From assembly GCA_029932465.1 (NCBI GenBank), contig JAOZQA010000001.1, forward strand, positions 2,953 through 66,952: 64,000 bases of DNA, given 5' to 3'. Both the position numbers and the translations under genes were made by a program. Below are positions 1-64,000 of the stretch, one piece after another. The notes beneath the pieces were generated by a model. The model did not search any database. It was not told the DNA's origin and was given only the letters and a program-made list of their open reading frames with translations. This DNA is from Thermoplasmatota archaeon. Lineage in GTDB: Archaea > Thermoplasmatota > Penumbrarchaeia > Penumbrarchaeales > EX4484-36. How positions within the stretch are numbered: position 1 is the first letter of the stretch; each line of letters starts with the position of its first letter.

Positions 1-5
1 ATCCC

Positions 6-818
6 TCACGTGCCCACGTAGATCCCGCTTAAGATCTTCTCTATGGTGGCTATGGCTGAGAGCGGTGCGAGGTAGGAGGATTTCGGATTGGTCATGGAGG
101 GAACGTTTTTCAGAACGATGTGCATCTCCCCGAACCTCCCCTTCACATAGATCTCGTGCCTGTTTGTGGTGGCTGCTGGGTCCACCACGATCCTCACCCT
201 GGTCTTGTCGAAGCCTATCCCTGCGATGGAGAGGGTGGCAGCAACGTTAACGTTCTGGGGGAAGAGCTTCACCGCCTCCCTAGCTGGCCCCTCATAGACC
301 GTGACGGGGGAGGTGTGCTTATTCAGATTGAGTCCCATACCCGCTAGGACCTCCGAGCCCTTCAGGCCCTTGGGGGGCTTTATGGTGGTCAGAACCACCT
401 CCTCTATCCTGCCCAGAGATGCCGATTTTATGCCGTCGATCCCTGATATGGCGCCGGAGGGTATGAAGATCCTCCCGCCCCGCTCCTCCGCCAGCCTCTT
501 CATATCTTCCCAGAGAGCGTCATCGGCCAGGGCCCCCACAGAGAGGATCATGATGTCCTTTCCCCTCTTCAGGGTCTCCCTTGCATAGGTCTCAACGGCC
601 CGGTGGGATGCAGCCTCCACAACAAGGTCGGACTCCTCTATGAACTCCTCCCACCTCTCAAAGGGGAAGTAGCGGGACCCCTCAACGGTGAGGGAGAGAC
701 CCTTGGATTTGCTGTCATCTATGTCGAAGAGGTTTATGGCGGTGACCTTTGGGTGCCCCTCTAGGGTCTTAGCTATCGTTGTCCCTATGAAGCCGCAGCC
801 TAGTATACCTATCCGCAT
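6..818 (-). CDS. nadX: L-aspartate dehydrogenase (NAD biosynthesis)
   Basis: Rossmann GILGCGFIG, VVEAAS, SVGAL, PSGAISGIDG, FPQNVNVAATL, NPKSSYLA. Start moved to ATG 818 behind an AGGTGG RBS. Confidence 0.88.
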   Translation of the reverse strand: MRIGILGCGFIGTTIAKTLEGHPKVTAINLFDIDDSKSKGLSLTVEGSRYFPFERWEEFIEESDLVVEAASHRAVETYARETLKRGKDIMILSVGALADDALWEDMKRLAEERGGRIFIPSGAISGIDGIKSASLGRIEEVVLTTIKPPKGLKGSEVLAGMGLNLNKHTSPVTVYEGPAREAVKLFPQNVNVAATLSIAGIGFDKTRVRIVVDPAATTNRHEIYVKGRFGEMHIVLKNVPSMTNPKSSYLAPLSAIATIEKILSGIYVGT

Positions 819-993
819 CTGATACCACCTTCGGGCAGTGTGGTCATTACAATAGTGCATAATATTATTTTCTGAGGAATGCGAAATATCGCGCAGAGGT
901 GCTGACCGTTCACAGCGGATGGCCCGCTGAGGATTGGGGGTGGGGAATCTTTTCGCCGAAATATTAATGGTGGGTTACCCCCTCCCACCCCCC

Positions 994-1866
994 ATGACAT
1001 CCAAAGAGGAACAGAGGGAAAGGCTCGCCCAGCTCGTTCAGATGAGGAGGGAAGAGGAGGAGCTGGCTGAGAACCTGAAGGGTGTAGACCATCTCATAGC
1101 CGTCATGAGCGGAAAAGGCGGTGTGGGCAAGAGCACCGTGGCCGTCTTCTTAGGCTACTTCCTCAGCAGAAGAGGCTACAGGGTGGGGATCCTGGATGCA
1201 GATCTGCACGGTCCCGATGTCCCCCTCATGTTGGGAGTTGAGGGTGAGAGGCTCTCTGTGACAGGCAGCGGCAAGATCCTCCCATACCCCGCCTTGGAGA
1301 ACCTGGATGTGGTCTCAATGAGCTTTATGCTTGAAAGAAGCGACCAGGCGATAATATGGAGGGGCCCTTTGAAGATGAAGGCCATCCGTCAGCTCCTTAA
1401 GGATGTTGATTGGGGTAGGAGGGACTTTTTGATCATAGACCTGCCCCCGGGGACCGGGGATGAGCCTCTCTCCATTGCACAGCTTCTTCCCCGAAGGGAC
1501 GGCGCTGTGGTCGTCACAACTCCCCAGGAGGTCTCCCTGCTGGACGCCAGGAAGGCCATATCGTTCTCCAGGGAACTCAAATTTCCCGTCCTGGGGCTCA
1601 TAGAGAACATGTCCGGTTTCGTCTGCCCCCACTGTGGAAAGATAACCTACATCTTCAAAAGGGGAGGGGGTGAGAGGGTGGCGCAGGAGATGGATGTGCC
1701 ATTTCTGGGGAGGATACCGATGAACCCCAAAGTGGTAGAAGCGGGTGATGGCGGCATCCAGAAGGTTTTGAGTGAGGGCGGGGAGGAGATGGAGAAGCTC
1801 TTTGGGGGTATAGTGGAGAGGCTGCTTGAGGTGGTCAGCGGATCTCAAGCCCCATCTGGGCAATGA
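994..1866 (+). CDS. mrp: Mrp/ApbC/NBP35 family Fe-S cluster carrier ATPase
   Basis: [38 protein letters not shown]. Probable start ATG 994 (ORF track starts at 934). Confidence 0.9.
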
Positions 1867-2668
1867 TACTGGCCGCCCTTCTCACAAGTTCCTTGGATCT
1901 GCCGGTGGAATGAGTGTAGCACACAGCCGCCCCGGGGGTCCTCTTCACCATCTCTTCTATCACCTCTGGAGAGGAGATGGCCTCCTGAAGGGCGTACTCG
2001 GGGAGCATGTGCCCGAAGGCTACAGCTCTTTTCAGGGCGATATCTGTGAATCTGGGGGCGTAGTGGCCCCCGCCCACCCCAACGGCCACTTCAACCCCCT
2101 CCGGCTCTCTGTAGGTGCCGGGGAAGGTCTCAAGAAGAGCCCCGGCTATGGCCTCAGCAGCGTCCTCCCTCCTCCACATCACCTCGTCCGAGCCGATCTC
2201 CATGAAGAAGTGGGGGGTTCTGATAAGTGGCCCGTGGTGGGTCACCTCGTAGGAAACCCTGTGCTCAAGACCCAACTTCTCCGCCCATCTCCTTAAGGAT
2301 CGTAGAGTCTCCCTCATGGGAAGGGGTGCTGAGGTGGAGAGGGCCCTGCACCTCCCTCCGTAGAGGGCCTCGCTGAAGTTTCCGGTGGGGTGCAGGGTGA
2401 GGGTGGGTATGCGGGAGGCGGAGCTGTGGCGGGAGAGGATCACAAGAAGTGGGTAACCCCCGGGGTTGTGCACCTCAAAGAGGGCGTCCAGGTCCTCTCT
2501 GTAGAGGTGCTCTCCCTTAAGGGTGATAAGCCCCACCTCGCCCGAGGTGTAGGAGGGGTTCCCCTCCACCTCCCCCACCCTCTCCCACCTACCCATCTGA
2601 AGAAGCCTCTCCCGAATGTTCATGGAGGCTATATCGCCCTCAAAGGCCATGAAAAGCAATTCCACCAC
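1835..2668 (-). CDS. dtdA: Archaeal D-aminoacyl-tRNA deacylase (DTD2 type)
   Basis: [44 protein letters not shown] motifs. Confidence 0.85.
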
Positions 2669-3895
2669 CTATTCTATAACACTGCCTGATAGATAGGTCC
2701 CGCTCACCCTTGCCCCCGGATAGGTGACGCAGCCCACACCAAGGATTGTTCCCACGTTGAGGGAGGTGTTTATTCCCGTCTTGACCCTGTCTCCCAGCAC
2801 AACGCCGAACTTTCTCCTCCCGGTGTCCAGCCTCTTCCCCTTTAGGATGACCTTCACAGTGTCCCGGTCGTGCCTTAAGTTGGCAACCTTGGTGCCGGAG
2901 CCTAGGTTACACCACCGCCCTATAACCGAATCCCCCACGTAGTTGTGGTGCGGTATCTTGGACCCCTCCATTACAACGGAGTTTTTGACCTCCGAGGCCG
3001 CCCCGACCCTCACGTCCTTCACCAGCACCGTTCCTGGGCGCAGGTAGGCGTTGGGCCCCACCTCACACCCCTCACCAACGTAGACGGGCCCCTCTATGTA
3101 GGTCCCTGAGCGAACCTTTGCTCCCTCCCCCACGAAAACCTCCCCCTCCATATGCACACCCTCCTCAACGGATCCCTTTATCTCCCCCTTCAGCTCCTTT
3201 ATGAAGACCTCGTTGGCCTTCAGGAGGTCCCAGGGAGTGGCAACGTCCATCCAGAACCTCTTCGTTACCGCTGCGAAGAGCTTCCCCTCTCCGGCCAGCA
3301 TCTGAAGGGTGTCGGTGATCTCATACTCCCCCCGGGGTGAGAGGGGGGTCCTCTCTATGTATGAGAAGATCTCAGGGCTGAAGATGTAGACCCCGGTATT
3401 CACCAGCTTTGAAGGGGGCCTGGCGGGCTTCTCGTGGATCCTGACGACCCTCTCCCCCTCCACCTCAATGACACCGTAACTTCTGGGGTCCTCCACCTCC
3501 TTCAGAACCACGGAGACACCTTCCCTCCCCCGGTGGAACCCTATAAGCTCCTCCAGAACCCCCCTTTTCACAAGCACATCGCCGTTTATGCAGAGGAAAT
3601 CTTCCTCCATCACGTCTCTGAACATCCCTATGGCGTGGGCGGTGCCTAGCCTCTCTTTCTGATAGATGTAGTTGATTTGAACCCCCCACCTCTCTCCATC
3701 TCCCAGGCTGTCCACGATCTCCCCGGAGAGATGGCCGAGGAGGATGTGGATATCCTCCACCCCTGCCTCTTTCAGAAGCTCTATCTGCCTCACTATTATG
3801 GGTCGGCCCACAACGGGAAGAAGCGGCTTGGGCCTTCCCTCCGTCAGGGGCCACATCCTCGTGCCGTCACCGGCGGCCAGTATGCAGGCCTTCAT
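2669..3895 (-). CDS. glmU: Bifunctional sugar-1-phosphate nucleotidyltransferase/acetyltransferase (archaeal GlmU)
   Basis: ILAAGDGTRMWPLT..RPKPLL, QKERLGTAHA, C-terminal hexapeptide repeats with HHNYVGDS and RRKFG. Confidence 0.85.
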   Translation of the reverse strand: MKACILAAGDGTRMWPLTEGRPKPLLPVVGRPIIVRQIELLKEAGVEDIHILLGHLSGEIVDSLGDGERWGVQINYIYQKERLGTAHAIGMFRDVMEEDFLCINGDVLVKRGVLEELIGFHRGREGVSVVLKEVEDPRSYGVIEVEGERVVRIHEKPARPPSKLVNTGVYIFSPEIFSYIERTPLSPRGEYEITDTLQMLAGEGKLFAAVTKRFWMDVATPWDLLKANEVFIKELKGEIKGSVEEGVHMEGEVFVGEGAKVRSGTYIEGPVYVGEGCEVGPNAYLRPGTVLVKDVRVGAASEVKNSVVMEGSKIPHHNYVGDSVIGRWCNLGSGTKVANLRHDRDTVKVILKGKRLDTGRRKFGVVLGDRVKTGINTSLNVGTILGVGCVTYPGARVSGTYLSGSVIE

Positions 3896-4024
3896 CCAGT
3901 ATCCCTCCGACTTTTAACGCTTTAGAAATCCTCAACAGTTAAAAAAGCTTCCCGGAGAGATGGGTTTTAAAAGGGTGTAGGCCTTATCCTGCCTCAGATC
4001 CACCTCGGCCCTGGTGATGCTCTC

Positions 4025-5629
4025 ATGAACTTCTCACTCAACCCGCAGGAGGACATATTCCTCATCTTCTCCGTAATTCTGCTCATAGCCTTTGTCATCC
4101 CGGAGTTCTTCAGCAGGCTGAAGGTGGCCTACATCCCCTTCTACATCTTCGCGGGCATGCTCATAGGCCCCCACGGTTTTCTCAAGATAGAGGTCACAGA
4201 GCCCCTTCAGTTCGTAGGCGATCTGGGACTCCTTCTTCTGGTCTTCCTTGCGGGGCTTGAGATACACGCCATGGTGGAGAGGTCCCTAAGGAGTTCTCTT
4301 CTGATGTCCATGATCTTCGGGGCTGTCTGCTTTGCAGGCGGTTATCTCCTCGGTCTTCTCTTCGGACAGCCTCCCGTCACGAACTTCCTTCTCGGAGCAG
4401 TCCTTATGTCCTCTTCCGTTGCGGAGATCGTCTCCATAGTGAACTCCGCCCCTGCCCTCAAAAAGAGCTACGGGCACGTAATCGTGCCCGCCATTGTGAT
4501 ACTTGACACATCGAGCCTGGTGCTTCTGGGAATTATGCTGAAGTATAAAACTGCCCCGGGGGAGCTTTATCTATTCTTCGTTGAGATCACGCTCTTTCTC
4601 CTTTTGGTCTTCTACCTGATTCCCCATCTTGTGAAGAGGTACTTCCAGAGGAGGACCCGCAAGCCCCGGGAGAGCGACATGAAGTTCGTCTTCCTGACCC
4701 TAATTGCGGTGGTGGCTCTCTCAGAGCTCATAGGACTGCACGGCATAGTCGCCGCCTTCATAGTCGGTGTGGCCCTTGGAGAGTTCATACCCCGGGGGCC
4801 CCTTTACGAGAAACTTCACGGGTTGGGTCACGGTCTCTTGATCCCTGTCTTCTTCATAGTACTCGGCATGTCCCTTGACACCACCATACTGATAGAGGGG
4901 CACACCTCCCTTCTCTTTCTCATATCCTTGATAGTTACTCTGGTGTGCGTTAAGGTTGCATCTGGGGTTATTTATTCGAAAATGAAAAAGGGAGGTGTGA
5001 GGGATGGGGTTATCCTGGGGGTGACCTTCTGGCCGCAGATGAGCGCAACACTTGCAGCGGCCTCCATAGGCTACAGATACGGCATTTTTAATGAGACCGT
5101 ACTTCTGGCGATAGTCTTCATGTCAATCTTCTCCATCATGACCTCTCCCTTCGCCGTCAGATATCTCACCCGGGATAGAACGACCTCGGTGCTTCAGCAG
5201 AACCACACGGTGGTGGTGGGTTACGGGAGGACGTCGTCGAAGATAGTCACCATTCTTGATTTCGCGGGAAAGGATGTTGCGGTGATCGAGAAGGACCTCA
5301 ACAAGGTGAGACGCCTTGAGGAGAGGGGCATTCGCGTGATATACGGCAGTGGTACAGACCAGGAGGCTTTAAGGAAAGCAGGCATCTCCGGGGCGAAGGT
5401 AGCCCTGATTACTATACCTGACGAGCACGAGGTCTATCTGACGGCGAGGTACATAAGGGAGCTTAATCCGGACTGTTACACCATCGCCAAGATCCACACC
5501 GAGAAGCTGCTTAAGAGGCTTAAAAAGGAGGGTCTGGTGGACTCCATCATATGGCCTGAGAAGATGAGCAGCCTGGAGGCGACAAGGAAGGTCTTTGAGC
5601 ACCTGGAAGGGTTTTATCCAGAGTTCTAG
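4025..5629 (+). CDS. CPA2 (Kef-type) cation:proton antiporter with C-terminal RCK/TrkA-N domain
   Basis: About 12 hydrophobic segments, LLLLVFLAGLE, AFIVG, FFIVLG; C-terminal VVVGYGR..IEKD..YGSGTD..L..AGI. Confidence 0.85.
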   Translation: MNFSLNPQEDIFLIFSVILLIAFVIPEFFSRLKVAYIPFYIFAGMLIGPHGFLKIEVTEPLQFVGDLGLLLLVFLAGLEIHAMVERSLRSSLLMSMIFGAVCFAGGYLLGLLFGQPPVTNFLLGAVLMSSSVAEIVSIVNSAPALKKSYGHVIVPAIVILDTSSLVLLGIMLKYKTAPGELYLFFVEITLFLLLVFYLIPHLVKRYFQRRTRKPRESDMKFVFLTLIAVVALSELIGLHGIVAAFIVGVALGEFIPRGPLYEKLHGLGHGLLIPVFFIVLGMSLDTTILIEGHTSLLFLISLIVTLVCVKVASGVIYSKMKKGGVRDGVILGVTFWPQMSATLAAASIGYRYGIFNETVLLAIVFMSIFSIMTSPFAVRYLTRDRTTSVLQQNHTVVVGYGRTSSKIVTILDFAGKDVAVIEKDLNKVRRLEERGIRVIYGSGTDQEALRKAGISGAKVALITIPDEHEVYLTARYIRELNPDCYTIAKIHTEKLLKRLKKEGLVDSIIWPEKMSSLEATRKVFEHLEGFYPEF

Positions 5630-5880
5630 AGGTCATCCTCCTCAAAGAAGAAGTCTATCCCCGCCTCTCTGAGGAGGTCCTCGATGAAGACCACCATGCT
5701 ATCATCCTCCTCAACCCCTTCCAGAAAGCCCAGTTCCTGAAGTGGAGGGAGGTCAGGGGTGGATGCCAGATAGCGCGAGATCTCCTCTGGCAGTCTTGAC
5801 CTGGCCTCTCTGATGTTCACGGCCGGGATGAAGATGACAACCTCCCCCGACCGGTAGCAGTACATCTTTTCTGTTTCCAC
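5626..5880 (-). CDS. Small acidic hypothetical protein
   Basis: 84-aa ORF directly downstream of leuS on the same strand, overlapping the antiporter stop by 4 nt; no recognised motif. Confidence 0.5.
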   Translation of the reverse strand: METEKMYCYRSGEVVIFIPAVNIREARSRLPEEISRYLASTPDLPPLQELGFLEGVEEDDSMVVFIEDLLREAGIDFFFEEDDL

Positions 5881-5928
5881 GCTGATACCTCTGCCATCAA
5901 AATATAACTATTTTTCTGTAACCCCCTT

Positions 5929-8811
5929 TCATTCCACGTATACGGCTGGCTTGAGGGGTAAAGCCAGGTGTGCCCTTCCCCGGGGGTCGTATTTTGAGGG
6001 GTCATCCTCCTCGTAGACTGAGACCTCGGCCCCCAGCTCTCTGGAGAGAAAGGGAATGCTCCTCCTCAGGAAATCCTTCTCATCCCTGAAGCTGAGGTAC
6101 CTCTGCCGGTCCTCCTCCTTCATCCTCATGACATCCTTGGCCAATCTGCTTATAATCTGGGGGACCACCTTCTTTTTGTCCTTTAATTCCTCTTTCTCCA
6201 AGAACTCCTTTATTACCCTCCCGGGGTCCACCCGCCCCTTCTCCTCCCTCATCCGCATCAGCCTCTCAAGCGCCTCCCACTTCCACCCGGGGGCTGTGTA
6301 GAGGACGATCCGCTCCCCCTCCCTCCCCGTGGCTCTCCTTATGTGGGAGATGTCCTCGAGGAGTCCTTTTAGGTACTCCTCCCTGGCCAGCACTCCCTGG
6401 TCGTAGGCCTCCACCTCACCGGTCTGCGAGAGGGAGACCAGCCCCTCTCCCCCAGCCATCTCCCACAGCTCCTCAGCAAGGTGGGGGGTGAAGGGCATCA
6501 TCATCTTCGCCCAGGTGCGCACGGCCTCCTTGAAGGCCTCCCCGCCCCCGCCACCCCTTCTCAGATACCATCTTAAATCCTGATACGTCTGGTAATAGAC
6601 GGTCCCGGCGGCCTCCCTTAAGGCGTAGTTCTCCATGGCATCCAGGTACTCCGAGAACCTCTTAGCTAAAGCGGCCCTCAGGTAGTCGTCCATCTCCCCC
6701 CCCTCCCCCCCGCCAGATATAATCTCTCTCACCAGGTTGAGTATTTTAAGGAGCCTGCTCTGGTAGTCGCTTACCACCTCCTCCCTCCACTCCACATCCA
6801 TCTCCGGGGAGCCCACGTGGCAGTAGTAGAGCCTCATGGAGTCAACGCCGTAGTGGGCGATGGCCTCTGGTATGGGCTCTGCCCCACCCTTGCTCTTGGC
6901 GATCTTCTCACCGCCCTTCTGGGTCACCCACCAGTGGACGAAGATTCCCCGGGGCCATGCCCATTTAGGCATTATGGCAACGTGGTTCATGAGAAAGACG
7001 GGGAAGTGTACCGTTTTGTGCTCCTTCCCCCCCAGGTTTATATCTAGCGGATACCAGTAGAGGAAATCTCTTCTTATTTTCTCAATAACCCCCCTCCTCT
7101 CCTCCGGAAAATCACTTATCTCCCCTCTTCCAAGATAGACGTAGTCAAAGAACCTCTCATCCATCCACTCCACCTTAAGTTCACCGGAGTTCACATACTT
7201 TGAAACGATGTAGTAGGCGGGGTAGAGGGTTGAATCCGATATCGGCTCAATGATCCATCCCTTTGCGAAGGGAAACTCCGTTCCAAGCCAGGAGCCCTGG
7301 CGTATGCACGCCCTGTCAGAGAACCATTCCAGCACCCCGGGGAGCTCTCTCTTGTACTCCTCTGGATATATCATCATCCTCTCGGTGTGCTCCACTGACC
7401 TCTCGGTGAGCTCCTCGTCCGAATACCTTATGAACCACTGGTTCTCAATCCTCTTGATCACAACCCTCTCCCCGCAGCGACATATAACCTCCTTTGAAAA
7501 GTCGTAGAAGGGCCTGATGAGCCCGATGTTTTCCAGGTCCACTTTCAGGGTGTCTTTGATCTCGGAGACCTTAAGCCCTGCATAGTCCATACAGAGGTCG
7601 TTCAGCACTCCAGAGTGGAACTCCTCCCTGTAGATCTCCCGGGTGGCCTCCTCCAGCTTCTCCACCTCGAACTGGTCCTTCACCCCCATGCTCTTTACAA
7701 GATGACCTGCTGGATCCTCCATGGGGTACTTGCGGCTCTTTATGATGGTTATGGGCATAATCCCCTCCACCACGCTCTTAAGTCCCCATGGGTCCTCCCC
7801 CTCTCTCAGCTCCCCCTTAAGGTCCTCAAGGGCTATCCAGTCGTAGGGGGCGTGGGCGGGAACGGACATGACCACCCCCGTGGCCACCTTCGGGTCCACG
7901 AAGGGTCCAGGAAGTATAGGCACCTCCCTGTTGGTATAGGGCACCCGGCAGCTCTTCCCTATGAGCTCGGAGCCCTTTATCTTTCCCACTTCTTCAACAT
8001 CACCCATCTGATAGCTGAGTTTGACGTAGCCCTCCCGGGAGAGAAGCCACCCTCTTCCATCCACCTCCGCCACCACGTACTCCACATCCGGGTTCAGCCA
8101 CATGTTGGTCACGCCGAAGAGGGTCTCAGGCCGCAGCGTTGCGGCGGGGAGGATGAGCTGCTGCGGCCCCTCGAAGAGGAGGAGTGAGTACTCCAGGACA
8201 TCGGCGTCTCCCCCCTCGGAGACGTCGGTCTGGGAGGGGTCCACCGCAACCGGCCCGCAGTTTGGGCAGTAGGGGGCGTAGTGGGGCTTTTTTGTGAGAA
8301 GCCCCTTCTGGTTCAGCTTCAGGAACTGCCAGGTTATGAAGCGCTTGTACCCCGGGGATACTGTGGACATCGCCCGGGAGAGGTCTATTGTGAAGCCGAA
8401 CCTCTTCCAGTAGTCGTTTATGTACACCTTTGAGAAGAAATCAATGAGGTAGCTAACGTCCTTGAGCTTCTCAATCTCCTCCTCCGGGCAGCCGTTTCTT
8501 TTCAGATATTCTATTGTGGAGGGGTCCCCTCTCTGAATCCTCTTCGCCAGCGATATGGCTGGCAGGCCAGAGGCGTGAAATCCCACGGGAAAGAGGACGC
8601 TGTAGCCCCTCTGCCTCTTGTAGCGACAGATCACGTCAGCGTATGTGAAGCCCCTCATGTGGCCCACGTGGAGGTAGCCAGAAATTCCAGGGTAGGCGAA
8701 GATGAGAAAGAACTTCTCCCGCGTCTCATCTCTCTCCGCCTCCCACCTCACCTTCTCCTCCCATATCCTCTGCCATTTCCTTTCGATGTCAACGAGCACG
8801 TTCTCGGCCAT
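5929..8811 (-). CDS. leuS: Leucine--tRNA ligase, archaeal type
   Basis: YPGISGYLHVGH (HIGH), CP1 editing TLRPET and GVVMSVPAHAPYD, GKEHKTVH, KIAKS (KMSKS variant), C-terminal KPAVYVE. Confidence 0.97.
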   Translation of the reverse strand: MAENVLVDIERKWQRIWEEKVRWEAERDETREKFFLIFAYPGISGYLHVGHMRGFTYADVICRYKRQRGYSVLFPVGFHASGLPAISLAKRIQRGDPSTIEYLKRNGCPEEEIEKLKDVSYLIDFFSKVYINDYWKRFGFTIDLSRAMSTVSPGYKRFITWQFLKLNQKGLLTKKPHYAPYCPNCGPVAVDPSQTDVSEGGDADVLEYSLLLFEGPQQLILPAATLRPETLFGVTNMWLNPDVEYVVAEVDGRGWLLSREGYVKLSYQMGDVEEVGKIKGSELIGKSCRVPYTNREVPILPGPFVDPKVATGVVMSVPAHAPYDWIALEDLKGELREGEDPWGLKSVVEGIMPITIIKSRKYPMEDPAGHLVKSMGVKDQFEVEKLEEATREIYREEFHSGVLNDLCMDYAGLKVSEIKDTLKVDLENIGLIRPFYDFSKEVICRCGERVVIKRIENQWFIRYSDEELTERSVEHTERMMIYPEEYKRELPGVLEWFSDRACIRQGSWLGTEFPFAKGWIIEPISDSTLYPAYYIVSKYVNSGELKVEWMDERFFDYVYLGRGEISDFPEERRGVIEKIRRDFLYWYPLDINLGGKEHKTVHFPVFLMNHVAIMPKWAWPRGIFVHWWVTQKGGEKIAKSKGGAEPIPEAIAHYGVDSMRLYYCHVGSPEMDVEWREEVVSDYQSRLLKILNLVREIISGGGEGGEMDDYLRAALAKRFSEYLDAMENYALREAAGTVYYQTYQDLRWYLRRGGGGGEAFKEAVRTWAKMMMPFTPHLAEELWEMAGGEGLVSLSQTGEVEAYDQGVLAREEYLKGLLEDISHIRRATGREGERIVLYTAPGWKWEALERLMRMREEKGRVDPGRVIKEFLEKEELKDKKKVVPQIISRLAKDVMRMKEEDRQRYLSFRDEKDFLRRSIPFLSRELGAEVSVYEEDDPSKYDPRGRAHLALPLKPAVYVE

Positions 8812-8870
8812 CTCACATCCCCCGGGGCTCCAAGAGGGTAATGGGAGGGATATATAAAAAATTCCTCAGC

Positions 8871-9722
8871 TCAGAGGATCTCCAAGGTGAAATCCACCGA
8901 TGGGGCGGAGTGGGTTATGTAGCCAGAGGAGATTATGTCAGCGTGCGGAGCATACTCTGCGATGTTCTCCGGGTCAATGCCACCGGAGACCTCCACCAGA
9001 ATATTGCTGTTCCTCCTCTTGATCTCCCTGTAGGCCCTCTCAGCCTCGGCGGGGGAGAAGTTGTCAAGCATGATCATGTCAGCGCCAGCCTCCACAGCGG
9101 ATAGGGCCTCCTGCAAGGTGCCCACCTCCACTTCAATCTTATGGAAGGGGTCCTTATCCCTTATTCTCTCTATGGCCTCCTTAACAGCTCTCACTCCTCC
9201 ACCCAAGAGGGCCAGGTGGTTGTCCTTTATAAGTACCATGTCAGAGAGGGAGAAGCGGTGAGTGCCGCCCCCCCCTGCCTCAACGGCCATCTTCTCCAGA
9301 AAACCCATCCCCGGGGTCACCTTTCTGGTGGCCGCCACGATTACCTTGGGGTTTACCTTCCTGGCGAGCCTCACCAGCTCAGCGGTAGCCGTTGCTATCC
9401 CGCTGAGGTGGGATATGAGGTTCAGCGCCGTGCGCTCGGCCAGAAGAAGGTCCTCCGACCTCCCTTCCACCTCAAGAACCACCTTCTCCCTTTCCACTTC
9501 CATCCCCTCCCGGATGCCCTCCGGGACCCTGGATTCTGCCCCCACGAGCTGGAATGTTCTTCTGGCGCATTCAACACCGAAAAGAGTGCACCTCTGCCGG
9601 GGAAATAGCACTCCCTTAGCCTCCTTCTTGCCCGCACCCAGAAGGCGTGTGGTTATATCTCCGAAGGGAGAATCCTTGGCAAGGGCCCCAAGTATAAGCT
9701 CGTCACACCACTCAGGTCGCAT
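8871..9722 (-). CDS. nadC: Quinolinate phosphoribosyltransferase (nicotinate-nucleotide pyrophosphorylase)
   Basis: ERTALN..SGIAT, ATRK, HRFSLSDMVLIKDNH, EVEV, MLDN, EVSGG. Probable start ATG 9722. Confidence 0.95.
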   Translation of the reverse strand: MRPEWCDELILGALAKDSPFGDITTRLLGAGKKEAKGVLFPRQRCTLFGVECARRTFQLVGAESRVPEGIREGMEVEREKVVLEVEGRSEDLLLAERTALNLISHLSGIATATAELVRLARKVNPKVIVAATRKVTPGMGFLEKMAVEAGGGGTHRFSLSDMVLIKDNHLALLGGGVRAVKEAIERIRDKDPFHKIEVEVGTLQEALSAVEAGADMIMLDNFSPAEAERAYREIKRRNSNILVEVSGGIDPENIAEYAPHADIISSGYITHSAPSVDFTLEIL

Positions 9723-9787
9723 TTTGCACCGCCGGGGGTTATATGACGACACTATATCTTATTTTTTTGGCACTCCAAACCCAGTTA

Positions 9788-9801
9788 CAAAAAGTTTATA
9801 T
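9788..9801 (+). promoter_or_regulatory. BRE + TATA box upstream of beta-propeller gene
   Basis: CAAAAAG TTTATAT about 40 nt before ATG 9840; the same purine-run + TTTA pattern precedes several genes in the window. Confidence 0.55.
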
Positions 9802-9839
9802 GGCACCCACTCCAGTGAGGTAAACTGCAGGTGATTTAA

Positions 9840-12800
9840 ATGGAACCCATGAAAAAACAGGTACTCATCTTCGCGATTGCTGTTATCTTAGTCACAGGGG
9901 CTATAGTGGCAGTTCTTTCCATAGGCGATATCAAGGAGAGCAGCTTCAAGTACACCGAAGAGGAAGAAAGTGGCGGGGGTGTGTTCCTCTCGGAGGAGTC
10001 TGTAGAGAGCTGGATTCAATATGATGGGGAGGTTCAAGAAGAGGAGCTCGAGCTGTTCTCCCCTGATCTTGAACCCCTCAGCGAGAGCGAGCTCAATGAG
10101 ATAAAAAGCGGCATCGCCAACGGGACCTACAGCTCCGAAGGGCCATCATCGGGGGCTGGGGAGGGGGCCACTATCCTTGGAGAGGAGGCGAAGGGGTCGG
10201 ACGACCGGGACTCTGACGGAGAGTGGAAGAGAGCTGTTGAAGAGGGTGACATCGTGAAGCTCTCCGGGGACCACCTCTATATTCTCAGTTGCTACAGGGG
10301 ATTTGTGGTGGTTGATGTATCTGACCCCGAGGACCTAAAGGTGGTCTCCTACCTGAACCTTAAAGGGCACCCCGTTGAGATGTACGTCCACGAGCCACTT
10401 GCCGTTGTGGTACTTTATGGGAATTACTACAGAGGGCCATCTACCCTGGTGGCTGTTCTCAACCTGAAGGACGAAGGAAATATCCGTGTGGTGAAATACA
10501 TAACAGTTGCGGGTCAGGCCTCTGTCAGCAGGCTTGTCGGGGACACCTTGTACATCGCAACGCTCCTCTACCCCTATTATTACCCTATTTACGCGATGGA
10601 TGTGAGGGAGGGGGAAGTCGCTCTGGGAGGGGGTGAAGTTGAGGGAGAGGGGGTGGGGTATTACAAAGAGCCCGAAAGAGAAGTCCTTATATCTTCAATA
10701 GATCTCTCCTCGCCCGAGAGGCTTGGGGTTGTGGATAACCTGACCTTAGGGGGTGAGAGCGTTCAGGTCCACGCCATATCAGATGCCATTTTTGTGGCCA
10801 CAGGATACTTCCACTGGGACGAGAGAGGTGAGGACTTCATTGAGAGGACAACTGTGCATTACGTGGACATATCAGATAAGAGCGGAGAGATAAAGCTCAG
10901 GGGCAGCATCACCTTTGAGGGCTCCCTGTGGGACAAATACCAGATGGACTACTACGGGGGTACCTTGAGAGTGATTACCCATAGACGGAGCTGGAGGGGG
11001 GATGGCACCTCATACCTTAAGATCATTGACGTGAGGAACCCGGACAGGCTGAAGGTGATAGGCAGTCTGGCGGTGGATGAGGCAGGTAACCTCATGGCAG
11101 TGAGGTTCTCCGAGAAGAGGCTGTACCTCATACATCTGCCCCATGCGCCTGATCCCTTGAGGATCGTGGATCTTTCAGATCCTACACAGCCGGAGCTGAA
11201 GAGCGTCCTTGAGATACCCGGGTGGGTTGAGCATATGGAGGTCATAGGCAATCACATAGTTGCAGTGGGAGTGAACGATACCGAGGGCATCAGGGTCTCC
11301 ATCTATCTGTTTGATGTTACCGACCCCGAGAACCCCGTTCTTCAGGACACTATAACCATCGGAGAGGGCTATTCCACATCTGAAGCTCTCTGGGAGCCTA
11401 AGGCGATCACACTTCTTAAGGAGCGCTCCCTTCTCATCATACCCTACCGTGAGCACTACTGGCCCTCCGAAGGAGGAAAGGGCCTTCTCTTTGTCAAATA
11501 CTCCACGGAGGAGGGAGAGCTCAGCCTCTGGGGGAAGGTGAACTCACCCGACGTATTGAGAAGGAGCAGGACAGTGGGGGAATATATCCTTGGGACCTCT
11601 GAGAGGCTCTGCATATCCGTTGACATCTCCGGGGACACCCCCAGACTGGCGGATGTCCTGCCCATCACCGAGAACTACTACGATCTTCTGAAGCTTTCAG
11701 GGGGGGTGGGGGCGCTGGTTGAGGTTCTGGGAGAGCACTACTTCAGATACATGCCCCGGGGGGAACCACCGCTGCAGATCTCCCTGCCGGTGAACTCCTC
11801 GGTAAAATGGTGGGGGGTGAAGGCCTTCTCCGCTGGGGATAGGGTGCTTCTTATATGCTCCCCCACCTACTACCGCTATTACATTTATGAGATGAGTGGC
11901 GAGGAGAGTCCTCCCCCGACGACCATTGTCCTCATAGAGATTGTGGAGGGGGTGCCCCAGGTGAGCGATACCGCGGAGCTCTCCGCACCGATCACCTGGA
12001 TACTGAAGCTCAGCGACGGAAGGGTGCTTCTCAGAGAAGACCCCTACCGCTATTACCCGGTTTACAAGGAGAGCGAACCCCGGGATGAGGATGATGAGGA
12101 GGGCGAACCCAGCGATAAGGGTGGAGGTGAGGCCGGAGGGTTGACTGTCTATCTGGTGAACTACACATCTGGGGAGATTGTGGTTGAGGAGTATGAACTG
12201 GATATTGGGCTCTATGAGACGTTATGCCCCTTAAAGAGCGGCCTGTACAGTGTGGAGGTGGACCGTAGCCGGGAGAGCGACTACACCAGCAGGGTTTATT
12301 ATGTTGACCTGCTAAGCGGTAACAAGACCTCTGTGGGCACCATGAAGGGATGGGTGTTGACGTGGGACGGCGACAGGATTGTCACCATGTCGTGGGTTGA
12401 TGAGAGCTACTGGGTAAACATCTATGCTGTGAGCCCCACATCCGTTGAGAGGGAAGCTGCACTCCCTCTCCCCTTCTGGGGAGATGTCAGGATCAGGGAG
12501 GATGACCTCTACATTCTGAACTGCTACTACCCATATGTTTACTGGGATCCAGACTCTGACGGAGCGGGTTCTGAATACACAGGTCCCAGGACGGCCATAG
12601 TAAAGATGGATATTACCACCGGGGAGGTTCTGGACGCCGTCAAAGTGAAAGGGAGTTTCTGGGTGAGGGATATAACGGAGGAGTGGCTCCTGCTCCTGGG
12701 TTATGATCGGGGAACAAGCGTTGTGGGCGCCTTAAAAACCGCCAATCTGACCGAACATCACTTCAGCTCGGTTCAATCCCCGCCCATAGACGTTGTGGCT

Positions 12801-12872
12801 GACGGGGGGGTCCTCCACATAGCCCTTGGAGAGTTCGGGTACGCCGTTGTGGCGCTTGAAGAGGGGGCATGA
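9840..12872 (+). CDS. Membrane-anchored secreted beta-propeller domain protein (COG4880-like)
   Basis: N-terminal hydrophobic anchor, acidic linker, VEEGDIVK...LYIL, DKYQMDYY.GTLRV, AVRF, DPL.IVDLSDP..P, IPG..H, FDVTDP.NP. Confidence 0.75.
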   Translation: MEPMKKQVLIFAIAVILVTGAIVAVLSIGDIKESSFKYTEEEESGGGVFLSEESVESWIQYDGEVQEEELELFSPDLEPLSESELNEIKSGIANGTYSSEGPSSGAGEGATILGEEAKGSDDRDSDGEWKRAVEEGDIVKLSGDHLYILSCYRGFVVVDVSDPEDLKVVSYLNLKGHPVEMYVHEPLAVVVLYGNYYRGPSTLVAVLNLKDEGNIRVVKYITVAGQASVSRLVGDTLYIATLLYPYYYPIYAMDVREGEVALGGGEVEGEGVGYYKEPEREVLISSIDLSSPERLGVVDNLTLGGESVQVHAISDAIFVATGYFHWDERGEDFIERTTVHYVDISDKSGEIKLRGSITFEGSLWDKYQMDYYGGTLRVITHRRSWRGDGTSYLKIIDVRNPDRLKVIGSLAVDEAGNLMAVRFSEKRLYLIHLPHAPDPLRIVDLSDPTQPELKSVLEIPGWVEHMEVIGNHIVAVGVNDTEGIRVSIYLFDVTDPENPVLQDTITIGEGYSTSEALWEPKAITLLKERSLLIIPYREHYWPSEGGKGLLFVKYSTEEGELSLWGKVNSPDVLRRSRTVGEYILGTSERLCISVDISGDTPRLADVLPITENYYDLLKLSGGVGALVEVLGEHYFRYMPRGEPPLQISLPVNSSVKWWGVKAFSAGDRVLLICSPTYYRYYIYEMSGEESPPPTTIVLIEIVEGVPQVSDTAELSAPITWILKLSDGRVLLREDPYRYYPVYKESEPRDEDDEEGEPSDKGGGEAGGLTVYLVNYTSGEIVVEEYELDIGLYETLCPLKSGLYSVEVDRSRESDYTSRVYYVDLLSGNKTSVGTMKGWVLTWDGDRIVTMSWVDESYWVNIYAVSPTSVEREAALPLPFWGDVRIREDDLYILNCYYPYVYWDPDSDGAGSEYTGPRTAIVKMDITTGEVLDAVKVKGSFWVRDITEEWLLLLGYDRGTSVVGALKTANLTEHHFSSVQSPPIDVVADGGVLHIALGEFGYAVVALEEGA

Positions 12873-12959
12873 GGGTCCGCCCCTCCCTCTCCCCTCCACC
12901 TCCACGCCCGGAGCAGCTAAACGAAAGATTTATCTTCTCTCAGTGAGATTACTTCCTGT

Positions 12960-15767
12960 ATGGTTGAGAAGAAGCCAGGAGTCTACAGTTTTGAGTATGT
13001 TATTATCGCCATCTCACTGATCATCAGCTCCGTGGCAGTGGTCTCCATATTTGTTGTTCGCAGGGGAGGGGAGGAGACCTCACCCCAGGAGGAGGAGACT
13101 CAACCCGGGGAGAGGAGAAGCTGGGTGGAAGGCTGGCTTCAGTACACCGGGGAGTGGAGTATGCCCGAGGTGGAGCTCCTCCCCCCGCCTGTTGAGGAGA
13201 CTGAGGTGACCCTTGAGGCCAGCCCTCGGGTGGGGGAGAAGGTTCCGGAGGAATCCCCTCTCCCCGTGGGAGATGGGGGTCTATGGGATATGAGTGCCCT
13301 ACATGCGATAGAGGAACGGTTCACCGGGAAGATCCTGAAGAGGGGCGAGTGGATCTACCACGTGGATCCCTTCGGATGTCTAAGAGTCTACAACCTGAGC
13401 GACCTCACTTTGGCTTTTCAGGAAGAACTCCCCGGGAGGCCCACCGCTTTCACCAACGTAAGCGGATTGGGTCTTCTGCTTCTTTCAGACCCACCCCGTA
13501 GCGCCCTCTCACAGATCCTGGCCGGAGGCTCCCACCCCTCCCCGCAGGGAACGCTTCTCCTCGTGGACCTGGACGATGGGGGCAGAAGGATATACGGCAG
13601 GAGGCTCCCTGGGTACCCCCTGGATTTTCATCTTGAGGGGTCATATCTTTACGTCTTCACAGCCTCCTTGGAGAGGGAAGGCAGAGGATTGGCCCTGAGC
13701 GCCTCCGTTGTTGGCTGTGATCTATCCGCCCCGGGGCTTATAAACGTCACTGAGCTTCTCAAAGGGGTGGACCTCCCCTGGTGGTGGATGGATGGGTGGG
13801 CGCTCCTCACAGAGGGGGACCACCAGCTCCTTGTTCAGCTCGCCCCTCCAAACCTCACTGTCCTGGGGCGCCTCACCCTCACCGACCTCTCGGCCCCTCT
13901 CGCTGTGGACATCTACGGTGGATATCTCAGGGTGGCCCAGCCCTACGTAAGCACCCTGAGCTTCTACAGGATACCGGAGGAGGCGGGGAGCGGTGAGGAG
14001 ATAGTCCCTGTAAGTATGATCTTCCAGGTGCCCGGCATAGGATTCAGTATAGAACACGCCTTTCTGCTGGGGAGATATGCTATAATAACGACATACACCG
14101 ATTTGGGAATTACCCCTAAGGTCTTTGACGCCTCCTCTCCCGGCAATTTCAGCTACATCGGGGATCTGCCCCTTCAGGGAGGTGAGATTATCTTTGAGGT
14201 GGGAGAATACCTTCTGGTGGCAACCCTGGGAAGGGCTCCCTCCTTAAGTCTCGTCAGGTGGAACAGTCCCTCCACCTTTGAGATCCTCTCCCGGATGCCG
14301 GCCTCCACATACCCCCCAGCCGTGGAGATAATGTACACCAGAGGAGTTTTTGTTGAGGGTGAGGAGGCTATATTTGATGTGCTGGGCACAACATCAACCG
14401 GTGAAAATGTGATATCTCTCTCCCACCTTCATATAAATTACACCTCCGGCGAGGTCCTCCAGGGCAGAATTTACACCCTCCCTTTGGATGAAGCTTATTC
14501 AACGCTGGAGATCACCGCGGGAGAGGATCCACATCTTATTCTTGAGGGGGGCTTCTTCGGTGACGTCGCAGGCCCCCGCCTTGCTGTGGCGGACCTGAAG
14601 AAGGAGGGTCCCCTTCAGGCACTTTACCCGGATTTTATCCCCCTTGGGGTTATGGACCTATTCTCCGGGGTCTTCGTGGCGGGCTACTACCAGGAGACAG
14701 GCCGCGTGGTCCTCAGGTATTACCCCGCTGAATGGGATGGAACCACCCCGCCGGAGGAAGAACTCACCCTTATAGAAGGAGTTGGAAGGGGTATTTTGCG
14801 CGTGCGCTTTGTGAAAGGAGTGGGATATCTTGATGTGTTTGTGGAATCAAAGGAGGACAGCGGTGGGGTTTGGGAGTGGGGGGGGAACGTAAGCTTCTTC
14901 AGGATTGCACCATGCTGTACTGGTCTTGATGTGGTCATAAGCGCCCCCCGGGCGCTGCATATCTCTCAGGACACTTACCTTCTGGATGTGATCAGAAGGA
15001 GCGAGAAAAGCTATGTCATACTCACAACAACGTCCTCCTTCATCCTAGGTCTTTACACTCTCGAGCTTACCGAGGGTGGCGGATTCAAATGGCTTTGCAA
15101 CATAAGCCTCAACGGTTTGTTTTATTATGACTCCGTGGTAACCCTGTTCGGGGATAACCTCTATCTCTTTTTGCCCTCATATGATTACCTGACCACATAT
15201 TTTGCGGCAGTGAACCTCTCATCACTCCAGTACAGCGAGGGGAACCTTTCGGCTATCCCTTTTGGAAGGGTTGGGGAGGAGTTCGTAATGATCGGCTGGG
15301 ATGCCTCTGGCTACTACCTTGAGGGCGCCCGGGTGGAGAACACAACCGAGTTCAATATAAGCTGGTCTTACATCTTACCCCGCTGTCCTCTCACCGCTGC
15401 TTTTTCGGAGGGGGAGATGGTCCTCATTCTCGGAGGCCACCCGCTGATATCTCCCTATGGTCGGACAATGTACTTTTTCACCGGTGAAGAGGTGAACCAG
15501 ACCTGCCTCTGGTTAAATATCACAGGGGGTGGGGTCCAGGTGCGAGAGGCCTTCCGCACCGTAGGAGTCGAGGAGGCGGTGATAACATCCATCGGCCCAA
15601 TCATGAGATATTTCCTGCCCTTCTATCATCCCTCTAGCGGAACACTTTATAAGGGGGTTGAGTGGCCTCTCATAGAGGTGCTCAGGACTGCCAGAGGGCT
15701 CCTCTTATTCACACAGTTCTGGATCTTTATCTCAGATCCCAGCGAAGTGAGAGAGGTGGTGCTTTAA
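12960..15767 (+). CDS. Membrane-anchored extracellular beta-rich protein, divergent paralog of upstream gene
   Basis: N-terminal TM; shares motif VE.W.QY.GE....E.EL..P with the upstream gene; multiple N-x-S/T sequons. Confidence 0.6.
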   Translation: MVEKKPGVYSFEYVIIAISLIISSVAVVSIFVVRRGGEETSPQEEETQPGERRSWVEGWLQYTGEWSMPEVELLPPPVEETEVTLEASPRVGEKVPEESPLPVGDGGLWDMSALHAIEERFTGKILKRGEWIYHVDPFGCLRVYNLSDLTLAFQEELPGRPTAFTNVSGLGLLLLSDPPRSALSQILAGGSHPSPQGTLLLVDLDDGGRRIYGRRLPGYPLDFHLEGSYLYVFTASLEREGRGLALSASVVGCDLSAPGLINVTELLKGVDLPWWWMDGWALLTEGDHQLLVQLAPPNLTVLGRLTLTDLSAPLAVDIYGGYLRVAQPYVSTLSFYRIPEEAGSGEEIVPVSMIFQVPGIGFSIEHAFLLGRYAIITTYTDLGITPKVFDASSPGNFSYIGDLPLQGGEIIFEVGEYLLVATLGRAPSLSLVRWNSPSTFEILSRMPASTYPPAVEIMYTRGVFVEGEEAIFDVLGTTSTGENVISLSHLHINYTSGEVLQGRIYTLPLDEAYSTLEITAGEDPHLILEGGFFGDVAGPRLAVADLKKEGPLQALYPDFIPLGVMDLFSGVFVAGYYQETGRVVLRYYPAEWDGTTPPEEELTLIEGVGRGILRVRFVKGVGYLDVFVESKEDSGGVWEWGGNVSFFRIAPCCTGLDVVISAPRALHISQDTYLLDVIRRSEKSYVILTTTSSFILGLYTLELTEGGGFKWLCNISLNGLFYYDSVVTLFGDNLYLFLPSYDYLTTYFAAVNLSSLQYSEGNLSAIPFGRVGEEFVMIGWDASGYYLEGARVENTTEFNISWSYILPRCPLTAAFSEGEMVLILGGHPLISPYGRTMYFFTGEEVNQTCLWLNITGGGVQVREAFRTVGVEEAVITSIGPIMRYFLPFYHPSSGTLYKGVEWPLIEVLRTARGLLLFTQFWIFISDPSEVREVVL

Positions 15768-15774
15768 AAAGGGG

Positions 15775-15852
15775 TGGTGGGGCCGCTGAGATTTGAACTC
15801 AGGTCAACGGCACCCCAAGCCGCTAGGATGGTCCAAGCTACCCTACGGCCCC
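15775..15852 (-). tRNA. tRNA-Pro(GGG), CCA encoded
   Basis: Reverse complement GGGGCCG...GCGGC-TTGGGGT-GCCGT...CTGAG-TTCAAAT-CTCAG-CGGCCCC-A-CCA; follows rpoN as is usual in archaea. Confidence 0.97.
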
Positions 15853-15856
15853 ACGT

Positions 15857-16051
15857 CTAATTGGTGTAAGGCATTACCTCATCTATCAGCTCAACGTGTG
15901 TTAAGAGCATCCTGCGGCAGCAGATTCTCTCCACCCCCAGGTCATCCAGCACTGCCCCGGGCTCCTCACCCTCCTTGACCCTTCTGTCAAACTCCTCCCA
16001 GAGATGACCTATCACCTTGCCGCAGGTGAAACATCTGACCGGTATTATCAA
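15857..16051 (-). CDS. rpoN: DNA-directed RNA polymerase subunit N (Rpo10)
   Basis: [11 protein letters not shown]...[10 protein letters not shown]; TTG start at 16051 behind a GGAGGTG RBS. Confidence 0.95.
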
Positions 16052-16106
16052 GTCTTGCACCTCCGTCTGAAGGGGGAGGAGACTCCCCCTGTATATATTT
16101 TTTTGC

Positions 16107-16508
16107 TCACCTGTACGACTTCTGCCTCTTCTTTCTGGCACCCCTCCCCAAAGGCTTCTTTGGAAGCTTCCTCCGGGGGTCGTTTACCAGAAGGCTTCTG
16201 TCATAGCTGAGGAAGTGGTTTTTGAGCTCCTCATCGCCGAAGAACTTCACAAGACCCCTTGCAATGGCGGTCCGGGCAGCCTCGGCTTGGCCCATGTACC
16301 CTCCCCCTCTAACTCTGATGTCAATGTCTACCTTCTTTGCTCTCTCCCCCGCCAGAAGAAGGGGTTCCTGCATGATGAGCCTAGCAAGCTCAGGCTCGTA
16401 GATCTCAAGGGGGTAGCGGTTGATTCTGACCCTCCCCCTACCCTCCCTAACAGTAGCTCTTGCGATTGCGCTCTTTCTCTTACCGCTGACGTTGACCACT
16501 TTCTTCAT
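16107..16508 (-). CDS. rps9: 30S ribosomal protein S9 (uS9)
   Basis: [24 protein letters not shown]-terminal [11 protein letters not shown]. Confidence 0.97.
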
Positions 16509-16521
16509 CTCTCATCCCCCT

Positions 16522-16938
16522 TCAGAACTTCCCTCCTATGGCCCGGGAAATCCTTCCCAGCTCAACGAACTCCACCAGATGGTCTCCTTTGGCCTTCTCT
16601 ACGGTCTCAAAGGTGGCACCACGGTACTCATCGGGTACACCGATATAAACCTTGAGCCTCTTCAACGCCTGCCTCCCCCGGGGCTGCTGATAGGGAAGCA
16701 TTCCCCTCACTGTCCTTTTGAGGATCCCATCGGGCCTCTTGGGGAAGTAGGGTCCCTTTCTGTGATGCGTCAGCTCCCTCTTCTTCTTGTAGGTCTGAAG
16801 AACCCTGTGGTAGGGCCCGGAGATTATAGCCTTCTCGGCGTTCACAATAACAATCTCCTCCCCCTTAAGCAGCCTCTTGGCCACATCAGAGGAGAGGCGT
16901 CCTAGAATAAGACCGGTGGCATCAATTACAGTTACCAT
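16522..16938 (-). CDS. rpl13: 50S ribosomal protein L13 (uL13)
   Basis: IDATGLILGRL, VNAEKA, GPYFPKRP, RTVRGMLP. Confidence 0.97.
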   Translation of the reverse strand: MVTVIDATGLILGRLSSDVAKRLLKGEEIVIVNAEKAIISGPYHRVLQTYKKKRELTHHRKGPYFPKRPDGILKRTVRGMLPYQQPRGRQALKRLKVYIGVPDEYRGATFETVEKAKGDHLVEFVELGRISRAIGGKF

Positions 16939-16949
16939 TTTGTTCCCCC

Positions 16950-17312
16950 CTATCCTAGAATCCTCACTCTCTCTCCCCGGGGGTTCCTTTTCATGAGCTC
17001 TTCAATGGTTATGACATCGCCCCCGGCCTCTTTTATTTTTATCTCTGCCTGCCGTGAGGCCTTAACCGCTGCCACAACCACGGGGAAGTCTATCTCGCCC
17101 GACCCGAGCAGCTTACCCGGCACGATGACCTGCTCACCCTTCTTCGCATAGCGGGAGATTCTGGAGATATTGACCTCTGCCCAGGAACGTCTGGGCTTCT
17201 CCAGCCGCTTTGCGATGTCTCGCCAGATGGGTGCCTCCTTCTCCCGGGAGGCCTTCTTAAGACCCTCAATCAGCCTCAGTGTCTGAGGGTCCGTCTTTTT
17301 TATCCTTTTCAT
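16950..17312 (-). CDS. rpl18e: 50S ribosomal protein L18e (eL18)
   Basis: KTDP, APIWRDIAKRL, EVNISRI, VPGKLLGSG; start ATG 17312 behind GGAGGA. Confidence 0.95.
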   Translation of the reverse strand: MKRIKKTDPQTLRLIEGLKKASREKEAPIWRDIAKRLEKPRRSWAEVNISRISRYAKKGEQVIVPGKLLGSGEIDFPVVVAAVKASRQAEIKIKEAGGDVITIEELMKRNPRGERVRILG

Positions 17313-17433
17313 ATCTGACTCCTCCGACATCGCCTGTTGGCCTTCCAACCACAAGCGAGGGCTCCCTAATTAGGGCATTGTTTAAAAAGTTTTTTTAACC
17401 TGAAAGGATGAGCCAAGGAAAGGAGCTGAAAAG

Positions 17434-18648
17434 ATGAAAGAGGAGAACTACGGTGTTGAACCCCGGTGGATCTCGGAGGAGGAATTCGCCGAGGCGGTGG
17501 ATAGGGTGTTCGACTGGCTCAGCGCTTCAACACCCCTGAAGGTGGTCAGGGAGAGGCTGGATAAGATGGGGCTCACGGGGGAGAAGGCCCGGTTTGTAGT
17601 GGACGTCGCCAGGACGAGGTTCAAGGCGAAGGTGAAGTTCAGCCGCTGGAGGGAGGTCTTCTTCACCCCTGCGGGCCTGAGATGGGCCACACCTGAGGAC
17701 GTGGGCGCAGCCTTGCAGGAGAGGCTGAAGGGCTACTCCATGGCTGATCTGGGTGCCGGACAGGGAGGACAGGTGATACATCGACAGGAGAGTGAGGAGA
17801 CCGTCGCGGTGGAGATAGACCCCCTCAACGCTTCACTGGCCCTGAGGAACGTGGAGGTATACTCCGCCGAAGCTGAGATCGTTGTGGGGGATGCACTGGA
17901 CGAGAGCCTCGCTAGGAGGTTTGACCCTTTTGAGGTGATATTCTCCGACCCCTATCGGGGCCCTACATCTACTTCCAGAACACTTGAAGAACTCGAGCCC
18001 AATCCTCTGGAGGTCATGAAGCTCTACGGGAGGGTTGAGAGGGCAGGCTTCGTCTTTGAACTCCCCCCTCAGATAAGGGAGGAGAGGATACCTTTTGATG
18101 CTGAGCTAGAGTACGTCTCTTTTGGGGGAGAGTACAACAGACTCAACGTCTACACCGGTGAGCTCAGGAGGTGCTCCAAGAGCGTGCTTATACTTCCCGG
18201 GGGCTTCCGGATAGAGGCCGACCCACCCTACCGTGCCCCCCCCTCCCCCACGGACCCCTTCTCCAGGGAGTTCGGCCCTTACCTGTATGAGGTGGATCCC
18301 GCAGTTGCCAGGGCCTCCCTCCTGGGCGAGGCCGTAGCGGAGCTCCCCAGGGAGTTCTATCTGCTTGAGAGGGGGCGCAGGACCCTTCTGACCTCCCCAC
18401 AGCCAATCTCCTCCCCCGTCTTCCGCAGACGTTACAGGGTCCTTAGGAGGGTGAGGACCCTCCCTGAGGTCAGGGAGGCGCTTAAGGAGGAGGGATTCTC
18501 AAAGGCCTCCCTTCGCTTTAGGATAAGCCCGGAGGAGTACTGGCGAGTCAGAAGGAGCCTGGAGGAGGGCCTGCCCGAGGGGAGAGAGAAGGCCACAATA
18601 TTCAAGGTGTCCGGGGTATATCTGGTTGCAGTTATGGAGGAGGTATGA
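17434..18648 (+). CDS. Class I SAM-dependent methyltransferase with THUMP-like C-terminal domain
   Basis: R..A..KF, RWAT, DLGAGQGG, EIDP, GDAL, SDPYR, then LYEVDPAV.RA. Confidence 0.7.
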   Translation: MKEENYGVEPRWISEEEFAEAVDRVFDWLSASTPLKVVRERLDKMGLTGEKARFVVDVARTRFKAKVKFSRWREVFFTPAGLRWATPEDVGAALQERLKGYSMADLGAGQGGQVIHRQESEETVAVEIDPLNASLALRNVEVYSAEAEIVVGDALDESLARRFDPFEVIFSDPYRGPTSTSRTLEELEPNPLEVMKLYGRVERAGFVFELPPQIREERIPFDAELEYVSFGGEYNRLNVYTGELRRCSKSVLILPGGFRIEADPPYRAPPSPTDPFSREFGPYLYEVDPAVARASLLGEAVAELPREFYLLERGRRTLLTSPQPISSPVFRRRYRVLRRVRTLPEVREALKEEGFSKASLRFRISPEEYWRVRRSLEEGLPEGREKATIFKVSGVYLVAVMEEV

Positions 18649-19817
18649 TGGGTCTGATGGAGGATGTGATGCCCCCGCCCATTGTGAAGCTGAAAAGGGA
18701 GCTCGGTGGAGAGAGGATAGAAGTGGACCTGAGCCAGGGCGTCCCCTTCTTCTCTCCTCCCAAGGAGGCCCTGGAAGCCCTCTTCAAGGAGGACCTTCAC
18801 GCGCTCTCCCGCTACACCCCGGACGAGGGCCTACCCTCCCTCAGAGAGGCGGTGGCTGAAAAGCTCCGGTCTGAGAACGGCATTCATGCTGCGGAGGGAG
18901 AGGTTATGATAACCCCCGGGGCCAACTATGCCTTCTTCATAGCGCTCTCTGCAACTGTTAGGAGAGGCGGAAGGGTGGCACTTCTGGCCCCCTACTACTT
19001 CAATCACCTCATGGCCGTTCAGATTCTCGGCGGGGTACCCCATATAGTCCCATGGGGAGGCGGCAGGCTGAACCTTGAGGGTGTCGAGGAGGCACTGGAT
19101 AAGGGGGCGGAGGCGGTGGTTTTGGTGAACCCGTCGAACCCTACAGGCCTCACATTCACCCGGCAGGAGGTGAAAGCTCTTCTTGAGCTCACAGAGCAGA
19201 GAGGGGCCTACCTCCTCTCCGATGAGACCTATGAGCACTTCACCTTCTCCGGCCGAAAGCACACATCCCCCGCCGCCCTCTCTGGGGGCAACGGTGTAGT
19301 CTCCATATTCTCTATGTCAAAGTCCTTCGGGATGGGCGGCTGGCGGGTGGGTTACCTGCACTACCCCCAGGGGATTGAGGGCGACCTCCTCAAAGCCCAA
19401 GACACTGTGGGGATATGCTCTCCCAACCCCTCCCAGCGCCTGGCTGAGATATTACTGAGGGAGCACTCCCCCCACTACCCACGATCCATGGTGCCGAAGC
19501 TTGAGCGGAGCCTTGAGGGCTTCACCCGGGCGCTTGACAGGGTGGGGGTAGGGTGGGTGGGGGGAGAGGGTGCGTTTTACTTGCTGGTGAAGTGCCCCCC
19601 GGGGGTCACTGGCTGGGAGGCGGCGAAGGAGCTGGCAAGAAGGTGGGGAGTGCTTACGGTTCCCGGAGAGCCATTTGGGGCTGGAGGATACCTCAGGGTC
19701 TCCTTCGGCAATCTTCCTCCAGAGAGGTCAGCTGCGGCCGCTGATAGACTGGGGGAGGCTCTTGAGGAACTATACGGTAGTTTTGAGGGAAAAGGTTTAA
19801 AGTACACAGAAGGATAA
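18645..19817 (+). CDS. PLP-dependent aminotransferase class I/II
   Basis: DLSQG.P, G..LREA, NPSNPTG, SDETY, SMSKSFGMGGWRVG (PLP lysine), GAFY; ATGA overlap with upstream gene. Confidence 0.9.
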   Translation: MMGLMEDVMPPPIVKLKRELGGERIEVDLSQGVPFFSPPKEALEALFKEDLHALSRYTPDEGLPSLREAVAEKLRSENGIHAAEGEVMITPGANYAFFIALSATVRRGGRVALLAPYYFNHLMAVQILGGVPHIVPWGGGRLNLEGVEEALDKGAEAVVLVNPSNPTGLTFTRQEVKALLELTEQRGAYLLSDETYEHFTFSGRKHTSPAALSGGNGVVSIFSMSKSFGMGGWRVGYLHYPQGIEGDLLKAQDTVGICSPNPSQRLAEILLREHSPHYPRSMVPKLERSLEGFTRALDRVGVGWVGGEGAFYLLVKCPPGVTGWEAAKELARRWGVLTVPGEPFGAGGYLRVSFGNLPPERSAAAADRLGEALEELYGSFEGKGLKYTEG

Positions 19818-19825
19818 CCTCCAAA

Positions 19826-20143
19826 GTGGTGAAAATGGAAGTCACGGAGGAAGCCGTCAGAGAGGCGCTCAAGTCCGTCATAGACCCCGAGCTCGGCCTC
19901 AGCGTTGTGGATTTGGGGCTTATATACAGACTTGAGGTCAAGGAGGACAACATCGTTGAGGTTGACATGACCCTGACGTTCCCAGGATGCCCCCTCGCCG
20001 CAAGGATTGTGGCGGATGTGGAGAGGACAATACTCTCTGTTCCGGGGGTTAAGGATGCTATTGTCAATCTGGTGTTCGACCCGCCCTGGACACCGGCCAT
20101 GCTTTCCGACGAGGCAAAGAAGCTTCTCTCCATGGGGGACTGA
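19826..20143 (+). CDS. DUF59/SufT-like Fe-S cluster assembly protein
   Basis: ALKSVIDPELGLSVVDLGLIY, MTLTFPGCP, VFDPPW. Confidence 0.85.
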   Translation: MVKMEVTEEAVREALKSVIDPELGLSVVDLGLIYRLEVKEDNIVEVDMTLTFPGCPLAARIVADVERTILSVPGVKDAIVNLVFDPPWTPAMLSDEAKKLLSMGD

Positions 20144-20146
20144 GCC

Positions 20147-21607
20147 TTAAAGGTCTCTTTTCTCGAACTCTCTGGCCCCCCACTTAAGACAGAATGAGTA
20201 GAAAGAGTAGTTCATCCCGCAGAGAACAAGAAGCGTTAGGATTCCGAGGGTGTGGTTCTTTAGGTAGACCGCTGCTCCCACCCCCACCTCCAGGGAGTAT
20301 ATGGCAAGGGAGGCTACAAGTGTTGAATAGAGAGGTACCACCGGCGGATAGCCCTTGCCCTCTCTGACCTCCTCGAAGTATTTTATACCTGCATATATGC
20401 CTATAGACGCCGAGAGGTATATAGCGGCCACCGCTGCAAGGATGAGGTAGACGGTCACCAGGAGGGGGAAGCTGCGCACAATTGCCATGGGCAGAGCTGC
20501 GGAGGGTATTATGAGGGGGGTGAGTAGAAGGACAGACCTCATCTTGCCCCTTAAAAGATCCTCTGTCCCCACGGGTGTTGTCCTAAGAAGCCAGAGGCGG
20601 GGAGAGTCCACGCCGAAGAAGAGCATGACCGGCAGAAGGACCTCAACAGACGATGCGATGAAGATTAGAAATGCCGCCATGGCAGGTGGGGCCAGCCTCA
20701 GGGCGAAGGAGCTGCCCTCACCGCCCAATAACGCAGCGCCCGGGGAGCGCAGGGCGGAGTAGACCTCAGCAGATGCAATGAAGGCGAAGGTGACCAGCGA
20801 TCCGGCGATGTCGTGCCTCCTCTTTCTTATTGTCCAGTAGGCCCCTGCTATGGCTGGCACCGACCCCTTCCCCTCCCAGCGGAACCTGAGGGGAATAAGA
20901 GGATAACCTCTGCTTTCTGTTCTTGTAGTTCTCTCCACCCCCCAGGGCCTGAAAACCGACCTGAAGAGGAGAAGCTGTAGCACAAGGAGGAAGGGAAGGA
21001 CAGTGAGGGCCCTGGTGGGATTCTGCCACTCGAGAAGATAGAGGTAAACGGCAAGGGGTGTTGAAAGAAGCGCATAAAGAGGCGCACCTGAGCGTCTGTC
21101 TAGAAGGTATCTCCCCGAGGCCATTGTGCAACCGGTCAGGGTAGGAAGCAGGGGGGTGAAGACCATCAGAAGAACCCCTGGGGGGTCCACACCGAACTGT
21201 ACCCCCATAATAAGGGAGAGTAGGGTGAAGGGAAGGAGGAAGAGGGTGTAGAGGTAGAGGTTTGTGATGAGGATATAGAGGAGTTTCTCCCATTTCAAAT
21301 ATGAGATGCCCCCGGGGGTTGTGAAAAGTATCTGGAACTCCCCGGAAGGAGTAACTTCCCTCCTGAAATGAAAGGTTGTCTTGGCTAGAAAGAAGAGAGA
21401 AAGCAGAATTACGGCTCTCCCCGGGGTGATCTTCACCGGAGTTGAGACCTCCCCCGGATAGATGGAACCCAAAAGGACCATGCCCTCTCCTATGAGGAGC
21501 AAGAGGGTAAACCAAACTGTGGCCAGAGGAGACCTCTTGATACTTTTAAGGAGTCTTCTTAAGGACCGTAGAAGGTCAATTGAAAGAACGTGGAGGGCTC
21601 CTCTCAT
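20147..21607 (-). CDS. Polytopic membrane protein, putative ABC-2 type permease
   Basis: About 12 hydrophobic segments; ATGA overlap with the ABC ATPase gene upstream. Confidence 0.6.
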   Translation of the reverse strand: MRGALHVLSIDLLRSLRRLLKSIKRSPLATVWFTLLLLIGEGMVLLGSIYPGEVSTPVKITPGRAVILLSLFFLAKTTFHFRREVTPSGEFQILFTTPGGISYLKWEKLLYILITNLYLYTLFLLPFTLLSLIMGVQFGVDPPGVLLMVFTPLLPTLTGCTMASGRYLLDRRSGAPLYALLSTPLAVYLYLLEWQNPTRALTVLPFLLVLQLLLFRSVFRPWGVERTTRTESRGYPLIPLRFRWEGKGSVPAIAGAYWTIRKRRHDIAGSLVTFAFIASAEVYSALRSPGAALLGGEGSSFALRLAPPAMAAFLIFIASSVEVLLPVMLFFGVDSPRLWLLRTTPVGTEDLLRGKMRSVLLLTPLIIPSAALPMAIVRSFPLLVTVYLILAAVAAIYLSASIGIYAGIKYFEEVREGKGYPPVVPLYSTLVASLAIYSLEVGVGAAVYLKNHTLGILTLLVLCGMNYSFYSFCLKWGAREFEKRDL

Positions 21608-22320
21608 ACCTTACCCACCACCCTCAGAAACAGCTCTTCAACGTTCTGAGAGTCGTTCCTTTCAAGGAGGTCTTCAACATCAGCCGGTCCCTCCACAATC
21701 CTTCCCTCCTTTATTATGGCTATTCTCTGGCAAACCTCCTCCGCCAGGGCGGTTATGTGGGTAGATAGAAGCGCCCCCGCCCCATTTTTCACCGCATTCT
21801 TAAGGAGTCTTTTGAAGGTATGGACGTGTCCGGGATCAAGGCCAGAGGTGGGTTCATCTAAAAGCAGAAGGTCCGGTCTGTGCAGCATGGCTATGGCTAT
21901 GGATAATCCTCTTCTCTGCCCCTTGGACAGCTCACCGACGGGGCTTGATAGAGAATCCAGGAGGTCAAAGGCTTTTAGAAGCCGCTGTGATCCTCCCCGG
22001 GGGCCATGCCCTCTCAGGGAATTAACGAGCTCTATAAGCTCCCAACCTGTCAGGTGTTCATAGAAGAGGGGGTCCTCTGGAACATAGCCCACTTTTGCAA
22101 GATACTCTGCTGGGGCCTCCCTGGTATTCTTACCTCTGAACAGAACTTCTCCCCTCTCAGGCCTGAGAAGATGCACCGCAATTCTAAGTGCTGTTGTCTT
22201 CCCAGCACCGTTGGGACCTAAAAGTCCTACGACCTCTCCGCTATCCACCGAAAGTGAGAGGTCTTCAAGCACGGTCTTTGATCCGAAGCTCTTCCAGATC
22301 CCCTTCAGTTCAAACAGCAT
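21604..22320 (-). CDS. ABC transporter ATP-binding protein (exporter type)
   Basis: GPNGAGKTT, LSKGQRR, LLLLDEPTSGLD, LSTH; probable start ATG 22320. Confidence 0.9.
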   Translation of the reverse strand: MLFELKGIWKSFGSKTVLEDLSLSVDSGEVVGLLGPNGAGKTTALRIAVHLLRPERGEVLFRGKNTREAPAEYLAKVGYVPEDPLFYEHLTGWELIELVNSLRGHGPRGGSQRLLKAFDLLDSLSSPVGELSKGQRRGLSIAIAMLHRPDLLLLDEPTSGLDPGHVHTFKRLLKNAVKNGAGALLSTHITALAEEVCQRIAIIKEGRIVEGPADVEDLLERNDSQNVEELFLRVVGKV

Positions 22321-22405
22321 CAGGATAGATAACCGAAGAGGATAAGAAAAAACTTTCCTTGACATTTTATAGCGATAAAAATCACCCTCTGCCCAGGAAA
22401 CGCAC

Positions 22406-22462
22406 AAGACCTACGGTTCAAATCCCGGTCGTTGTAGAGAGTTGCTGGGACAATAATGTAAG
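22406..22462 (-). repeat. tRNA-Glu 3' trailer element containing antisense T-arm
   Basis: 22415-22428 ggttcaaatcccgg is the exact reverse complement of 22471-22484 in the tRNA; flanks resemble the tRNA-Val trailer. Confidence 0.75.
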
Positions 22463-22535
22463 TGCTCCCGCCGGGATTTGAACCCGGGTCGCAGGCTCGA
22501 AAGGCCCGCATGATTGGCCGCTACACTACGGGAGC
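22463..22535 (-). tRNA. tRNA-Glu(TTC), CCA not encoded
   Basis: Reverse complement GCTCCCG...CGGGC-CTTTCGA-GCCTG...CCGGG-TTCAAAT-CCCGG-CGGGAGC-A. Confidence 0.96.
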
Positions 22536-22632
22536 GTTGCCGCTGGAAGATGCGAAATTTAATCTTTTATTTAAAGGTATTCCGCTTCGAAAACTGGTAA
22601 ATTATTTATCCGAAGAGGGGATTTCCCCCCCC

Positions 22633-22875
22633 ATGTGGAGAACATACCTGGTGGTCTGGTTCAGCAGCGAAGGGGCAAAGCCCTCAGAGGTCACCCAGCG
22701 CCTGTTAAACATGGGATTCAAACCTACGAAGGGGCAGTATGATTACGTATACGAATGGAGCGACAAGACAGACATTGAGGACATATTGAAAATCGGCGAT
22801 AAGGTTCAGAATACGTTGAAGGGCATGGGTGTTCTCTACAAACTGGAGACTTTCGCTCCCATGGATTATGAGTGA
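22633..22875 (+). CDS. Conserved small archaeal hypothetical protein (80 aa)
   Basis: MWRTYLVVWFSSEGAKPSEV..RL..MGF....G.YDYVY.W..LYKLET resembles a small family I associate with Thermoplasmata; true start ATG 22633, since the longer ORF runs antisense through tRNA-Glu. Confidence 0.7.
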   Translation: MWRTYLVVWFSSEGAKPSEVTQRLLNMGFKPTKGQYDYVYEWSDKTDIEDILKIGDKVQNTLKGMGVLYKLETFAPMDYE

Positions 22876-22922
22876 CCTCGAAAGAGGCCTCTTATTACAA
22901 CTTTTAAATAAAAAAATGCAAT

Positions 22923-23348
22923 ATGGGTAGCCTCAAGGTGTGCGAAATGGGCAGCAGCGAGGAAATCATACGTTCTATTGTTGAAATGCTTAATAAGAAG
23001 TTCAACGAGAGAAAGAAGGTGACTGTCCAGAGGGTGTTCGACAAGTACTCTACCAAGCTTGTCAGAGGCAGGGACATTACACTTTATCTTTTCAGGATAG
23101 GCATTATAAAACCTAGGAGAGAGGGAGAGTCTCCCAAGACTGCCGACCTATGGGAGATCAACCTTGAAAATGTGAGAGCGTTCTTGGAGAACGGTGGTGC
23201 TCTTCTGGACATACGCTGTCCCCTCTGCGGTGGTCAGACGATTTCAAACAGTTATAACACCTACCGATGCACTAAGTGTTTCTATCAGGACCAGCTCCCT
23301 CCTTTCAATCCCTACATCTACAGGAGGAACAAGAACTATAAGGGTTAG
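22923..23348 (+). CDS. Hypothetical protein with C-terminal zinc ribbon
   Basis: CPLCGG-x10-CTKC at the C-terminus; helical/basic N-terminal part. Confidence 0.6.
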   Translation: MGSLKVCEMGSSEEIIRSIVEMLNKKFNERKKVTVQRVFDKYSTKLVRGRDITLYLFRIGIIKPRREGESPKTADLWEINLENVRAFLENGGALLDIRCPLCGGQTISNSYNTYRCTKCFYQDQLPPFNPYIYRRNKNYKG

Positions 23349-23349
23349 G

Positions 23350-24045
23350 TTAAATAGCCGGTGCGATTCGGAAGCCTCCATCCCTGAACTCCAGAGCGAA
23401 CCATGATGTGTTGTGGTTCATCGCCCTGAGCTTTATACATCTTATCTGTCTCTGGAGGTCGCTTGTTCCGATGGGTTTTAGGGCGGTCTGAAGAATTCCA
23501 TCCGCCAGGAAATCCTCGTCGCCGAATGGAGAGGTTATGGAGGGTTTCTCGTTGACAAGTATCGTGGTTAGCTGTAAGCTCTTGAGCCAGGAGAAAAGAT
23601 GGAAGAGATATTCCCTGCGGTTCTTGAAGTAGGATAGAATCTCAAGCACGGGGAGGGAATCGATTACCAGAATCTCTGGGAGATGCTCTTCTACCAGGCT
23701 TTCAACGTAGCCTCTGAAACCCTTGTCCCAGCTCTTCGGCTCTACCCCGGAGAGGGCTTGACGGATCTTCCCAAGGTCCGCTATGTGGAGCTCGCTCAGA
23801 GCGCTGTCCCTTATGTCATATCCCATCCTCCCCATCTGAAGAAGGAGGGAATCTCTGGATTGCTCAAGCAGGGTGTAGATGGCCCCCATGCCCTCCCTGG
23901 AACTGTGATAGACTATATTGAAGGCCAGGGATGACTTGTAAGTCCCCGGGGTACCGCTGATTAATATTATATGGCCCTTTGGAATGCCACCACCCAGCTC
24001 CCGGTCAAGGTTTTTAACATATGTGGATATCAGCTCCATGTCCAT
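23350..24045 (-). CDS. Single-domain KaiC/RAD55-family ATPase
   Basis: LDRELGGGIPKG, SGTPGTYKS, LEQS, ILVIDSL, ADGIL, RCIKLR. Confidence 0.85.
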   Translation of the reverse strand: MDMELISTYVKNLDRELGGGIPKGHIILISGTPGTYKSSLAFNIVYHSSREGMGAIYTLLEQSRDSLLLQMGRMGYDIRDSALSELHIADLGKIRQALSGVEPKSWDKGFRGYVESLVEEHLPEILVIDSLPVLEILSYFKNRREYLFHLFSWLKSLQLTTILVNEKPSITSPFGDEDFLADGILQTALKPIGTSDLQRQIRCIKLRAMNHNTSWFALEFRDGGFRIAPAI

Positions 24046-24149
24046 CGCCCAAAAGAGAAGGGAAGAGAATATTTAAAAAGGTTTGCCAAAACCATTTTGA
24101 ACGGGGGAGATATTCCCCCCCGGGCAGACAACGCGAGGGAAGTGGAACG

Positions 24150-25475
24150 ATGAAAAGAAAAGTGGTAATCATGGGTGCAGCAGGAAGAGATTTCCACAAC
24201 TTCAACGTGTTCTTCAGGGACAACCCGAACTACGAGGTGATAGCATTCACTGCAGAGCAGATCCCCGGAATAGATGATAAGATATACCCCCCGGAGTTGA
24301 GCGGAAAGCTCTATCCGAACGGGATACCTATCAAGTCGGAGAGCTCTCTGCCGGAGATCATCAGGGAGAATGAGGTAAACCTGTGCGTCCTTGCTTATTC
24401 TGATCTTTCCTTCGAGACTGTCATGCACAAGGCGTCTTGGGTGAACTCTCTGGGCGCTGACTTTATGCTGATGGGACCGGGAACAACCTCGCTTAAATCC
24501 TCAAAGCCCGTGATAGCCATCGTGGCAGTGCGAACAGGATGCGGTAAGAGTCAGACAACCAGAAAGATCGCTACATTACTCAAAAACCGTGGGCTTAAAG
24601 CGGCTGTCATCCGCCACCCCATGCCCTACGGGGAGCTGAAACTCCAGAGGGTCCAGAGGTTTGCCACCTTTGAGGACCTAGATAAAGCGAAGTGCACTAT
24701 TGAGGAGAGAGAGGAGTACGAACCCCACCTTGAGAAGGGACACGTCGTCTACGCCGGCGTTGACTATGCGGAGATCCTTAAAGCAGCGGAGAAGGAAGCT
24801 GATATCATTCTTTGGGATGGTGGAAACAACGATTTTCCATTTGTCAGATCTGACCTGACAATCACCGTGGTGGACCCGCACAGAGCGGGTCATGAGGTGT
24901 CATACTGGCCCGGTGAGGTCAACCTCAGGTTGGCCGATGTGGTTGTAATAAACAAGATAGATACCGCCTCGCCAGAGGCAGTGATGACTGTGAGGGAGAA
25001 TATAAAGCGGGTCAACCCCAGTGCATTGATAATCGAGGCCGCCTCGCCTCTTTACGTAGAGGGGGGCGACATCGGAGGAAGGAGGGTTCTGGTTGTGGAG
25101 GACGGTCCCACCCTGACGCATGGTGAGATGAGATATGGTGCAGGCTACATCGCATCATTGAAGATGGGGGCTTCTGAGATAGTGGATCCGCGACCCTATG
25201 CGGTGGGGTCAATAGTGGACACCTTCAAAAAGTATACCCATCTGGACAAGGTGCTTCCGGCCATGGGATACAGTGAAAAACAGATAAAGGAGCTTGAAGA
25301 GACGATAAACAGAGTCCCTGCGGACCTGGTTGTGGCAGGAACCCCTATAGACCTGAGGAGGATTGTAAAGGTGAATAAGCCCGTTGTAAGAGTCCGGTAT
25401 GAGCTTCAGGAGGTCGGACAGATTAACCTTGAATACGTACTGGATAAATTTTTGACGAAAAAGGGCCTCTCTTAG
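24150..25475 (+). CDS. COG2403-type P-loop protein (cDPG synthetase-like; probable ArcE arginine synthetase)
   Basis: IMGAAGRDFHNFN, AVRTGCGKSQT, IRHPMPYG, TIEEREEYE, WDGGNND, EDGPTLTHG, LPAMGY; start ATG 24150. Confidence 0.7.
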   Translation: MKRKVVIMGAAGRDFHNFNVFFRDNPNYEVIAFTAEQIPGIDDKIYPPELSGKLYPNGIPIKSESSLPEIIRENEVNLCVLAYSDLSFETVMHKASWVNSLGADFMLMGPGTTSLKSSKPVIAIVAVRTGCGKSQTTRKIATLLKNRGLKAAVIRHPMPYGELKLQRVQRFATFEDLDKAKCTIEEREEYEPHLEKGHVVYAGVDYAEILKAAEKEADIILWDGGNNDFPFVRSDLTITVVDPHRAGHEVSYWPGEVNLRLADVVVINKIDTASPEAVMTVRENIKRVNPSALIIEAASPLYVEGGDIGGRRVLVVEDGPTLTHGEMRYGAGYIASLKMGASEIVDPRPYAVGSIVDTFKKYTHLDKVLPAMGYSEKQIKELEETINRVPADLVVAGTPIDLRRIVKVNKPVVRVRYELQEVGQINLEYVLDKFLTKKGLS

Positions 25476-25487
25476 AGGGTGTTGGGC

Positions 25488-26531
25488 ATGGCCTCTGTTA
25501 GCGAACGCCTTGAGCTGATCAAGAGAAACCTGCAGGAAGTGGTGACGGAGGAAGAGCTTGCGGAGGTTCTCTCAAGTCCCAGACCTATAAGTTACATGGG
25601 AATAGAGCCGTCGGGTCCAGCGCACTTAGGAACTCTGATGATGGCTGGAAAGGCCGAGGACCTCATAGAGGCAGGCTTTCACTTCAAGCTTCTCCTGGCC
25701 GACTGGCATGCGTTTATAAATGATAAGTTCGAAGGTGATATGGAGAGGATAAGGAGTTGCGGGGAGTACCTGATCCACTTTTTCAAGGCCTTAGGCGTGG
25801 GGAAGGAGGGGGGAATAGAGTTCGTCTGGGCTTCAGATGTCGTTGACACTTCCACATACTGGGAGAAGGTCATAAGAATCGCCAAGGCCTCTAGCCTGCA
25901 GAGGCTCCGGCGTGCGATGACGATAATGGGGAGGAGGGAAGAGGAGGCTGATTTAGATTCCTCCAAATTCTTCTACCCCGCCATGCAGGCTGCGGACATC
26001 TTCCACCTAGAGGTGGATGCCGCTCTGGGAGGGATAGACCAGAGAAAGGCCCACATGCTCGCAAGGGATGCTGCTGAAAAGCTGGGGTGGAAAAAGCCAG
26101 TGGCCCTCCACACACCCCTGATCCCCGCCCTGAACCTCTCCGGGAGAATGGATGGGGATGTTCTCAGCATAAAGATGTCAAAGTCAGATCCAGATTCTGG
26201 AATTCTTATACACGACTCGCCTGAGGACATTCGCAGGAAGCTGAAGAAAGCCTACTGCCCTGAAGGGGAGGTTGAAAACAATCCAGTCCTTGATATTGCG
26301 AGGTATATTGTGTTCAGGTGGAAGGGCGAGCTTCGGGTCCTTCGGCCTGAGAAGTGGGGAGGAGATGTAAGATATACCACATACAAAGAGCTTGAGAGCG
26401 ATTTCAGGGAGAGAAAACTGCACCCGCTAGACCTCAAAAACTCAGTGGCAGATGCCCTGATAGAGGTGCTTGACCCCCTTTGGCGTTATTTTGAGAGCCA
26501 CCCTGAGGCAATGAGCTGGTTGTCGAAATAG
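25488..26531 (+). CDS. tyrS: Tyrosine--tRNA ligase, archaeal type
   Basis: YMGIEPSGPAHLG, LADWHA, YPAMQAAD, GGIDQRK, KMSKS. Confidence 0.96.
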   Translation: MASVSERLELIKRNLQEVVTEEELAEVLSSPRPISYMGIEPSGPAHLGTLMMAGKAEDLIEAGFHFKLLLADWHAFINDKFEGDMERIRSCGEYLIHFFKALGVGKEGGIEFVWASDVVDTSTYWEKVIRIAKASSLQRLRRAMTIMGRREEEADLDSSKFFYPAMQAADIFHLEVDAALGGIDQRKAHMLARDAAEKLGWKKPVALHTPLIPALNLSGRMDGDVLSIKMSKSDPDSGILIHDSPEDIRRKLKKAYCPEGEVENNPVLDIARYIVFRWKGELRVLRPEKWGGDVRYTTYKELESDFRERKLHPLDLKNSVADALIEVLDPLWRYFESHPEAMSWLSK

Positions 26532-26603
26532 TGGAATAGTGAAGAAACCTTTATTTAATATCCCCTGTTTTTATGAACATACCTCTCTCCGTGGTGGCGT
26601 TTC

Positions 26604-27566
26604 ATGAAAGCGGAAACAAGTGCGGACAACGATGAGGTTTTCTTTGAGGAGTTCGAGGAGCTGAAGGAAGAAGAAGAGAAAATTGAAGAGGTAGACGAAG
26701 TGGAAACAGCCGAAAAGGGAAGGGTAGCCAAGAAGATACCGATACCTGAGGGTGCAAAGAGAAAGATCCTTCAGCAGGCTAGGGAAATAAAGAAGTTAAG
26801 AGGTCAGCTGGTTCGTGCAAAAAGAGAGCTGAGCACCCTTAAAGGGGAAATGGGGATGCTGAGAAGGGAGGTAGGGCGGATTGGGGAGGAGAAGACTCGG
26901 CTGGAACAGCAAGTCCTTGAGAAGGAGCAATACATAGCAGCTTACGAAAAAAAGCTTAAGAGGTTACAAAAGGATTTTGAGAGGTTTAAAGAGAGGGTGG
27001 AGAGGGAACGGGATAACGAGGTGAAGAAACTAAACCGCAAGCTGTTTTTAGAGTTCATAGAGATAAAAGACACCCTTGAAATGGCCATTGAAGACGCTGA
27101 GAGGAGACTGGAGGCCCTCGGTAAGCACAGAGATGTACAGGCGATAATAGATGGCTTGGAGGGCATTCGCTCTCAGGTCCGCAACCTCCTCAAAAGACAC
27201 GATATTGAGGAGATCAACCCGGTTGGAGAGGAGTTCGACCCCCGTTACCACGAAGCCCTAGATGTCATGGGGCCTAGAGGGTATGGGGGAGTGAAGGTGG
27301 TAAAAGAGGTGGTCTCTAAGGGGTATAGGTTGGAAGACTACCTTTTGAGACCCGCAAAGGTCATTCTGGAAGTAATCGACAGGGAGGAGGCTGAAAAGGG
27401 GGAGGAGGAAAAAGTAGAGGAAGAGGCGGAAGAGCTCCCGGAGAAGCTGGAGGAGATTGGGGAGGAGGTACTTGAAGAGCTTGAAGTAGTGGAAGGGGAG
27501 GAGTTTGAAGAGCTAGAGGAGGCGGAACTTGAGGAGTTGGAGGAGGGCTTTGAGCCAGTAGAGTAA
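26604..27566 (+). CDS. grpE: GrpE nucleotide exchange factor with long N-terminal coiled coil and acidic tails
   Basis: DFERFKERVERE, EF..I.D.LE.A, GEEFDPRYHEA, KGYRL....LRPAKV; directly upstream of dnaK. Confidence 0.85.
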   Translation: MKAETSADNDEVFFEEFEELKEEEEKIEEVDEVETAEKGRVAKKIPIPEGAKRKILQQAREIKKLRGQLVRAKRELSTLKGEMGMLRREVGRIGEEKTRLEQQVLEKEQYIAAYEKKLKRLQKDFERFKERVERERDNEVKKLNRKLFLEFIEIKDTLEMAIEDAERRLEALGKHRDVQAIIDGLEGIRSQVRNLLKRHDIEEINPVGEEFDPRYHEALDVMGPRGYGGVKVVKEVVSKGYRLEDYLLRPAKVILEVIDREEAEKGEEEKVEEEAEELPEKLEEIGEEVLEELEVVEGEEFEELEEAELEELEEGFEPVE

Positions 27567-27617
27567 GCCCCCTACCCCACTCCTTGGGCCCTCAATTTTT
27601 GACGCGATGAATTGTCT

Positions 27618-27632
27618 CAAAAAGGTTATATA
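27618..27632 (+). promoter_or_regulatory. BRE + TATA box of dnaK
   Basis: CAAAAAGG TTATATA about 40 nt upstream of ATG 27674, followed by a GGTGA RBS. Confidence 0.6.
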
Positions 27633-27673
27633 TTGCATCAATATTAATCAACCAAAATATTCCAGGTGAGAAC

Positions 27674-30259
27674 ATGGCAAGAGTTATCGGAATAGACCTC
27701 GGAACGACAAATTCTGCGATGGCGGTTCTAGAAGGCGGAGAGCCCATGATCATACCAAACGCGGAGGGGGAGAGGACAACCCCCTCGGTGGTTGCCTTTA
27801 CTGAGGATGGTGAGGTTATCGTGGGGAGGCTTGCAAAACAGCAAGCAATAGCAAACCCAGAGAGGACCATAGCCTCTATCAAAAGAAAAATGGGTTCAAC
27901 CTACAGGGTTCGGATTGATGATAAGGAGTACACTCCTCAGGAGATATCCGCTTTCATCCTGCGAAAGCTAAAACGTGATGCTGAGGAGTATCTGGGTGAG
28001 AGAATAACTAAGGCCGTTATAACAGTACCTGCTTATTTCGAAGACCCGCAGAGGCAGGCCACCAAGGATGCCGGCAGGATTGCAGGCCTTGACGTGTTGA
28101 GAATAATCAACGAACCCACCGCCGCCGCCCTGGCGTACGGTCTGGATAAAATGGACGAGGAGCTCACAGTCCTTGTGTTTGACCTTGGCGGGGGGACGTT
28201 TGACGTATCCATACTTGAGATAGGAAACGGGCTCTTCGAAGTCAAAGCAACCTCCGGGAACAATCACCTAGGAGGGGATGATTTCGACAGGAGGATCATG
28301 GACTGGCTGATAGACAGATTTGAGGAGAGATACGGTGTAGACCTCTCCCAGGATCGTATTGCAATGCAGAGATTGAAGGACGCTGCGGAGAAGGCCAAGA
28401 TTGAGCTCTCCACGAAACTCAGCACTGTCATCTCGCTGCCTTACATCTGGGTGGATGAGACCGGTCCCAAACATCTGGAAGAGGAGTTGACCCGGAAACG
28501 CTTTGAGGCCATGACGGAGGATCTGATTGAAAAGACGATTGGGCCCACTAAGCGGGCACTCAAGGATGCTGGACTTAGACCATCGGACATAGACAAAATC
28601 CTTCTTGTTGGTGGAATGACCAGGATGCCCGCGGTCCAGAACTTCATACGAGAGTTCTTCAAGAAGAACCCTGAGAAGAAGATCAACCCCGATGAATGCG
28701 TAGCTATCGGTGCAGCTATCCAGGGCGGTGTTCTGACTGGGGAGGTAAAAGACGTTCTTCTGCTGGACGTGACACCCCTTTCGCTGGGTGTGGAGACCGT
28801 GGGTGGTCTGACCTCTAAGATTATTCCGAGAAATACCACCATACCAACCAGGAAGAGCCAGATATTTTCCACTGCCGAGGACAATCAGACCTCTGTGGAG
28901 ATACACGTGGTGCAGGGTGAGAGAGAGCTTGCGAAGGATAATAAATCCCTTGGAAAGTTCACCCTTGTTGGCATCCCACCGGCCCCCAGAGGCGTACCTC
29001 AGATAGAGGTTACCTTTGAGATAGACGCCGATGGAATACTCAACGTCTCCGCAAAAGACTTAGCCACCGGTAAAGAGCAGAAGATAAAGATACAGCCTTC
29101 TTCTGGCATTACGGAGGAGGACGTCAAAAGGATGATAGAAGATGCTGAGAGATACGCTGAGGAAGACAGAAAGAAGAGAAAACTGATAGAGCTCAAAAAT
29201 CAGGCAGATGCCCTCATATATCATACGGAGAAGAGCATAAAAGAACTGGAAGACAAACTGGATAGAGACAAGCTTAGAGAGGTCAAGAAAATAATAAAAG
29301 AAACCCGGGCTGCCATGGAGGGGACTAGCGTTAAGAAGCTGAAAGCTGCCATAGAGAAGCTCAATGACGCGTCCAAGGACCTCTTTGTGGGCGTATGGGG
29401 ACGGGTGGCTGAAGAAGAATATGAGCCTGTTACTGTGAAATGTCCGAAATGTACTAAGAAGTTCACTGTGACGAATCCAACAAGGCCCCTTAAGGTCACC
29501 TGCCCATATTGCGGTGCAACGGGCACAATAAGAACACCTCCTAAGAAAAAGAAGGTGGAGAAGAAGAAGGAAGAGAAGGCTCCAAAGAAGAAGGTGAAGG
29601 AAGAGGAGGTGGAGAAGCCGAAGAAACCAAAGAAACCGAAGAGGGAGGAGAAGGTAAGGGAGAAAGAGGAGATAATTACTCCTCCGCCACCCAAGAGACG
29701 GTACGAGGAGGAGGAAGAGGAGTACTATCCCAGAAGGCGGAGATATGAGGAGGAAGAGGAAGAAGAGTACTATCCACGAAGAGGGAGATACGAGGTGGAG
29801 AAGGAAGAGTTCAAACCGGAGGTCAGAGAAGAATACGGTTATGAGGAGAAGTATGAAGAGGAGGCCTATGGCGTTCCAATCGCTGAGTATGAAGAGGAAG
29901 AGGCACCTGCAGAAGAGGAGACGGCTATTGTAGAATGTCCGAAGTGTGGGGCAGAGATTGAAGTTCCTCTTACCGGTGCGGTGGAGAGGATTAGGTGTCC
30001 CGAGTGCGGCACCCGGGGTAGGGTGGACACCTCTCTTTTGATGGGTGAGGAGGAAGAAGAGGAGGAAGAAGAGGAGGAAGAGGAGGAGTACTATCCCAGA
30101 AGGAGGCGGTATGAAGAGGAGGAAGAAGAGGAAGAGGAGGAAGTGAAACCCACCATAGTGAGATGCAAGAAATGTGGCCATAGGTTCAAAGTCACATCCA
30201 GAAAGAGGCCTCTCAGAATCCGATGTCCCGAGTGCGGAGCAGAGGGTGTGCTGAAATAG
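27674..30259 (+). CDS. dnaK: DnaK (Hsp70) with ~290-aa C-terminal extension of three zinc ribbons and Glu-rich repeats
   Basis: [37 protein letters not shown], linker [13 protein letters not shown], substrate-binding domain and lid; then CPKC/CPYC, CPKC/CPEC, CKKC/CPEC. Confidence 0.96.
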
Positions 30260-30299
30260 TTGGGGCCTTACAAGTTGAGAAGTTATCCGGTGATGGGCT

Positions 30300-31376
30300 T
30301 TGGAGAAGACATACTATGAGATACTGGGAGTTCCCGAAAGCGCTACAACAGAGGAGATAAAAAGGGCTTACCGGGAGCTTGCAATGAGACATCACCCCGA
30401 TAAGAACCCCGGGGACACTAGCGCAAACGACAGATTCAGAGAGATACGCCAGGCTTTTGAGGTTCTTGTTGACCCTGCAAGGAGGCAAAAATACGATAAC
30501 TATTTGAAGATGAAGAGGGAGGGACGCCTTCCCCACATGCAGTCCTCGAAGAGCGCGGAAGCGGTCTCCGCCAACGGTGGGACGTCTCAGAAAGTACCAG
30601 TTCAACGCCCGGGCTTTCCCCCCAGGCGAGGCAAAGATGTGGATTACGAACTTACCATATCTTTTAAAGAATCATACTTCGGCACAGAGAAGACCATAAA
30701 GGTTTCTGTTCCCGGCCCCTGCAGGGTCTGCAACGGTACAGGCTATGACCTCTCATCCTTCGTTGTATGCCCCACCTGTTTCGGGGCCGGATACGTTATC
30801 CAGACCGTGCAGACTGCCTCTGGGGTTCAGAACAAGACAATCACCTGCCCCACGTGTCGGGGCATGGGGGGAAACTACCTAAGAAAGTGTGCTAGATGTA
30901 AAGGAACGGCCACAGATATGTATCTTGAGAAGATAAAGGTGAAGATCCCTGCTGGAGTGGAGAATGGTGCGATCATCAAACTGACCAACAAAGGGGGTTA
31001 CGGCTACTTTGGGGGCCCCCGAGGAGACCTTAACCTTAAAATGAAGGTTGAGAAGGATGAGGAGTTCTGGAGGGTCGGGAACAACCTCCACACAAAGATA
31101 GTAATCTCCTTCGTCAAGGCCATACTGGGGGGGAGGGCGAAGGTAAAAACCCTGAAGGGGGTAGAGACAATACCCGTGCCGGAGTTCAGCACACTGGGCA
31201 CAGAGCTCATAGTGGAGGGGGAGGGATTTCCGGATCCGGTAACCGGTGAGCGGGGCGATCTGATAGTGGAGGTGAACATAGATATACCCGAAAACCTCTC
31301 AGATAAAGAGATAGAGATTATAGAGAAATTTGCAGAGATGGCGGGTATAGATCCTATGGACCCCGAGGTACTTTAA
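30300..31376 (+). CDS. dnaJ: DnaJ co-chaperone (J domain, four CxxCxGxG-type motifs, C-terminal domain)
   Basis: YYEILGV, HHPDKN, CRVCNGTG/CPTCFGAG/CPTCRGMG/CARCKGTA, KIPAGV, GDL; TTG start. Confidence 0.93.
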   Translation: MEKTYYEILGVPESATTEEIKRAYRELAMRHHPDKNPGDTSANDRFREIRQAFEVLVDPARRQKYDNYLKMKREGRLPHMQSSKSAEAVSANGGTSQKVPVQRPGFPPRRGKDVDYELTISFKESYFGTEKTIKVSVPGPCRVCNGTGYDLSSFVVCPTCFGAGYVIQTVQTASGVQNKTITCPTCRGMGGNYLRKCARCKGTATDMYLEKIKVKIPAGVENGAIIKLTNKGGYGYFGGPRGDLNLKMKVEKDEEFWRVGNNLHTKIVISFVKAILGGRAKVKTLKGVETIPVPEFSTLGTELIVEGEGFPDPVTGERGDLIVEVNIDIPENLSDKEIEIIEKFAEMAGIDPMDPEVL

Positions 31377-31395
31377 TGGGTTGAGGGGAGAGGTC

Positions 31396-32142
31396 ATGCT
31401 TTATCTCATTGGCGTGGGTCATGTATTCCCACTGCGGGAGAAGGTGCGAGAGCTAATCAAAGTTCTCGAGCCGGAGGCAGTATGTGTTGAGCTAGATCAG
31501 CTCAGATACAAAATGCTTCTTGAGAAAGAGCGGGGGGGGAGTCCCTTTCCGTTTAGCCTCCTCTCCAGGATGTACGACAGGGCCTCTGAGGTATATGGTG
31601 CTGAAGTTGGTGAGGAGATGCTAGGCGCTATTGAGGCTGCGAAGGAGCTGAAAATACCCTACTTTTTCATAGACGTGCCGGTTCAGAAAGAACTTCCCTC
31701 GGCCCTTAGAGAGCTCCCTTTGGGAGAGAGGGTTAAACTTGTTCTCTCCGCTTTCGCGGCCTCCCTTCTCCCTAGAAGCCTTCTTAAAAAAGCCACAGAT
31801 GAGGTTATGGAGGACCCTCAGAAACTTTCACAGGAGTTTGAAAAACACTACCCTGAGCTGAAAAAGATTCTTCTTGACAGCAGAGAGGACTACATGGCAA
31901 GAAGGCTCTCTTGGGTGCTGGGAAGATTCAGTAACGTGGTAGCTGTTGTGGGTGAGGGGCACTTAGAGGGGCTTCAGAGAAGGCTCCAGGGAACCGAGTT
32001 GAAGGTTGTGCATCTGAAGGAACTTATAAATAGGGGGATGGAAGATATTTTGAAAATGGGCGGAAATGGGGTGGCAGAGCGGGTGGAAGGAGTAAAGATT
32101 CAATTTGTGGTGAAGGAGAACCCCTGGGAGGAGATATATTGA
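31396..32142 (+). CDS. TraB/PrgY/GumN family protein
   Basis: LIGVGHV, VCVELD, GEEMLGAI, FID, R..YMA..L, VVAVVGEGHLEG; start ATG 31396. Confidence 0.8.
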   Translation: MLYLIGVGHVFPLREKVRELIKVLEPEAVCVELDQLRYKMLLEKERGGSPFPFSLLSRMYDRASEVYGAEVGEEMLGAIEAAKELKIPYFFIDVPVQKELPSALRELPLGERVKLVLSAFAASLLPRSLLKKATDEVMEDPQKLSQEFEKHYPELKKILLDSREDYMARRLSWVLGRFSNVVAVVGEGHLEGLQRRLQGTELKVVHLKELINRGMEDILKMGGNGVAERVEGVKIQFVVKENPWEEIY

Positions 32143-33332
32143 AGAGCTTATACGGATGGCTTGTTATCACGGTGGCCTCCATACTTTCCATCAATTCGGT
32201 TATTACTGGTGTCTCTCTTATAAGCGCTGTAAAAACCTTACAGGCGGGGAAGGGGGAAGGTGATGTGAAAGGTACTGTGGTGGATTATGAAGACCACCCC
32301 CTTGAGGGTGCTTACGTCTGGATTGAGAAGGGGGGTGTCCATACATGGAGCGGCAAGGAGGGCAATTTCACCTTGAAGAACGTTGGGACAGGCATTTATA
32401 CTATCAACTTCTGGAAACTCGGTTTTGAGAGGGTTTCCATACCCATCTCTGTCTTTCCGGAGTCTATGGTTGGGAAGTGGGAGGGTTTGAACGAGCTGGG
32501 AGAAATAGCATTGAGAAGGGAATTTGATGTCAATGAGACCATGATCTCCACGGCAAATCTAACGATTATGGTAAACTATTCTTGGGACCTCAGGGACCTA
32601 TCATATACTCTTTCCACTCCTGCGGGTACCGCAGTTGGGGGAGGAGCCCTTGAAAACAACCTTACCCTTGCGGGCCTCACCCCTGGCACATACCTTCTTG
32701 GCCTCTCAGGTGACAACGTCACCCGCACCTACACCTTCTATCTGCCCCCGGAGGGAAAGGTGCTGAGGCTCGACTTTGAGGAAGAAAGCGGACGGAAGGA
32801 CCTGAGGTCCTTATCGACGCTCTCCATTATCGCCTCTGGGGAGAGAACACCTGAATGGATAGCTATAAACCTGACCGATATTTGCACCGGCTGGTCCTTT
32901 GAGGGAGTATTCAACATTACAGACTCTCTGACGATAACCGTCATGGAGGGTCTCTATAACCTCACAGTGGGCAGTCCCTACTCCGGAAGCACACTCTATA
33001 CGAACATCTCCACCCCTCATACCCTTGGGATAAACCTCACTTTCAGCCCAGTGGAGGAGAGGTCTGCATCAATGAGTGTGGCTGTGGCAATAGCAATATT
33101 TTACATCTTAATAGGTGTTTTCGGCGCCGTGGGAGCGGTACTTGTCTACATGAGAAAAAGGTTCCGCACCGCTCTTTTATCATTACTTCTCCTTATGTTC
33201 TCTCCCACACCCTCCGTATTCATCTGTTCCCTGGGTGTTCTTTTGGGGCTTGCGTCTATATTTATGCTCTACAGGATACGGGGAGAGTTTGAGGTGGGGG
33301 ACGTCAGCGGTTCTTCATCAGATGTGGTATAG
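32139..33332 (+). CDS. Membrane protein with carboxypeptidase-regulatory-like (prealbumin-fold) extracellular domains
   Basis: N-terminal TM, VKGTVVD...PLEGAYV...G.F.L..V..G.Y.I, many sequons, three C-terminal TM segments; TTGA overlap with TraB gene. Confidence 0.6.
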   Translation: MKSLYGWLVITVASILSINSVITGVSLISAVKTLQAGKGEGDVKGTVVDYEDHPLEGAYVWIEKGGVHTWSGKEGNFTLKNVGTGIYTINFWKLGFERVSIPISVFPESMVGKWEGLNELGEIALRREFDVNETMISTANLTIMVNYSWDLRDLSYTLSTPAGTAVGGGALENNLTLAGLTPGTYLLGLSGDNVTRTYTFYLPPEGKVLRLDFEEESGRKDLRSLSTLSIIASGERTPEWIAINLTDICTGWSFEGVFNITDSLTITVMEGLYNLTVGSPYSGSTLYTNISTPHTLGINLTFSPVEERSASMSVAVAIAIFYILIGVFGAVGAVLVYMRKRFRTALLSLLLLMFSPTPSVFICSLGVLLGLASIFMLYRIRGEFEVGDVSGSSSDVV

Positions 33333-33645
33333 GTTCTCCGAGGGAGGGTACATCTGCAGATAGATGCGTTTTCACCTCTGGAATCTCTCCCAGGCCTCTG
33401 GTTAAACCACTCTCTGCGCTTCTGCATGCAGCGGGCTTGATCGCAGAGATGGTGCACATCCCCGCTTTTTCAAAGACACAGTGGCCGTGCAGGAAGATGA
33501 GAGTCTTTTTTCCTCTCCGGTCTTTCCGCATGAACGAAACATCGTAGTAACCCATAAGCCGAATGCGGAAGGACTCCTCCTCAGTGATCACGATCTCTGG
33601 GCTCGAAACACCTTCCGAAAATGGACATAGCTCACTCATGTGCAT
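33304..33645 (-). pseudogene. Possible truncated YkgJ-like cysteine-cluster protein
   Basis: HCVF.....CTI..IKPAACR matches the C-terminal half of the YkgJ motif, but the N-terminal CxxCxxCC is absent. Confidence 0.35.
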
Positions 33646-33805
33646 CCCATCCCGGGAGAAAATCCTATGATAAACGAAGATTTAAATCTTTCTATGAAAT
33701 CCTCTTCTCTATCTTGGCATAAAGCTGTAGGGGACACCTTCCGCCAGAAAACTTTATGTATGGACTCCCAATTTAGTGTGAACTGCTAGGTAACAGGTGA
33801 CAGGC

Positions 33806-34234
33806 ATGGCAGAGCTGGAGGTTGCGAGGATAAAGAAGGGGCTCTTCAAAAGCGAAAAAGTATTCTTTGAGAACGTCTATGTTCACAGTACTCCAGAGGG
33901 TGAGGTGAGAGAGATAACAATGTATAGAGAGGGTAGTGAGGAGGATGAGGACACCAGGGTTGGCACCATAGAGTATGAGATCACTGGGGATACCGTAAGA
34001 ATACAGTCTATAAGTATGGAGAATTGGGAGGATTCTACTTACTCCAAGTTCTTCCTCAATTACTTCATAAAGAAAATGAAGGATCAGGGGAAGAAAAAAA
34101 TCATAGCTGAGATCTACGATGTTGACAACAAAACCCATGCCAAGTTAAATCTCTTCAGAGGAATGAAATTTAATGTGGACTCCACAGGAAACATGACTGG
34201 TTATCAGTCTTGGCTCCTGACACGAGAGCTTTAA
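33806..34234 (+). CDS. Hypothetical protein with GNAT-like secondary-structure pattern
   Basis: VGTIEYEI..DTVRIQSI, F..K.K.QG.K.I.AEI, LF..MKF; lacks the Q/RxxGxG acetyl-CoA motif. RBS AGGTGA. Confidence 0.5.
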   Translation: MAELEVARIKKGLFKSEKVFFENVYVHSTPEGEVREITMYREGSEEDEDTRVGTIEYEITGDTVRIQSISMENWEDSTYSKFFLNYFIKKMKDQGKKKIIAEIYDVDNKTHAKLNLFRGMKFNVDSTGNMTGYQSWLLTREL

Positions 34235-34246
34235 AGGGGCATTTTT

Positions 34247-34642
34247 ATGATACCTGGAATGGGAAGGGGACTGAACCCCCGGCAGCTTAAAATGCTCATG
34301 AAAAGGCTTGGAATAGAGGTGGAAGAGCTTGAGGGGGTAAAGCGGGTTATCATCGTGAAGGAGGATTGCGAGCTCTACGTTGAGGATCCCTCTGTGACAA
34401 TCATGCGAACCCCCGAAGGGGAGACCATACAGGTTGCCGGAAAATTAAAAGAGATGCCTTTAGGGAGCAGAGAGGATGCTGAAAAGGAGGGCAAGAGAGA
34501 AGGCGGTGTTGAGGTCCCGGAGGAGGACATCCAGCTTGTTATGGATCAGACCGGGGTGAGCAGGGAGAGAGCTATTGAGGCCCTGAAGGCAACCTCCGGG
34601 AGCCCGGCGGAGGCCATCTTGAAGATCATGGAAGAGGGGTAA
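34247..34642 (+). CDS. nac: Nascent polypeptide-associated complex protein (archaeal NAC)
   Basis: NPRQLKMLMKRLGI, V..VII, C-terminal UBA-like EDIQLVMDQTGVSRE.A..AL....G.PAEAI. Confidence 0.92.
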   Translation: MIPGMGRGLNPRQLKMLMKRLGIEVEELEGVKRVIIVKEDCELYVEDPSVTIMRTPEGETIQVAGKLKEMPLGSREDAEKEGKREGGVEVPEEDIQLVMDQTGVSRERAIEALKATSGSPAEAILKIMEEG

Positions 34643-34682
34643 AGAAAGCTTTATTAAAAACAAAAATATAAGCCACCTCCGT

Positions 34683-34756
34683 GGGCCCGTGGTCTAGCTG
34701 GTTATGACGTCGCCCTCACACGGCGGAGGTCGCCGGTTCGAACCCGGCCGGGCCCA
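34683..34756 (+). tRNA. tRNA-Val(CAC), CCA not encoded
   Basis: GGGCCCG...TCGCC-CTCACAC-GGCGG-AGGTC-GCCGG-TTCGAAC-CCGGC-CGGGCCC-A followed by CCT. Confidence 0.96.
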
Positions 34757-34980
34757 CCTTTAATAATTTTGTGGTCAGCGGATATTAACGTGGCCGGGTT
34801 CGAACCGAAGGTCTTCCGCACTTGCAGAGAAAAGGAATTAACGAAGGAAGTGCGGAGGCAAGGTGAAAACGGTCTAAAGAGGATGAAATGAGGAGTTTTC
34901 ACCGTGTCGAACCCGGCCGGGCCCACCTTTAATAATTTTGTGGTCAGCGGATATTAACGTGGCCGGGTTCGAACCGAAGG
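34738..34980 (+). repeat. Perfect 74-bp direct repeat (tRNA-Val 3' end + trailer) flanking a 95-bp insert
   Basis: 34738-34811 and 34907-34980 read identically base by base; the repeat starts inside the T-loop. Confidence 0.92.
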
Positions 34981-35071
34981 GCCCGGGTGTTTTCTGAGAG
35001 GTCTATCTACGGACAAAAAGTTACGGGTCAAAGGTTGCTTTTTTATCTGTCCTCTTATTCTTGGTATAAAT

Positions 35072-35797
35072 ATGCAGAGAAAACTTGGAATTATAGGGGG
35101 TACGAACCTTTACAGGCTGGGGGGTGAGGGGGAACTTTTGGAGGTGGCGGAAACTACCCCTTATGGAATCCCATCCTCCCCCGTACAGACCCTTGATGTA
35201 AAGGGATATGAGGTGCCAGTGATTATAAGGCATGGGCTGGAACACAACATTCCCCCCCACAGAGTGAACCACCCAGCTAACCTTCACACTCTGAAGGATG
35301 CTGGTGTAACACATGTGCTGGGGATATCTTCCACAGGGAGCCTCCGGACTGAAATAAGGCCTCCTCGGGTCCTCATACCTGAGGATTTCTTCTCCCCGTT
35401 TGTTGTCCCCACCATATACAACGATACGATAGTCCATGTAACACCGGAACTTGACGAGCAGTTAAGGGAATATCTGAGGGAAGCTGCTGAGAGGACTGGT
35501 GTTGATGTGTACTACGGTGGGGTTTACGTCCAGAGCACTGGGCCGAGGCTTGAGAGCAAGGCGGAGATAAGGGTGATGAAAGAGTGGGGCCACGTGGTCG
35601 GGATGTCCATGGCATCCGAGGCCACGGTGGCCGTTGAGATGGGACTTAAATATGCATCTCTCTGCTCAGTTGACAATTACGCCCATGGGGTGGAGGGGGA
35701 GAAGCCGGACTACCAGAGCATTCTTGAGGCCGCAACCCGTAACTGGAGGTCCATAGAGGCCATTCTCGAGGCCCTTCTTGAGATATTCTACAGCTGA
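35072..35797 (+). CDS. Methylthioadenosine/methylthioinosine phosphorylase family (PNP/MTAP)
   Basis: GIIGGT, TPYG.PS, RHG..H.IPPH, STGSL, GPRLESKAE, VGMS, VDNYA. Confidence 0.9.
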   Translation: MQRKLGIIGGTNLYRLGGEGELLEVAETTPYGIPSSPVQTLDVKGYEVPVIIRHGLEHNIPPHRVNHPANLHTLKDAGVTHVLGISSTGSLRTEIRPPRVLIPEDFFSPFVVPTIYNDTIVHVTPELDEQLREYLREAAERTGVDVYYGGVYVQSTGPRLESKAEIRVMKEWGHVVGMSMASEATVAVEMGLKYASLCSVDNYAHGVEGEKPDYQSILEAATRNWRSIEAILEALLEIFYS

Positions 35798-35807
35798 GGT
35801 GAGGAGT

Positions 35808-37064
35808 ATGTCCATTCTGATCAAGGATGTTGAGATCGTCGGGGTACGGGGAAAAAAGAGCGTATACATAGAGGAGGGTAAGATAGTCGAGGTGGGAAAT
35901 CCGTCGGTGGAGGCGGACAGGGTTATCAGAGGGGATTTCATCCTCTCCCCCGCCTTTTATAACACGCATACCCACGCTGCGATGACCCTTCTTAGGGGTT
36001 ACGGAGATGATATGGATCTCCAGAGCTGGCTTACCGAAAAAATATGGCCCCGGGAGGCAAAACTCAAGCCAGAGGATGTCTATTGGGGAACCCGCCTTGC
36101 GGCCCTAGAGATGATCCGCTCAGGGGTTGTGGGATTTGCGGATATGTACTTTTACGTGAAAGAGGTTGCTAGGGCCGTTGTAGATCAGGGTGTGAGGGCG
36201 CTCATTTCAGAGGGCTTTATAGACCTCTTCGACGAGGAGAAGAGGGAGAATGAAATAAAGAAGGTGGAGAAGGGCCTGAAGGCGCTTGAGGACTTCCCCT
36301 CCGAGAGGGTCCGTCCATCTCTGGGACCCCACGCAGTATATACGGTTTCCAGAGAAGGCTTTGAGTATATAAGAGAGAAGGCAGATGAAACAGGATACCC
36401 CATTCACATTCACCTTCTGGAGACCCGGGTGGAGCTGGAGGATTTCTTGAAGGAACACGGGGTCTCCCCCGTGAAATACCTTCAGGAAGTGGGCATCCTG
36501 AGGAAGGGAACAATTGCCGCCCACTCGGTTCACCTTACTGATGATGAGATAGATGTGTATTCGAAACTCGGGGTCTATCCGTCTCACTGCCCCACCTCCA
36601 ACATGAAGCTCTCTGTTAAAGGCATCATGCCCGCCCAGAGGATGGTGGAGAAGGGGGTCAGAGTGACTTTGGGGACGGACGGTGCCGCCTCCAACAACTC
36701 CTTGAACATGCTCCAGGAGATGAAGTTTGCCGCCCTCCTGGCGAAAGGACTCTCTTCCCCGACGAACCTTCCGGCTGAGGTGGTGTTCAGAATAGCGACG
36801 GAATGGGGTGCTGAGGCTCTTGGCTTCCGTGCTGGGAAAGTGGAGGAGGGCTACGACGCGGACCTCCTCCTCTTCAAGCGCCGCCATGTTTCATTCACCC
36901 CGGGGTTCAATAGCATCTCCGACATCGTCTACTCGGCTGGCCCCTCCTCGCTTGACACGGTTATATGCCTAGGAGAGGTTCTCATGGAGGAGGGTGTGAT
37001 TCCCTCTGAGGAGGAGGTCATAGAGAGGACAAGGGAGGTGTCTTACGACCTCATTGAGAGGTGA
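35808..37064 (+). CDS. mtaD: 5-methylthioadenosine/S-adenosylhomocysteine deaminase (amidohydrolase)
   Basis: NTHTHAAM, DMYF, PHAVY, HIHLLET, AHSV, HCP.SNMKL, LGTDG.ASNN; start ATG 35808. Confidence 0.85.
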   Translation: MSILIKDVEIVGVRGKKSVYIEEGKIVEVGNPSVEADRVIRGDFILSPAFYNTHTHAAMTLLRGYGDDMDLQSWLTEKIWPREAKLKPEDVYWGTRLAALEMIRSGVVGFADMYFYVKEVARAVVDQGVRALISEGFIDLFDEEKRENEIKKVEKGLKALEDFPSERVRPSLGPHAVYTVSREGFEYIREKADETGYPIHIHLLETRVELEDFLKEHGVSPVKYLQEVGILRKGTIAAHSVHLTDDEIDVYSKLGVYPSHCPTSNMKLSVKGIMPAQRMVEKGVRVTLGTDGAASNNSLNMLQEMKFAALLAKGLSSPTNLPAEVVFRIATEWGAEALGFRAGKVEEGYDADLLLFKRRHVSFTPGFNSISDIVYSAGPSSLDTVICLGEVLMEEGVIPSEEEVIERTREVSYDLIER

Positions 37065-37068
37065 TCTT

Positions 37069-37638
37069 ATGAAAGAGGTTGAAATGGCTAAAGAGCTGCT
37101 TAGGGAGAGCATGAAGAGGGTACCCACGATGAAGAAGGGAGACTATCTCTACTTCATTCACCCGCTGACGGATGGGGTACCGTATATAACCCCCAGTATT
37201 CTTGAGTCTGTGACAGAGGCCTTCGCTCAGCTTCTGCCGCAGGGGACGGAGCGTATAGTGACTGTTGAGGCCATGGGCATCCCTCTTGCCACTGCACTCT
37301 CTCTTAAGACCGGCATCCCCTTTACCATAATAAGAAAGAGATCATACGGGCTGGAGGGGGAGAAAGAAGTGGTGCAGGTGACGGGATACTCCCGCTCAAA
37401 GCTCTACATAAACGGCCTTGAGAGGGGGATGAGGGTGGTAATTGTGGATGACGTTTTATCCACTGGGGGCACCCTAAGGGCGGTTCTCAAGACCCTTAAA
37501 GGTATGGGTGTTGAGGTGCTCAGGGTTCTTATGGTTTTCAATAAAATGGAGGGGCTGGATGGGTTCCAGAGGGAACTTGGCGCAGAGATCGTACCCCTGC
37601 TTGATGTTTTTGTTGAGGGCGATAAACTCGTGTACTAG
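37069..37638 (+). CDS. hpt: Archaeal hypoxanthine/guanine phosphoribosyltransferase
   Basis: YFIHPLTDGVP, EAMGIP, IRKRSYG, VIVDDVLSTGGT; start ATG 37069. Confidence 0.85.
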   Translation: MKEVEMAKELLRESMKRVPTMKKGDYLYFIHPLTDGVPYITPSILESVTEAFAQLLPQGTERIVTVEAMGIPLATALSLKTGIPFTIIRKRSYGLEGEKEVVQVTGYSRSKLYINGLERGMRVVIVDDVLSTGGTLRAVLKTLKGMGVEVLRVLMVFNKMEGLDGFQRELGAEIVPLLDVFVEGDKLVY

Positions 37639-37665
37639 GATGCCCTTCGGGAGCCGTCGATTCCT

Positions 37666-38304
37666 TCAGTAGCCGTGTTTACCTATAAGGGGCACAAAGA
37701 CACATTCCGTACGGTCCTCTTCCACTACTCTTCCCCTTCTCTTCCGTATCTTCTTAAGTATCTGGTAGCCGTAGCCAGTCTCCACAGGAATTAGAAGAAG
37801 CCCACCTTCCTTCAGCTGTTCAAGCAGGGGTGGGGGGACCCCCGGGGAGGCAGCGGTCACATAGATGCGGTCATAGGGTGCAGAAGGGGGATAGCCTAAG
37901 GAGCCGTCACCTGCTACTACTTTCACGTTATCTATGCCAGCCCGTCTTAGGTTCCTCTCAGCGAACCTTGCAAGCTCCGGGATGCGCTCAACTGTGATGA
38001 CCTTCCCACCCGGTAGGACCAGCCTTGAGATCACGGCAGCGTGATAGCCCGAGCCGCTGCCGACTTCTAAGATAACCTCACCCGGCTGGGGATTAAGTTC
38101 CTCTACCATGATGGCCACCATATGGGGTGCGGAGATGGTCTGACCGTGCCCTATGGGAAGGGGTCTGTCCACATAGGCGACTGGAAGGTTAACTTTCCCC
38201 ACGAAATGCTTTCTGTCCACTGCCATAAAGGCTTCCTTCACCCTCTCGCTCTTTATAAGGCCATCCCGCAGGAGGCGCTCCACCATTTGGCGGTTTGTGT
38301 ACAT
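37666..38304 (-). CDS. pcm: Protein-L-isoaspartate O-methyltransferase
   Basis: GQTISAPHMVA, LEVGSGSGYHAA, GDGSLG, APYDRIYVTAA, FVPL. Confidence 0.93.
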   Translation of the reverse strand: MYTNRQMVERLLRDGLIKSERVKEAFMAVDRKHFVGKVNLPVAYVDRPLPIGHGQTISAPHMVAIMVEELNPQPGEVILEVGSGSGYHAAVISRLVLPGGKVITVERIPELARFAERNLRRAGIDNVKVVAGDGSLGYPPSAPYDRIYVTAASPGVPPPLLEQLKEGGLLLIPVETGYGYQILKKIRKRRGRVVEEDRTECVFVPLIGKHGY

Positions 38305-38318
38305 GCCAGCCCACCTTT

Positions 38319-39659
<1,341 letters not shown>

Positions 39660-39819
39660 TCACATTAAAACCCTACCGATTCACTTGCCCAGGGCTCCAC
39701 CCCCAACCGTGCACATAGGGCTCGCAAGGGCAGAGTTTAGGGGAGATCCCCAACTATTCAATAATAAAAATTAATATGTAGAATGTTTTATAACAGCCTG
39801 CTAAAAGTCCACGAAGAGG

Positions 39820-40512
39820 TTGAAGACTATGTTTTTGGACACCCTTGAAGGTCTAAGCAGAATATTCAGAGGAGACATAAAGCCCCCGAAAGTCATTCTG
39901 GTTACGGGCCCTCCCGGATCTCTCAAATCCTCCTTTGTATACATGCTCTTCTCAAAGTACTTGAAGAACCGTGATGAGGTGGGGCTTTACTGTACCCTGG
40001 AGGAGTCCGTTGCCTCGCATCTTACAAACATGGAGAGTCTGGGAGTGGAGCTAATATATAACATGCAGATCATTGACTTCTCGTCCCTGAGGAGGGAAGA
40101 GGAGGAGATGGACTATCTGGAATTCCTCAAAAAAAGCCTGGTGAGGTTCAAGGAGAAATACGGAGAACATTTTACACTCTTCGCCCTGGACTCCTTAGGC
40201 GCCCTCTATTCCATCATGGAGGATGACACGAACCTCAGGAGGAGGATGTATCACTTCTTTCAGTTCCTGAGGGAGCTTAATCTCTTCTCCTTCCTCATCA
40301 TGGAGAGGGACCCAGACAGCCCGTCACAGTTTCTGGGAAATGAATCCTATCTCTCCGACGGCATAATCTATTTGGGGATGAAGAACCGGAAGGGCCAGAT
40401 CATAAGATTCATCCAGATCGAGAAGATGCGTACTGTGGAGCACAGTATGGCTCCCCACGCGATCACCGTTAGAAAAGGAGACATCTCCATACTAGGAGAA
40501 ATCCTTGACTGA
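39820..40512 (+). CDS. Single-domain KaiC/RAD55-family ATPase
   Basis: TGPPGSLKS, TLEES, FALDSL, SDGII, IQIEKMR. Confidence 0.85.
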   Translation: MKTMFLDTLEGLSRIFRGDIKPPKVILVTGPPGSLKSSFVYMLFSKYLKNRDEVGLYCTLEESVASHLTNMESLGVELIYNMQIIDFSSLRREEEEMDYLEFLKKSLVRFKEKYGEHFTLFALDSLGALYSIMEDDTNLRRRMYHFFQFLRELNLFSFLIMERDPDSPSQFLGNESYLSDGIIYLGMKNRKGQIIRFIQIEKMRTVEHSMAPHAITVRKGDISILGEILD

Positions 40513-41242
40513 GGGGGTGAGGAAGCTGAATGGGACTTCAAAAGAGGACGAAAAGGAGAAGAAAAGGCGGTGGCTTCAGGAGCATAAAATGCTTCAGGAT
40601 GAACTCCTCAAGATGAAGTTTGAGATGGTGGCTGAGGGGAAGAGAGATGGGAAGATGGAAGTGAAATCCCCTTACCTGGAATCGGTTTCCGAGAGAATAG
40701 TCTCCGGGAGGACCGAACTGCCTTCAGTCCCAACAGGAAAGAGCGAAGGTGGCCCGAGGGGTGAAGTGCCTACCATACCCAAGCCCCCCGGGTTGGCTGA
40801 ACACATTGCCAAGATCCTGGAGCACGAAAGCAAGATCAAGAGGATGAAATACAAAATGATGAGGGATGAAGAAGAGAGCTTTAAGAGGGCGGGAGAGAAA
40901 GCACCGAAGCCGGTTGAGGGCGCAGCTCCCTCGAGGCCCTCCAAAGAGATTGCGGAGACAAAGAAGGCAGCACTTCAAGCAGAGAAACCTGCTCCTTCCC
41001 CCCTGGGGGTGTCGCCCCCTTCGGCTCCCCCCCGCCCGTCAGATGCAGGGAAAGAGGCACCAGGTGAGGGCACCCTTTTGAAGGAGAAAACCTCTGAAAA
41101 GTCAGAGGTTTCCCCGGGCGTCCCCTCTCCCAAAGTTGTTTCATCCTCAGGTGACGAAAAGAAGGAAGCAGTAGCGCCCAAGAAAGTACGGAAGCTGAGG
41201 GTTATAAGGAAGAAAAAGATTAAACGGAAGGGTGTTTCATGA
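40505..41242 (+). CDS. Pro/Lys/Glu-rich probably disordered protein with basic C-terminal tail
   Basis: Overlaps both neighbours; low complexity; ends KKVRKLRVIRKKKIKRKGVS. Start codon uncertain. Confidence 0.6.
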   Translation: MTEGVRKLNGTSKEDEKEKKRRWLQEHKMLQDELLKMKFEMVAEGKRDGKMEVKSPYLESVSERIVSGRTELPSVPTGKSEGGPRGEVPTIPKPPGLAEHIAKILEHESKIKRMKYKMMRDEEESFKRAGEKAPKPVEGAAPSRPSKEIAETKKAALQAEKPAPSPLGVSPPSAPPRPSDAGKEAPGEGTLLKEKTSEKSEVSPGVPSPKVVSSSGDEKKEAVAPKKVRKLRVIRKKKIKRKGVS

Positions 41243-44200
41243 ACGTTGAGGAGATGGCGAAGAAGGCGATGAGAAAAAAGCGCCTTCCGGCAGAGGAGCA
41301 TTTAATCTTACTCAGACTTTCCTACGTCACCGGTACGTTCAAAAAAAAGGAATTCTTAAAGCTTAGGGAGCGCATTGAAAGGGGGGAGATGGGGAGAGAC
41401 GAATTTGAGAGGAGGGTACTGGAGCCGTTGAGTACTAATCTGAAAGAGATCCTCCTTGGTTTCTATAATGGCCTTCTAGCAGACCTACCTGAAGGTTTCT
41501 CAAAAAAGGGAAGAAAGGAGGCGGATCTCTCGGAACAAATCGAAGGGAAGTTCGTAAGGTGTTCGAAGGGTCTTAAGCGTCTTGAGAACCTCATAAACGC
41601 CTTCCCCTCCACCCAGAGGATTTTTTACCGGGAAGCGCTGGAAAGATTGAGAGACGTCATAGAGAACCCCACATGGCTGAAAAGTATAGAGGACAGCATG
41701 CTATCTCAGGTTAAAATAAGATTCACCTCCTACGCGAGGGCCCTCAAAAAAGGGAACATAACGCTATCGCTAGCCCATTCAAAAAGACTTATGGAGATAA
41801 TACGCTATTCTAAGCTTATTGTAGAGATTAATTCAAATGTTGAGGAAGTCTTAACCCACGTTGAGAACATACTAGTTGTGAAGAGAAGAAGAAAGGAGAT
41901 AAAAAGCCTCCATAAGCTTCTCCTGCGCAGCGGGGTGGATGTGAGGAGTTACATCCACCGGAGGCATAGGCTCACCAAGGAACTCGGGAAGGAACTTCTT
42001 CACAACGAAAGGGAATATTTGGAGAATCGGGTGAGTGGACTGGAGGAGTTGGAGGAGACAGTGGATACAATCACTCCCATCCTATCCGCCCCGGTGAATC
42101 TTTCCAGAAGGGACAGAGTTCTTAAACATCTGAGCGACGTACGCAATACAATTCCACACGATGATTATCCCAGCTACGTTCTTCTCACCTTTCAACCCTT
42201 CACCTCTATGGATAAGATAGAAGACGCAAAAAGGATACAGATGCTGAGATGGGACCTTGGCGACCTTATGACGGCAGGCGGCGTTACAGAGGACACTCTC
42301 AGATCATATCTCAGGTCTATGGCAGTTATTCTTGAAGGAAATCTTAAAGGGACTGCCCGGGCAGAAAGCCTCTATGATACTGTAGAGGTGATGAAGAGTC
42401 AGGGCCTTCAAAATACCTGGCAGAGATTGAGGATGAGGCTTGATGCCCTTCGAAAGGCCACGGAGGCTGTTAAGGAGGCCGGTATTGAACCTTCCGAAGA
42501 ACAGCTCCAGAAGATGGGGGAACTCGAGGAGCTTCTCCGCGGGGAGCCGAATTTTGCGATTGTAGAAAGCGTAACCGAGGAGCTGAAGGGTGTTGAGAAG
42601 GAACTTGAGGGGATTATGAAGGGGAGGGAGGACCAACTGATACTTGAGAGGGCGGAGAATTTGATGGCCTCTCTGAAAGCGCTTCGGGCCGAGGGATTGG
42701 ATGTCACCCCACTACTTGAGAGAGTTCAGGAAACCCTTGTTAAGGAGAAAATCGTCTATCCCATGCAGGAACTCATTGACCTTTATGATATAGAGAGGGA
42801 GATAAGAAAGCTAGAGGAGGAACTTAAGGAGAATAAATTGAAATCCATGAAAGCGGAGATAGAAGAGAGATTGAAAGAGGCCGAAGAGAGAGGACTTGAA
42901 GTGGCCTTGGAGAAGGAGTCCCTGGCTAAGATCGAGTCCAACTGGGATAAATGGAGCAAGGAGAGACTCACCAATGAACTTCAGGCTCTTAACTACTCCA
43001 TCATGAACCGCCTTGTGGGAACGAGGAAAGAAGAGTTGAAAGAGCAGCTCCAACTTTTACGAAAAGAGGCTACGGAATCCAGTGCTGCACTGGATCTTTC
43101 AGAGGCGATGTCTCTTTTGAACGAAGCTGAGAAGATGTTTGAAAGCAATCAACTGGAATTTGCTGATGCATACTTGAGGAGAGCCCAAGAGGCTCTTGAT
43201 ATGAACAGGAAGGTTTTCATAACCGAATCCTCGTTCTCCAAATTAAATAATTTAAAAGAAGAGGTCGAAGCGCTTAAAGAGAGCGGGGCAGACGTATTTG
43301 AGGTTGAACAGCTTCTGACGGAGGCGGAAGACCTTCTTATTAAGGAAAGATACGAGGAAGCTAAGGCTACCCTTGACCAGGTTGATAGGAGATTTTCCAC
43401 ACTGAGGGAGGAATACCTAAATTATTTCATACCCCAGCAGATAGAGCAAATACGTGAGACCTCTGAGAACTTAAGCAGGAAAGGAATTCCCAGCAGATTC
43501 ATCACCACAAGACTTGAGGAACTGGAAGACGCCTTGAGGGCAGGGGACCTTAAAGGTAGCTTAAGGTTGCTCAACGAAGCAAAAAGAAGTCTTGAGAGGA
43601 TCTACCTGACGGACAACGTTACTGCCTTACCGGAGAGGATTATGAGGCTCAGGGAGACGAAAGAGAGGCTGAAAGGGTATGGGGTGGCGATAGAAGACGT
43701 TGAAGCGCTTCTGGATGAAGCGGAAAGACTTCTTTCTGCAGAAGATTTCAGCGCTGCAAGGGAACTTACGGACAGGGCGGAAAATATACTTAAGGAAAGA
43801 GAAATCAACTTCCAGAAAAGCTCCTATAAGACTATGTTTGAAAGGTCTCAGGAGCTCATTGATATGATGAGGAAGGAGGGAATAGAGGTCAAGGTTCCCG
43901 AGCTTGAAATCAATCTGGCGCAGGACAGCTACAGCAGAGGCGACTACTCTAAGGCCTTCAATTTGATGAAAAGTGTGGTGGATTATCTTGAGAGGGAATA
44001 CAAGGAGAAGTACTTCTCTCGGAAGAAGCAGGTATACTTTGACCAGATAGAAGAGCTTAAAGGGATTTATAACGAGCTGCCAGAGGATAAAAAAAAGGAA
44101 TTTGAGGAGGCCCTCAGGGCAGTGGAAGAAAGGCTGCTTCTTGATGACCTGGAAGGCGCTGACAGTATGCTGGAGAGGATGAGGGAGATCGTTCTTAAAG

Positions 44201-46242
44201 GGGAGGAGCAGATTCGTGTGGAATCCCTCAGAAAGAGTATACGGACCATGGATGTTCTGATAAAGAGGTTGAAGGACGCTGGGGTGGATGTGGGTGAGGC
44301 ACCGAAGCTGTTAAAGGAAATCGAGGAAGAGATTGACAGAGGCAACATTGAGAAAGCTGAGGAACTCACTGAAAGGCTTGAAACGTATCTGGTGGAGGAG
44401 AAGAGGGGAGTGCTCGAGGAGAACCTGCGGGTTGAGATTGAAGGCTTGAGAAGGAGAATCAGAGATCTCCGCAATGTCGGGATGGATATGGAGTATGCTG
44501 CTAATATCGTTTCAAAAGCGGAAGAGCTTATTGAAGTGGGGAAGGTGGATGAGGCTTCGAGGCTCCTTGGTGAGGCAAATGAAATTGTGGAGGCAGCGGA
44601 AGAGGTCGCCAGAGAGGGCCGTCTTTTCGAATCGGCGAAGGAGGTTGAACAGCTTATAGAAGAGTTGAAGGGCGAAGGGGTTGAGGTTCCGGAGACCGAG
44701 CTTCTTGAAAAGGCCAGAGAGCTTGCCGCTTCAGGGGAACTTGAGGAAGCGGAGGAGATGCTGAGAAGATTGAAGGAGACGCTCAGTGCCAGACGGAAAG
44801 AGATCTTGGAAAGCCGTTTCACAGAGGAGGTTGGCGAGATACTCAAGGAGGCAGTCATATTGAAAGAGGAGGGGCTGGAGATAGAGAATATAGAGGCTAA
44901 GATTAAAGAAGCCACAGAGAAGTTCCAGAATGAGGATTATGAGCGTGCATTTCAAATTCTTAAGGATTTAAGGACCATAGTAGATGAGCTGAAGGGAGCT
45001 CGGGAGATAGGGGATGTCAAAAAGGCGCTGGAGAGGGTTCTTGCCTCTCTTGAATACTATTATGGGAGAAGGGAACGTCTGCCCAGAAAGTTGCGAGAGC
45101 TTGAGAAGGCAGTCAAATCCGCCCTGGAGAGCGGTGATGAGGAGGAGATGTCAAGCGTACTGGAAGAGGTATTAAGCCTGCAGATGAGCGATAAACTGGC
45201 TAGAGCGGTCTCCAGGAATATTAGGCGCTATTCGGGTGAACTGATCTCGGAGATAAAGCCAGATGAGGAGACCATGGAAGTAGTGTCTGAGAGGATCTCC
45301 AGGCTAACCGAACTAATAAAGAGGGGAGATTACAACGAAGCTGTGAAAGAGGGCTTTACTCTTCTGGGAATGCTGGTGGAGATGAAAAAGAAAAAGGAAC
45401 TTGAGAAAGAGATGAAAAGGATTGAGGTGTTAAGAAGAGAGGTGGAGCTTCTCAAAAATGAGGGTTATAGTGTTGAGGTAATAGAGAACATCCTCACAGA
45501 AGCGGAGATGGAGTTTCAGGAAGGTGATTACGATAGAGCAAGGGTGCTTCTGAAAAGAGGTAAAGACTATCTGAAGGAGCTCAGCCTGAGGTATAAGCTG
45601 GAGAGGGCGAGAGAGGCCATAGATCTGACCGAGGCTCTTGTGAGGTATTTGAAGGATAACTTTGTGGGCATCTCTTCCCATCTCCGCAAGCCAGAAGAAC
45701 TTCTTAAAAAAGCTAGAGAGGCCTTCATAAACAGAAAATACCGGACGGCTGAGAAGTATGCAAACCGCGCTAGGGAACTTATAGAGGGGAACGAAGAGCT
45801 GAATCTGGAGCAGTTTCTCTACGTCTTCTACTCCCTGCATCTTAACGAGAGAATCAGTGACTACATAAGCAAATTGGAGGCTATGAGCAAGAAGGTGAGA
45901 GGAGCGGAGGGGATAATAGAGGAACTTAAGGTCTTGAGGCGGGAGCTGGAAAGCGGTATGGATCCCACAGTTGGTGAGATGAGGTTAAAAGAGATCAGAA
46001 CACGGATGAGAGCGCTGGAAGAGACAGCACAGAAGAATGAGGCTTTTGAAGCGCTGAACAACCTCTATAAGAAGCTCCAGCCGTATATGGACCGAAGGGA
46101 AAAGAGCTTCCGTGAGGCTGTCAAATATTACAATCTAGCAAAGGAGGCCTTCTCCTTCCAGGAATACACCAAGGTAATACTCTATTCAAAAAGAGCACTC
46201 TTTATGCTCAAGAGAGCCCTGACGAAGGAAAGAAAGGGGTGA
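41239..46242 (+). CDS. Giant (1667 aa) alpha-helical repeat / coiled-coil protein
   Basis: Uninterrupted ORF; at least a dozen units like LKxxG[VI]DV.E.E.LL.EAE..L..GDY..A; no TM segment or catalytic motif seen. Confidence 0.8.
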   Translation: MNVEEMAKKAMRKKRLPAEEHLILLRLSYVTGTFKKKEFLKLRERIERGEMGRDEFERRVLEPLSTNLKEILLGFYNGLLADLPEGFSKKGRKEADLSEQIEGKFVRCSKGLKRLENLINAFPSTQRIFYREALERLRDVIENPTWLKSIEDSMLSQVKIRFTSYARALKKGNITLSLAHSKRLMEIIRYSKLIVEINSNVEEVLTHVENILVVKRRRKEIKSLHKLLLRSGVDVRSYIHRRHRLTKELGKELLHNEREYLENRVSGLEELEETVDTITPILSAPVNLSRRDRVLKHLSDVRNTIPHDDYPSYVLLTFQPFTSMDKIEDAKRIQMLRWDLGDLMTAGGVTEDTLRSYLRSMAVILEGNLKGTARAESLYDTVEVMKSQGLQNTWQRLRMRLDALRKATEAVKEAGIEPSEEQLQKMGELEELLRGEPNFAIVESVTEELKGVEKELEGIMKGREDQLILERAENLMASLKALRAEGLDVTPLLERVQETLVKEKIVYPMQELIDLYDIEREIRKLEEELKENKLKSMKAEIEERLKEAEERGLEVALEKESLAKIESNWDKWSKERLTNELQALNYSIMNRLVGTRKEELKEQLQLLRKEATESSAALDLSEAMSLLNEAEKMFESNQLEFADAYLRRAQEALDMNRKVFITESSFSKLNNLKEEVEALKESGADVFEVEQLLTEAEDLLIKERYEEAKATLDQVDRRFSTLREEYLNYFIPQQIEQIRETSENLSRKGIPSRFITTRLEELEDALRAGDLKGSLRLLNEAKRSLERIYLTDNVTALPERIMRLRETKERLKGYGVAIEDVEALLDEAERLLSAEDFSAARELTDRAENILKEREINFQKSSYKTMFERSQELIDMMRKEGIEVKVPELEINLAQDSYSRGDYSKAFNLMKSVVDYLEREYKEKYFSRKKQVYFDQIEELKGIYNELPEDKKKEFEEALRAVEERLLLDDLEGADSMLERMREIVLKGEEQIRVESLRKSIRTMDVLIKRLKDAGVDVGEAPKLLKEIEEEIDRGNIEKAEELTERLETYLVEEKRGVLEENLRVEIEGLRRRIRDLRNVGMDMEYAANIVSKAEELIEVGKVDEASRLLGEANEIVEAAEEVAREGRLFESAKEVEQLIEELKGEGVEVPETELLEKARELAASGELEEAEEMLRRLKETLSARRKEILESRFTEEVGEILKEAVILKEEGLEIENIEAKIKEATEKFQNEDYERAFQILKDLRTIVDELKGAREIGDVKKALERVLASLEYYYGRRERLPRKLRELEKAVKSALESGDEEEMSSVLEEVLSLQMSDKLARAVSRNIRRYSGELISEIKPDEETMEVVSERISRLTELIKRGDYNEAVKEGFTLLGMLVEMKKKKELEKEMKRIEVLRREVELLKNEGYSVEVIENILTEAEMEFQEGDYDRARVLLKRGKDYLKELSLRYKLERAREAIDLTEALVRYLKDNFVGISSHLRKPEELLKKAREAFINRKYRTAEKYANRARELIEGNEELNLEQFLYVFYSLHLNERISDYISKLEAMSKKVRGAEGIIEELKVLRRELESGMDPTVGEMRLKEIRTRMRALEETAQKNEAFEALNNLYKKLQPYMDRREKSFREAVKYYNLAKEAFSFQEYTKVILYSKRALFMLKRALTKERKG

Positions 46243-46248
46243 GCAACG

Positions 46249-46437
46249 GTGGGAAAGGAAGGGAAATGGCTCCCATCAGTGGAAGAGCCAGAACCTCTGG
46301 AAGCTTGTTCTTACGAAGACCCGGCTGCGCACAGGGAAGGGGTGTGGAATCTTCTTCTCAGAGTGGGCCTTCTTCTTTTCAACGTGGCTCTGGTGCTCGG
46401 CCTGCTCCTCTTCCTCTACTTCTACTTGAGCGGCTGA
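46249..46437 (+). CDS. Small protein with C-terminal transmembrane helix
   Basis: 62 aa ending LLLRVGLLLFNVALVLGLLLFLYFYLSG, 6 nt after the giant gene. Confidence 0.45.
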   Translation: MGKEGKWLPSVEEPEPLEACSYEDPAAHREGVWNLLLRVGLLLFNVALVLGLLLFLYFYLSG

Positions 46438-46439
46438 TT

Positions 46440-47093
46440 TCAGCATATACCTTTTAAGTAGCCCAGCGCTCCCATAAGATGGTATTTTCCCTCCCCGCTG
46501 CACCAGCTACCGTGGCCCGGGTAGAGGCTTCTGAAGTCCTCTTCGATCAAGGATTTCAAGGAGCTACAAAGTAGTCTCAGGTCGCCCCCGGGGAGGTCCC
46601 ACCGCCCTACCCACCCGCCACAGAAAAGCAGGTCACCTGAGAAGAGTGCTCCTTCCTCCTCATATATATACACGGTCGAGCCCGGGGAGTGCCCAGGGGT
46701 GTGAATGGTCTTGAGGGAAAGGCCCCCCGGGAGGTGCAGTGTGCCTTCTTGAAAGGTCTTAATCTCCTGAGGGGGTCTGAACACCTCCCCGAAAAGCCAT
46801 CCTCCAATGTAAGTGTCATCTCCCTGGGCGAGTGTATCCCGAGCTACTCTATGCGCAAAGACAGGGCAATTGAACCTCTCCTGTAGTGCACGAGCGGCCC
46901 CAGCGTGGTCAATGTGCTCGTGGGTAAGCAAGATGCACTGGAGGTCTTGGGTGTGCCTCTCAATCCTTCTGATGAGCTCCCCCCCTCTAGAGGGGAGGGA
47001 AGTGTCTATAAGATACCAGTTATCAGAGTGGTTGATCAGATAGGAAGCACACCCTATGGAGTCATCCCCACACTGGATAACCTTGAAGGGCAT
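46440..47093 (-). CDS. Metallo-beta-lactamase fold hydrolase (glyoxalase II-like)
   Basis: THEHIDH, HTPGHSPG, FSGD, YPGHG. Confidence 0.87.
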   Translation of the reverse strand: MPFKVIQCGDDSIGCASYLINHSDNWYLIDTSLPSRGGELIRRIERHTQDLQCILLTHEHIDHAGAARALQERFNCPVFAHRVARDTLAQGDDTYIGGWLFGEVFRPPQEIKTFQEGTLHLPGGLSLKTIHTPGHSPGSTVYIYEEEGALFSGDLLFCGGWVGRWDLPGGDLRLLCSSLKSLIEEDFRSLYPGHGSWCSGEGKYHLMGALGYLKGIC

Positions 47094-47142
47094 GATACAC
47101 TCAATCATTTATATGCTTAAACGTTTACCCTTCCGCATGCAC

Positions 47143-48618
47143 ATGTTGGGGGAGAAACATCGGAAGGTCAGGGAGGAGGTGCTAAGGAGGGTTAAACCCA
47201 CCCCCGAAGAGGACAGGCGGATTGAAGAAGTGGTCCAGGAGTTGATGGAAAGAATAGAAAGAGCGAAGGAGCTACTCCAGCTATCCTGGGAGATCAGAGC
47301 GGAGCTTGTGGGGTCCATCGCTAAGGGCACTCACCTGAAAGACCCCGACATAGATATCTTCCTCCTCTTTCCCCGGGGGGTGGGTGTTGAGACGCTACAC
47401 ACGGTAGGACTGAAGCTATGCCTGGAAGTCCTCCCCCAGGGCCAGAAGCTCTACACCCAGCATCCCTACATACACGGCGAATTCATGGGATTTGAGGTCG
47501 ACCTTGTGCCCTGTTTTGAGATGAAGAAGGGGGAGGAGATAGGGAGCATGGTGGATAGAACCCCTCTTCACACAAGATTTGTGAAGGAGCACCTGGATGA
47601 AAGTGGAAAGGACGAGGTGAGGTTGCTTAAGGCATTTCTCAAAGGAATAAAGGCTTACGGGGCTGAGGAGGCGGTAAAGGGAATGTCCGGCTATCTAGCT
47701 GAGCTCTTCATTATAAAATTCAGCAATTTTGAGAAGACCCTCCAGGAGCTCTCCCGAATACGTCCTCACACGAAACTGACCCTCGGCGGCCGGGAGGCAG
47801 CAGTCGCTGTAAGAAGAAAGTACACCGATGATGACCCCCTGATCTTCATTGACCCTGTGGACCCCAGTAGAAACGTTGCATCCGCACTTTCTGCAGAGAA
47901 CCTCCTCTACGTAAAGAAGGCAGCTTGCTGTTATCTCAGAGCTCCTTCGTTAAGTTTCTTCTTTCCCCGGAGAATCAGCGAAATAGACGGAGCTAAAGAT
48001 ATCGTATGGGAAAAGGTGCAGGCTATTCTCGGCAGCGGGGGCGGGATCCTTCTTTTAACAGTAGACCTCCCCCCCGTTCAGGCGGACATCTACACTTCTC
48101 AGACCAGAAGATTCCTTAAGAGGGCTGTTGAGACCTTTGAACGTGAGGGCTTCAGGAAAATAAAAAGCGGGTTTTACATCTACTCGCCCCCCCGTGTGGG
48201 CCCCTTTCCAGCTCCCAGAATAAAGGAGCACATAGAATCTGAGAGAGTAGAACTTGTAATGCTGTTCATATTCCCTCAGTACAGAAAAGGTGAGCGAAAA
48301 CTCCACCTGGGGCCTCCGGTTCATGTGAAGGCTAGAGCGGAGGACTTCAGAAGGAAGTGGGAGGGGAGGGAGGAAGCCCTTTCCAGGATATTCATCAGGG
48401 ATGGAAGGTTGGCCCTGTACATCAGACGTAGAATGAGAGAACCTCACCAGATGCTTCCAGTGGTTCTGAAAGCACTTCCCTCACACTTGAAAAAGGCATA
48501 TGAGTCGAGAATCACCATCTCCGTAAACCGGGGTATAGATATCGAAAGGTACTGGGAAGCCCTCTATCTTGCCCTCTCTGGCAGGGAGCTGTGGGAGCTT
48601 GACGAGGATACTGGCTAA
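47143..48618 (+). CDS. cca: Archaeal (class I) CCA-adding enzyme
   Basis: GSIAKGT.L..DIDIF, HPY, VDLVPC, DRTPLH, SGYLAEL, DPVDP.RNVA; start ATG 47137 or 47143. Confidence 0.92.
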   Translation: MLGEKHRKVREEVLRRVKPTPEEDRRIEEVVQELMERIERAKELLQLSWEIRAELVGSIAKGTHLKDPDIDIFLLFPRGVGVETLHTVGLKLCLEVLPQGQKLYTQHPYIHGEFMGFEVDLVPCFEMKKGEEIGSMVDRTPLHTRFVKEHLDESGKDEVRLLKAFLKGIKAYGAEEAVKGMSGYLAELFIIKFSNFEKTLQELSRIRPHTKLTLGGREAAVAVRRKYTDDDPLIFIDPVDPSRNVASALSAENLLYVKKAACCYLRAPSLSFFFPRRISEIDGAKDIVWEKVQAILGSGGGILLLTVDLPPVQADIYTSQTRRFLKRAVETFEREGFRKIKSGFYIYSPPRVGPFPAPRIKEHIESERVELVMLFIFPQYRKGERKLHLGPPVHVKARAEDFRRKWEGREEALSRIFIRDGRLALYIRRRMREPHQMLPVVLKALPSHLKKAYESRITISVNRGIDIERYWEALYLALSGRELWELDEDTG

Positions 48619-48719
48619 GGAGGTCCCTAGTGCGCATCAGGATACGGAGCCATCTGTAGGACATCTCTCCAAGTTGGGAAAGAAAATCTATATATACCGG
48701 ATCTCTATAGAGCCTATTG

Positions 48720-49244
48720 ATGGCTTTTTATAAGAATTATCAGGTGTTCATCATTGTAGCACTTCTCTGCTCGGTGCTGCTCGCCCCCACAACAGGGGCT
48801 GTTAGAACATTTTATATTGAGGGTAATGAGGTTGAGACCCAATCCATCCCCGGGCAGACCCTTCTCTTCATAAACATCACGGTTGTCAACGGAAGCAGGA
48901 TAGACCTCTACATAATAGAAGAGGAGCCCTACATACGAATCATGGACGAGGGCGGGGTAATTGAAGACGAGGCTATACTCATCTGGAAGAACGTCTCCAG
49001 CCTGAAGTTCCAGTTCTATGGTGAGAATTCCACCCGCTATTATCTCGTTATGGTGCCGGTTGGCGGTGCTGATGACCTAGATGAAGAACAACCGTATCTG
49101 ACGGATGTGACAGGCAGTACAGGGAGCACGGTGAATATACAGATAAAATATGAGGAAGAAGAGAAGCAGGGCTTCTATATGGGAATGGGACTTACCGCGT
49201 TGACGTTCCTCATAGTTTTCTATGGTGCCCTCAGAAAACATTGA
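48720..49244 (+). CDS. Secreted protein with C-terminal membrane anchor
   Basis: N-terminal signal-like hydrophobic stretch, beta-rich middle, C-terminal GLTALTFLIVFYGALRKH. Confidence 0.6.
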   Translation: MAFYKNYQVFIIVALLCSVLLAPTTGAVRTFYIEGNEVETQSIPGQTLLFINITVVNGSRIDLYIIEEEPYIRIMDEGGVIEDEAILIWKNVSSLKFQFYGENSTRYYLVMVPVGGADDLDEEQPYLTDVTGSTGSTVNIQIKYEEEEKQGFYMGMGLTALTFLIVFYGALRKH

Positions 49245-49262
49245 ACAGAGAGAGTGTCTCTG

Positions 49263-51032
49263 ATGAGGATTGCGGTTGTTGATTATGACCGATGTCAGCC
49301 CAAGAAGTGTTCCCTGGAGTGTTACAACTACTGTCCTCGCGTCAGGATGGGAGATGAGATCTTCTCTTTTGACAGAGCAGGCAAACCCATAATTTCAGAG
49401 GAGCTATGCATCGGCTGCGGGATCTGCTATCACAAATGTCCCTTCAAGGCCATCCACATAATTGGCCTACCACACGAAATAGAGGAGGAGATTGTTCACA
49501 AGTATTGCGAAGGGGGTTTTAGACTCTACAGGCTCCCCCAGACCTTGGAGAAGAGGGTTATAGGCTTACTTGGAGCAAACGGCACAGGGAAATCAACGGT
49601 CCTTAACATACTCTCTGGACTTCTCACACCGAACTTTGGCATCACGGACAGAGAGGTTACAAGAGAGGAGGTAGTTGAAAAGCATCTGGGGGTTCAGCTC
49701 AGACAGTACTTCTCGGACCTCTATAGTGGAAAGATAAAAGTCGTAGTGAAGCCCCAGTACGTGGACGATATACCCCAGGTTTTCTCCGGAAAGGTGAGAG
49801 ACCTTCTGAAGAGAGTGGCAGATGATGAGAGGATTGAAGAAGTGTGCAGAGAGCTTGAGATGATTGAGATACTAGACAGAGATATTCCGACGCTCTCCGG
49901 GGGGGAGCTTCAGAAGGTGGCAGTGGCAGCAGCACTTCTTAAGGAGGGGGATATGGTCCTCTTCGACGAACCATCCTCCTATCTTGACATACGGGCTCGC
50001 CTGCTTGTGGCCCGTGTGATAAACCGTGAAGCCGAAAAGAGAAGGATGGCTGTAGTAGAGCATGATCTTGCCATCCTGGACTTCCTCTCAGAAATAATCT
50101 ATGTTCTCTACGGGGTGCCCGGGGCCTACGGTGTGGTAAGCGTTCCAAAGAGTACCTCTAAGGCCATCAACGAATTCCTTGAGGGCTACCTAGCTGAGGA
50201 TAATATCAGGATCCGAAGCAAATCCATAAAGTTCACCCTCCACCCTCCCCACAAAGCTGAGAGTAGGGTGGCCCAGGCTGAGTTTCCCCCCTTCACGAAG
50301 ACCTATGAAAACTTCAGTTTCTCCTCCAGCGGAGGCGTTCTTTATCAGGGGGAGGTGGTGGGTGTGGTAGGACCCAACGGTATAGGCAAGACAACATTCT
50401 TCCGCGTTCTTTCGGGGGAGATTGAAGCAGACAGCCCAATAGATATGAACTTGACTATATCGTACAAACCACAGTATTTGGACCAGGAGTACCCTGAAAC
50501 AGTGGAGGAGTTTGTTAAGGAGAGGCTTGAGGAGGACGAGCTTGAGGATTCCTTCGTGCAGAACGAGATCTTCCACCCTCTGAAGATAAAAGACCTCTAC
50601 AGCAGTGAGGTACGAAACCTCTCCGGTGGGGAGCTTCAGAAGCTTCACATAGCGGTGGCCCTTGCCAAGGAGGCGGACCTCTATCTTCTGGATGAACCCA
50701 CAGCTTACCTTGATGCTGACCTGAGAATGTACGTAGCCAGGGTCATAAAAAGGATGATGGACAAGAGAGGAAAGCCCGCCATGGTCATAGACCACGACGT
50801 CTATTTTATTGATCTAGCTAGCGACAGGCTCCTTGTCTTCACAGGAACCCCGGGGGTGGAAGGCCGCAGCGTAGGGCCTTTGGATCTGAAAGAGGGGATG
50901 AATCTCTTCCTGAAGGACCTGGGAATAACGTTCCGGAGGGATTACCAGACCCATCGCCCTAGGATTAACAAGCCCGGTTCCAACCTTGACAGGGAGCAGA
51001 AGAGAAAAGGAGAATACTACTACGCTTCCTGA
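49263..51032 (+). CDS. rli: Ribosome recycling factor ABCE1/RLI
   Basis: Fe-S domain CQPKKC..C..CP and CIGCGIC...CP; two ABC domains (GANGTGKST, GPNGIGKTT, LSGGELQ twice). Confidence 0.96.
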   Translation: MRIAVVDYDRCQPKKCSLECYNYCPRVRMGDEIFSFDRAGKPIISEELCIGCGICYHKCPFKAIHIIGLPHEIEEEIVHKYCEGGFRLYRLPQTLEKRVIGLLGANGTGKSTVLNILSGLLTPNFGITDREVTREEVVEKHLGVQLRQYFSDLYSGKIKVVVKPQYVDDIPQVFSGKVRDLLKRVADDERIEEVCRELEMIEILDRDIPTLSGGELQKVAVAAALLKEGDMVLFDEPSSYLDIRARLLVARVINREAEKRRMAVVEHDLAILDFLSEIIYVLYGVPGAYGVVSVPKSTSKAINEFLEGYLAEDNIRIRSKSIKFTLHPPHKAESRVAQAEFPPFTKTYENFSFSSSGGVLYQGEVVGVVGPNGIGKTTFFRVLSGEIEADSPIDMNLTISYKPQYLDQEYPETVEEFVKERLEEDELEDSFVQNEIFHPLKIKDLYSSEVRNLSGGELQKLHIAVALAKEADLYLLDEPTAYLDADLRMYVARVIKRMMDKRGKPAMVIDHDVYFIDLASDRLLVFTGTPGVEGRSVGPLDLKEGMNLFLKDLGITFRRDYQTHRPRINKPGSNLDREQKRKGEYYYAS

Positions 51033-51114
51033 TTCCCCTGTGCATCTCCACTCGCCGAGGCTTAAGGTTTAAATTTTAAATAGCATGACTCTAATTGCAC
51101 CCCGGAGGGTCTGA

Positions 51115-51810
51115 ATGCTGAGATACTGTTTGGACGGGCTGGAAAACGTGGTTTTCACAGACATTCCCCGGGGATATATAGTCCTCGTCACGGGTCCCCC
51201 TGGTAGTTTCAAGACGGGCATCACGTTCAACATTATGGCCAACTACCTTAAGAATACCGGTGAGTTCGGGGTCTACATGACCCTGGAGGAGAGCACTGAA
51301 TCTCACCTGAGGAACATGGAATCCTTGGGAATCGAGGTGCCGGACAATCTCCTTATAACGGATTACTCCGATATAAGAAAGCGGTTTGAGTCCTCCGAAG
51401 AACACCCGGATTTCCTCGAGATGGTGGACGGGGTGATCAAATACTTCAAGGAGAAAGAGGGTGAGCGTTTTTCCATCTTTGCCCTCGACTCTCTGGGTGC
51501 CCTCTACTCCCTCATATCTACCCAGAACCTCAGGGCCAGAATGTTTCACTTCTTCAAAAAGCTCAGAGATTACAACCTCTATTCCTTCGTCGTTATGGAG
51601 ACCCCAAAATATTCAAACATTGCTGAGGGGGAAGGAGGAGAGTACTTCCTCACAGACGGAATAATCGAACTGGGTATGATCGAGCGTGAGAGGGATGTGA
51701 GGCTTTATCTCCAGGTCCCAAAGCTGAGGGCTGCCTACCATAGCAGGAAGAAGTTCTATATCGATGTTGGAGAGAAGGGTCTGTCCGTGCTCAGCCCTGT
51801 TTATGACTGA
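51115..51810 (+). CDS. Single-domain KaiC/RAD55-family ATPase
   Basis: TGPPGSFKT, TLEES, FALDSL, TDGIIEL, VPKLR. Confidence 0.85.
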   Translation: MLRYCLDGLENVVFTDIPRGYIVLVTGPPGSFKTGITFNIMANYLKNTGEFGVYMTLEESTESHLRNMESLGIEVPDNLLITDYSDIRKRFESSEEHPDFLEMVDGVIKYFKEKEGERFSIFALDSLGALYSLISTQNLRARMFHFFKKLRDYNLYSFVVMETPKYSNIAEGEGGEYFLTDGIIELGMIERERDVRLYLQVPKLRAAYHSRKKFYIDVGEKGLSVLSPVYD

Positions 51811-52020
51811 GGCCCCTCAAAGCAGCATCTCCCGAGCTTTGGCTCCGAGGTTCAGGTTTTCTATGGGTTTGTGACAGGGCAGAGGCTTGCATGCCCTTTG
51901 GACACCTTGTCAGCGGCTAGAGTGCTTGATAACTGTTGTATGATGACTGAGTTGTCAACCTAGAAAAAGAGGGGGAATGGAGGGTGGGAAGAGTGCAAGG
52001 CACCTTCCCGGCTATCCTTC

Positions 52021-55000
52021 TCACTCCATTTCATATTCGTATTCGTCTTCCAGCTCCATCTCCTCTGCTACAGACTCTCCACACTTTGGGCATATGTCAG
52101 CATCGGCAGGCACCAGTGCCCCGCAGTGGGCACAGCGAACCTGGTCTTCAAAGACCGCCCCACAGTGTGGACACTTGGTAGCGTCCGCGGGAACAACCTG
52201 TCCGCACTCCGGGCAGACGAACTCCTCCACCATCTCAACTTCTTCTCCTCCCTCCATCTTCTTCTTCGCCATTGCCCTCATATAGAGGATGAGCGCTATA
52301 AGAGCGGCGATGATTACCAAGATGAGGATCACTGGGGTGGTGAGGAGGGGGTTCTCCTTCTTCTTCACTATGATCTCAATGGTAGTACTGTCCACAGGTT
52401 GGCCTGTGCGTGGGTCTTCCAGTTTGATTATAACGCTGTATTTACCCTCCTTTGTAGGCATGGAGACCTCAACCTGCCATTTCCCATCCTGGACAACCCC
52501 GTAATAATACTTCCCGGCTATTGTTATGTTTACCCTGTAGCCGTCCGCAAATTCGGCTTCGCCCCTTATCACGTGCTTCTCCCCGGGTGTGAACTTACTT
52601 CCCGACCTTATGGTTGCAGTATCCGGATAAAGTTTCGGGCTGTATATGGATTCGTTGCCCGTGGTGAAGGTGAGGTACCAGGTTTCAAGCAGCCTTGCCC
52701 CGTTCTTTCCGTAGCGTACTCCCCCGGGGATGCTTATATTATAGGTGGTGTAAGCGGGAAGCTTCCCATGATATATCGTAAGCACACGCCCACCGCTCCA
52801 TGTGAAGTTCACGTTCGGCATCTGAGGAGTTATGGTGATTGAATTGTTGACCAGGTCAGTTAACACCTCTTTAGAGAACTGGATAACTATAGGATCTCTC
52901 TGTGAGACGTTTGTTCGGTCCTCCGGCTGTATGACATCCACGAAGAGGGGTGTGGGCTCGGTGGTGAAGGTAATGGATTCGTTCCACCAGAGGGCCGGTG
53001 TACCATCGGAGTATTTTATGGTGTTGTAGATGTGGAGGCGGTATGTGGTGCCGTAAGAGAGAGTTTCTTCGGGAGCGAAAACCGCCGTTCGGTCACCGTC
53101 CTTGAAGCTTACCTCTCCCCCTATCTTAACCGTCGAATGGCCCAGTGGAGAGAGGGCAAACCACTCCGTGACGTTGGGGTCATCAATCTTCAGGGGCATG
53201 TCAAACCTTACTTCGATTATAACGTCAACAGGCACGAGGGTCTCACCATCTTCAGGATATGTGGTATATCTTCCCTTTATCTTCTCCAGGGTGACGTTGA
53301 GGAACTCCAGGATCTCACCGGCAGACAGCGTCACGTCAGTTATTGTTGTGGTGGTGTATCCAACACCGGTCCCGTTGAACTCCACAGTCAGGGAGGACAT
53401 GGTCTCTTCCGACGGTCTGAGCATGAGCTGGTAGAAGCCAGCATCATCGGTGGTATCCTCTGAATCGAGGCAACGGACAACAATGCCCGCTACAGGTTCC
53501 CCGTCCTCGGCGTCCTTCACGTATCCGCGGATGTAGGCCGGAGGCCAGGGTACGGTGGTAAAAGTGGCCTGATAGTTCTTCCACAGGAATAGCTCTCCAG
53601 TGGCGTTTCTGATATCCTTGCTTATGAAGATGGTGTAGCTGGTCTCATGTTTTAGGTCGCCTGACGGGTCAAAGATCACCTGTCTTGAGGTGATGGCGTG
53701 TATAGTACCAGGAACAGGAGTCACCCCGTTCTCGTAGAGCTTTACGGTGGAGGTTGTGACGGTGCTGATAAGGACATCCTCAAAGAACGTTATGGTTATG
53801 TTTGTGTCTACTGGCACCTGGTCCTCACCGTCTTCGGGTGATGTTGCAATGGGAAGGGGAATAGGTACCAGATTGAAGTGCACCTGGGTGACCTCACCCT
53901 CTCTCACAACCACAGAATAGTTTCTCCCGGTGTAAAAATGCTCTTTTTCAACAGTGATAGTGAGTGTCCCTGTGACCACCTCATAGAACATAGCGATGCC
54001 TCTCTCGTCAGTATAGTTCACGTACGGTGTTCCGTGAAGGATCACCTCCGCTCCCTCTATGGGCTCTCCTTCTGAGGTCACCACTGCCATGACGGTCCCT
54101 GTGGGTCTCTTCTCCACCCAGAGGTCTTTCACCTCAATGCGGTCTCCTTTGTATACCACTACGCTGTTGTTGAAAGAGCCTATGTAAAGATATGTGCTAT
54201 CCACCGAAACGTTGAGAGGGATCCCGTAGGTTCTGATGTTATCTATCTCAAAGTACCCATTCTCATCGGTTGTTCCCTGCGGCAAGCCGTTGATCTTGAT
54301 GGTTGTCCCTTCAGGCGCTGGAATGGAGGTTCCTTTGAGATAAACCCATCCGTAGATCGTTGCGGGACCTTTTTCTGTTTTGAAGACCGATACGTAATCT
54401 TTCCAAAGGGGATATCCTCCGCTTAAGTCCTTAACGTTGCTACTTACTCTTACTGTGTACCAGGTGTCGTACTCAAGTGGCGGGTGCGTGAGCCTGAGGC
54501 TTCTATTGTTCGTATTCGGAGTGATGTTTATTGAGTAGTTCACCGGTATGTCCGGGTTTTTGACAAGTGTTATGTTTTCTTTCGTTAGAGACGCTGCATC
54601 CATATCCTGATAGAAGTAGATGTAGATGTCACCCACCACAGGGTAGGTGGTGGTGCCATTGGTGGGAACAACGTTCACCGGGAGAGGCTTTTCGACCAGT
54701 TCTATATTGGCATAGTTCACCGTGTTTGCCCTCACTATGACTGACCTGTTTACCCCCACCTCATAATGCTCCTTCTCCGCCTGAACACTTATGGGCAGTA
54801 AGGACTCCACAACATCGACAAAGCGGCATTGCCCTGATGAGTTGGTGATGTCGGAGTATCCAGAGCCGTCGAGAACCCTCACTATAGCCCCTTCCATGGG
54901 CTGACCATCGGCAGTGACATTAACTATGAGGGTCCCTGTTGGCTTCTTCCAGACACGTAATCCTGTGATGTTGACAGAGTCCCCAGCGGAGAGGGTTCTG

Positions 55001-55356
55001 TTCAAGGCCACACTGTTGCCCTGGTAGAGATAGGTGGATTCCACCCTCACCACGGGGGGTTGACCACCCTGTTGACCGCTGGAGATGTTTACTACGAAAT
55101 AGCCGTTGGTATCCGTGGAGGTTGAGTTTATCAAGTTGCCACCGGCAGTGGCGTTCTGATAGACGGATACTATGAAGGTCTCCCCAGTGCCAGTGACATT
55201 CTCAACAATACCGTAAAGGTACACGTCATCTGCTCTTATCGTAGGAAATCCTGTGGCATAATTGCCCTGATCTCCCCCGGGTAATAATAGTGAGAAAGTG
55301 CCCAGGGTTACTATTAATGCCATAAATAAACCAGGAGTGCTCATCTTTCTTCTCAT
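52021..55356 (-). CDS. Large cell-surface protein: prealbumin-like and Ig-like (SbsA/Big_5-like) repeats, TM, cytoplasmic double zinc ribbon
   Basis: Signal peptide; repeated P.DG...VPVD..I.I.F and G.P.EGA.V modules; TM PVILILVIIAALIALILY; tail CPEC/CPHC/CAHC/CPKC. Confidence 0.8.
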   Translation of the reverse strand: MRRKMSTPGLFMALIVTLGTFSLLLPGGDQGNYATGFPTIRADDVYLYGIVENVTGTGETFIVSVYQNATAGGNLINSTSTDTNGYFVVNISSGQQGGQPPVVRVESTYLYQGNSVALNRTLSAGDSVNITGLRVWKKPTGTLIVNVTADGQPMEGAIVRVLDGSGYSDITNSSGQCRFVDVVESLLPISVQAEKEHYEVGVNRSVIVRANTVNYANIELVEKPLPVNVVPTNGTTTYPVVGDIYIYFYQDMDAASLTKENITLVKNPDIPVNYSINITPNTNNRSLRLTHPPLEYDTWYTVRVSSNVKDLSGGYPLWKDYVSVFKTEKGPATIYGWVYLKGTSIPAPEGTTIKINGLPQGTTDENGYFEIDNIRTYGIPLNVSVDSTYLYIGSFNNSVVVYKGDRIEVKDLWVEKRPTGTVMAVVTSEGEPIEGAEVILHGTPYVNYTDERGIAMFYEVVTGTLTITVEKEHFYTGRNYSVVVREGEVTQVHFNLVPIPLPIATSPEDGEDQVPVDTNITITFFEDVLISTVTTSTVKLYENGVTPVPGTIHAITSRQVIFDPSGDLKHETSYTIFISKDIRNATGELFLWKNYQATFTTVPWPPAYIRGYVKDAEDGEPVAGIVVRCLDSEDTTDDAGFYQLMLRPSEETMSSLTVEFNGTGVGYTTTTITDVTLSAGEILEFLNVTLEKIKGRYTTYPEDGETLVPVDVIIEVRFDMPLKIDDPNVTEWFALSPLGHSTVKIGGEVSFKDGDRTAVFAPEETLSYGTTYRLHIYNTIKYSDGTPALWWNESITFTTEPTPLFVDVIQPEDRTNVSQRDPIVIQFSKEVLTDLVNNSITITPQMPNVNFTWSGGRVLTIYHGKLPAYTTYNISIPGGVRYGKNGARLLETWYLTFTTGNESIYSPKLYPDTATIRSGSKFTPGEKHVIRGEAEFADGYRVNITIAGKYYYGVVQDGKWQVEVSMPTKEGKYSVIIKLEDPRTGQPVDSTTIEIIVKKKENPLLTTPVILILVIIAALIALILYMRAMAKKKMEGGEEVEMVEEFVCPECGQVVPADATKCPHCGAVFEDQVRCAHCGALVPADADICPKCGESVAEEMELEDEYEYEME

Positions 55357-55548
55357 GTTTACCCCTTCCTGCTTATGAATTTATCCGATGCGGGATTATG
55401 AGGTATCTGTATATATAGTTTTTTTTGTAGAATGACCGGTGTTACAAATTACAAAAATGCTTTCAGAGAGTGTAAGAAAGGTCAAAGGGGAGCTGCACAA
55501 CGGGCAGCAGGAAGCAGCTGTAGCTTTAAATGGCTATTTTAAGGCTTC

Positions 55549-56664
55549 TTAACCATCTTTAGTGAAGGTAATTCGTGCACCCATATAGTCCACTCTGCAA
55601 ATTTTAGAGAAAATAAGGGGGAAGTCATCCAGAACCCCATCCAGCCGCCTTTTCAACTCCTCCATGATAATCGCCTCCCATGAACGATCGGCCCTCCGAT
55701 GGGACCCCTCGAGCTCTCTGTAGATGGCATCTATTCTCTCTTCAGGTAGATAGGCGCAAACAGTATTGCCTATCATGACGGGGGAGGAGGGCAGTCCCTC
55801 CTCTTTAAGTCTCTCCACAGCTTCTAAAATCTCAACAGGAGCGAGCCGACTCCTTCTCCCGAAGAGCTCTCCAGCCCCTAAAAACCTTTTGGGGGTTATC
55901 TTTCCACGAAGAGTCTTAAGCGCTTCTTTATACGCAACCTTGATTCTTTCCAGCGTAGAGCGGTCCCGCAGAATGTCTGGAGTTGGGATCTCCCTTCCCA
56001 GTACTGCGGTGTAAAGAAAGCCCTCGTCGGGGAAGAACACCTTCTCTACCCTCCCGTGGGGAGGAACCCCGGGTTCTCTTCTTATCTCCACACCCCCCCT
56101 TAAAGCCCCCACCACATCCCCCAGTCCCCACAGCATCTCAACTTCATATTCGTGAACGCTCTCTACAAGGATTCGAAAGATCTTTGAGACATCCTTCCCA
56201 GTTTCGGGGGAGAAGAATCCCTCCCTCATCCTCTCCTGGAACTTCAGAGAGTCAACCTTGCTACCCATTGACAGAATCTTCTCTCTCTCCAGGAATGCGT
56301 AGATGGCCAGAGCAATGGAGAGGAGGGAGGAGGCAGACATGCCATAGCCCTGTGAGAGGGGAAAGGACAGCACTGTTCTTACCTTCAGGGATTCAAAACC
56401 GGGGTTCTTCTCTGGAAGTTCTCTCCCGAGCTTCGCCTCCACCCTCTTTATGAACCCCCCCAGGAACTCTCTATCCCCTCTCCTGCCGTTCAAAGTGTAC
56501 TCCAAGATACCCTTGCCTCTTCCCACCTCGGCAGTGGCCCCTTCCGATAGGCATATGCCAAACCCCCGGGAGCCCGTCTTCAAAGGCTCCTTTTCGTTTA
56601 TGTGGGGCACAAACCCAAGAGAGATGTGTGCTGGGGAGAATGCTTTTGTGAAGCTTATCTCCAT
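55549..56664 (-). CDS. Pantoate kinase (GHMP family)
   Basis: FSPAHIS.GF, GS.G.G, PLSQGYGMS, GLGDV, R..PG.P; overlaps coaBC. Confidence 0.8.
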   Translation of the reverse strand: MEISFTKAFSPAHISLGFVPHINEKEPLKTGSRGFGICLSEGATAEVGRGKGILEYTLNGRRGDREFLGGFIKRVEAKLGRELPEKNPGFESLKVRTVLSFPLSQGYGMSASSLLSIALAIYAFLEREKILSMGSKVDSLKFQERMREGFFSPETGKDVSKIFRILVESVHEYEVEMLWGLGDVVGALRGGVEIRREPGVPPHGRVEKVFFPDEGFLYTAVLGREIPTPDILRDRSTLERIKVAYKEALKTLRGKITPKRFLGAGELFGRRSRLAPVEILEAVERLKEEGLPSSPVMIGNTVCAYLPEERIDAIYRELEGSHRRADRSWEAIIMEELKRRLDGVLDDFPLIFSKICRVDYMGARITFTKDG

Positions 56665-56666
56665 AC

Positions 56667-57884
56667 TCAACCTCCCGCCTTTTCCATTACAGCTTTAACC
56701 AAGGCAGTGGCCACGCGGAACTTATCTCCCTCAAAGGAGCCCAGAGCACCATCCCGCCAATAAAGCGTTATGCGGGTACTCTCCTCCTTAACGTCCTTCA
56801 ACATGTTCGCCGCGACAAAATCCGCCCTGCCCTCCTTTATGTAACTCAACGCCTCCCTTTCCATTACTTTTCTATCATCGCCGCCGACAGCTTTGAAGGC
56901 CACAATGTGAGCGGAGGGGAAAAGTTCTCGTAATAGGTTGAGGACCTTAGGAGCGCTTCTCATTCTGAGTAAGAGCTCCCCGCCAGAGGGTATTTTACCC
57001 TCTCTACTCTCGGGTATGAAGTCGGAAAGCGCTGCGGGCATAAATATGAAATGAAATTCCCTGCCCTTCATCTTCTCAAGCAGCTCTATCAATTCCTCTA
57101 CCCTCCGGAAGCCCGTAATTTCTCCCACTTTGGGGGGAGGGGTGGTAGTTCTGCCCCAGAGAAGGGCTACTTCAAACCCCTCTACGAATAACGCTTTTGC
57201 GATCTCGGAAGCGGTCTTGCCAGTGGACCTGTTGCTTACAACTCGCATCTCGTCAATGGGCTCTTCGGAGGCCCCCCCTATCACAAGGGCGGCCTCTCCT
57301 CTTCCCGGACCTCCTCTGAAGGCTCTGAGTACATGGAGGAAGACCGTTTCTACATCTGGGAACTTTTCCTTTCCCTCCTCCTCCCTCGGTGGGATGAACT
57401 CAACCCCGAGTTCTTTCAGATACTCAATGTTCTTCACCACCGCCGGGTTTCTGTACATCGCGGCATGCATCGCCGGGGCGATCAATATTGGCATCCCCGA
57501 ACCCAGTGCCACTGTGGCAAAGGTGGTAACCGGGGTATCGTCTATTCCGGTGGCAATCTTTCCGATGGTATTGGCTGTGGCTGGTGCGATGAGGAGGAGA
57601 GACTTTTCAGCCTCCTCCTCACCTGCAAAAGTCACATGCTCCACCCCTCCACCCAGCTTTGTGATGGGAGGCTTTCCCGTTGCAAAAAACATGGACTCCG
57701 GCGATAAAATTTCTTTAGCGCTCTCTGTCATTACCGCAATAACATCCGCCCCGTGCCTTATCAGCTCCCGGGCTAATCTCACGCACTCCACCGCTCCAAT
57801 ACTTCCTGTGATGCCAAGGATGATTCTCTTTCCCTCAAGGAGATTGCTTTTGCTTCCCTTTATCCTTTCTGCGGGATGTACCAT
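56667..57884 (-). CDS. coaBC: Bifunctional phosphopantothenoylcysteine decarboxylase / phosphopantothenate-cysteine ligase
   Basis: GITGSIGA, APATANTI, APAMH..MY, EPID.MR..SNRSTG, AALSDF, VAFKA; start ATG 57884. Confidence 0.95.
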   Translation of the reverse strand: MVHPAERIKGSKSNLLEGKRIILGITGSIGAVECVRLARELIRHGADVIAVMTESAKEILSPESMFFATGKPPITKLGGGVEHVTFAGEEEAEKSLLLIAPATANTIGKIATGIDDTPVTTFATVALGSGMPILIAPAMHAAMYRNPAVVKNIEYLKELGVEFIPPREEEGKEKFPDVETVFLHVLRAFRGGPGRGEAALVIGGASEEPIDEMRVVSNRSTGKTASEIAKALFVEGFEVALLWGRTTTPPPKVGEITGFRRVEELIELLEKMKGREFHFIFMPAALSDFIPESREGKIPSGGELLLRMRSAPKVLNLLRELFPSAHIVAFKAVGGDDRKVMEREALSYIKEGRADFVAANMLKDVKEESTRITLYWRDGALGSFEGDKFRVATALVKAVMEKAGG

Positions 57885-58257
57885 ATGAATCACCATTCCT
57901 TCTACGCTCATCAGGGTATTTCAGGGTAATAAGTCTTCTTGCTGCAAGCTGCCTTAAGAATAAAGCTAGGGTGTAATAAACCGGGTCCACCCTCTCCCCA
58001 AAGTTCTCCCTGAGCTCTTTCCCTATCTCTCTTACATCTCTTCTACCATCTATCCTCTCCACCACAAACCTTCCAACATCATCAAGGTATGTCCTTTTAA
58101 TGCTGCCCCTTTTTGTAAACTTCAGACAGAGTCTTCCAAAGAAGCTTCTAGCTGTGGGTGAATAGAGGACCCCATCAGAATATCTCACCCCCTCGGCCAG
58201 TGAGGGCACGTAATTAAGCAGGTTCTTTCTACTTTTCCATCCTCTTTTTCTCACCAT
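57835..58257 (-). CDS. Stand-alone PqqD-like (RiPP recognition element fold) protein
   Basis: LDDVGRFV.E.IDGRR.V.EIG..L...FGE...P.Y..L..FL..L....LI pattern typical of PqqD-family winged helix. Confidence 0.7.
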   Translation of the reverse strand: MVRKRGWKSRKNLLNYVPSLAEGVRYSDGVLYSPTARSFFGRLCLKFTKRGSIKRTYLDDVGRFVVERIDGRRDVREIGKELRENFGERVDPVYYTLALFLRQLAARRLITLKYPDERRRNGDSYGTSRRKDKGKQKQSP

Positions 58258-58264
58258 ACCCACC

Positions 58265-60304
58265 CTACAGCCTGCGGCGGAAGGTTCTTCTCAGGGTCTC
58301 TCGGACCTCCTCTTTGCTCATCCCCTGGAGCGGTTTTCTAACAACAATGTAGAAGATGATATACATGAGATAGAGATATGCTATAAGCCCTGGCCACCCG
58401 GCGGCATCAGTGAAAAGGGCGATATTGATCTTCCCTATCTTGAAGATGGCGTTCACAACGCCCATCAGGGCCTCCCCAGCCACCAGGCCTGCGGAGAAGA
58501 TGAGCCCATAATTGAAGGTCTCACTTTTGAGTTTCTTGACACGCTCTTTAATGGCGTCCTCTGAAAGCATCTCCCGTCTCGCATCCACAACTCTGACCCG
58601 GTGCTCAATAAACCTCTCCGAGAAGTAGGCTATGAGGCCCCCTAGCATAATGGGGGTTGTTAGGGTGAAGGGCAGATAGATCCCTATCGCAACGGCCATA
58701 ACGGGCAGTTTGAACCTTATGAGAACAATGGCTATGATGACTCCCAGGATGAACATGGAGATCTCTATGTCTCCCTTAAATATGGCGACAACGGTTGATC
58801 CCATTATCACCGCCTGAGGTGCGGGGAGGGGGTTGGGGTGCCCGGGGGTCTTCACACCGATTCCATAGGCGCTTTCAAGCATCCAGACCACAGCGGGTAT
58901 AGTTATGCTAGCTGTAAGAACTCCGATAATCCTGCCCTTCTGGATGTCGTAGGGGGTGGCGCCCACCATATTGGCGGTTTTGAGCTCCTGCATGGAGTCC
59001 CCTGCGATGGCCGCCGATACGCATACAATTGCCGCAACCAGTATTGTGGCGGGCATCCCGACAGAGGGGTTCACCTGCAGGAGGTAGAGCATGGCAGCGG
59101 TTATGACCAGCGTGGATATGGTCACCGAGGAGATGGGGTTGTTGGAGGAACCCACGATCCCCGCGAGGTAACCTGCAACCGCTGTGAATAGAAATGCAGC
59201 TGCGAAGAGTACAAAGGTGGATACCAGCGTGGCTATGAAAAGTTTGAGGACATAGTAGTTAATAATGAACATGGCAACGAATATGATAACATAATAGGCA
59301 ACGTGCACCTGCATATCCCTTTCTGTTCTCGGCAGCTCTTCGGTGGATCCCACACCCTCTTCTTTTCCAATCTTAATGCTGGATCTTAACGAGTCCATAA
59401 GAGTTTTCCTTAGAGTCCAAAGTGTCCAGATGCCTCCAGTAAGCACTGCACCGACGCCGACCCATTTTGTATACTGGAACCAGACGGCGTAGACGGCGTC
59501 AACAGGGTTTGTTATGGGGTTCCCCTGGAAATCCACAGTTGGCCATCCCACAAGAGCACCTATAAGGGGGATGAGCACCAGCCAGCCCAAAACACCTCCT
59601 GCAAAGACCATCCCAGAGATTCGGGGTCCTATAATGTAACCCACTCCTAACAGGGCCGGCGAGATATTTAACCCCCCGAAAAGTCTAGCTTTTCCCCTGC
59701 CCAGGACATATTCCAATTTCTCCCTCCAAAGATTGAGGCCAGAAGTTGACAGAAACTTCATCCCCCCGGCGATCAGCATTGAGAAGGTGATGTAGTGGAG
59801 CATCTGCTCTCCGCCATACATGGTTATGAGAACCTTACCTGAGGCCACACCCTCCGGGTAGGGCAGCTTCTCCACCTCAATGAACACACGCCTTAACGGA
59901 ATGGTGAAGAAGACACCAAGGAGCCCTCCAACGAAAGAGAGAAGCATCACAAGGGGCAGGTGGTCACCAAGGGTGGCCCAGCCAGCCTGATGGTCGGTCA
60001 CTACGTATATGATGAGAAGAGCAGGGAAGGTGAAGACAATCCCAGCGGCCAGGGCCTCCCCCGCCACCCCTATATTCTTTGTCATGTTGGTTTCCAGGAT
60101 GGTTCCTTTAAGAGGTCTCATGAACGCAAGCCCTATGACCAGGGCTGGGATGGTAGCTGAGACTGTCATTCCCACAAGAAGTCCTAAGTATGCGTTGGCA
60201 GAACCCATGATAATGGTGATCAAAACGCCTACAAGGATGGACTTCACAGTGAACTCGGGCATGGACACGTGAGCCGGGACAAAAGGTTCCTCTTCTGCTA
60301 CCAC
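58265..60304 (-). CDS. OPT-family oligopeptide transporter
   Basis: EFTVKS, NAYLGL.VG.T, GIVFTFPAL, LPYPEG.A, NNP.S, GATP..Q, PAPQA, SAGLVAGEAL. Confidence 0.93.
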   Translation of the reverse strand: MVAEEEPFVPAHVSMPEFTVKSILVGVLITIIMGSANAYLGLLVGMTVSATIPALVIGLAFMRPLKGTILETNMTKNIGVAGEALAAGIVFTFPALLIIYVVTDHQAGWATLGDHLPLVMLLSFVGGLLGVFFTIPLRRVFIEVEKLPYPEGVASGKVLITMYGGEQMLHYITFSMLIAGGMKFLSTSGLNLWREKLEYVLGRGKARLFGGLNISPALLGVGYIIGPRISGMVFAGGVLGWLVLIPLIGALVGWPTVDFQGNPITNPVDAVYAVWFQYTKWVGVGAVLTGGIWTLWTLRKTLMDSLRSSIKIGKEEGVGSTEELPRTERDMQVHVAYYVIIFVAMFIINYYVLKLFIATLVSTFVLFAAAFLFTAVAGYLAGIVGSSNNPISSVTISTLVITAAMLYLLQVNPSVGMPATILVAAIVCVSAAIAGDSMQELKTANMVGATPYDIQKGRIIGVLTASITIPAVVWMLESAYGIGVKTPGHPNPLPAPQAVIMGSTVVAIFKGDIEISMFILGVIIAIVLIRFKLPVMAVAIGIYLPFTLTTPIMLGGLIAYFSERFIEHRVRVVDARREMLSEDAIKERVKKLKSETFNYGLIFSAGLVAGEALMGVVNAIFKIGKINIALFTDAAGWPGLIAYLYLMYIIFYIVVRKPLQGMSKEEVRETLRRTFRRRL

Positions 60305-60316
60305 TCCAATACCTCC

Positions 60317-60904
60317 TCAGGAACTGCTCTCCCTCACCTGCCAGGTCCAGATGTTGGCGGTGAGGCTCCATGAATTGCCGGAATCCACAAATGCAATGAC
60401 GTGGAAAAGCCCCATTCGGTGCTGGTCACCCGCATTTACCATGACCACGTTGACGGTCCAGTTGGAGGAGCCATACATTCTGACGGCATCCTCCTGGGTA
60501 AAATTCACCCGCAAGGTTATGCTGCCCTCTCCCCCGGAGGGATTGGCCACCTCCTCGGAGACCAAGGATATATTGAACTCCGGATTCAGAAGCTCTAGCC
60601 GGAAGGTGTCCGGTTCGTTCACAAAGAGTCTGTTGCGAGGAGGCTCGTCTTCCCACGTAAGGGTGATCCTGAGCTCTGCCAAGTAGAGGTCGTCAAGAGG
60701 AAGGGTCAAAGCGGTGCTCTCTCCCTCGTTGGTCTGTCCACTTTCAGTGTAGGCGGGAGCCTCCACAATGACATCTGTTATGGGGGGTTCCTCCTCCTTC
60801 TTTTTTTCTTTCGTGATGTTTTTCCCGGAGGCAACGGAGCCTACTATCACAATCAGAGCTATGAAAATACCCGCAAGGAGAGTCTTCCTGTCGCTTGGGT
60901 ACAT
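60317..60904 (-). CDS. Membrane-anchored hypothetical protein
   Basis: N-terminal TM then beta-rich domain (LTWED, W.V.V); last-but-one upstream gene of the OPT-PqqD-coaBC run; start ATG 60904. Confidence 0.6.
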   Translation of the reverse strand: MYPSDRKTLLAGIFIALIVIVGSVASGKNITKEKKKEEEPPITDVIVEAPAYTESGQTNEGESTALTLPLDDLYLAELRITLTWEDEPPRNRLFVNEPDTFRLELLNPEFNISLVSEEVANPSGGEGSITLRVNFTQEDAVRMYGSSNWTVNVVMVNAGDQHRMGLFHVIAFVDSGNSWSLTANIWTWQVRESSS

Positions 60905-60968
60905 CTGTCTCCCCCGAAAAGGTTCTTTGGGAAGTAACAGGGGGGATATCAACCATTCAAATATAAAT

Positions 60969-62171
60969 TTACTCCATGGCGAAATTAAGAATGCTCATCA
61001 AAGGCGAGGCCCTCACCTCTTTAGAGGAGAGTCTGGACATGTAGAAATAGGCCTTGAGGGAATCGGTGAGGTAGAGCCCCCCCTCGTCAGGGAGGCTGGA
61101 CACTACCATGCATGTGTCGGTGTAGACCTCAACTCCCGCCTCTTTCAACTTGTTAACGATTCCACTCTCCTTGGCGAGCTGAAAGAAAACCCTGTTAGTG
61201 AATAAAAGCAATCTCACATCTGCCCTCACCCTCCTTCCCCTCATCTCCTTGTAAAGTTCCTTCAGCTCCTCAAAGTCCAGATGCGGACATCCGATAACGA
61301 TAGTGGAGGCGCCTTCAAGCCCCTCCGATACGGAAGCCGTGAACTCTTCCACCTCCTTTCTTTCCACCACAGTTCGCTCCTCTATCGCCTCCTCAAAGCG
61401 GGGGAGTTTCCGTACGGCCTCCGGCGTGGCGCCCTTCACGTGCAGGATGGCACCATCCCCAAAAGCCGCAAGAGCGGCGCCCATTCTGTTGAGCCTCTTC
61501 ACGGAAAAGCGGAGGTCCATGTTGAAGAGGGGGACCTGAGTTCCGAATCTTGAGCCGATGTAGGCCCCCAACACCTGGCTTTCCCAAATTGTAACCTTCC
61601 AGTTCACTTTCACCTCAAGCCTCGGGAGACGGTTTTCTAGAATATGCAATCCAAAGTAAGGTGTGTAGCCGGCAATAGCCGCACAGAGGGCGGAGATGGA
61701 CCCCTCCTTGTTCGTTCGTGCCCCCAGAACGGAATTTGCAAAAACCACTGCGTTGGACTCCGCCCAGCTTATGTGCTCACCGAACCCCGGGATGTTATCA
61801 TCCCTATAGGGGATACAGGAGAGAGTGGGCTTGACGCCCATTCTTCTGTAAAGGTCCACGATCTCTCTCTGTTTTTCAACGAATTCTGGTGTGGCGGCAA
61901 AATAGGCACCCTGCATTATGTCCAGTCCGCACGGGTTAAGCGTGCTGTGGACGGAGACTGCAGCACCCCGGGAGACGAATTCTCTTAAGGTTTCCACCAG
62001 CCCATCACCGCCGGTTCTATACGAGACGCCTGAGATGTGCGCAGAGGATATGGGTATGAGATGGGGCGCTCCCACCACATCACCTATGTTGACCAGGAGC
62101 TTCATTGCCAGCATCTTCCCCTCACCCATCTCCCCCTCGAGCATCGCCTCCTGTTCCCTGTTCAGGTACAT
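60969..62171 (-). CDS. Aconitase X catalytic subunit (phosphomevalonate dehydratase large subunit-like, DUF521)
   Basis: AHISGVSY, TLNP, SCIPY, WAESNAV.FANSVLGARTN, GCPH, DTCMVV; start ATG 62171. Confidence 0.85.
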   Translation of the reverse strand: MYLNREQEAMLEGEMGEGKMLAMKLLVNIGDVVGAPHLIPISSAHISGVSYRTGGDGLVETLREFVSRGAAVSVHSTLNPCGLDIMQGAYFAATPEFVEKQREIVDLYRRMGVKPTLSCIPYRDDNIPGFGEHISWAESNAVVFANSVLGARTNKEGSISALCAAIAGYTPYFGLHILENRLPRLEVKVNWKVTIWESQVLGAYIGSRFGTQVPLFNMDLRFSVKRLNRMGAALAAFGDGAILHVKGATPEAVRKLPRFEEAIEERTVVERKEVEEFTASVSEGLEGASTIVIGCPHLDFEELKELYKEMRGRRVRADVRLLLFTNRVFFQLAKESGIVNKLKEAGVEVYTDTCMVVSSLPDEGGLYLTDSLKAYFYMSRLSSKEVRASPLMSILNFAME

Positions 62172-62324
62172 GCCCCCCAAATATTCAAAGGGGGTTAAGT
62201 AACCATCGCAATATCTCCTCATAAATCTGCGAGATTTAAGCGCCGCGGTCGGCGGGGCAAAAAGGTTTATCTATCCTCACATTTACCTACACCCATGGTG
62301 CACCAGTGGGGCGGTGCGAGGCAG

Positions 62325-63974
62325 ATGAAGACCACTTTAGTCCTCTTTCAAACAGTGCTTCTCACTTTACTTGTGGGTATCTCCTCCACCCCACTCACTC
62401 TATCTGCACCCCAGAGCGAGGAAGAGGAGTTCGACCATTATTGGTCCTATCTTGAGATGTCAGATGTCCTTAAAAGGTGGTGCACGGAGCACGGTGATAT
62501 AGCAAAGCTTGTCTCCATCGGGAGAACATACGAAGGGAGAGAGCTCTGGGCGGTAAAGATATCAGACTATCCCGAGCTGGAGGACGATGGGGGATTGGAG
62601 GAGGAGCCCGACGTTCTGATCATGGGGGCCCATCACGGCAATGAGTGGATATCCTATATGGTTCCTCTATACCTCATCCACTTTCTTCTTCATAATTATG
62701 GCAGCCCCGGGGTCAACGGGACGGTGGCTACTTATCTTGTGGACCACAGGGAGATATGGTTCGTCCCCATGGTCAACCCCGACGGGGTGGAGTACAGCAG
62801 GCAGACTGATCGGGGATGGAGAAAGAACCGAGAGCCGAACTATCTCTCTCAAAGGGGCCCTTCGGGGGAGTTTGAGCCCGATCTAGTGCCTTTCTCATAC
62901 GGTACTGACCTTAACAGGAACTACCCCTGGCACTGGGGGGAGTTGGGAGGTTCCGACCCCTATCTCTCCCGTTCACCAACCTATCCCGGTCCACCTGACA
63001 ACAAAGACGATGACGGCGACGCATTAATCCCGTTGGACCTATGGGATAAAAAAACCCCCTTGGGTCCTGAGGACGGAGTTGACGAAGACCCTGTGGACGG
63101 GATAGACAACGATGGGGACGGAATGGTGGACGAGGATCCCAACGGAGGCTTCTCCACCAGGGAAACCAGAGCTATACGGGACCTTGTGGAGGCAAACTCT
63201 TTCACCCTCTCCCTTTCCTATCACTCCTATTCGGAGCTTGTCATATATCCGTGGGGGTGGACGGAAGAGCCCACGGAGGATGACCTGACATTCAGAAAAC
63301 TGGCGGAGTACATCGCCCAGCCCATGGGATACAGAGCTATTCAGGGCTATGATCTTTACCAAACAGACGGGGACTCAGACGACTGGCTCTACGGGGTACA
63401 TCACGTCTTCGCCTTCACAGTAGAGCTGGCCCGAAGTTATCGCCCGCCGGAGGAGGAGATTGAGAGCATATCGGCGGTAAATCTCGGAGGCTTCATAAGA
63501 GCTGTCTCCTACGCCCACAACCCCTATCAGATCCACCTAAACATGAGCATTGAGAGCAGGATGGTAGAAGATCGCGTAAAGGTCATCTTGAAGGTGGAGA
63601 ACGACCGCTATCCCATCCCTCTACCGGAGAACCCCTTCGTTCTCCACTGGGTGGAGGGAAATGCGAGGGGAGAGGTCCCCATGGTGGCGGATGGAACCTA
63701 TTACGCTGCTGAGATCCCATGGGGAGGGGGTGAGGTTACCTTGTGGATTGATGGTAAAGACTTGGAGGGGAACCCCCTCATCTATCCCCTTGTAGGTGAG
63801 GATGGGGGGGGAATTGCCGTGGTTGAACCCTCTAGCATCAGTGCGTGGCCAGAAGTACATTTCACGCTCTCCACGGTGGTGGCGATGCTTCTCATACTCG
63901 GCACTGTATGGGGAGGATTCACAATCTCACTTCGGCACGCCGTGAGAATGGAGAGAGAGAAGAGCCAGATGTAG
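62325..63974 (+). CDS. Secreted, membrane-anchored M14 zinc carboxypeptidase
   Basis: Signal peptide; HHGNE (HxxE), NPDG, RKN, DLNRNY, SYHSYS, catalytic-type FTVEL; C-terminal TM. Confidence 0.9.
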   Translation: MKTTLVLFQTVLLTLLVGISSTPLTLSAPQSEEEEFDHYWSYLEMSDVLKRWCTEHGDIAKLVSIGRTYEGRELWAVKISDYPELEDDGGLEEEPDVLIMGAHHGNEWISYMVPLYLIHFLLHNYGSPGVNGTVATYLVDHREIWFVPMVNPDGVEYSRQTDRGWRKNREPNYLSQRGPSGEFEPDLVPFSYGTDLNRNYPWHWGELGGSDPYLSRSPTYPGPPDNKDDDGDALIPLDLWDKKTPLGPEDGVDEDPVDGIDNDGDGMVDEDPNGGFSTRETRAIRDLVEANSFTLSLSYHSYSELVIYPWGWTEEPTEDDLTFRKLAEYIAQPMGYRAIQGYDLYQTDGDSDDWLYGVHHVFAFTVELARSYRPPEEEIESISAVNLGGFIRAVSYAHNPYQIHLNMSIESRMVEDRVKVILKVENDRYPIPLPENPFVLHWVEGNARGEVPMVADGTYYAAEIPWGGGEVTLWIDGKDLEGNPLIYPLVGEDGGGIAVVEPSSISAWPEVHFTLSTVVAMLLILGTVWGGFTISLRHAVRMEREKSQM

Positions 63975-64000
63975 GTGAAACTAATGGAGAGGAAGGAGAC

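Follow-up and report, generated by a model that had tools for sequence, protein, structure and literature searches.

The described element closest to the units analyzed here is the RtT RNA of Escherichia coli (Rfam RF00391), which has been a named RNA since 1991, remains unexplained, and is treated as an enterobacterial oddity; the repeats behind tyrT from which it stems have been known since 1978. In RefSeq, an 'RtT sRNA, processed from tyrT transcript' is annotated behind each tRNA-Tyr of E. coli. The 178-bp unit consists, in this order, of a spacer, GGGGAAGGATGAGAAGCTTCG, GGTTCGAC, a body containing the motif GCGAAGC, and AATCCTTCCCCCACCACCA, where GGGGAAGGATGAGAAGCTTCG is a degenerate antisense T-arm and AATCCTTCCCCCACCACCA represents the last 19 nt of tRNA-Tyr, starting from the T-loop. 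In the Rfam consensus, the antisense segment pairs with the 3' tRNA copy and thereby closes the RNA. Across 5426 E. coli genomes, the RtT unit matches at 0 to 14 places per genome, with 685 genomes showing no match, and no RtT units were found in phage genomes. The RF00391 model (gathering score 45 bits) also recognizes a module behind a tRNA-Lys of Erwinia with 87.6 bits, and therefore the bacterial family also follows its host tRNA; a module behind a tRNA-Arg of Steroidobacteraceae scores 31 bits, which is below the threshold. A mobilome preprint reports that the coverage of the tyrT-rttR region is raised under stress, and calls its mode of action unknown (10.1101/2024.07.17.603846).

The window, i.e. 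the whole stretch of 64,000 nucleotides that was analyzed, comprises three well-supported tRNA genes, for Pro, Glu, and Val, as identified by both ARAGORN and Rfam; a 'tRNA-Thr' at 8256-8331 was called by ARAGORN without Rfam support. The tRNA-Glu and tRNA-Val genes are followed by an antisense copy of the T-loop and 3' T-stem of the host tRNA, hereafter aT, which belongs to a module named X. The features are, in order of position:

15775-15852, minus strand: tRNA-Pro gene (ARAGORN; Rfam)
22394-22414, minus strand: stump of an X body, made up of a GTAGG mini-hairpin junction and TCTTGTGCGTTTCCTG (sequence match to module X1 of L159)
22415-22428, minus strand: aT at tRNA-Glu, orphaned 5' strand of helix P1 (exact match; shuffles)
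22429-22462, minus strand: A-type spacer of 34 nt, T/A-rich (CTTACATTATTGT..CAGC..AACGA), conserved in L130-L137 and L159
22463-22535, minus strand: tRNA-Glu (UUC), host gene (ARAGORN; Rfam 60.6 bits)
22471-22484, minus strand: T-arm sequence of tRNA-Glu, GGTTCAAATCCCGG, within the host gene
34683-34756, plus strand: tRNA-Val (CAC), host gene (ARAGORN; Rfam)
34757-34791, plus strand: spacer of 35 nt behind tRNA-Val (CCTTTAATAATTTTGT..CAGC..AACGT; sequence)
34789-34925, plus strand: complete X module (covariance model R1, 124.6 bits; fold z-score -4.8; covariation; missing in L007)
34792-34807, plus strand: aT of the Val X module
34813-34823 with 34848-34858, plus strand: helix P2 of the Val X module
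34862-34870 with 34895-34903, plus strand: helix P3 of the Val X module
34907-34925, plus strand: copy of the last 19 nt of tRNA-Val, TCGAACCCGGCCGGGCCCA
34926-34980, plus strand: second spacer, second orphan aT (34961-34976), and AAGG (end of the direct repeat)

The exact antisense T-arm that the initial annotation had described 34 nt behind tRNA-Glu is real. Indeed, GGTTCAAATCCCGG occurs exactly twice in the window, once as the T-arm of tRNA-Glu and once as its reverse complement at 22415-22428, 34 nt from the discriminator base, whereas shuffles lead to an expectation of 0.04 matches with one mismatch permitted. Behind tRNA-Val, an exact 16-nt antisense copy of the T-arm, CGGTTCGAACCCGGCC, is located at 34792-34807 and a second one at 34961-34976, with 0.00 matches expected by shuffles. 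The flanking sequence TTYGAACCGWAGGTCTT is found exactly at both loci, and shows four matches with up to three mismatches versus 0.39 expected. On the tRNA strand, the trailer of tRNA-Glu reads CTTACATTATTGTCCCAGCAACTCTCTACAACGA-CCGGGATTTGAACC-GTAGG-TCTTGTGCG.... Behind tRNA-Pro (15775-15852) we observe neither an antisense T-arm piece nor a match to R1.

The tRNA-Val locus displays one complete X module and a second, orphan antisense piece. The locus also contains a perfect 74-bp direct repeat (34738-34811 and 34907-34980), absent from the initial annotation, each copy of which starts in the T-loop, continues across the tRNA 3' end and the spacer, and reaches as far as the antisense piece. 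The 95 bp located between the repeats form two hairpins, and the insert contains no ORF of note. From its 5' end, X thus defined is composed of aT, a mini-hairpin, two long hairpins, and a copy of the last 19 nt of the host tRNA, which spans the T-loop to the discriminator base. A flank of the form G(T/A)AGGTCTT had been proposed as common to the two loci. At tRNA-Val, however, its TCTT makes up the initial 4 nt of an insertion of 169 bp, which is missing from some strains; strain L007, which lacks the insert, reads ...CCGAAGG|GCCCGGG at this position.

Four diverged copies of X (one at tRNA-Val, one at tRNA-Glu of a sister strain, and two from L159) align without gaps, and all of them have a length of exactly 136 nt when the unit is taken to begin 4 nt ahead of the antisense piece and to end with the copy of the discriminator base. 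RNAalifold applied to these four copies predicts four helices with 37 pairs, 13 of which are changed on both sides, and 94.6% of the cells are paired in the predicted structure. Shuffled alignments contain 5.3 ± 1.6 such compensatory pairs, and none of the 500 shuffles reaches 13; sliding the partners by 1-3 columns leaves three at most. In the predicted structure, the first helix, P1, is formed by aT paired with the tRNA-derived tail and closes the fold; its 13 pairs are 96% paired and four of them changed on both sides. Single-sequence folds of X have z-scores of -4.8 and -5.9. The cells of X that depart from Watson-Crick pairing include three G-U and no A-C, and several invariant G-U pairs occur in Y, the second type of body described below. 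This pattern agrees better with a single-stranded molecule of tRNA sense than with a protein site in a duplex. In folding energy, the modules favor the sense strand only weakly, by 35 versus 23 (Wilcoxon p = 0.03).

The covariance model R1, built from the four X copies, recovers sequences outside its training set, namely L054 (Thermoplasmata, tRNA-Glu; 49 bits), L015 (labelled Methanobacteriota, tRNA-Pro; 26.9 bits, E 4e-4), and a decayed copy in L149 (45 bits). These matches, the arrays, and the relatives bear out the proposal of a dispersed tRNA-linked family common to tRNA-Glu and tRNA-Val. Likewise, the initial annotation was right that the tRNA-matching core varies with the host tRNA, which holds across the modules of strains and relatives, the alignment, and the covariance model. 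This dependence on the host tRNA would be explained by P1, in which the antisense core has to match the tail copied from the neighboring gene.

In the window, the X module at tRNA-Glu has been reduced to its first ~35 nt. The flank TCTTGTGCGTTTCCTG (22394-22409) shows no difference from the opening 16 nt of X1 in L159, where it forms the 5' strand of P2, and the feature at tRNA-Glu can for this reason be read as the stump of a deleted module; the tRNA tail copy with which aT would pair has been deleted. R1 gives a weak match of 15.7 bits at the stump (window positions 22328-22431). As judged from its sequence, the antisense piece at tRNA-Glu is thus the remaining 5' end of a deleted X, of which the spacer, aT, the junction, and the 5' strand of P2 survive.

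The copy number of these modules differs between near-identical strains. Among strains and relatives, we observe 0 to 4 tandem modules at tRNA-Val and tRNA-Glu. At tRNA-Val, contigs of different samples that encode an identical neighboring MTAP protein carry 0, 1, or probably 2 X modules: in L007 the tRNA, the spacer, and the antisense piece are directly followed by GCCCGGG, without insert; a single insert of 169 bp is present in the window and in L002-L006; and L005 contains a scaffold gap whose size is that expected for a second insert. At tRNA-Glu, the short form is found in the window and L130-L137, and the interval between the tRNA and the ABC ATPase is extended by 329 bp (L132), 427 bp (L129), and 488 bp (L135) by tandem X and Y modules. 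Each module of this Glu array is made up of the spacer, the antisense piece, a two-hairpin body of type X or Y, and a partial tRNA 3' end. In a Y module of the array, this 3' end is the tail of another tRNA, AAATTCTGGCACCCGCA, and therefore indicates movement between loci, beyond simple unequal crossing-over. The orphan aT is kept in all strains at tRNA-Glu, as well as in the 'empty' Val allele of L007, and in L134 it is kept at tRNA-Glu although seven adjacent nucleotides are deleted.

More distant relatives show both loss and conservation. In L146, whose MTAP is 85% identical, the same tRNA-Val is followed by an unrelated trailer, with neither aT nor module, and therefore the antisense piece is not intrinsic to this tRNA-Val gene. 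Another relative with 85% identity, L149, contains a decayed X at tRNA-Val, and L158 also contains a decayed copy. In L159, a member of the Thermoplasmata whose ABC ATPase is 57% identical, the order behind tRNA-Glu is spacer-X1-spacer-X2-spacer-Y-spacer. The ~34-nt spacer itself is conserved from the present organism to L159 (CTTTTCATTATTGTCCTAACAACTCTAAGTAACGA versus CTTACATTATTGTCCCAGCAACTCTCTACAACGA). The center of its T/A-rich start lies ~26 nt upstream of AACG, a conserved motif in front of aT, and ~26 nt is the usual distance between the TATA box and the transcription start in archaea. From this promoter geometry, the T/A-rich start of the spacer may be a TATA-like promoter for the next unit, and its T-run might provide the termination of the preceding unit.

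The initial annotation had stated that no standard feature class explains the trailer. This statement is not supported in that form, since the tyrT repeats of E. coli share both the layout and the closing helix. Like the RtT units, X units are positioned directly 3' of a tRNA gene, are repeated in tandem, and vary in copy number between strains; they end with the last 19 nt of the host tRNA, starting in the T-loop, as seen at tRNA-Val and in the Glu modules of L132, L135, and L159; and they begin with an antisense T-arm that pairs with this tail as a closing helix around inner hairpins. Differences are also apparent. The archaeal unit is 136 nt long, has different inner helices, and has no detectable sequence or covariance-model similarity to RtT, and the antisense piece of RtT is degenerate and covers tRNA positions 49-68, whereas the archaeal aT is exact and covers positions 52-66. 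The tyrT gene is described as subject to rho-dependent termination, whereas the spacing and the putative termination signals of X are archaeal (a T-run and a TATA-like box), and RtT is annotated only in enterobacteria. RF00391 had no match in L135 or L002 at E <= 10, nor in the window when it was scanned with Rfam at the gathering threshold. The archaeal X and Y modules therefore share the RtT design without being members of the family by sequence; the resemblance may reflect homology or could be convergent.

A scan of a genome collection with the general pattern of sense and antisense T-arm returned at least 119 loci among the matches listed, most of which consist of a single tRNA followed by an antisense T-arm. 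Also among the matches listed, a partial copy of the tRNA's own 3' end occurs within 700 nt downstream for 62 of 99 tRNAs with the aT pattern, compared to 5 of 76 other tRNAs at the same loci; a median of 98 nt separates the antisense piece from the end of the copy, and in 46 of 67 modules the first base of the copy falls within the T-loop (C56-N59). The motif GCGAAGC, in the bodies of the matches listed, is found on the tRNA-sense strand in 14 of 60 cases, but is missing from the opposite strand (0 of 60) and from the controls (0 of 60). The examples listed belong to Nanoarchaeota, Thermoplasmata, many haloarchaea, Patescibacteria, Clostridia, and Proteobacteria. Nanoarchaeota are represented by L030 and by L092 and L119, two loci of one genome that have homologous bodies at tRNA-Glu and tRNA-Ser. 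This sample of at least 119 loci suggests that the design is common in bacteria and archaea. A metagenome scan with a strict pattern of the X right end, from which Val- and Glu-type T-stems were excluded, gave six chance matches in coding sequence.

We favor, with moderate confidence, the interpretation that X is an RtT-like, tRNA-linked module which probably operates at the RNA level and which gains or loses copies when the repeated tRNA tails recombine. X would act as a single-stranded, tRNA-sense transcript, most simply a small RNA, that could originate either from the TATA-like box in the spacer or from read-through of the tRNA. The tRNA-like 3' end and the closed terminal helix would give this RNA defined, stable, and protected ends. 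Arrays would grow and shrink via recombination between the repeated blocks of tRNA tail, spacer, and aT, and aT would track the host tRNA as it must pair with a tail kept identical to the neighboring gene. The natural partner of the antisense piece is not the T-arm of its own tRNA, as had been proposed initially: in complete modules, the partner is the tRNA copy at the far end, with which it co-varies. A piece of a tRNA transcript acting as an RNA itself has a precedent in the 3' external transcribed spacer of glyW-cysT-leuZ, a sponge for small RNAs, which, unlike X, has no tRNA-derived ends and shows no repeat or array behavior.

The main rival to the RtT-like reading is a miniature, non-autonomous integrative DNA element, in which a T-loop-specific recombinase acting in trans inserts the unit (tail, spacer, aT, and body) into the T-loop; the inverted repeat of aT and tail would then constitute, together with the hairpins, a recombination site, possibly as folded single-stranded DNA in the manner of CTX attP and attC. 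Partial tRNA copies starting in the T-loop are a classic mark of site-specific integration, and the direct repeats observed here do start in the T-loop. Furthermore, a tRNA 3' direct repeat (the 74-bp repeat) flanks DNA that is missing elsewhere (L007 and L146, the latter with the same tRNA-Val and no module), and modules are present or absent between near-identical strains, are arranged in tandem arrays, share one body family at different tRNAs with matching ends, and include a Y module with a foreign tRNA tail. The fact that structure is kept while sequence varies is also seen in folded single-stranded DNA sites, such as integron attC. Nevertheless, the genes called within ±10 kb around tRNA-Val and ±6 kb around tRNA-Glu encode no integrase Pfam domain; att-like sequences have no exact match in IMG/VR viral contigs; the attP regions of pNOB8 and pXZ1 do not contain an antisense T-arm within 150 bp; and RtT units are equally missing from phage genomes. 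Ordinary recombination between the 74-bp repeats can yield all of the copy-number changes seen, and the conservation of array order between relatives with 57% identical ABC proteins points to long vertical inheritance under constraint. For the earlier att-site proposal, the direct repeats starting in the T-loop speak in favor, as T-loop integration sites show the same, whereas no integrase was found in the vicinity and two known archaeal attP sites have no antisense piece. Compared with the att sites of tyrosine integrases (SSV, pNOB8, and T-loop classes), X shares the direct repeat from the T-loop and the tandem accumulation at one tRNA, but the insert is only 95-165 bp, geneless, and without a nearby integrase, and it has a fixed length and a co-varying fold. 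Integron attC and CTX phage attP sites also have imperfect inverted repeats, conservation of structure over sequence, and cassette-like arrays beside a fixed site; for X, no integron integrase or Xer context was found and the ends are tRNA-derived. The parallel is an analogy only. We consider an integrative element of this kind unlikely.

The remaining explanations appear less probable still. If X modules were inert scars, decaying leftovers of larger elements once integrated at tRNA genes, the truncated unit at tRNA-Glu in the window and the decayed copies in L149 and L158 would be expected, and tRNA 3' ends are established integration hot spots (PMC8371274); however, intact units fixed at 136 nt, 13 pairs with compensatory changes, a conserved spacer, and a layout that recurs, along with a body motif specific to one strand, in distantly related archaea and bacteria are difficult to reconcile with decay, and we regard this explanation as improbable. 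A cis-acting trailer, in which aT pairs with the T-arm of its own tRNA in a read-through pre-tRNA, blocks the cloverleaf, and either terminates transcription or gates maturation, is consistent with the retention of the orphan aT in all strains (at tRNA-Glu and in the Val allele of L007), even in L134. RNAfold does pair aT with the T-arm, breaking the cloverleaf, in both tRNA-plus-trailer transcripts, but the corresponding z-scores are only -2.0 and -1.8, and a T-rich run lies between the tRNA and aT while no T-run follows aT. This is therefore not the layout of an intrinsic terminator, and transcripts may stop before aT. The termination that had been proposed for the trailer fails on this ground: 42 nt separate the two arms, the would-be loop contains the T-rich stretch, and aT is followed only by TTT. 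The gating of maturation fares somewhat better, since read-through would make pairing of aT with its own T-arm thermodynamically possible, yet L146 has no aT at an identical tRNA-Val and complete modules give aT a dedicated, co-varying partner, so that we hold a cis-acting trailer to be rather improbable as well, slightly more so than scars. Finally, the idea of a chance match, or of a piece belonging to a convergent tRNA or pseudo-tRNA encoded opposite, has practically nothing to commend it here: convergent tRNA pairs do produce the same raw sense/antisense pattern in L094 and L107, but the shuffle expectations are those given above (0.04 for Glu and 0.00 for Val), and neither ARAGORN nor Rfam calls an opposite-strand tRNA.

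Several other identities were considered and rejected. The identity of the antisense piece ends at the T-stem and the piece therefore has no acceptor arm, which, with the lack of an ARAGORN or Rfam call, dismisses an opposite-strand tRNA or a split-tRNA half. A C/D-box or H/ACA guide RNA was rejected as no C, D, or ACA boxes are in register on either of the two strands read. The 'GFEPKV' frame, considered as a coding leftover from the N-terminus of an SSV-type integrase, runs into a stop at the Glu locus; the ORFs are 40-74 aa long and overlap the tRNA. The three-way junction has no conserved core of a hammerhead or other small ribozyme, and no Rfam match was found at the Val locus and in the Glu array (L002 and L135) at E <= 10. 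MITEs resemble X in their small size, non-coding nature, inverted-repeat ends (aT and the T-arm copy), and strain polymorphism, but X is strictly located behind tRNA genes and its ends match the host tRNA instead of transposase terminal repeats; moreover, the stretches next to aT and to the T-arm copy do not repeat one another in direct orientation, so there is no target-site duplication. A viral or plasmid origin was also discarded, since the IMG/VR scans gave chance matches or none and plasmid BLAST matched only the tRNA itself.

A far broader hypothesis would unite X, Y, RtT, and the similar units of haloarchaea, Nanoarchaeota, Patescibacteria, Clostridia, and Proteobacteria in one cross-domain class of protein-less, tRNA-addressed elements. 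In such elements, aT and the tail would serve as a nucleic-acid address that pairs with both strands of the T-arm of the tRNA gene and guides the repair or recombination enzymes of the host to insert the unit into the T-loop, in the spirit of the bridge RNAs of IS110, and GCGAAGC would be a handle for a conserved host factor. We mention this class as a speculation to which we attach a low probability. Our literature search returned nothing on antisense T-arms, archaeal RtT-like units, or miniature tRNA-integrating elements; the archaeal X and Y modules, the exact rule linking their ends to the host tRNA, and the apparent spread across domains were not found in the literature searched.

The RtT-like design is now seen in an uncultured vent archaeon of the Thermoplasmata group, where it is accompanied by covariation, a fixed length, and gain and loss at the level of strains. 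An old E. coli RNA thereby becomes a general, testable pattern, with the rule that the ends of the unit follow the host tRNA. This pattern also explains some of the 'partial tRNA' fragments that occur close to tRNA genes and would otherwise be taken for scars of integration.

Two types of small folded module, X and Y, lie behind the tRNA genes, each ending in a copy of the tRNA 3' tail and separated from its neighbor by a T/A-rich spacer. Besides the spacers carrying an antisense T-arm, we observe a second type (B), in which the antisense segment matches the acceptor 3' end and the start of the trailer (GGAGCACCAAATTAC / GTAATTTGGCGCTCC) instead of the T-arm. B spacers precede Y modules, and their inverted repeat co-varies between the two B copies. 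They occur on two strain contigs, L132 and L135, that carry extra modules at the tRNA-Glu locus:

L132, 7751-7798: B spacer
L135, 7751-7798: B spacer
L135, 7913-7959: B spacer

In the tRNA-Glu array of L135, one Y module terminates in a 3' tail that belongs to another tRNA, AAATTCTGGCACCCGCA (7890-7912), and the same foreign-tail module is found at the same coordinates in contig L129. Its spacer carries that tail in antisense, GTAATTTAGTGC. The presence of a foreign tRNA tail inside the tRNA-Glu array shows that modules have moved from one tRNA locus to another.

Among the matches listed from the genome-collection scan (L010-L128), GCGAAGC occurs on the tRNA-sense strand of 14 of 60 module bodies, on the antisense strand of none (0/60), and in none of the 60 controls. 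The shorter AGCGA[AG] is found in 30/60 bodies in sense, 1/60 in antisense, and 3/60 controls. A strand-specific motif is shared by tRNA-linked module bodies of bacteria and archaea, including that of the RtT repeat of E. coli tyrT (L139, 1632-1763). Some scan matches (L063, L087, L098) are perfect long palindromes running to a contig end; they resemble fold-back artefacts of assembly more than real biological features.

Within the window, the tRNA-Thr called by ARAGORN at 8256-8331 has no match to the Rfam tRNA model, sits in GC-rich, apparently coding DNA, and is probably a false positive.

At 855-861 aa, the DnaK homologue (window ~27000-29600) is of unusual length, and it has faint zinc-ribbon matches. 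Its length varies among strains (L002-L007, 2609-5188; L134, 334-2372, where it is broken into fragments); in L005, the sole gene call over this stretch is a different gene on the opposite strand. Extended GAGGAAGAG-type repeats at 29540-30150 (direct repeat families D2, D3, D9, and D11) point to a repetitive, highly acidic coding region. Family D12, a 71-nt repeat at 40147-40217 and 51445-51515 (77% identity, 11.3 kb apart), probably marks paralogous genes.

Two tRNA-linked modules (L089, 1316-1442; L028, 6849-7149) are overlapped by sub-threshold Rfam matches to sX4 (Xanthomonas) and MH_s15 (Mesorhizobium). Units like these modules may be among the sRNAs detected by RNA-seq.

Follow-up and report, generated by a model that had tools for sequence, protein, structure and literature searches.

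Hsp70s are among the most conserved proteins known, and it is usually other proteins (J-proteins, TPR proteins, Tim44, RAC) that determine where they act. In the stretch of Thermoplasmatota DNA analyzed here (64,000 nucleotides, hereafter the window), a dnaK reading frame continues past the lid for 286 amino acids that hold three Cys4 ribbons. The features of the locus are as follows.

26604..27566, + strand: grpE, 320 aa, which opens the operon; Pfam GrpE, E = 1.4e-32, over aa 95 to 254
27674..30259, + strand: dnaK ORF, uninterrupted, 861 codons plus stop; DnaK core, then a 286-aa ribbon tail
27674..29398, + strand: DnaK core, aa 1 to 575, with nucleotide-binding domain, interdomain linker, substrate-binding domain, and helical lid
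29423..29539, + strand: ribbon 1, aa 584 to 622, net charge +6; family profile 55.8 bits; model strands within 586 to 619
29540..29704, + strand: Lys/Glu-rich basic linker with PPPP, predicted to be disordered; recognized by net charge, pLDDT below 40, and indels relative to homologue P0002
29705..29788, + strand: E(n)YYPRR copies 1 (29705 to 29743) and 2 (29747 to 29788); copy number and sequence differ in P0002
29918..30034, + strand: ribbon 2, aa 749 to 787, net charge −2; family profile 47.7 bits; model strands within 750 to 783
30047..30109, + strand: E(14)YYPRRRR, copy 3, within acidic linker B (aa 788 to 824, net charge −20)
30146..30256, + strand: ribbon 3, aa 825 to 861, net charge +10, reaching the C terminus; family profile 53.5 bits; model strands within 827 to 860
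30300..31376, + strand: dnaJ, type I, 40 nt 3' of dnaK; Pfam DnaJ, DnaJ_CXXCXGXG, and DnaJ_C
31381..32142, + strand: TraB/PrgY/GumN-family gene (Pfam PF01963), starting 4 nt past dnaJ

Up to the lid, the product is predicted to be an intact ATP-driven DnaK partnered by GrpE and DnaJ. Pfam HSP70 covers aa 78 to 570 (E = 4.6e-242), with the model matched up to position 593 of 599, while the NCBIfam DnaK equivalog NF001413 scores 934.8 bits over aa 1 to 575 (cut-off, 648) and TIGR02350 scores 920.4 bits (cut-off for DnaK, 822.55). With D8, K70, E171, D194, T199, and D201 of Escherichia coli DnaK as the reference, the catalytic residues D8, K70, E147, D170, T175, and D177 fall in invariant columns of a 52-sequence alignment (A3), in which the interdomain linker LLLDVTP is likewise present and invariant. 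Lid helices are seen at residues 481 to 578 of the AlphaFold2 model, and alignments to DnaK chains in the PDB stop by query aa 581. Over aa 1 to 575, identity to Bacillota DnaKs is 65 to 70%. A scan of genome contigs with the full protein returned 80 bacterial dnaK loci, almost all of them from Bacillota, and no archaeal ones; the nearest cores were those of thermophilic Bacillota.

The gene order grpE-dnaK-dnaJ is found in the window and at loci L083 to L087, and grpE has the same position and size in relatives. At L001 and L002, dnaJ follows dnaK, but no grpE was called nearby; dnaJ lies 3' of dnaK at every locus examined. The TraB/PrgY/GumN-family gene occupies the equivalent place in L083 to L087 and is absent there in L001 and L002. 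GrpE carries long acidic extensions at both its N and C termini, and no second Hsp70 was found within the 64-kb window. A reading made earlier from the sequence alone (below, the sequence-only reading) had proposed a specialized Hsp70, a description that our data do not support: because it lies in a canonical grpE-dnaK-dnaJ operon and passes the equivalog cut-off, the gene looks like a housekeeping DnaK and not like a side paralogue. The same reading had noted that the zinc fingers of this system sit on DnaJ. The neighboring DnaJ has its own CXXCXGXG zinc-finger domain (PF00684), and a DnaJ-type zinc finger was rejected for the tail, in which no knuckle fits CxxCxGxG (the last reads CPECGAEG).

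Ordinary DnaKs (PDB 6w6e_I and 2v7y_A; those of Desulfovirgula, Carboxydothermus, and Alicyclobacillus) share the full domain set and the grpE/dnaJ operon but are ~600 to 620 aa long and end in a short disordered tail without cysteine pairs, whereas the window DnaK has 286 aa with three Cys4 ribbons in that place. Ribbon 1 starts 7 to 8 residues past the last lid helix, behind an EEEYEP flank, and has its putative Cys ligands at aa 590, 593, 610, and 613 (nt 29441 to 29452 and 29501 to 29512). It is followed by the Lys/Glu-rich segment (aa 623 to 679, net charge +11), including PPPP (aa 670 to 673, nt 29681 to 29692), and by an acidic, Tyr-rich stretch (aa 680 to 748, net charge −19) that opens with E(n)YYPRR copies 1 and 2. 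Ribbon 2, which is without the Arg-Pro motif found in other ribbons of this type, has cysteines at aa 755, 758, 775, and 778 (within nt 29936 to 30007), and ribbon 3 at aa 831, 834, 851, and 854 (within nt 30164 to 30235). The spacing is CxxC-x16-CxxC, and the charges of successive blocks (+6, +11, −19, −2, −20, +10) make the tail a block polyampholyte. The sequence-only reading had described this composition well: its Lys/Glu-rich segment, its PPPP, and its three E(n)YYPRR copies were all located, and its three ribbons lie exactly where it placed them, although the first knuckle of the third reads CKKC and not the CPxC of its pattern. Structure prediction, a check it had suggested, gave a four-stranded beta unit for each ribbon (block pLDDT mostly 70 to 88) and linkers below 40; in the AlphaFold2 model the ribbons are independent beta units on disordered linkers.

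An identical 861-aa ORF is present in at least three independent assemblies, including separate ENA and JGI ones. Near nt 29400, where the sequence-only reading had looked to a stop or frameshift as the sign of a false fusion, the 861-codon frame is unbroken in these assemblies as well. The fusion that it claimed is real: in homologues drawn from NCBI, JGI, ENA, and Logan data, 41 of the 41 closest DnaKs run in frame into C-terminal ribbons, numbering two or three except in two DnaKs that show one. In a neighbor-joining tree built on the core, these 41 proteins are monophyletic, and their clade includes no DnaK that lacks ribbons. The interval from dnaK to dnaJ contains no separate ribbon gene at any locus, and none was found elsewhere beside dnaK in L001, L002, L083, L084, and L086. 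The dN/dS values of ribbons 1, 2, and 3 are 0.006, 0.028, and 0.049, compared with 0.010 for the core, synonymous change being saturated, and the linkers show indels against P0002. The ribbons thus appear, from sequence comparison and modeling, to be translated, folded, and under purifying selection about as strong as that on the core. The best explanation is that an ancestor swapped the short disordered C-terminal tail for a Cys4 ribbon array on flexible charged linkers. No description of this architecture was found in the literature on DnaK or Hsp70 with zinc ribbon, MJ0042, or PF13717, and databases say just “molecular chaperone DnaK.” A whole archaeal clade has fixed folded, putative metal-binding modules onto the C terminus of its Hsp70 under core-like selection.

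The ribbons follow the consensus KPxxIxCPKCGxxIxVxSPERPxKIxCPxCGAKGTLK, for which there is no dedicated Pfam model. The top Pfam and NCBIfam families for the whole tail are Zn_ribbon_4/5 and TIGR02098, of the “MJ0042” type (Pfam Zn_ribbon_4, E = 4.7e-14; TIGR02098, E = 1.3e-11). The whole tail scores 52.5 bits to PF13717 (cut-off, 30.3) and 44 bits to TIGR02098 (cut-off, 20.9), but single ribbons score 23.2, 29.6, and 27.4 bits to PF13717, below its cut-off. Since no single ribbon convincingly reaches any Pfam cut-off, placement under a named Pfam family was rejected. A rubredoxin-like assignment (NF033497, 23 bits against 32; NF045720, 19.5 bits against 45) was rejected likewise, as was zf-DNL (Hep1/Zim17/Tim15), which has no counterpart of its DNL/DHL motif in any ribbon, has a Foldseek E value of 0.83, and does not appear in the listed top 60 PDB sequence matches. 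Foldseek with a single-ribbon model against the PDB gave nothing significant (best E = 0.7), so its ranks are hints only. The top match of a single ribbon is the amino-group carrier protein LysW (PDB 5k2m_E and 3wwl_A; E = 1e-6; Foldseek rank 1), a likeness at the level of a generic ribbon. LysW also has a zinc ribbon followed by an acidic tail; it differs in being a free 54-residue carrier with a C-terminal Glu as functional group and no Arg-Pro loop. Next among PDB sequence matches come ribosomal protein eS27 and RNA polymerase subunit P/Rpb12.

A protein search with the tail alone gave three weak matches amid poly-Glu and poly-Lys noise, and E(n)YYPRR repeats were found in none but the DnaKs. 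With a profile derived from the ribbons of the homologues, each of the three ribbons scores 48 to 56 bits, and there is no further significant match anywhere in the 64-kb window. The surface protein encoded at 52021 to 55356, whose cytoplasmic ribbons the sequence-only reading had taken to be similar, does not belong here: its two short-spacer ribbons (CxxC-x10-CxxC and CxxC-x9-CxxC) are of the DZR (“double zinc ribbon”) type and reach only E = 4 with the DnaK-ribbon profile, and they were rejected as members of the family. That protein and the ribbon carriers described below share a general design only, namely, an ectodomain, a transmembrane (TM) segment, and a Cys-rich tail.

An exhaustive search with the ribbon profile found 1,724 clusters (proteins clustered at 50% identity) at E ≤ 1e-3 and 144 at E ≤ 1e-10; it supersedes a word-indexed profile search that returned six tiny proteins and missed the DnaKs. 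Among the best 148 non-DnaK matches, 97 have a predicted TM segment, and in 93 of these 97 all ribbons lie past the last one. In 124 of the 148, as in DnaK, the final ribbon lies no more than 12 residues from the C terminus. The archaeal carriers have C-terminal arrays of two to seven ribbons, with a near-invariant Arg-Pro in the middle loop. Membrane carriers have PKD or Ig-like ectodomains, and soluble ones include a response-regulator receiver, a KaiC-like ATPase, and a STAND NTPase. Judged by these matches, the ribbon type is a lineage-wide module whose usual place is the cytoplasmic C terminus of membrane and surface proteins. The idea of a targeting module, which the sequence-only reading had offered beside redox sensing and condensate formation, gains real support from the many membrane proteins that end in this ribbon type, among them P0233, a PKD surface protein with three ribbons that is encoded in the same MAG (GCA_016928095.1) as the ribbon-tailed DnaK P0004; co-occurrence of the two kinds of protein was recorded in this one MAG only. 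No description of the function of the archaeal ribbon was found in the literature, and its ~1,700 clusters at 50% identity represent an unstudied module by which surface proteins of these uncultured archaea are marked on their cytoplasmic tails.

Because the same ribbons occur on the inner tails of many membrane proteins, the tail is best read as a built-in address or tether. We favor this reading tentatively, at somewhat less than even confidence: the tail would be a multivalent tether that brings DnaK to a partner to which the ribbon-bearing tails of membrane proteins also bind. Ribbon 1, which is strongly basic, very highly conserved in the best-sampled clade, and close to the lid, would make the main contact, and the distal ribbon or ribbons, on linkers of ~20 to 160 residues, would add avidity and reach. 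Together they may keep DnaK at this common partner, which would be conserved and acidic or polyanionic and would most probably lie on the inner side of the membrane, with the nucleotide-binding domain left free for DnaJ and GrpE. In its logic, such a built-in tether would resemble Ssb at the ribosome or mitochondrial Hsp70 at the import channel. In fungal Ssb (at the ribosome) and in eukaryotic cytosolic Hsp70 with its EEVD tail, the C-terminal end places the chaperone or recruits partners while the ATPase domain stays free. These rely on either a handful of basic residues in the lid or a short linear motif, whereas the window DnaK has folded, putative metal-binding domains, and there is no sequence relation between them. 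If the tail is a tether, it offers a testable case of a horizontally acquired bacterial chaperone fitted into archaeal cell organization.

That ribbons can be interaction modules is suggested by analogy with ZitP, whose 43-residue ribbon is a sufficient PopZ-binding localization signal (PMC5182065), and with GltJ, whose ribbon binds a motif in its own linker as well as MglB and acts as a switch (PMC11135422). These two are the characterized bacterial ribbons of the nearest family. The high positive charge of ribbon 1 in most clades and the modeled beta units, which are independent and carried on disordered linkers, are in keeping with such a role. The ribbons of ZitP and GltJ/AgmX (PDB 2nb9 and 7zok) are also Cys4 units of ~35 to 43 residues on the cytoplasmic side with long flexible linkers, but they are single and N-terminal, before the membrane segment, whereas the archaeal ones form C-terminal arrays. 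Several observations weigh against the tether. The link to ZitP and GltJ is weak (sub-cut-off single ribbons, a PDB profile match of E = 0.016 to GltJ/AgmX, and insignificant Foldseek matches), and the x16 spacing differs from the x19 of the GltJ ribbon (Cys 5, 8, 28, and 31). No other protein in the window bears a DnaK-type ribbon, and the co-occurrence of DnaK and a ribbon surface protein rests on the single MAG. Acidic ribbons occur as well (ribbon 2 here and the final one of clade A); thus, binding to a polyanion cannot apply to all ribbons.

It is tempting to go further and to regard the Arg-Pro ribbon as an archaeal “address tag,” although we consider this doubtful. Such a tag would wire DnaK, signaling ATPases (receiver, KaiC-like, and STAND), and hundreds of surface-protein tails to a common hub or to each other, possibly through ribbon-ribbon or ribbon-linker-motif contacts. 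If so, the clade would organize a cortical, possibly condensate-like submembrane layer with its main Hsp70 as a resident.

The very high conservation of a small basic domain would suit RNA or the ribosome as partner no less than a partner on the membrane side. Over 35 residues, the charge of ribbon 1 is +7 to +11 in five of six clades, the sixth having +3 or +4, and in clade A its mean identity (97.7%) exceeds that of the core (89.8%), as would suit a very conserved partner. Basic ribbons and Lys-rich linkers might then bind rRNA or nucleic acid and hold DnaK at the ribosome, like Ssb, in an organism without trigger factor. Some fragments are automatically annotated as “RNA-binding Zn-ribbon protein,” and eS27 and P/Rpb12 are the top solved-structure matches after LysW, but these two reflect the generic zinc-ribbon fold, mostly through one knuckle. 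In addition, some DnaK ribbons are acidic, and a ribosomal partner leaves unexplained the ribbons at the cytoplasmic end of the 93 TM-bearing matches. We consider this reading rather unlikely.

Contacts within the tail, or between the tails of different DnaKs, are an unlikely function as well, with the E-E-E-Y-x-P flank, the E(n)YYPRR repeats, and opposite charge blocks as candidate motifs for the ribbons to bind. Such contacts could let the protein regulate its own lid, give rise to oligomers or condensates, or help it stay soluble, as with Hep1. The flank is specific to DnaK (position −7 is Tyr in 67% of DnaK ribbons and position −5 is Pro in 93%; Pro in 25% in other carriers) and is echoed by the E(n)YYPRR copies, and the block-polyampholyte charge pattern would fit. 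However, the charge blocks vary between clades (the last ribbon is acidic in clade A, and all ribbons are basic in clades B to D), the E(n)YYPRR copies are unstable and confined to one lineage, and sharing of the module with membrane-protein tails is left unexplained. Hep1 works in trans on the nucleotide-binding domain of Hsp70. As Tim15/Hep1, the zinc-ribbon escort of mitochondrial Hsp70, it is another Cys4 ribbon dedicated to this chaperone and is found at Foldseek rank 2 (2e2z; TM-score normalized to the query [TMq], 0.64), but with an insignificant E value of 0.83, and its D-N/H-L signature is missing from the DnaK ribbons. A ribbon that binds a motif of its own linker as a switch is known from GltJ (PMC11135422).

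Alternatively, the tail might work as a switch controlled by redox state or metal, with a module similar to Ruc or Hsp33 joined to its own foldase: oxidative or metal stress would free zinc (or iron, as in rubredoxin), the ribbons would unfold and, with the linkers, act as an ATP-independent holdase, and clients would go directly to the DnaK that bears them. If so, we know of no earlier holdase-foldase fusion of this kind. Ruc (Rv0991c of Mycobacterium tuberculosis) combines a zinc ribbon with a hydrophilic disordered region, is activated by oxidation, depends on its disordered portion, and shows genetic linkage to chaperone genes (PMC7448276). The Cys4 ribbon, the disordered region, and the chaperone-gene linkage are shared with the window DnaK; the small Ruc protein stands alone and has a single ribbon at its N terminus, whereas here three ribbons are covalently attached to DnaK. 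Summed over the three ribbons, the tail exceeds the cut-offs of the Ruc/FmdB family models Zn_ribbon_8 (PF09723; 43 bits against 34.4) and TIGR02605 (33.1 against 31.3), but single ribbons score 17 to 30 bits against that of Zn_ribbon_8 (ribbon 1, 23.1; ribbon 3, 29.6; ribbon 1 of clade A, 17.4). The CPxCG knuckles are rubredoxin-like, with NF033497 below threshold. The non-Cys positions of ribbon 1 are highly conserved, which points to a specific interface over a thiol switch, and a holdase switch is implausible on the hundreds of membrane tails and the signaling ATPases that bear the same ribbon. A switch of this kind is improbable.

An artefact (mis-assembly, or a frameshift fusion to a downstream zinc-ribbon gene) or a functionless low-complexity appendage is scarcely credible and was rejected for the ribbons: the linkers are low in complexity, repeat-prone, and of varying length, as such a reading would have it, but the same unbroken ORF recurs in independent assemblies, 41 homologues run in frame into ribbons with no separate ribbon gene between dnaK and dnaJ, the ribbon dN/dS is at most 0.05 with synonymous change saturated, and the carriers form a single clade.

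Variation within the tail is concentrated in its low-complexity, repeat-prone linkers, whose length is variable. The E(n)YYPRR repeats are restricted to the sublineage of the window (the window, P0001, and P0002), where their copy number varies, and they fall outside the conserved design of the tail. They are also a repeat at the DNA level, with three copies of ~62 nt each that are 79 to 85% identical, and the Glu run of copy 3 is four codons shorter in P0001, which is 99% identical.

One 861-codon ORF, in a single frame (27674-30259, plus strand), encodes a DnaK whose tail carries three ribbons, small Cys4 putative metal-binding units. Residues 1 to 575 form a complete DnaK (Pfam HSP70, E = 4.6e-242; NCBIfam DnaK equivalogs, 934.8 bits at a cut-off of 648 and 920.4 bits at a cut-off of 822.55), and the alignment with solved DnaK structures stops at query residue 581. 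An alignment of 52 sequences shows no variation at the ATPase residues D8, K70, E147, D170, T175, and D177 (query numbering) or in the interdomain linker LLLDVTP. The protein belongs to the DnaK family, of which it displays every testable defining feature, and this intact DnaK is encoded with its own GrpE and DnaJ. The remaining 286 residues beyond the core constitute the tail.

Layout of the DnaK tail (encoded on the plus strand)
aa 584-622: ribbon 1; net charge +6
aa 623-679: Lys/Glu linker, with PPPP at aa 670-673; net charge +11
aa 680-748: acidic Tyr-rich stretch, with two E(n)YYPRR copies at its start; net charge -19
aa 749-787: ribbon 2, without Arg-Pro; net charge -2
aa 788-824: poly-Glu linker, holding the third E(n)YYPRR copy; net charge -20
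aa 825-861: ribbon 3, whose end is the C-terminus; net charge +10

This layout bears out the three-ribbon tail described in the sequence-only reading, and the cysteine coordinates match exactly. At the DNA level, too, the three E(n)YYPRR copies form a repeat (~62 nt, 79 to 85% identical). With an alignment of 52 homologues as input, AlphaFold2 predicted a four-stranded beta unit for each ribbon (block pLDDT mostly 70 to 88) and disorder for the tail linkers (pLDDT <40).

At least three contigs from separate projects, ENA ERZ27227320 and JGI 3300021472 among them, encode an identical 861-aa protein, and all share the order grpE-dnaK-dnaJ-traB. The best 40 full-length database matches, encoded in metagenome-assembled genomes of Thermoplasmatota or “Thermoplasmata archaeon,” are all long DnaKs (690 to 956 aa), and all 40 have ribbons right after the lid with the fixed CxxC-x16-CxxC spacing, two or three in number except in two sequences with a single complete ribbon. 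Ranking next are ordinary Bacillota DnaKs of 600 to 620 aa without cysteine pairs. In a neighbor-joining tree of the core (aa 1 to 570), the 41 ribbon-bearing DnaKs form one clade with no ribbon-less member; the tail was therefore acquired a single time and then retained. At the DNA level, a comparison of the window gene with an 87%-identical relative (locus L086) gave dN/dS values of 0.006, 0.028, and 0.049 for ribbons 1, 2, and 3 and 0.010 for the core, at saturated synonymous sites (dS 1.2 to 2.1), while the tail linkers showed indels and a two- to seven-fold higher dN. Mean identity in the best-sampled clade (16 sequences) is 97.7% for ribbon 1, 89.8% for the DnaK core, and 66.8% for the last ribbon. 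The ribbons are folded, selected Cys4 modules on disordered linkers; that the tail is an artefact or a neutral appendage is hardly credible, and as regards the ribbons it is refuted.

The nearest relatives of the DnaK core are thermophilic Bacillota DnaKs (65 to 70% identity), in agreement with the bacterial origin generally accepted for archaeal DnaK. An archaeal-type CCA-adding enzyme, ABCE1/RLI, LeuRS, and TyrRS (47056-51032 and 5929-8811) confirm that the chromosome is archaeal, and the Bacillota-like core encoded on it is consistent with horizontal acquisition.

The ribbon consensus is KPxxIxCPKCGxxIxVxSPERPxKIxCPxCGAKGTLK, with the four Cys invariant and the Ile, Arg-Pro, and Gly near-invariant. 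Ribbon 1 always lies close behind the lid and is strongly basic in five of six clades (+7 to +11 over 35 residues); linkers of ~20 to 160 residues carry the distal ribbons, whose charge varies by clade. DnaK ribbons have an N-terminal flank, E-E-E-Y-[K/E]-P (Tyr in 67%, Pro in 93%), that is missing from the ribbons of other proteins. The E(n)YYPRR copies resemble this flank and are limited to the sublineage of the window protein, P0001, and P0002, with three copies in the window and four or five in P0002. The poly-Glu run (GAG/GAA; 30047-30088) has 14 codons versus 10 in the 99%-identical P0001, a length polymorphism within one population-level lineage that probably arose by slippage. Since they are lineage-restricted and variable in copy number and Glu-run length, the repeats are treated here as fast-evolving linker material outside the core design. 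In the DnaKs of clades B, C, and E (P0019, P0021-P0034, P0038, P0042), the first knuckle of the last ribbon is not CxxC; it is CPxxxC in clade B, and in clades C and E the two cysteines are separated by a single residue (C-K-C or C-S-C). The long second linker of clade C DnaKs also contains a motif, FHEPRKGIWQPSDKE, that is conserved among them.

By fold, the ribbon is a zinc ribbon. Single ribbons reached no relevant Pfam family cut-off (Zn_ribbon_4, 23 to 30 bits versus 30.3; Zn_ribbon_8, 17 to 30 bits versus 34.4); whole-tail Pfam and NCBIfam scores pass only because the three ribbons sum. Filing it under MJ0042/Zn_ribbon_4-5, Zn_ribbon_8 (Ruc), DnaJ CXXCXGXG, zf-DNL, or rubredoxin-like families was rejected, as none agrees clearly on all defining features. 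In the literature we found no mention of a zinc-ribbon tail on a DnaK or Hsp70, and databases label these proteins plainly as “molecular chaperone DnaK.” The ribbon-tailed DnaK is a real, conserved, uncharacterized architecture.

It also reveals a larger, unstudied ribbon module. A DnaK-ribbon profile searched against 1.84 billion cluster representatives matched 1,724 proteins at E <= 1e-3 and 144 at E <= 1e-10, and only two of the best 150 matches are DnaKs. Among the best 148 non-DnaK matches, which have one to seven ribbon copies per protein, 97 have a predicted transmembrane segment, in 93 of these 97 all ribbons follow the last such segment, and in 124 of the 148 the last ribbon lies <=12 residues from the protein end. 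This ribbon type mainly occupies the cytoplasmic ends of membrane proteins. Among the N-terminal parts of the carriers are PKD and Ig-like ectodomains, and some carriers are soluble, for example a response-regulator receiver protein, a KaiC-like ATPase, and an Mrr-NACHT/STAND NTPase. The few named carriers all come from Thermoplasmatota, Thermoplasmata, or “Euryarchaeota” MAGs. One MAG (GCA_016928095.1) encodes both a ribbon-tailed DnaK (P0004) and a PKD surface protein (P0233) that has a signal/anchor and a transmembrane segment as well as three ribbons, the first of which (IRIKCPACSKVFKVTDTGDRPLHMTCKHCGAAGTV) visibly resembles ribbon 1 of that DnaK. The Arg-Pro-type ribbon family, for which Pfam has no specific model, comprises ~1,700 clusters at 50% identity (proteins P0127-P0276; loci L088, 3001-13257, and L089, 2001-5174), mostly with two to seven tandem copies at the extreme C-terminus, behind the last transmembrane segment, of surface proteins of up to 3,418 aa.

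The only characterized ribbons of the family nearest to the DnaK ribbons are those of ZitP, a 43-residue ribbon sufficient as a PopZ-binding localization signal (PMC5182065), and of GltJ, whose ribbon contacts a motif within its own linker before it binds MglB and thereby serves as a switch (PMC11135422). Because these serve as interaction modules, we infer by analogy that the DnaK-tail ribbons do as well. We tentatively favor, as a real possibility, a tail that is a built-in multivalent tether. Ribbon 1 would specifically bind a conserved partner of acidic or polyanionic nature, and the distal ribbons would add avidity and reach; DnaK would be concentrated on the inner side of the membrane, where membrane proteins have their ribbon tails, and its ATPase domain would be left free for DnaJ and GrpE. 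An Ssb-like tether to RNA or the ribosome, favored by the charge of ribbon 1, by its extreme conservation, and by eS27 and RpoP matches, is unlikely and leaves the membrane-protein ribbon tails unexplained. That the tail acts through self-interaction, auto-regulation, or the formation of condensates, a Hep1-like effect included, is rather unlikely; this reading rests on the GltJ precedent, the DnaK-specific ribbon flank, the charge blocks of the tail, and a non-significant Tim15 fold match. A Ruc/Hsp33-like redox or metal switch (PMC7448276) is also rather unlikely, being weakened by the same module on membrane proteins and signaling ATPases.

The ribbon profile found no other ribbons of the DnaK type in the window. 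A 1,111-aa surface protein (52021-55356, minus strand) has an N-terminal signal/anchor, a large ectodomain, one transmembrane segment, and a short cytoplasmic tail with two short-spacer Cys4 ribbons (CPECGQVVPADATKCPHCG, CAHCGALVPADADICPKCG) and an acidic end. The likeness of these ribbons to those of DnaK, claimed earlier, stands for the overall design, which is that of the ribbon-tailed membrane proteins, but not for the ribbon type (CxxC-x10-CxxC and CxxC-x9-CxxC; E = 4 versus the DnaK-ribbon profile).

GrpE (26604-27566, plus strand; 320 aa) has its GrpE domain only at aa 95-254, between an acidic/Lys-rich N-terminal extension and a very acidic C-terminal tail of ~65 residues (EEAEKGEEEKVEEE...EELEEGFEPVE); GrpEs of relatives are similar in size (322 to 327 aa; loci L083 and L086). 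Pairing of the acidic tails with the basic ribbons of DnaK is possible. A TraB/PrgY/GumN-family gene (31381-32142, plus strand) begins 4 nt after dnaJ and is also present in relatives (L083, 11403-12176; L084-L087); its position is kept in a 73%-identical relative from clade A but not in L001 and L002, which represent clades B and C. A 1,667-aa ORF without a Pfam match (41239-46242, plus strand) is rich in Glu, Lys, Leu, and Arg, resembles long helical or coiled-coil repeats, and has the strongest purine skew of the window (GC skew 0.38, AT skew 0.22).

Follow-up and report, generated by a model that had tools for sequence, protein, structure and literature searches.

What is an exact antisense copy of a tRNA T-arm doing immediately behind the tRNA gene itself? 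The question is raised by the window analysed here, a 64,000-nucleotide stretch of a contig from a Thermoplasmatota archaeon, in which Rfam (63.8 bits) and ARAGORN both place a tRNA-Val(CAC) gene at 34683-34756 of the plus strand. The segment 34792-34807 (GGCCGGGTTCGAACCG) is the 100% reverse complement of the T-arm of this tRNA at 34734-34749, with 42 nt separating the two arms. A preliminary description of the locus had noted this 16-nt antisense T-arm, and we find it to be real, an exact complement both on reading the sequence and in a repeat search; it begins, as claimed, 35 nt past the discriminator A34756. Allowing for up to two mismatches, the 16-mer occurs four times in the 64-kb window, against 0.03 occurrences expected by chance. 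Ten of the 16 nucleotides of the arm (GGTTCGAACC) are self-complementary, so that its orientation at tRNA-Val is fixed by six flanking nucleotides alone. This doubt is removed by the tRNA-Glu gene of the window, where a 14-bp inverted repeat (GGTTCAAATCCCGG versus CCGGGATTTGAACC), also with 42 nt between its arms, answers the T-loop TTCAAAT unambiguously with ATTTGAA. Exact matches to GAACCGWAGGTCTT in the window are confined to GAACCGAAGGTCTT and GAACCGTAGGTCTT, at the Val and Glu sites, and the proposal that these two sites are members of one element family holds good, with the arm standing at a fixed distance and co-varying with its own T-arm. The window has three real tRNA genes, since a fourth ARAGORN call, a tRNA-Thr(TGT) at 8256-8331, is unsupported by Rfam; this call falls within an ORF (5929-8811, minus strand) for a class-I aminoacyl-tRNA synthetase of 960 aa and is likely to be a false positive. 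The window further encodes three KaiC-like ATPase paralogues (23350-24045, 39820-40512 and 51115-51810), its other genes being of the housekeeping kind, such as those for GrpE and DnaJ-like chaperones, tRNA synthetases and ribosomal proteins.

We consider it rather probable that the arm is the tRNA-proximal end of a non-coding cassette of about 169 bp, here termed family A, that was inserted site-specifically and is mobilised in trans. An 82-nt block is present twice on the plus strand, at 34730-34811 (repeat search, family D1) and 34899-34980 (repeat search), with 96% identity and a spacing of 169; it comprises the T-arm from the T-loop, the acceptor 3' strand, a 35-nt trailer and the antisense arm, and the 87 bp between the copies are made up of two hairpins, HP1 and HP2. 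What had been taken for the native trailer of tRNA-Val belongs instead to an inserted 169-bp cassette, of which it is the end nearest the tRNA; duplicated tRNA 3' ends delimit this cassette, the first copy being attL-like and the second attR-like. Within tRNA-Val, the insertion target, the T-arm segment 34734-34749 supplies the 5' strand of a helix, HP0, with the antisense arm (predicted ssDNA fold -23.3 kcal/mol, z -4.4), and the part of the tRNA from about T55 (34738) to the discriminator may itself derive from the cassette. The cassette-borne trailer (34757-34791) has a T-rich box, ATAATTTTGT, and then ATTAACGT directly before the arm; the box (consensus ATTRTTKT) and the ACG are nearly invariant in an alignment, A2, of 21 complete units including that of the window (73% mean identity), and the T-rich trailer is probably the tRNA terminator. 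The antisense arm, recovered by repeat search and family covariation, pairs with either 34734-34749 (16 bp) or the downstream fragment 34907-34918 (12 bp), and runs into the family signature GAACCGAAGGTCTT with its CC-GWA-GG junction (34802-34815; motif search and A2). HP1 follows at 34813-34858 (CTTCCGCACTT / AAGTGCGGAGG, with a 24-nt loop ending in TTAACGAAGG; folding, six compensatory pairs in the family), and then HP2 at 34862-34903 (GGTGAAAAC / GTTTTCACC, with a 24-nt loop; repeat search and folding, three compensatory pairs in the family). Starting inside the T-loop, the second copy takes in the displaced 3' fragment of the tRNA (TCGAACCCGGCCGGGCCCA, 34907-34925) and repeats both the trailer and the antisense arm (the latter at 34961-34976). 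Such a displaced tRNA 3' fragment is the classic trace of insertion into a tRNA gene. The trailer and arm of this copy, together with a degenerate HP1 5' half, constitute an older, truncated second unit at 34926-35010 (plus strand; nhmmer and alignment A3).

A profile of the family-A core returns exactly three matches in the window with nhmmer: a full-length one at 34784-34903 on the plus strand (E 2.4e-20, model positions 3-121 of 125), one in the truncated second unit at 34952-35010 (model positions 2-60, E 6.5e-07), and one at 22394-22435 (E 9.6e-10). The last belongs to a solo remnant (22394-22462, minus strand) behind the second target in the window, tRNA-Glu(TTC) (22463-22535, minus strand; Rfam), and this remnant consists of a trailer, an antisense arm (22415-22428), GTAGGTCTT and an HP1 5' half, GTGCGTTTCC, after which host sequence follows. 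Complete units in locus L066 have exactly this GTGCGTTTCC half, and the apparent trailer of tRNA-Glu would be a decayed cassette remnant. The sole ORF of the 169-bp unit, a 74-aa frame on the minus strand (34702-34926), runs antisense across HP2, HP1 and the arm into the tRNA; we rejected a coding reading because conservation tracks nucleotide pairing and similar frames at tRNA-Glu reflect nucleotide conservation only, and the ORF is probably spurious. In the mechanism that we favour, the cassette would carry, in this order, a replacement tRNA 3' end (from about T55 to the discriminator), the trailer, the antisense arm, the CC-GWA-GG junction and the two hairpins, and its insertion in the T-loop would leave the tRNA intact at one flank, with 19 nt of displaced tRNA 3' end at the opposite flank.

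Scanning public genomes and metagenomes for the antisense T-loop together with the conserved junction, we recovered a family-A unit of about 165-170 bp behind at least 12 tRNA species, with one, two or three units per array. These tRNAs include Glu(CTC), Leu(GAG, TAG, CAG), Pro(TGG), Met, Val(CAC, TAC), Arg(TCG, CCG), Ser(GCT) and others, and the hosts are the Thermoplasmatota MAGs AUK266, BLK5-1.bin.203 and PL23a_bin.128 along with JGI metagenomes; one contig of the species of the window, L309, comes from an ENA hydrothermal vent metagenome record, and the family as a whole belongs to archaea of deep-sea vents. The antisense arm matches the T-loop and T-stem of the local tRNA in every family-A case, and the inverted repeat, whose conservation or covariation in relatives the preliminary description had named as a test, does co-vary with the tRNA across many loci. 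The NAC protein of the window has its best matches, 43-53% identical, in Methanomassiliicoccales and Thermoplasmata MAGs, and none of the 28 loci with NAC homologues in GTDB has an adjacent tRNA-Val. Scans of viral contigs for the cassette returned chance matches only, and in the literature that we searched, including one review, such units are not described. Looser motif scans mostly picked up genuine bacterial tRNAs on the opposite strand (AAGACCATCGGTTCGAATCC). The minus strand of the arm and junction does resemble a tRNA variable loop and T-arm; a minus-strand tRNA-like gene was nevertheless rejected because no acceptor strand follows there. L242, L266 and L269, where no tRNA was detected upstream, match the core weakly and in part, over the arm, the junction and a hairpin resembling HP1. 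The Ser-type units (L078, L237) have a much longer imperfect fold-back of 11 + 7 + about 11 bp with bulges, which runs from the T-loop over the acceptor strand into the first part of the trailer and resembles a long bulged hairpin.

Both targets of the window are polymorphic. At tRNA-Val we compared assembled contigs, not reads, that encode an identical NAC protein: five have the full form seen in the window, while L301 and L305 are shorter by exactly 169 bp, lacking one repeat, HP1 and HP2; the truncated second unit remains in this short allele. At tRNA-Glu, assembled contigs with an identical ABC ATPase adjoining the tRNA show the remnant alone in the window and five other contigs, and a complete family-A unit plus other small units between tRNA-Glu and the same remnant in L307 and L314, the inserted stretch in L307 measuring 427 bp. 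As the repeat copies of L307 differ from the single copy of the short form, this is not simple assembly collapse. The 169-bp indel at tRNA-Val, being flanked by the 82-nt repeats, is open to repeat-mediated deletion, and could have arisen by homologous recombination or by an assembler skipping the repeat loop. Seen more generally, the repeats allow for a history with no dedicated mobility, in which the units would be scars of larger viruses or plasmids, or local tandem duplications, that were spread and homogenised by homologous recombination. Direct repeats of 82 nt can indeed give rise to duplications and deletions, truncation is common among distal units, and metagenome assemblies can mis-join repeats. 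Yet the same core of about 125 nt, its hairpins kept intact by compensatory changes, recurs behind at least 12 tRNAs in several genomes, the unit keeps a constant length of 165-170 bp and has no coding remnants, and a single orthologous site can hold different subtypes, as between L264 and L265 and between the window and L243, the orthologous tRNA-Val/MTAP (methylthioadenosine phosphorylase-like gene) locus of a relative. We regard this history as quite improbable.

The arrays are also informative as to where site-specifically inserted cassettes would enter. Clean array ends consist of the 19-nt tRNA fragment followed by sequence without trailer or antisense arm, which is unrelated flank in L078, L236 and L240 and a unit of another family, family B, in L066 and L248. 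Several arrays end instead in a unit truncated at varying points, as in the window, L218, L261 and L270; such truncated distal units look like products of decay, an interpretation of sequence that other histories would fit too. New units would enter beside the tRNA while older ones decay distally, and the finding of units between the tRNA and an old remnant, along with the distal truncation, implies that arrays grow at the tRNA. In L312 (1-2010), the ABC-ATPase flank and Glu remnant corresponding to 22320-22900 of the window are joined to a different upstream context with MutL, a NicX-like gene, tRNA-Gln and tRNA-Glu(CTC), which points either to a chromosomal rearrangement that joined the cassette arrays behind two tRNA-Glu genes or to chimeric assembly at the repeats. 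In L270, a long CRISPR array (4380-8152, repeat CTTCCACACTATCCAGTGCTTCTGAAAC) directly follows the truncated second cassette behind tRNA-Arg(TCG), and the cassette array appears to be cut by, or to abut, the CRISPR leader; L264, at the same locus, has one degenerate repeat copy (CTTCCACATTATCCAGTGCTTCTGGAAC, about 2560-2660, minus strand) and then an ATPase-like ORF.

The preliminary description had offered a different account, in which the arm acts in cis as part of a tRNA 3' trailer, competing with the T-arm in read-through precursors and controlling RNase Z or CCA maturation. We folded the tRNA-Val precursor with its trailer, as it had suggested, and the lowest-energy prediction does replace the T-arm by the 16-bp helix; moreover, the arm is retained in every Val and Glu allele seen, including the short ones. 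To this extent the proposed competition stands as an in-silico swap, but it leaves unexplained the internal copies of the arm, which follow tRNA fragments incapable of maturation, the inclusion of the arm in an inserted, repeated and polymorphic unit, and its absence at cassette-free tRNAs, among them Gln and Asn at related loci and Pro-GGG in the window, which was correctly said to be without it. Many transcripts may also stop before reaching the arm, because a T-rich tract separates it from the tRNA. The suggested correlation with tRNA genes lacking an encoded CCA fails: the trailers start with C or CC, family B supplies a full CCA, and the window encodes a CCA-adding enzyme (47056-48618). 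As a primary explanation the ideas on tRNA processing and CCA are unsupported, and a role of the arm as a cis-acting trailer seems to us very unlikely.

Selection appears to act on the fold of the cassette. In alignment A2, HP0 (T-arm with antisense arm), HP1 and HP2 are 92.4% paired, as against 52% or less for slid partners; compensatory changes are seen at 14 pairs, and in 500 shuffles the observed covariation score was never attained. From unit to unit, T-stem pairs may be C-G, G-C or A-U, and the loop pairs of the arm change in step with TTCAAAT, TTCGAAT and TTCGAAC. An alternative closing helix, P1, between the arm and the next downstream tRNA fragment is 97% paired and is predicted to close a three-way junction around HP1 and HP2 (fold z -3.7). 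Whether folded as RNA or as DNA, HP1 and HP2 outperform shuffled controls. Judging from this covariation in sequence, the hairpin structure is under selection. The minus strand folds equally well, and the wobble counts (six G.U versus nine A.C) do not identify the folded strand. Read on the tRNA-sense strand, the mismatches comprise 45 purine-purine versus five pyrimidine-pyrimidine ones; one HP1 subtype carries G.A/A.G pairs in tandem, and a small hairpin with a triloop could arise at the invariant CC-GWA-GG junction. Together these features favour the tRNA-sense strand as the one that would fold. Readings as an H/ACA RNA, C/D RNA, K-turn, hammerhead or bulge-helix-bulge were discarded, the defining boxes or bulges being absent in the sequence.

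A fold of this kind raises the possibility that the unit is chiefly an RNA, transcribed by read-through from the tRNA promoter or from a conserved A/T-rich box about 24 nt upstream of the arm, in which the arm pairs with the downstream tRNA fragment in a three-way junction enclosing HP1 and HP2 and serves as a guide for an RNA-dependent recombinase (bridge-RNA-like) or as a tRNA regulator. The z of the three-way-junction fold, the covariation backing all the helices, the conservation of the ATTRTTKT box and ACG(T/A) at a fixed distance from the arm, the tracking of the target tRNA by the arm across at least 12 tRNA species and the purine-purine mismatch bias towards the tRNA-sense strand would all suit such an RNA. 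Against it, units of the Glu, Arg and window-Val types show only a weak TATA-like box, and no protein partner came to light; the other strand folds just as well, and Rfam 15 has no family match for the region even at E up to 10, only the tRNAs passing and every other match falling far short of the threshold. We hold this reading to be doubtful.

For the cassette mobilised in trans, the agent would be a site-specific recombinase, and by analogy with the folded DNA of attC and CTX-phage attP, the fold-back with HP1 and HP2 would be recognised in single-stranded form, either as folded DNA or as RNA, possibly a guide. The recombination or guide site probably includes this fold-back. We infer a single-stranded state because palindromes that bind proteins would conserve sequence and not co-vary; a classical double-strand tyrosine-recombinase reaction offers no ground for hairpins that co-vary, and the single-strand or RNA step is thus purely hypothetical. 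No recombinase Pfam domain was detected in the 30 window ORFs scanned, and no integrase stood out among the listed ORFs near other arrays, which were read by eye. A larger carrier element was also sought beside L202, L113 and ten other arrays, and only host genes were encountered.

The distribution of the parts indicates that the cassettes are modular. The HP1-HP2 core is shuffled relative to the tRNA module, the same core occurring with Pro, Met, Val, Glu and Leu modules and a single tRNA module occurring with different cores, which would require an extra exchange step at the conserved junction and so counts against the favoured reading. In the hybrid array of L254 the arm matches the upstream and not the foreign downstream fragment, and thus fragment, trailer and arm form one module. 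This array, behind tRNA-Met, carries the fragment of another tRNA (TCAAATCCCGCCCGGTCCA, about 1160-1190, minus strand), and in the second units of L264 and L270 the fragment of an Arg isoacceptor lies behind tRNA-Arg(TCG). Hybrid arrays of this type imply insertion at non-cognate copies via the shared T-loop. The antisense segment matches both target and donor; guide-RNA-directed recombination of the IS110 bridge-RNA type involves an element-encoded RNA with loops complementary to the two, together with a cognate recombinase. One may tentatively envisage a new class of miniature mobile elements whose target is set by base-pairing, wherein the arm, as RNA or folded ssDNA, would pair with the T-arm sequence common to the tRNA gene and the cassette fragment and thereby present the crossover to a trans-acting recombinase. 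With arm and fragment exchanged, an unaltered hairpin core would be redirected to a different tRNA, and this would yield the pattern found for 12 or more tRNAs.

Family A shares its arrays with no fewer than two further families of small non-coding units. Units of family B, about 160 nt long, were found in L066 (2287-2448), L248 (about 7440-7900), L261 (153-320), L244 and L307 (1600-1850); a GTDB scan for the right end of this family gave L066 as the only real match. In their first hairpin (CCAAATTAC...GTAATTTGG) an antisense segment is paired to the acceptor end of the tRNA and an encoded CCA, two CGTCAAT motifs are the reverse complement of ATTGACG/ATTAACG in the family-A loops, and a terminal hairpin (CTCCCTCAC) directly precedes a tRNA fragment of about 15 nt, which in some copies is that of a different tRNA. 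As family B folds likewise, the families have in common a design in which the unit folds back on a portion of the duplicated tRNA segment. A hairpin unit of about 75 nt (CGCAGAGTTCAC...GTGGACTCTGCG), bounded by tRNA-Met 3' fragments, lies distal to two family-A units in L240 (about 6440-6530, minus strand).

If mobile, these cassettes would be among the smallest site-specific integrative elements known to us, reduced to a replacement tRNA end and structured DNA or RNA, in archaea with poorly known mobile elements. Their mobility would explain the puzzling tRNA fragments and hypervariable spacers behind the tRNA genes of vent Thermoplasmatota, and chromosome rearrangements between tRNA loci may start from them. 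The combination of a target-matched arm and a shared core suggests a modular, possibly pairing-based choice of integration site; if this is true, the switching of tRNA targets by integrative elements becomes directly testable. For annotation, it should be borne in mind that what looks like a "trailer" or a partial tRNA in these genomes is part of a cassette.

Among known systems, MITEs, palindromic elements derived from IS200/IS605 and casposons at tRNA 3' ends are similarly small, non-coding or tRNA-linked, and hairpin-rich. Unlike MITEs or other DDE-transposon derivatives, the cassette, with its ends taken at the att copies, has neither terminal inverted repeats nor a short target duplication, and what is directly repeated is tRNA sequence, over 19 to 82 nt; its sole inverted repeat is that between tRNA fragment and arm, which as termini would need a duplication of more than 40 nt. 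IS200/IS605 elements make no target duplication, and casposons have a Cas1 gene, terminal inverted repeats and 14-15 bp of tRNA 3' end in duplicate. Family A has no ORFs, no terminal repeats and a duplication of at least 19 nt; family B has a duplication of about 15 nt as in casposons, yet without terminal repeats. No Cas1 or TnpA gene was found near the cassettes.

The integron attC site and the CTX-phage attP act through single-strand fold-back, the attC R-box consensus being RYYYAAC...GTTRRRY. As in attC, structure is conserved above sequence in the cassettes, with an imperfect fold-back kept by compensatory change, an inverted repeat that folds on one strand and arrays that grow proximally; the T-loop GTT and the AAC of the antisense arm recall integron R boxes. 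Integrons do occur in archaea (PMC9668308). Unlike integron cassettes, those described here deviate from the R-box consensus, GTTCAAA and TTTGAAC fitting GTTRRRY and RYYYAAC at five of seven positions each, come with no visible IntI, target the tRNA T-loop and carry a tRNA 3' end and trailer as sole cargo.

The closest parallels lie with elements that integrate at att sites. Like CIMEs and IMEX elements, the cassette is devoid of its own recombinase, bounded by att copies and prone to tandem accretion at the same site. The CIMEs of streptococci and IMEX are bacterial, kilobases long and usually gene-bearing, with no conserved fold-back, in contrast to the archaeal, gene-less cassette of 169 bp with a conserved one. 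The IMEX elements are non-autonomous, att-flanked and Xer-exploiting (PMC5704250). Islands and proviruses that target tRNA genes have been described with tyrosine integrases, as archaeal SSV-type and pTN3/TKV-type elements, and with Islander-type attL/attR (PMC5495485, PMC8371274, PMC4383910). Like them, the cassette restores the tRNA, leaves a tRNA 3' fragment from the T-loop as a mark of its far end, integrates in tandem and is possibly linked to rearrangement between tRNA loci (L312). Their signature of an intact tRNA at one end and the displaced 3' fragment as a direct repeat at the other is found here, as are alleles differing by the insert (169 bp at Val and 427 bp at Glu, in assembled contigs and not reads). 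Unlike them, it measures a mere 169 bp, has neither genes nor an integrase, and consists almost entirely of co-varying hairpins and an antisense copy of the target T-arm. Overall, its behaviour fits that of tRNA-targeting integrative elements and non-autonomous att-flanked elements, and its structural logic, by analogy, resembles that of attC.

Follow-up and report, generated by a model that had tools for sequence, protein, structure and literature searches.

The perfect 74-nt direct repeat behind tRNA-Val(CAC) in the analyzed stretch of DNA (64,000 nt of a Thermoplasmatota genome; hereafter, the window) belongs to an uncatalogued family of units that occurs throughout one order of Thermoplasmatota, arranged head to tail behind tRNA genes on the tRNA strand. 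The 169-bp period of the repeat corresponds to one unit of this family, whose parts we label A (tail copy of the tRNA), B (spacer), C (antisense T-arm) and D (core with two hairpins). The Val unit is most likely an archaeal tRNA-trailer unit of the kind represented by the RtT RNA of E. coli. On balance, we consider it probable that the repeat is the A-B-C linker in a trailer array of such RNA units, and that these arrays change by homology-driven recombination. We found no description of such units in archaea in the literature searched.

The direct repeat at tRNA-Val(CAC)

Based on the self-comparison of the window, positions 34738-34811 are identical to positions 34907-34980 in 74 of 74 nt, with a period of 169, and the enclosed stretch, 34812-34906, is 95 bp long, exactly as described in a first-pass annotation of this DNA. 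A weaker identity prolongs the repeat 8 nt upstream (82 nt, 96%, from 34730/34899). Because 74 nt are perfectly identical within 64 kb, the repeat cannot have arisen by chance. Counted from the placement of the tRNA by ARAGORN and Rfam, the identity starts at T-loop position 55 of tRNA-Val(CAC) and runs 55 nt past the end of the tRNA, ending after GAAGG; the same annotation had placed the start within the T-loop and the end, after an overrun of 55 nt, inside the GAAGG|TCTT motif.

The order of the elements at the locus is tRNA(A)-B-C-D-A-B-C, followed by a truncated second core, which the first-pass annotation had not recognized (Table 1). The discriminator of the tRNA is at 34756 and is followed by CC, A76 not being encoded. 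The T-arm (34734-34749) and the trailer (34792-34807) form a perfect 16-nt inverted repeat. Within the modelled unit, a lead sequence, AACGTG, is followed by the 5′ strand of the closing helix P1 (C1), the hairpins HP1 and HP2, and the 3′ strand of P1 together with the free acceptor tail (A2). The truncated core was delimited from a partial nhmmer match (C65:37905-37960, profile positions 2-56) and is the orthologue of the sole class ii unit at the corresponding locus of the sister species (G001, locus L009).

Table 1. Features of the tRNA-Val(CAC) locus and a related stump in the window
Feature	Position	Strand	Basis
tRNA-Val(CAC)	34683..34758	+	ARAGORN; Rfam RF00005, 63.8 bits
Repeat copy 1 (A-B-C)	34738..34811	+	Sequence identity
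A1, tRNA tail from T-loop position 55 to discriminator, 19 nt	34738..34756	+	
B1, AT-rich spacer with T runs, ~36 nt, its 3′ end the conserved TTAACGTG	34757..34792	+	
C1, antisense T-arm copy plus GAAGG	34793..34811	+	
Modelled structured unit	34787..34926	+	Model R1, 111.3 bits, E 1.8e-26
Core D, class iii (the 95-bp insert)	34812..34906	+	Fold, family alignment, covariation
HP1 stem, conserved TTAACGA motif in its loop	34813..34823 with 34848..34858	+	
HP2 stem	34862..34870 with 34895..34903	+	
Repeat copy 2 (A-B-C), same as copy 1	34907..34980	+	Sequence identity, unitigs
A2	34907..34925	+	
B2	34926..34961	+	
C2	34962..34980	+	
Truncated, degenerate start of older core, class ii-like	34981..35008	+	nhmmer, comparison with G001
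Stump behind tRNA-Glu(TTC) (tRNA at 22462-22535): end of B, C, first bases of class ii core	22394..22434	-	nhmmer

A family of units behind tRNA genes

Relatives of the 243-bp stretch that comprises both repeat copies and the insert follow four other tRNAs of the genome, with identities of 70-73%. A profile search (nhmmer) over the whole assembly (1.92 Mb, 88 contigs) extended the family to at least 19 units behind at least 11 tRNA genes. Full units stand behind tRNA-Lys, Ile (2), Gly-CCC, Gly-GCC, Ser-GCT (at least 4), Leu-TAG (2), Leu-CAG, Leu-TAA (2), a further Leu (2), Met and Val-CAC; in addition to the stump of Table 1, the profile search detected one behind tRNA-Val(GAC). Overall, about half of the tRNA genes of the genome bear units. 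The first-pass reading of the locus as a singular element, or as the remnant of an island that has lost its cargo, does not fit a repeat that is one of at least 19 members in its genome and part of an order-wide family; likewise, the insert is neither unique nor unconserved, since homologous cores were found behind at least 10 other tRNAs.

The direct repeat begins at T-loop position 54/55 in every unit. The D cores fall into three classes, which are common to unrelated tRNAs, and a second unit type, type E, is also present in the arrays of this genus. In this genome, none of the ten CCA-encoding tRNA genes bears a unit, and every unit-bearing gene lacks CCA; this rule fails in the other family of the order. 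We found no copy of a tRNA tail more than 1 kb from its own tRNA in the genome, and no island bounded by such copies. The TTRACG/CGTCAA motif was considered as a genome-wide protein site and dropped, since its occurrences outside the arrays were all in coding sequence.

Predicted fold and covariation

RNAalifold analysis of 16 aligned units predicted a three-way junction, in which 14 of the 32 base pairs present changes on both sides. In the closing helix, P1, C pairs with nt 1-11 of the following A, the acceptor 3′ strand remaining unpaired; HP1 has 11-13 bp and HP2 8-10 bp, and the folded core, C-D-A, is about 139 nt long. From these seed units we built a covariance model, R1, and assessed the fold on 35 JGI metagenome units outside the seed. 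In this independent set, 96.9% of the cells were paired, compared with 85.0% in shuffles (none of 500 reached the observed value), and 16 pairs carried double changes, while slid controls reached at most 57%. T-loop position 57 covaries between C and A in 16 of the 16 seed units, with a few exceptions in the metagenome set.

G-U/U-G combinations outnumbered A-C/C-A combinations by 20 to 3 in the metagenome units and by 6 to 2 in the seed (26 versus 5 in sum). This excess of wobble pairs on one strand suggests that it is the tRNA-sense strand that folds. The Val unit has a minimum free energy of -58.8 kcal/mol (z -5.6) on the plus strand and of -49.7 kcal/mol on the minus strand, i.e., the plus-strand fold is about 9 kcal/mol more stable. 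Nevertheless, strand bias and structure conservation would also fit a single-stranded DNA recombination site, such as the attC site of integrons.

A scan against Rfam (E<=5) gave no match to a ribozyme, a C/D-box RNA or RtT; apart from the tRNA, its matches were noise (a plastid UTR, a microRNA, a riboswitch). A C/D-box reading was also rejected by eye, as both GGATGAA and the downstream CTGA vary among units.

Distribution in the order and the phylum

R1 matches were found in 25 of the 26 genomes of the order, covering 8 of its 8 genera, about 45 nt 3′ of tRNAs and on the same strand; the genome analyzed here (G000) and that of the sister species have the most. At E<=1e-6, the 11 genomes scanned from the other orders of its class gave no match. 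In a 201-genome sample of the phylum, a single one of the roughly 180 genomes outside the order was matched, and the unit, which we verified, stands behind tRNA-Gly-GCC. In the other family of the order, several unit types are mixed within an array, and every type closes with a copy of the tail. A scan of metagenomes with the family pattern identified 23 contigs. The Val-specific word spanning B and C had no match in the metagenome scan, in which near relatives may be missing. Two D-core patterns searched in viral contigs gave one chance match, which had neither a model match nor a tRNA.

Conservation and history of the locus

Orthologous units compared between this genome and the sister species have identities of 98% for Ser, 91% for Leu-TAG and 89% for Leu-TAA, and their changes cluster in the HP2 loop; the genes that flank the Val(CAC) locus, nac and MTAP, have nucleotide identities of 74% and 68%, respectively. 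The spacer B diverges much faster. This comparison suggests that the orthologous units are under purifying selection, and units at 89-98%, as against genes at 68-74%, are therefore no decaying scars.

In the sister species, the locus consists of nac, tRNA-Val(CAC), one class ii unit, a tail copy and MTAP. The class iii unit is absent there, whereas here its core lies between two identical A-B-C copies, as seen in a comparison across nac, tRNA-Val and MTAP of the kind that the first-pass annotation proposed. The single class ii unit in the sister species, considered together with the degenerate class ii-like start here, suggests that the class iii unit was added on the tRNA-proximal side and that the old unit was truncated. 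The same polarity, with the newer unit proximal, was observed at Ser-GCT. The class iii core of Val(CAC) has no close donor in the assembled genome, so that the identity of its A-B-C copies would need either ongoing homogenization or an unsampled donor.

Gain, loss and exchange of units

At tRNA-Val(TAC), the sister species and contig L068 differ by a 167-nt indel that corresponds to exactly one unit and is bounded in the T-loop, with flanks about 97% identical. The first-pass proposal of a 169-bp non-autonomous unit is, in modified form, supported by this one-unit polymorphism, while its other proposal, the island remnant, is at odds with the number of family members in the genome. The two alleles make a clean pair of an occupied and an empty site, although a deletion between direct repeats would give the same pattern. 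The spacer B of the filled allele equals, over the 32 nt available, the B behind tRNA-Val(GAC) of the sister species, a paralogue with the same 3′ half. Additionally, tRNA-Met bears two units in contig L062 and one here, and at tRNA-Leu(TAG), where relatives carry a single unit and an 11-nt partial tail, this genome has an exact tandem duplicate of 169 bp. The Leu(TAG) duplicate is the signature of an unequal crossover between the tRNA and the partial tail.

Identical A-B-C copies surround differing D cores at Val, Met (L062) and Leu(TAA), and in the Ser arrays as well A-B-C is identical or similar around different cores. Across units, the tRNA 3′ half is more closely tracked by B (Mantel r of 0.40) than by D (0.20). 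Some arrays are chimeric, with foreign tails and flanks at their distal side: the tail and the flank that close the Ile and Met arrays are of Ala type, and one Glu array contains type E units whose tails are those of Gly. The units thus mark hot spots of ectopic recombination, where arrays become chimeric and flanks are swapped.

Comparison with known systems

The closest architecture that we found is that of the 178-bp repeats of the E. coli tyrT-tyrV operon, the RtT RNA (rttR, RF00391). As here, these repeats are in tandem, directly behind a tRNA and on its strand, with a period of 178 instead of 169 bp. Each E. coli unit also ends in a 19-nt copy of the tRNA tail that starts in the T-loop/T-stem region; the T-stem portion of this copy forms a helix with an antisense piece further upstream, closing a multi-branched fold. 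In both systems, the acceptor 3′ strand is single-stranded and the last unit is partial. In sequence, an E. coli period runs from the 19-nt tail copy through a spacer and an antisense piece of 10 nt (GGGGAAGGAT) to a GC-rich core; in the RF00391 consensus, the closing helix pairs GgGaaGGAU with AUCCuuCcC of the tail and encloses inner hairpins, leaving ccaCCACCA free.

Nevertheless, RF00391 (gathering score 45 bits) had no match in positions 34300-35400 of the window at E<=5, nor in the whole genome at E<=1, while the control match in E. coli scored 133-137 bits. Given the same architecture and the lack of a match to the model, the archaeal unit is an analogue of RtT and not a member of it. 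Unlike RtT, the units described here are archaeal, follow 20 or more different tRNA species instead of a single one, comprise several core classes plus a second unit family in the same arrays and, in this genus, have tails without CCA. The mode of action of RtT was unknown as of a 2024 preprint (10.1101/2024.07.17.603846). RtT has been for decades an unexplained curiosity of one E. coli operon; the archaeal family turns it into a comparative problem.

The att sites that tyrosine-integrase elements use in tRNA genes (T-loop class; SSV/pTN3-type; PMC7253208, PMC5495485) likewise present a direct repeat that runs from the T-loop to past the 3′ end, a T-loop-bounded polymorphism of occupied and empty sites, tandem accumulation at one tRNA, and rearrangements between loci by way of tRNA-derived repeats. 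Direct repeats of the tRNA 3′ part do flank the element here. In contrast to such elements, there is no integrase in cis, none of the SSV type in the order (PF16795; none above the cut-off in its 26 genomes), and no cargo; the core is conserved, structured and apparently under purifying selection, and the spacer and the antisense arm are locus-specific. An integrase able to act in cis or in trans, as an att element would require, was not found in the genome. PF00589 matched two of its proteins, a XerA-like recombinase (C75:83021-83683, minus strand) and a 176-aa integrase fragment (C20) that adjoins an unoccupied tRNA-Ser(TGA), and one protein of the sister species. Neither of the two is on the contig of the window, in agreement with the first-pass remark that the window contains no integrase; the mechanism by an integrase of this class, to which the same annotation had linked the repeat, is not supported by a genome that offers only a XerA-like recombinase and a fragment at an unrelated tRNA-Ser, nor by tail copies that all lie within 1 kb of their own tRNA.

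Integron cassette arrays with attC sites also consist of short units beside a fixed site, in which structure is kept above sequence, the fold is strand-specific and addition appears to be proximal. Here, by contrast, the units contain no apparent ORFs, the arrays are anchored on tRNA genes, and neither IntI nor its R''/R' core sites (RYYYAAC/GTTRRRY) were found, the unit junctions being GG/TCRAAT (junction at the slash). The sole full recombinase of the genome, the XerA-like protein, has 220 aa, no N-terminal domain and a 30-aa insertion between patch III and box II, the interval in which integron integrases carry an extra domain. Its best NCBIfam match is XerA_Arch, below the cut-off of that model, and it scores 117 bits against TIGR02249 (IntI), whose cut-off is 265.

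Casposons inserted at tRNA 3′ ends in Aciduliprofundum boonei (PMC5137440, PMC6614799) share with the units the host phylum, the tRNA 3′ end as target and the duplication of a target segment. In contrast, Cas1 (PF01867) had no match in this genome or that of the sister species (it is present in 5 of the 26 genomes of the order), and the units lack terminal inverted repeats of the casposon kind. Casposon target duplications are 14-15 bp long, and the duplicated segment here is 19-74 bp.

Proposed mechanism and alternatives

We propose that each unit folds as a three-way junction, in which C would pair with the T-loop and part of the T-stem of the downstream A, the C-A helix would enclose the two hairpins, and the acceptor 3′ strand with the discriminator would stay as a free tail. 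The wobble bias, the covariation and the E. coli analogy suggest that the units may be transcribed by read-through from the tRNA promoter. Transcripts would be terminated or processed at each tail copy, as at the tRNA itself, the product being a structured small RNA with a tRNA-like 3′ end. The unit is probably a gene for an RNA, carried along by the tRNA. The tRNA promoters of this genome consist of an A-rich tract followed by TTTATATA; B opens with YTYATTRTTG immediately downstream of the GC-rich tail and is just 13 nt long in one orthologue. These features do not support an independent promoter in B, for which reason we prefer read-through. If the RNA is made, the units would constitute a new, abundant class of archaeal small RNAs that display a free tRNA acceptor end.

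At the DNA level, an unequal crossover between tail copies would duplicate or delete whole units, and gene conversion from paralogous tRNA loci with similar 3′ halves would bring units to new tRNAs. If such tracts end in the T-loop segments, which are conserved in both sense and antisense copies, conversion would swap D and leave the locus-specific A-B-C untouched. At Val(CAC), the ancestor would have had one class ii unit; a class iii core would then have been gained proximally, between A-B-C copies, with truncation of the old unit. The lack of a dedicated enzyme, of distant tail copies and of a viral match, together with the patterns of the arrays, favors homology-driven recombination. This is our preferred mechanism, although an enzyme specific for the T-loop site would be expected to leave the same footprints. 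Besides the missing donor of the class iii core, the following points weigh against it: recombination by itself does not account for how an antisense C first arises at a naive tRNA locus; the perfect C/A covariation at position 57 in the 16-unit seed is not easily explained; and a precise, T-loop-bounded gain and loss is equally expected of a site-specific recombinase.

As a possible but unlikely alternative, the units may be cargo-less, non-autonomous cassettes moved by a recombinase that recognizes the T-loop, the fold being a single-stranded DNA site similar to attC, or an att core. Units would leave as circles and re-enter at the T-loop of a tRNA, with new ones proximal to the tRNA. The constant start of the direct repeat at position 54/55, the precise presence or absence of one unit between strains and the proximal position of newer units at Val and Ser are consistent with this proposal, as are the decay of distal copies to stumps and the several unit families per array, each with its own junction position. 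Furthermore, C is an inverted, near-perfect T-arm-like core, so that each D lies between inverted T-loop sites, and the sole complete tyrosine recombinase is unusual in its length, its missing N-terminal domain and its insertion. Nevertheless, no dedicated integrase was found, this genus having only the XerA-like protein and the fragment by the unoccupied tRNA-Ser, and other genera that still bear units have an ordinary XerA. A circle that came from elsewhere would import a foreign B and C and an acceptor strand that breaks the tRNA, whereas B and C are locus-specific and identical within arrays. That no units were found in viral contigs, no islands bounded by tail copies and no GTTRRRY/RYYYAAC core sites also speaks against cassettes, as does the persistence of orthologous units across species, apparently under purifying selection.

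Distinctly less probable is a protein-less, self-propagating RNA (or single-stranded DNA) element, whose antisense arm would guide it to the T-arm of a tRNA gene and would be rewritten for each target. C does fit the local T-arm at tRNA-specific positions in most units, including position 57 throughout the seed; the D classes are common to unrelated tRNAs; and the genomes richest in units lack a dedicated enzyme. However, reverse transcriptase (PF00078) had no match in this genome or the sister species (6 of the 26 genomes of the order have it), and no ribozyme was matched. In the Gly/Arg(GCG) group, C reads AAGGG where CCGGG would be expected, and C is therefore not rewritten by rule; its match to the T-arm can also be explained by spread among tRNAs that share a T-arm plus gene conversion.

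We consider it very improbable that the repeats are an inert scar, that is, attL and attR left by a formerly large element after deletion of its cargo: the repeat does span the 3′ part of the tRNA from the T-loop on, as att sites do, but the 95-bp insert belongs to a family with homologous cores behind at least 10 other tRNAs, the fold is kept through compensatory changes, the family is conserved well above neighboring genes, and unit size is uniform everywhere, which random deletion end points would not produce. The att scar of the first-pass annotation, decaying or left by a deleted island, is rejected on these grounds of family, fold and conservation, and direct repeats of a tRNA tail are thus not automatically integration scars.

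Returning to the preferred reading of RNA units spread by homology-driven recombination, the archaeal family combines purifying selection, as judged from sequence comparison, with precise gain and loss of units. We tentatively raise the idea, itself doubtful, that these units and E. coli RtT represent a class of selfish small-RNA genes that spans the domains of life and does without an enzyme of its own. With the same reserve, their sense and antisense copies of the segment best conserved in the host tRNA, from T-loop to 3′ end, might, as RNA, borrow the promoter, terminator and 3′-end processing of the tRNA. As DNA, and no less speculatively, these segments could act as portable homology arms for gene conversion into tRNA genes with a similar 3′ half, a form of homing without an endonuclease.

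The locus in metagenomes

The locus is present in twenty public metagenomes and in none of the RNA runs. In Logan unitigs of four runs, the insert lies complete within a 155-nt unitig, preceded by the final 30 nt of the repeat and followed by the initial 30 nt of the repeat, with 0 differences, and the unitig of the 74-nt repeat has 1.7-2.0 times the depth of the insert unitig. In two further runs, a 199-nt unitig contains the insert and the entire second copy, at 0.8-0.9 times the depth of the flanks; one of these two runs also has a copy-specific T>C change at 34938. In the four runs with the 155-nt unitig, the repeat and insert unitigs are at only about 0.4 times the flank depth, which counts against the preferred explanation. 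No one-copy variant was seen in the assembled unitigs of six metagenomes. The full structure is not spanned by any read, and its tandem order is deduced from the graph together with the depth ratio of repeat to insert (1.7-2.0) and the unambiguous assembly of sister arrays with diverged repeats.

It is hardly credible that an assembler wrongly doubled a single copy: although the 74-bp perfect repeat is longer than the k-mer size and unitig graphs alone cannot separate repeat-insert-repeat from a loop, the repeat, which the first-pass annotation had conceded might prove to be single-copy, is found on either side of the insert in six independent metagenomes, the depth ratio of repeat to insert is 1.7-2.0, the 199-nt unitig carries the insert and the second copy in full at 0.8-0.9 times flank depth, with the copy-specific change in one run, and analogous arrays with diverged repeats are unambiguous in independent JGI contigs.

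In the genome itself, a further nine tRNAs are located no more than 35 nt from the end of a contig, and arrays therefore break the assembly; the units explain the breaks of these metagenome-assembled genomes at tRNA genes.

Type E, a second family of array units

The Gly and Glu arrays carry a second unit family, which we termed type E. Its first hairpin is built with the last tail bases plus CA (GCACCAAATT...AATTTGGTGC), and it is followed by a second hairpin and by a third with GTCGTCAATGA in its loop, after which the unit meets the tail at position 62 of the T-stem. The loop of this third hairpin and TCATTGACGAC, the lead of the type 1 unit (the tRNA-trailer repeat), are exact reverse complements. 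Beyond the unit of tRNA-Met, we identified a third kind of tail-bounded segment, an insert of ~65 bp that differs from the unit and is followed by a further partial tail copy, AAAATCCGGCCGGGCCCACC.

Features located in G000 (the genome of the window), G001 (the sister-species genome) and metagenomes
Feature	Location	Strand or context
Type E units	G000 C54:3300-3710; G000 C43 3' end; G001 L037, L042; metagenome L066	
Insert, ~65 bp, CTCTAATCATATTCCGCAGAG...GAGTG	G000 C82:5488-5573 (locus L003)	behind tRNA-Met, past its unit
Tyrosine recombinase, 220 aa	G000 C75:83021-83683 (= locus L081 1522-2184)	minus; outside window
Tyrosine integrase, C-terminal fragment, 176 aa	G000 C20:23351-23821	opposite to tRNA-Ser(TGA); outside window
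tRNA-Thr(TGT) call (ARAGORN)	window 8256-8331	

Flanks of the arrays

Flanks appear to have been swapped between tRNA loci with similar tails, since the comparison of metagenome locus L059 with L068 and with L048 of G001 placed the flank TCCCTTTTGGGTTCAAAACCCCCC behind tRNA-Val(TAC) in two genomes and behind the tRNA-Pro(TGG) array in the third. A CRISPR-like array lies ~340-700 nt behind tRNA-Arg(TCG) in metagenome locus L077, where it begins directly past the second, decayed unit of this tRNA's array and consists of at least five copies of the repeat CTTCCACACTATCCAGTGCTTCTGAAAC; it was also observed in L074.

Tyrosine recombinases

The only complete tyrosine recombinase of G000, a genome that is 94.6% complete, is the C75 protein, whose best match is archaeal XerA, with a score under the cut-off. 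Its form is odd. Relative to XerA-like proteins from sister genera, the N-terminal domain (~85 aa) is missing, and 30 extra residues, PRRKVKRTILTYDDEGNIIKKEVTWVTLER, are inserted between patch III and box II. In G001, the match sits in an open frame of comparably short length (232 aa). The integrase fragment on C20, located ~180 nt behind tRNA-Ser(TGA), is probably what is left of a classical integrated element; this tRNA has an encoded CCA and carries no unit.

Read depth and tRNA calls in the window

In four metagenome runs (X1-X4), the repeat and insert unitigs at 34738-34980 reached only ~0.4x the depth of either flank; in two others they reached 0.8-0.9x the flank depth. A mixture of one-copy and two-copy strains as the cause of the low depth conflicts with the repeat-to-insert ratio of 1.7-2.0. 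The tRNA-Thr(TGT) call, which has no GTTCRAATC T-loop and whose 3' part is CTGGTTCAGCTTCAGGAACTGCCA, looks like a false call within other sequence.
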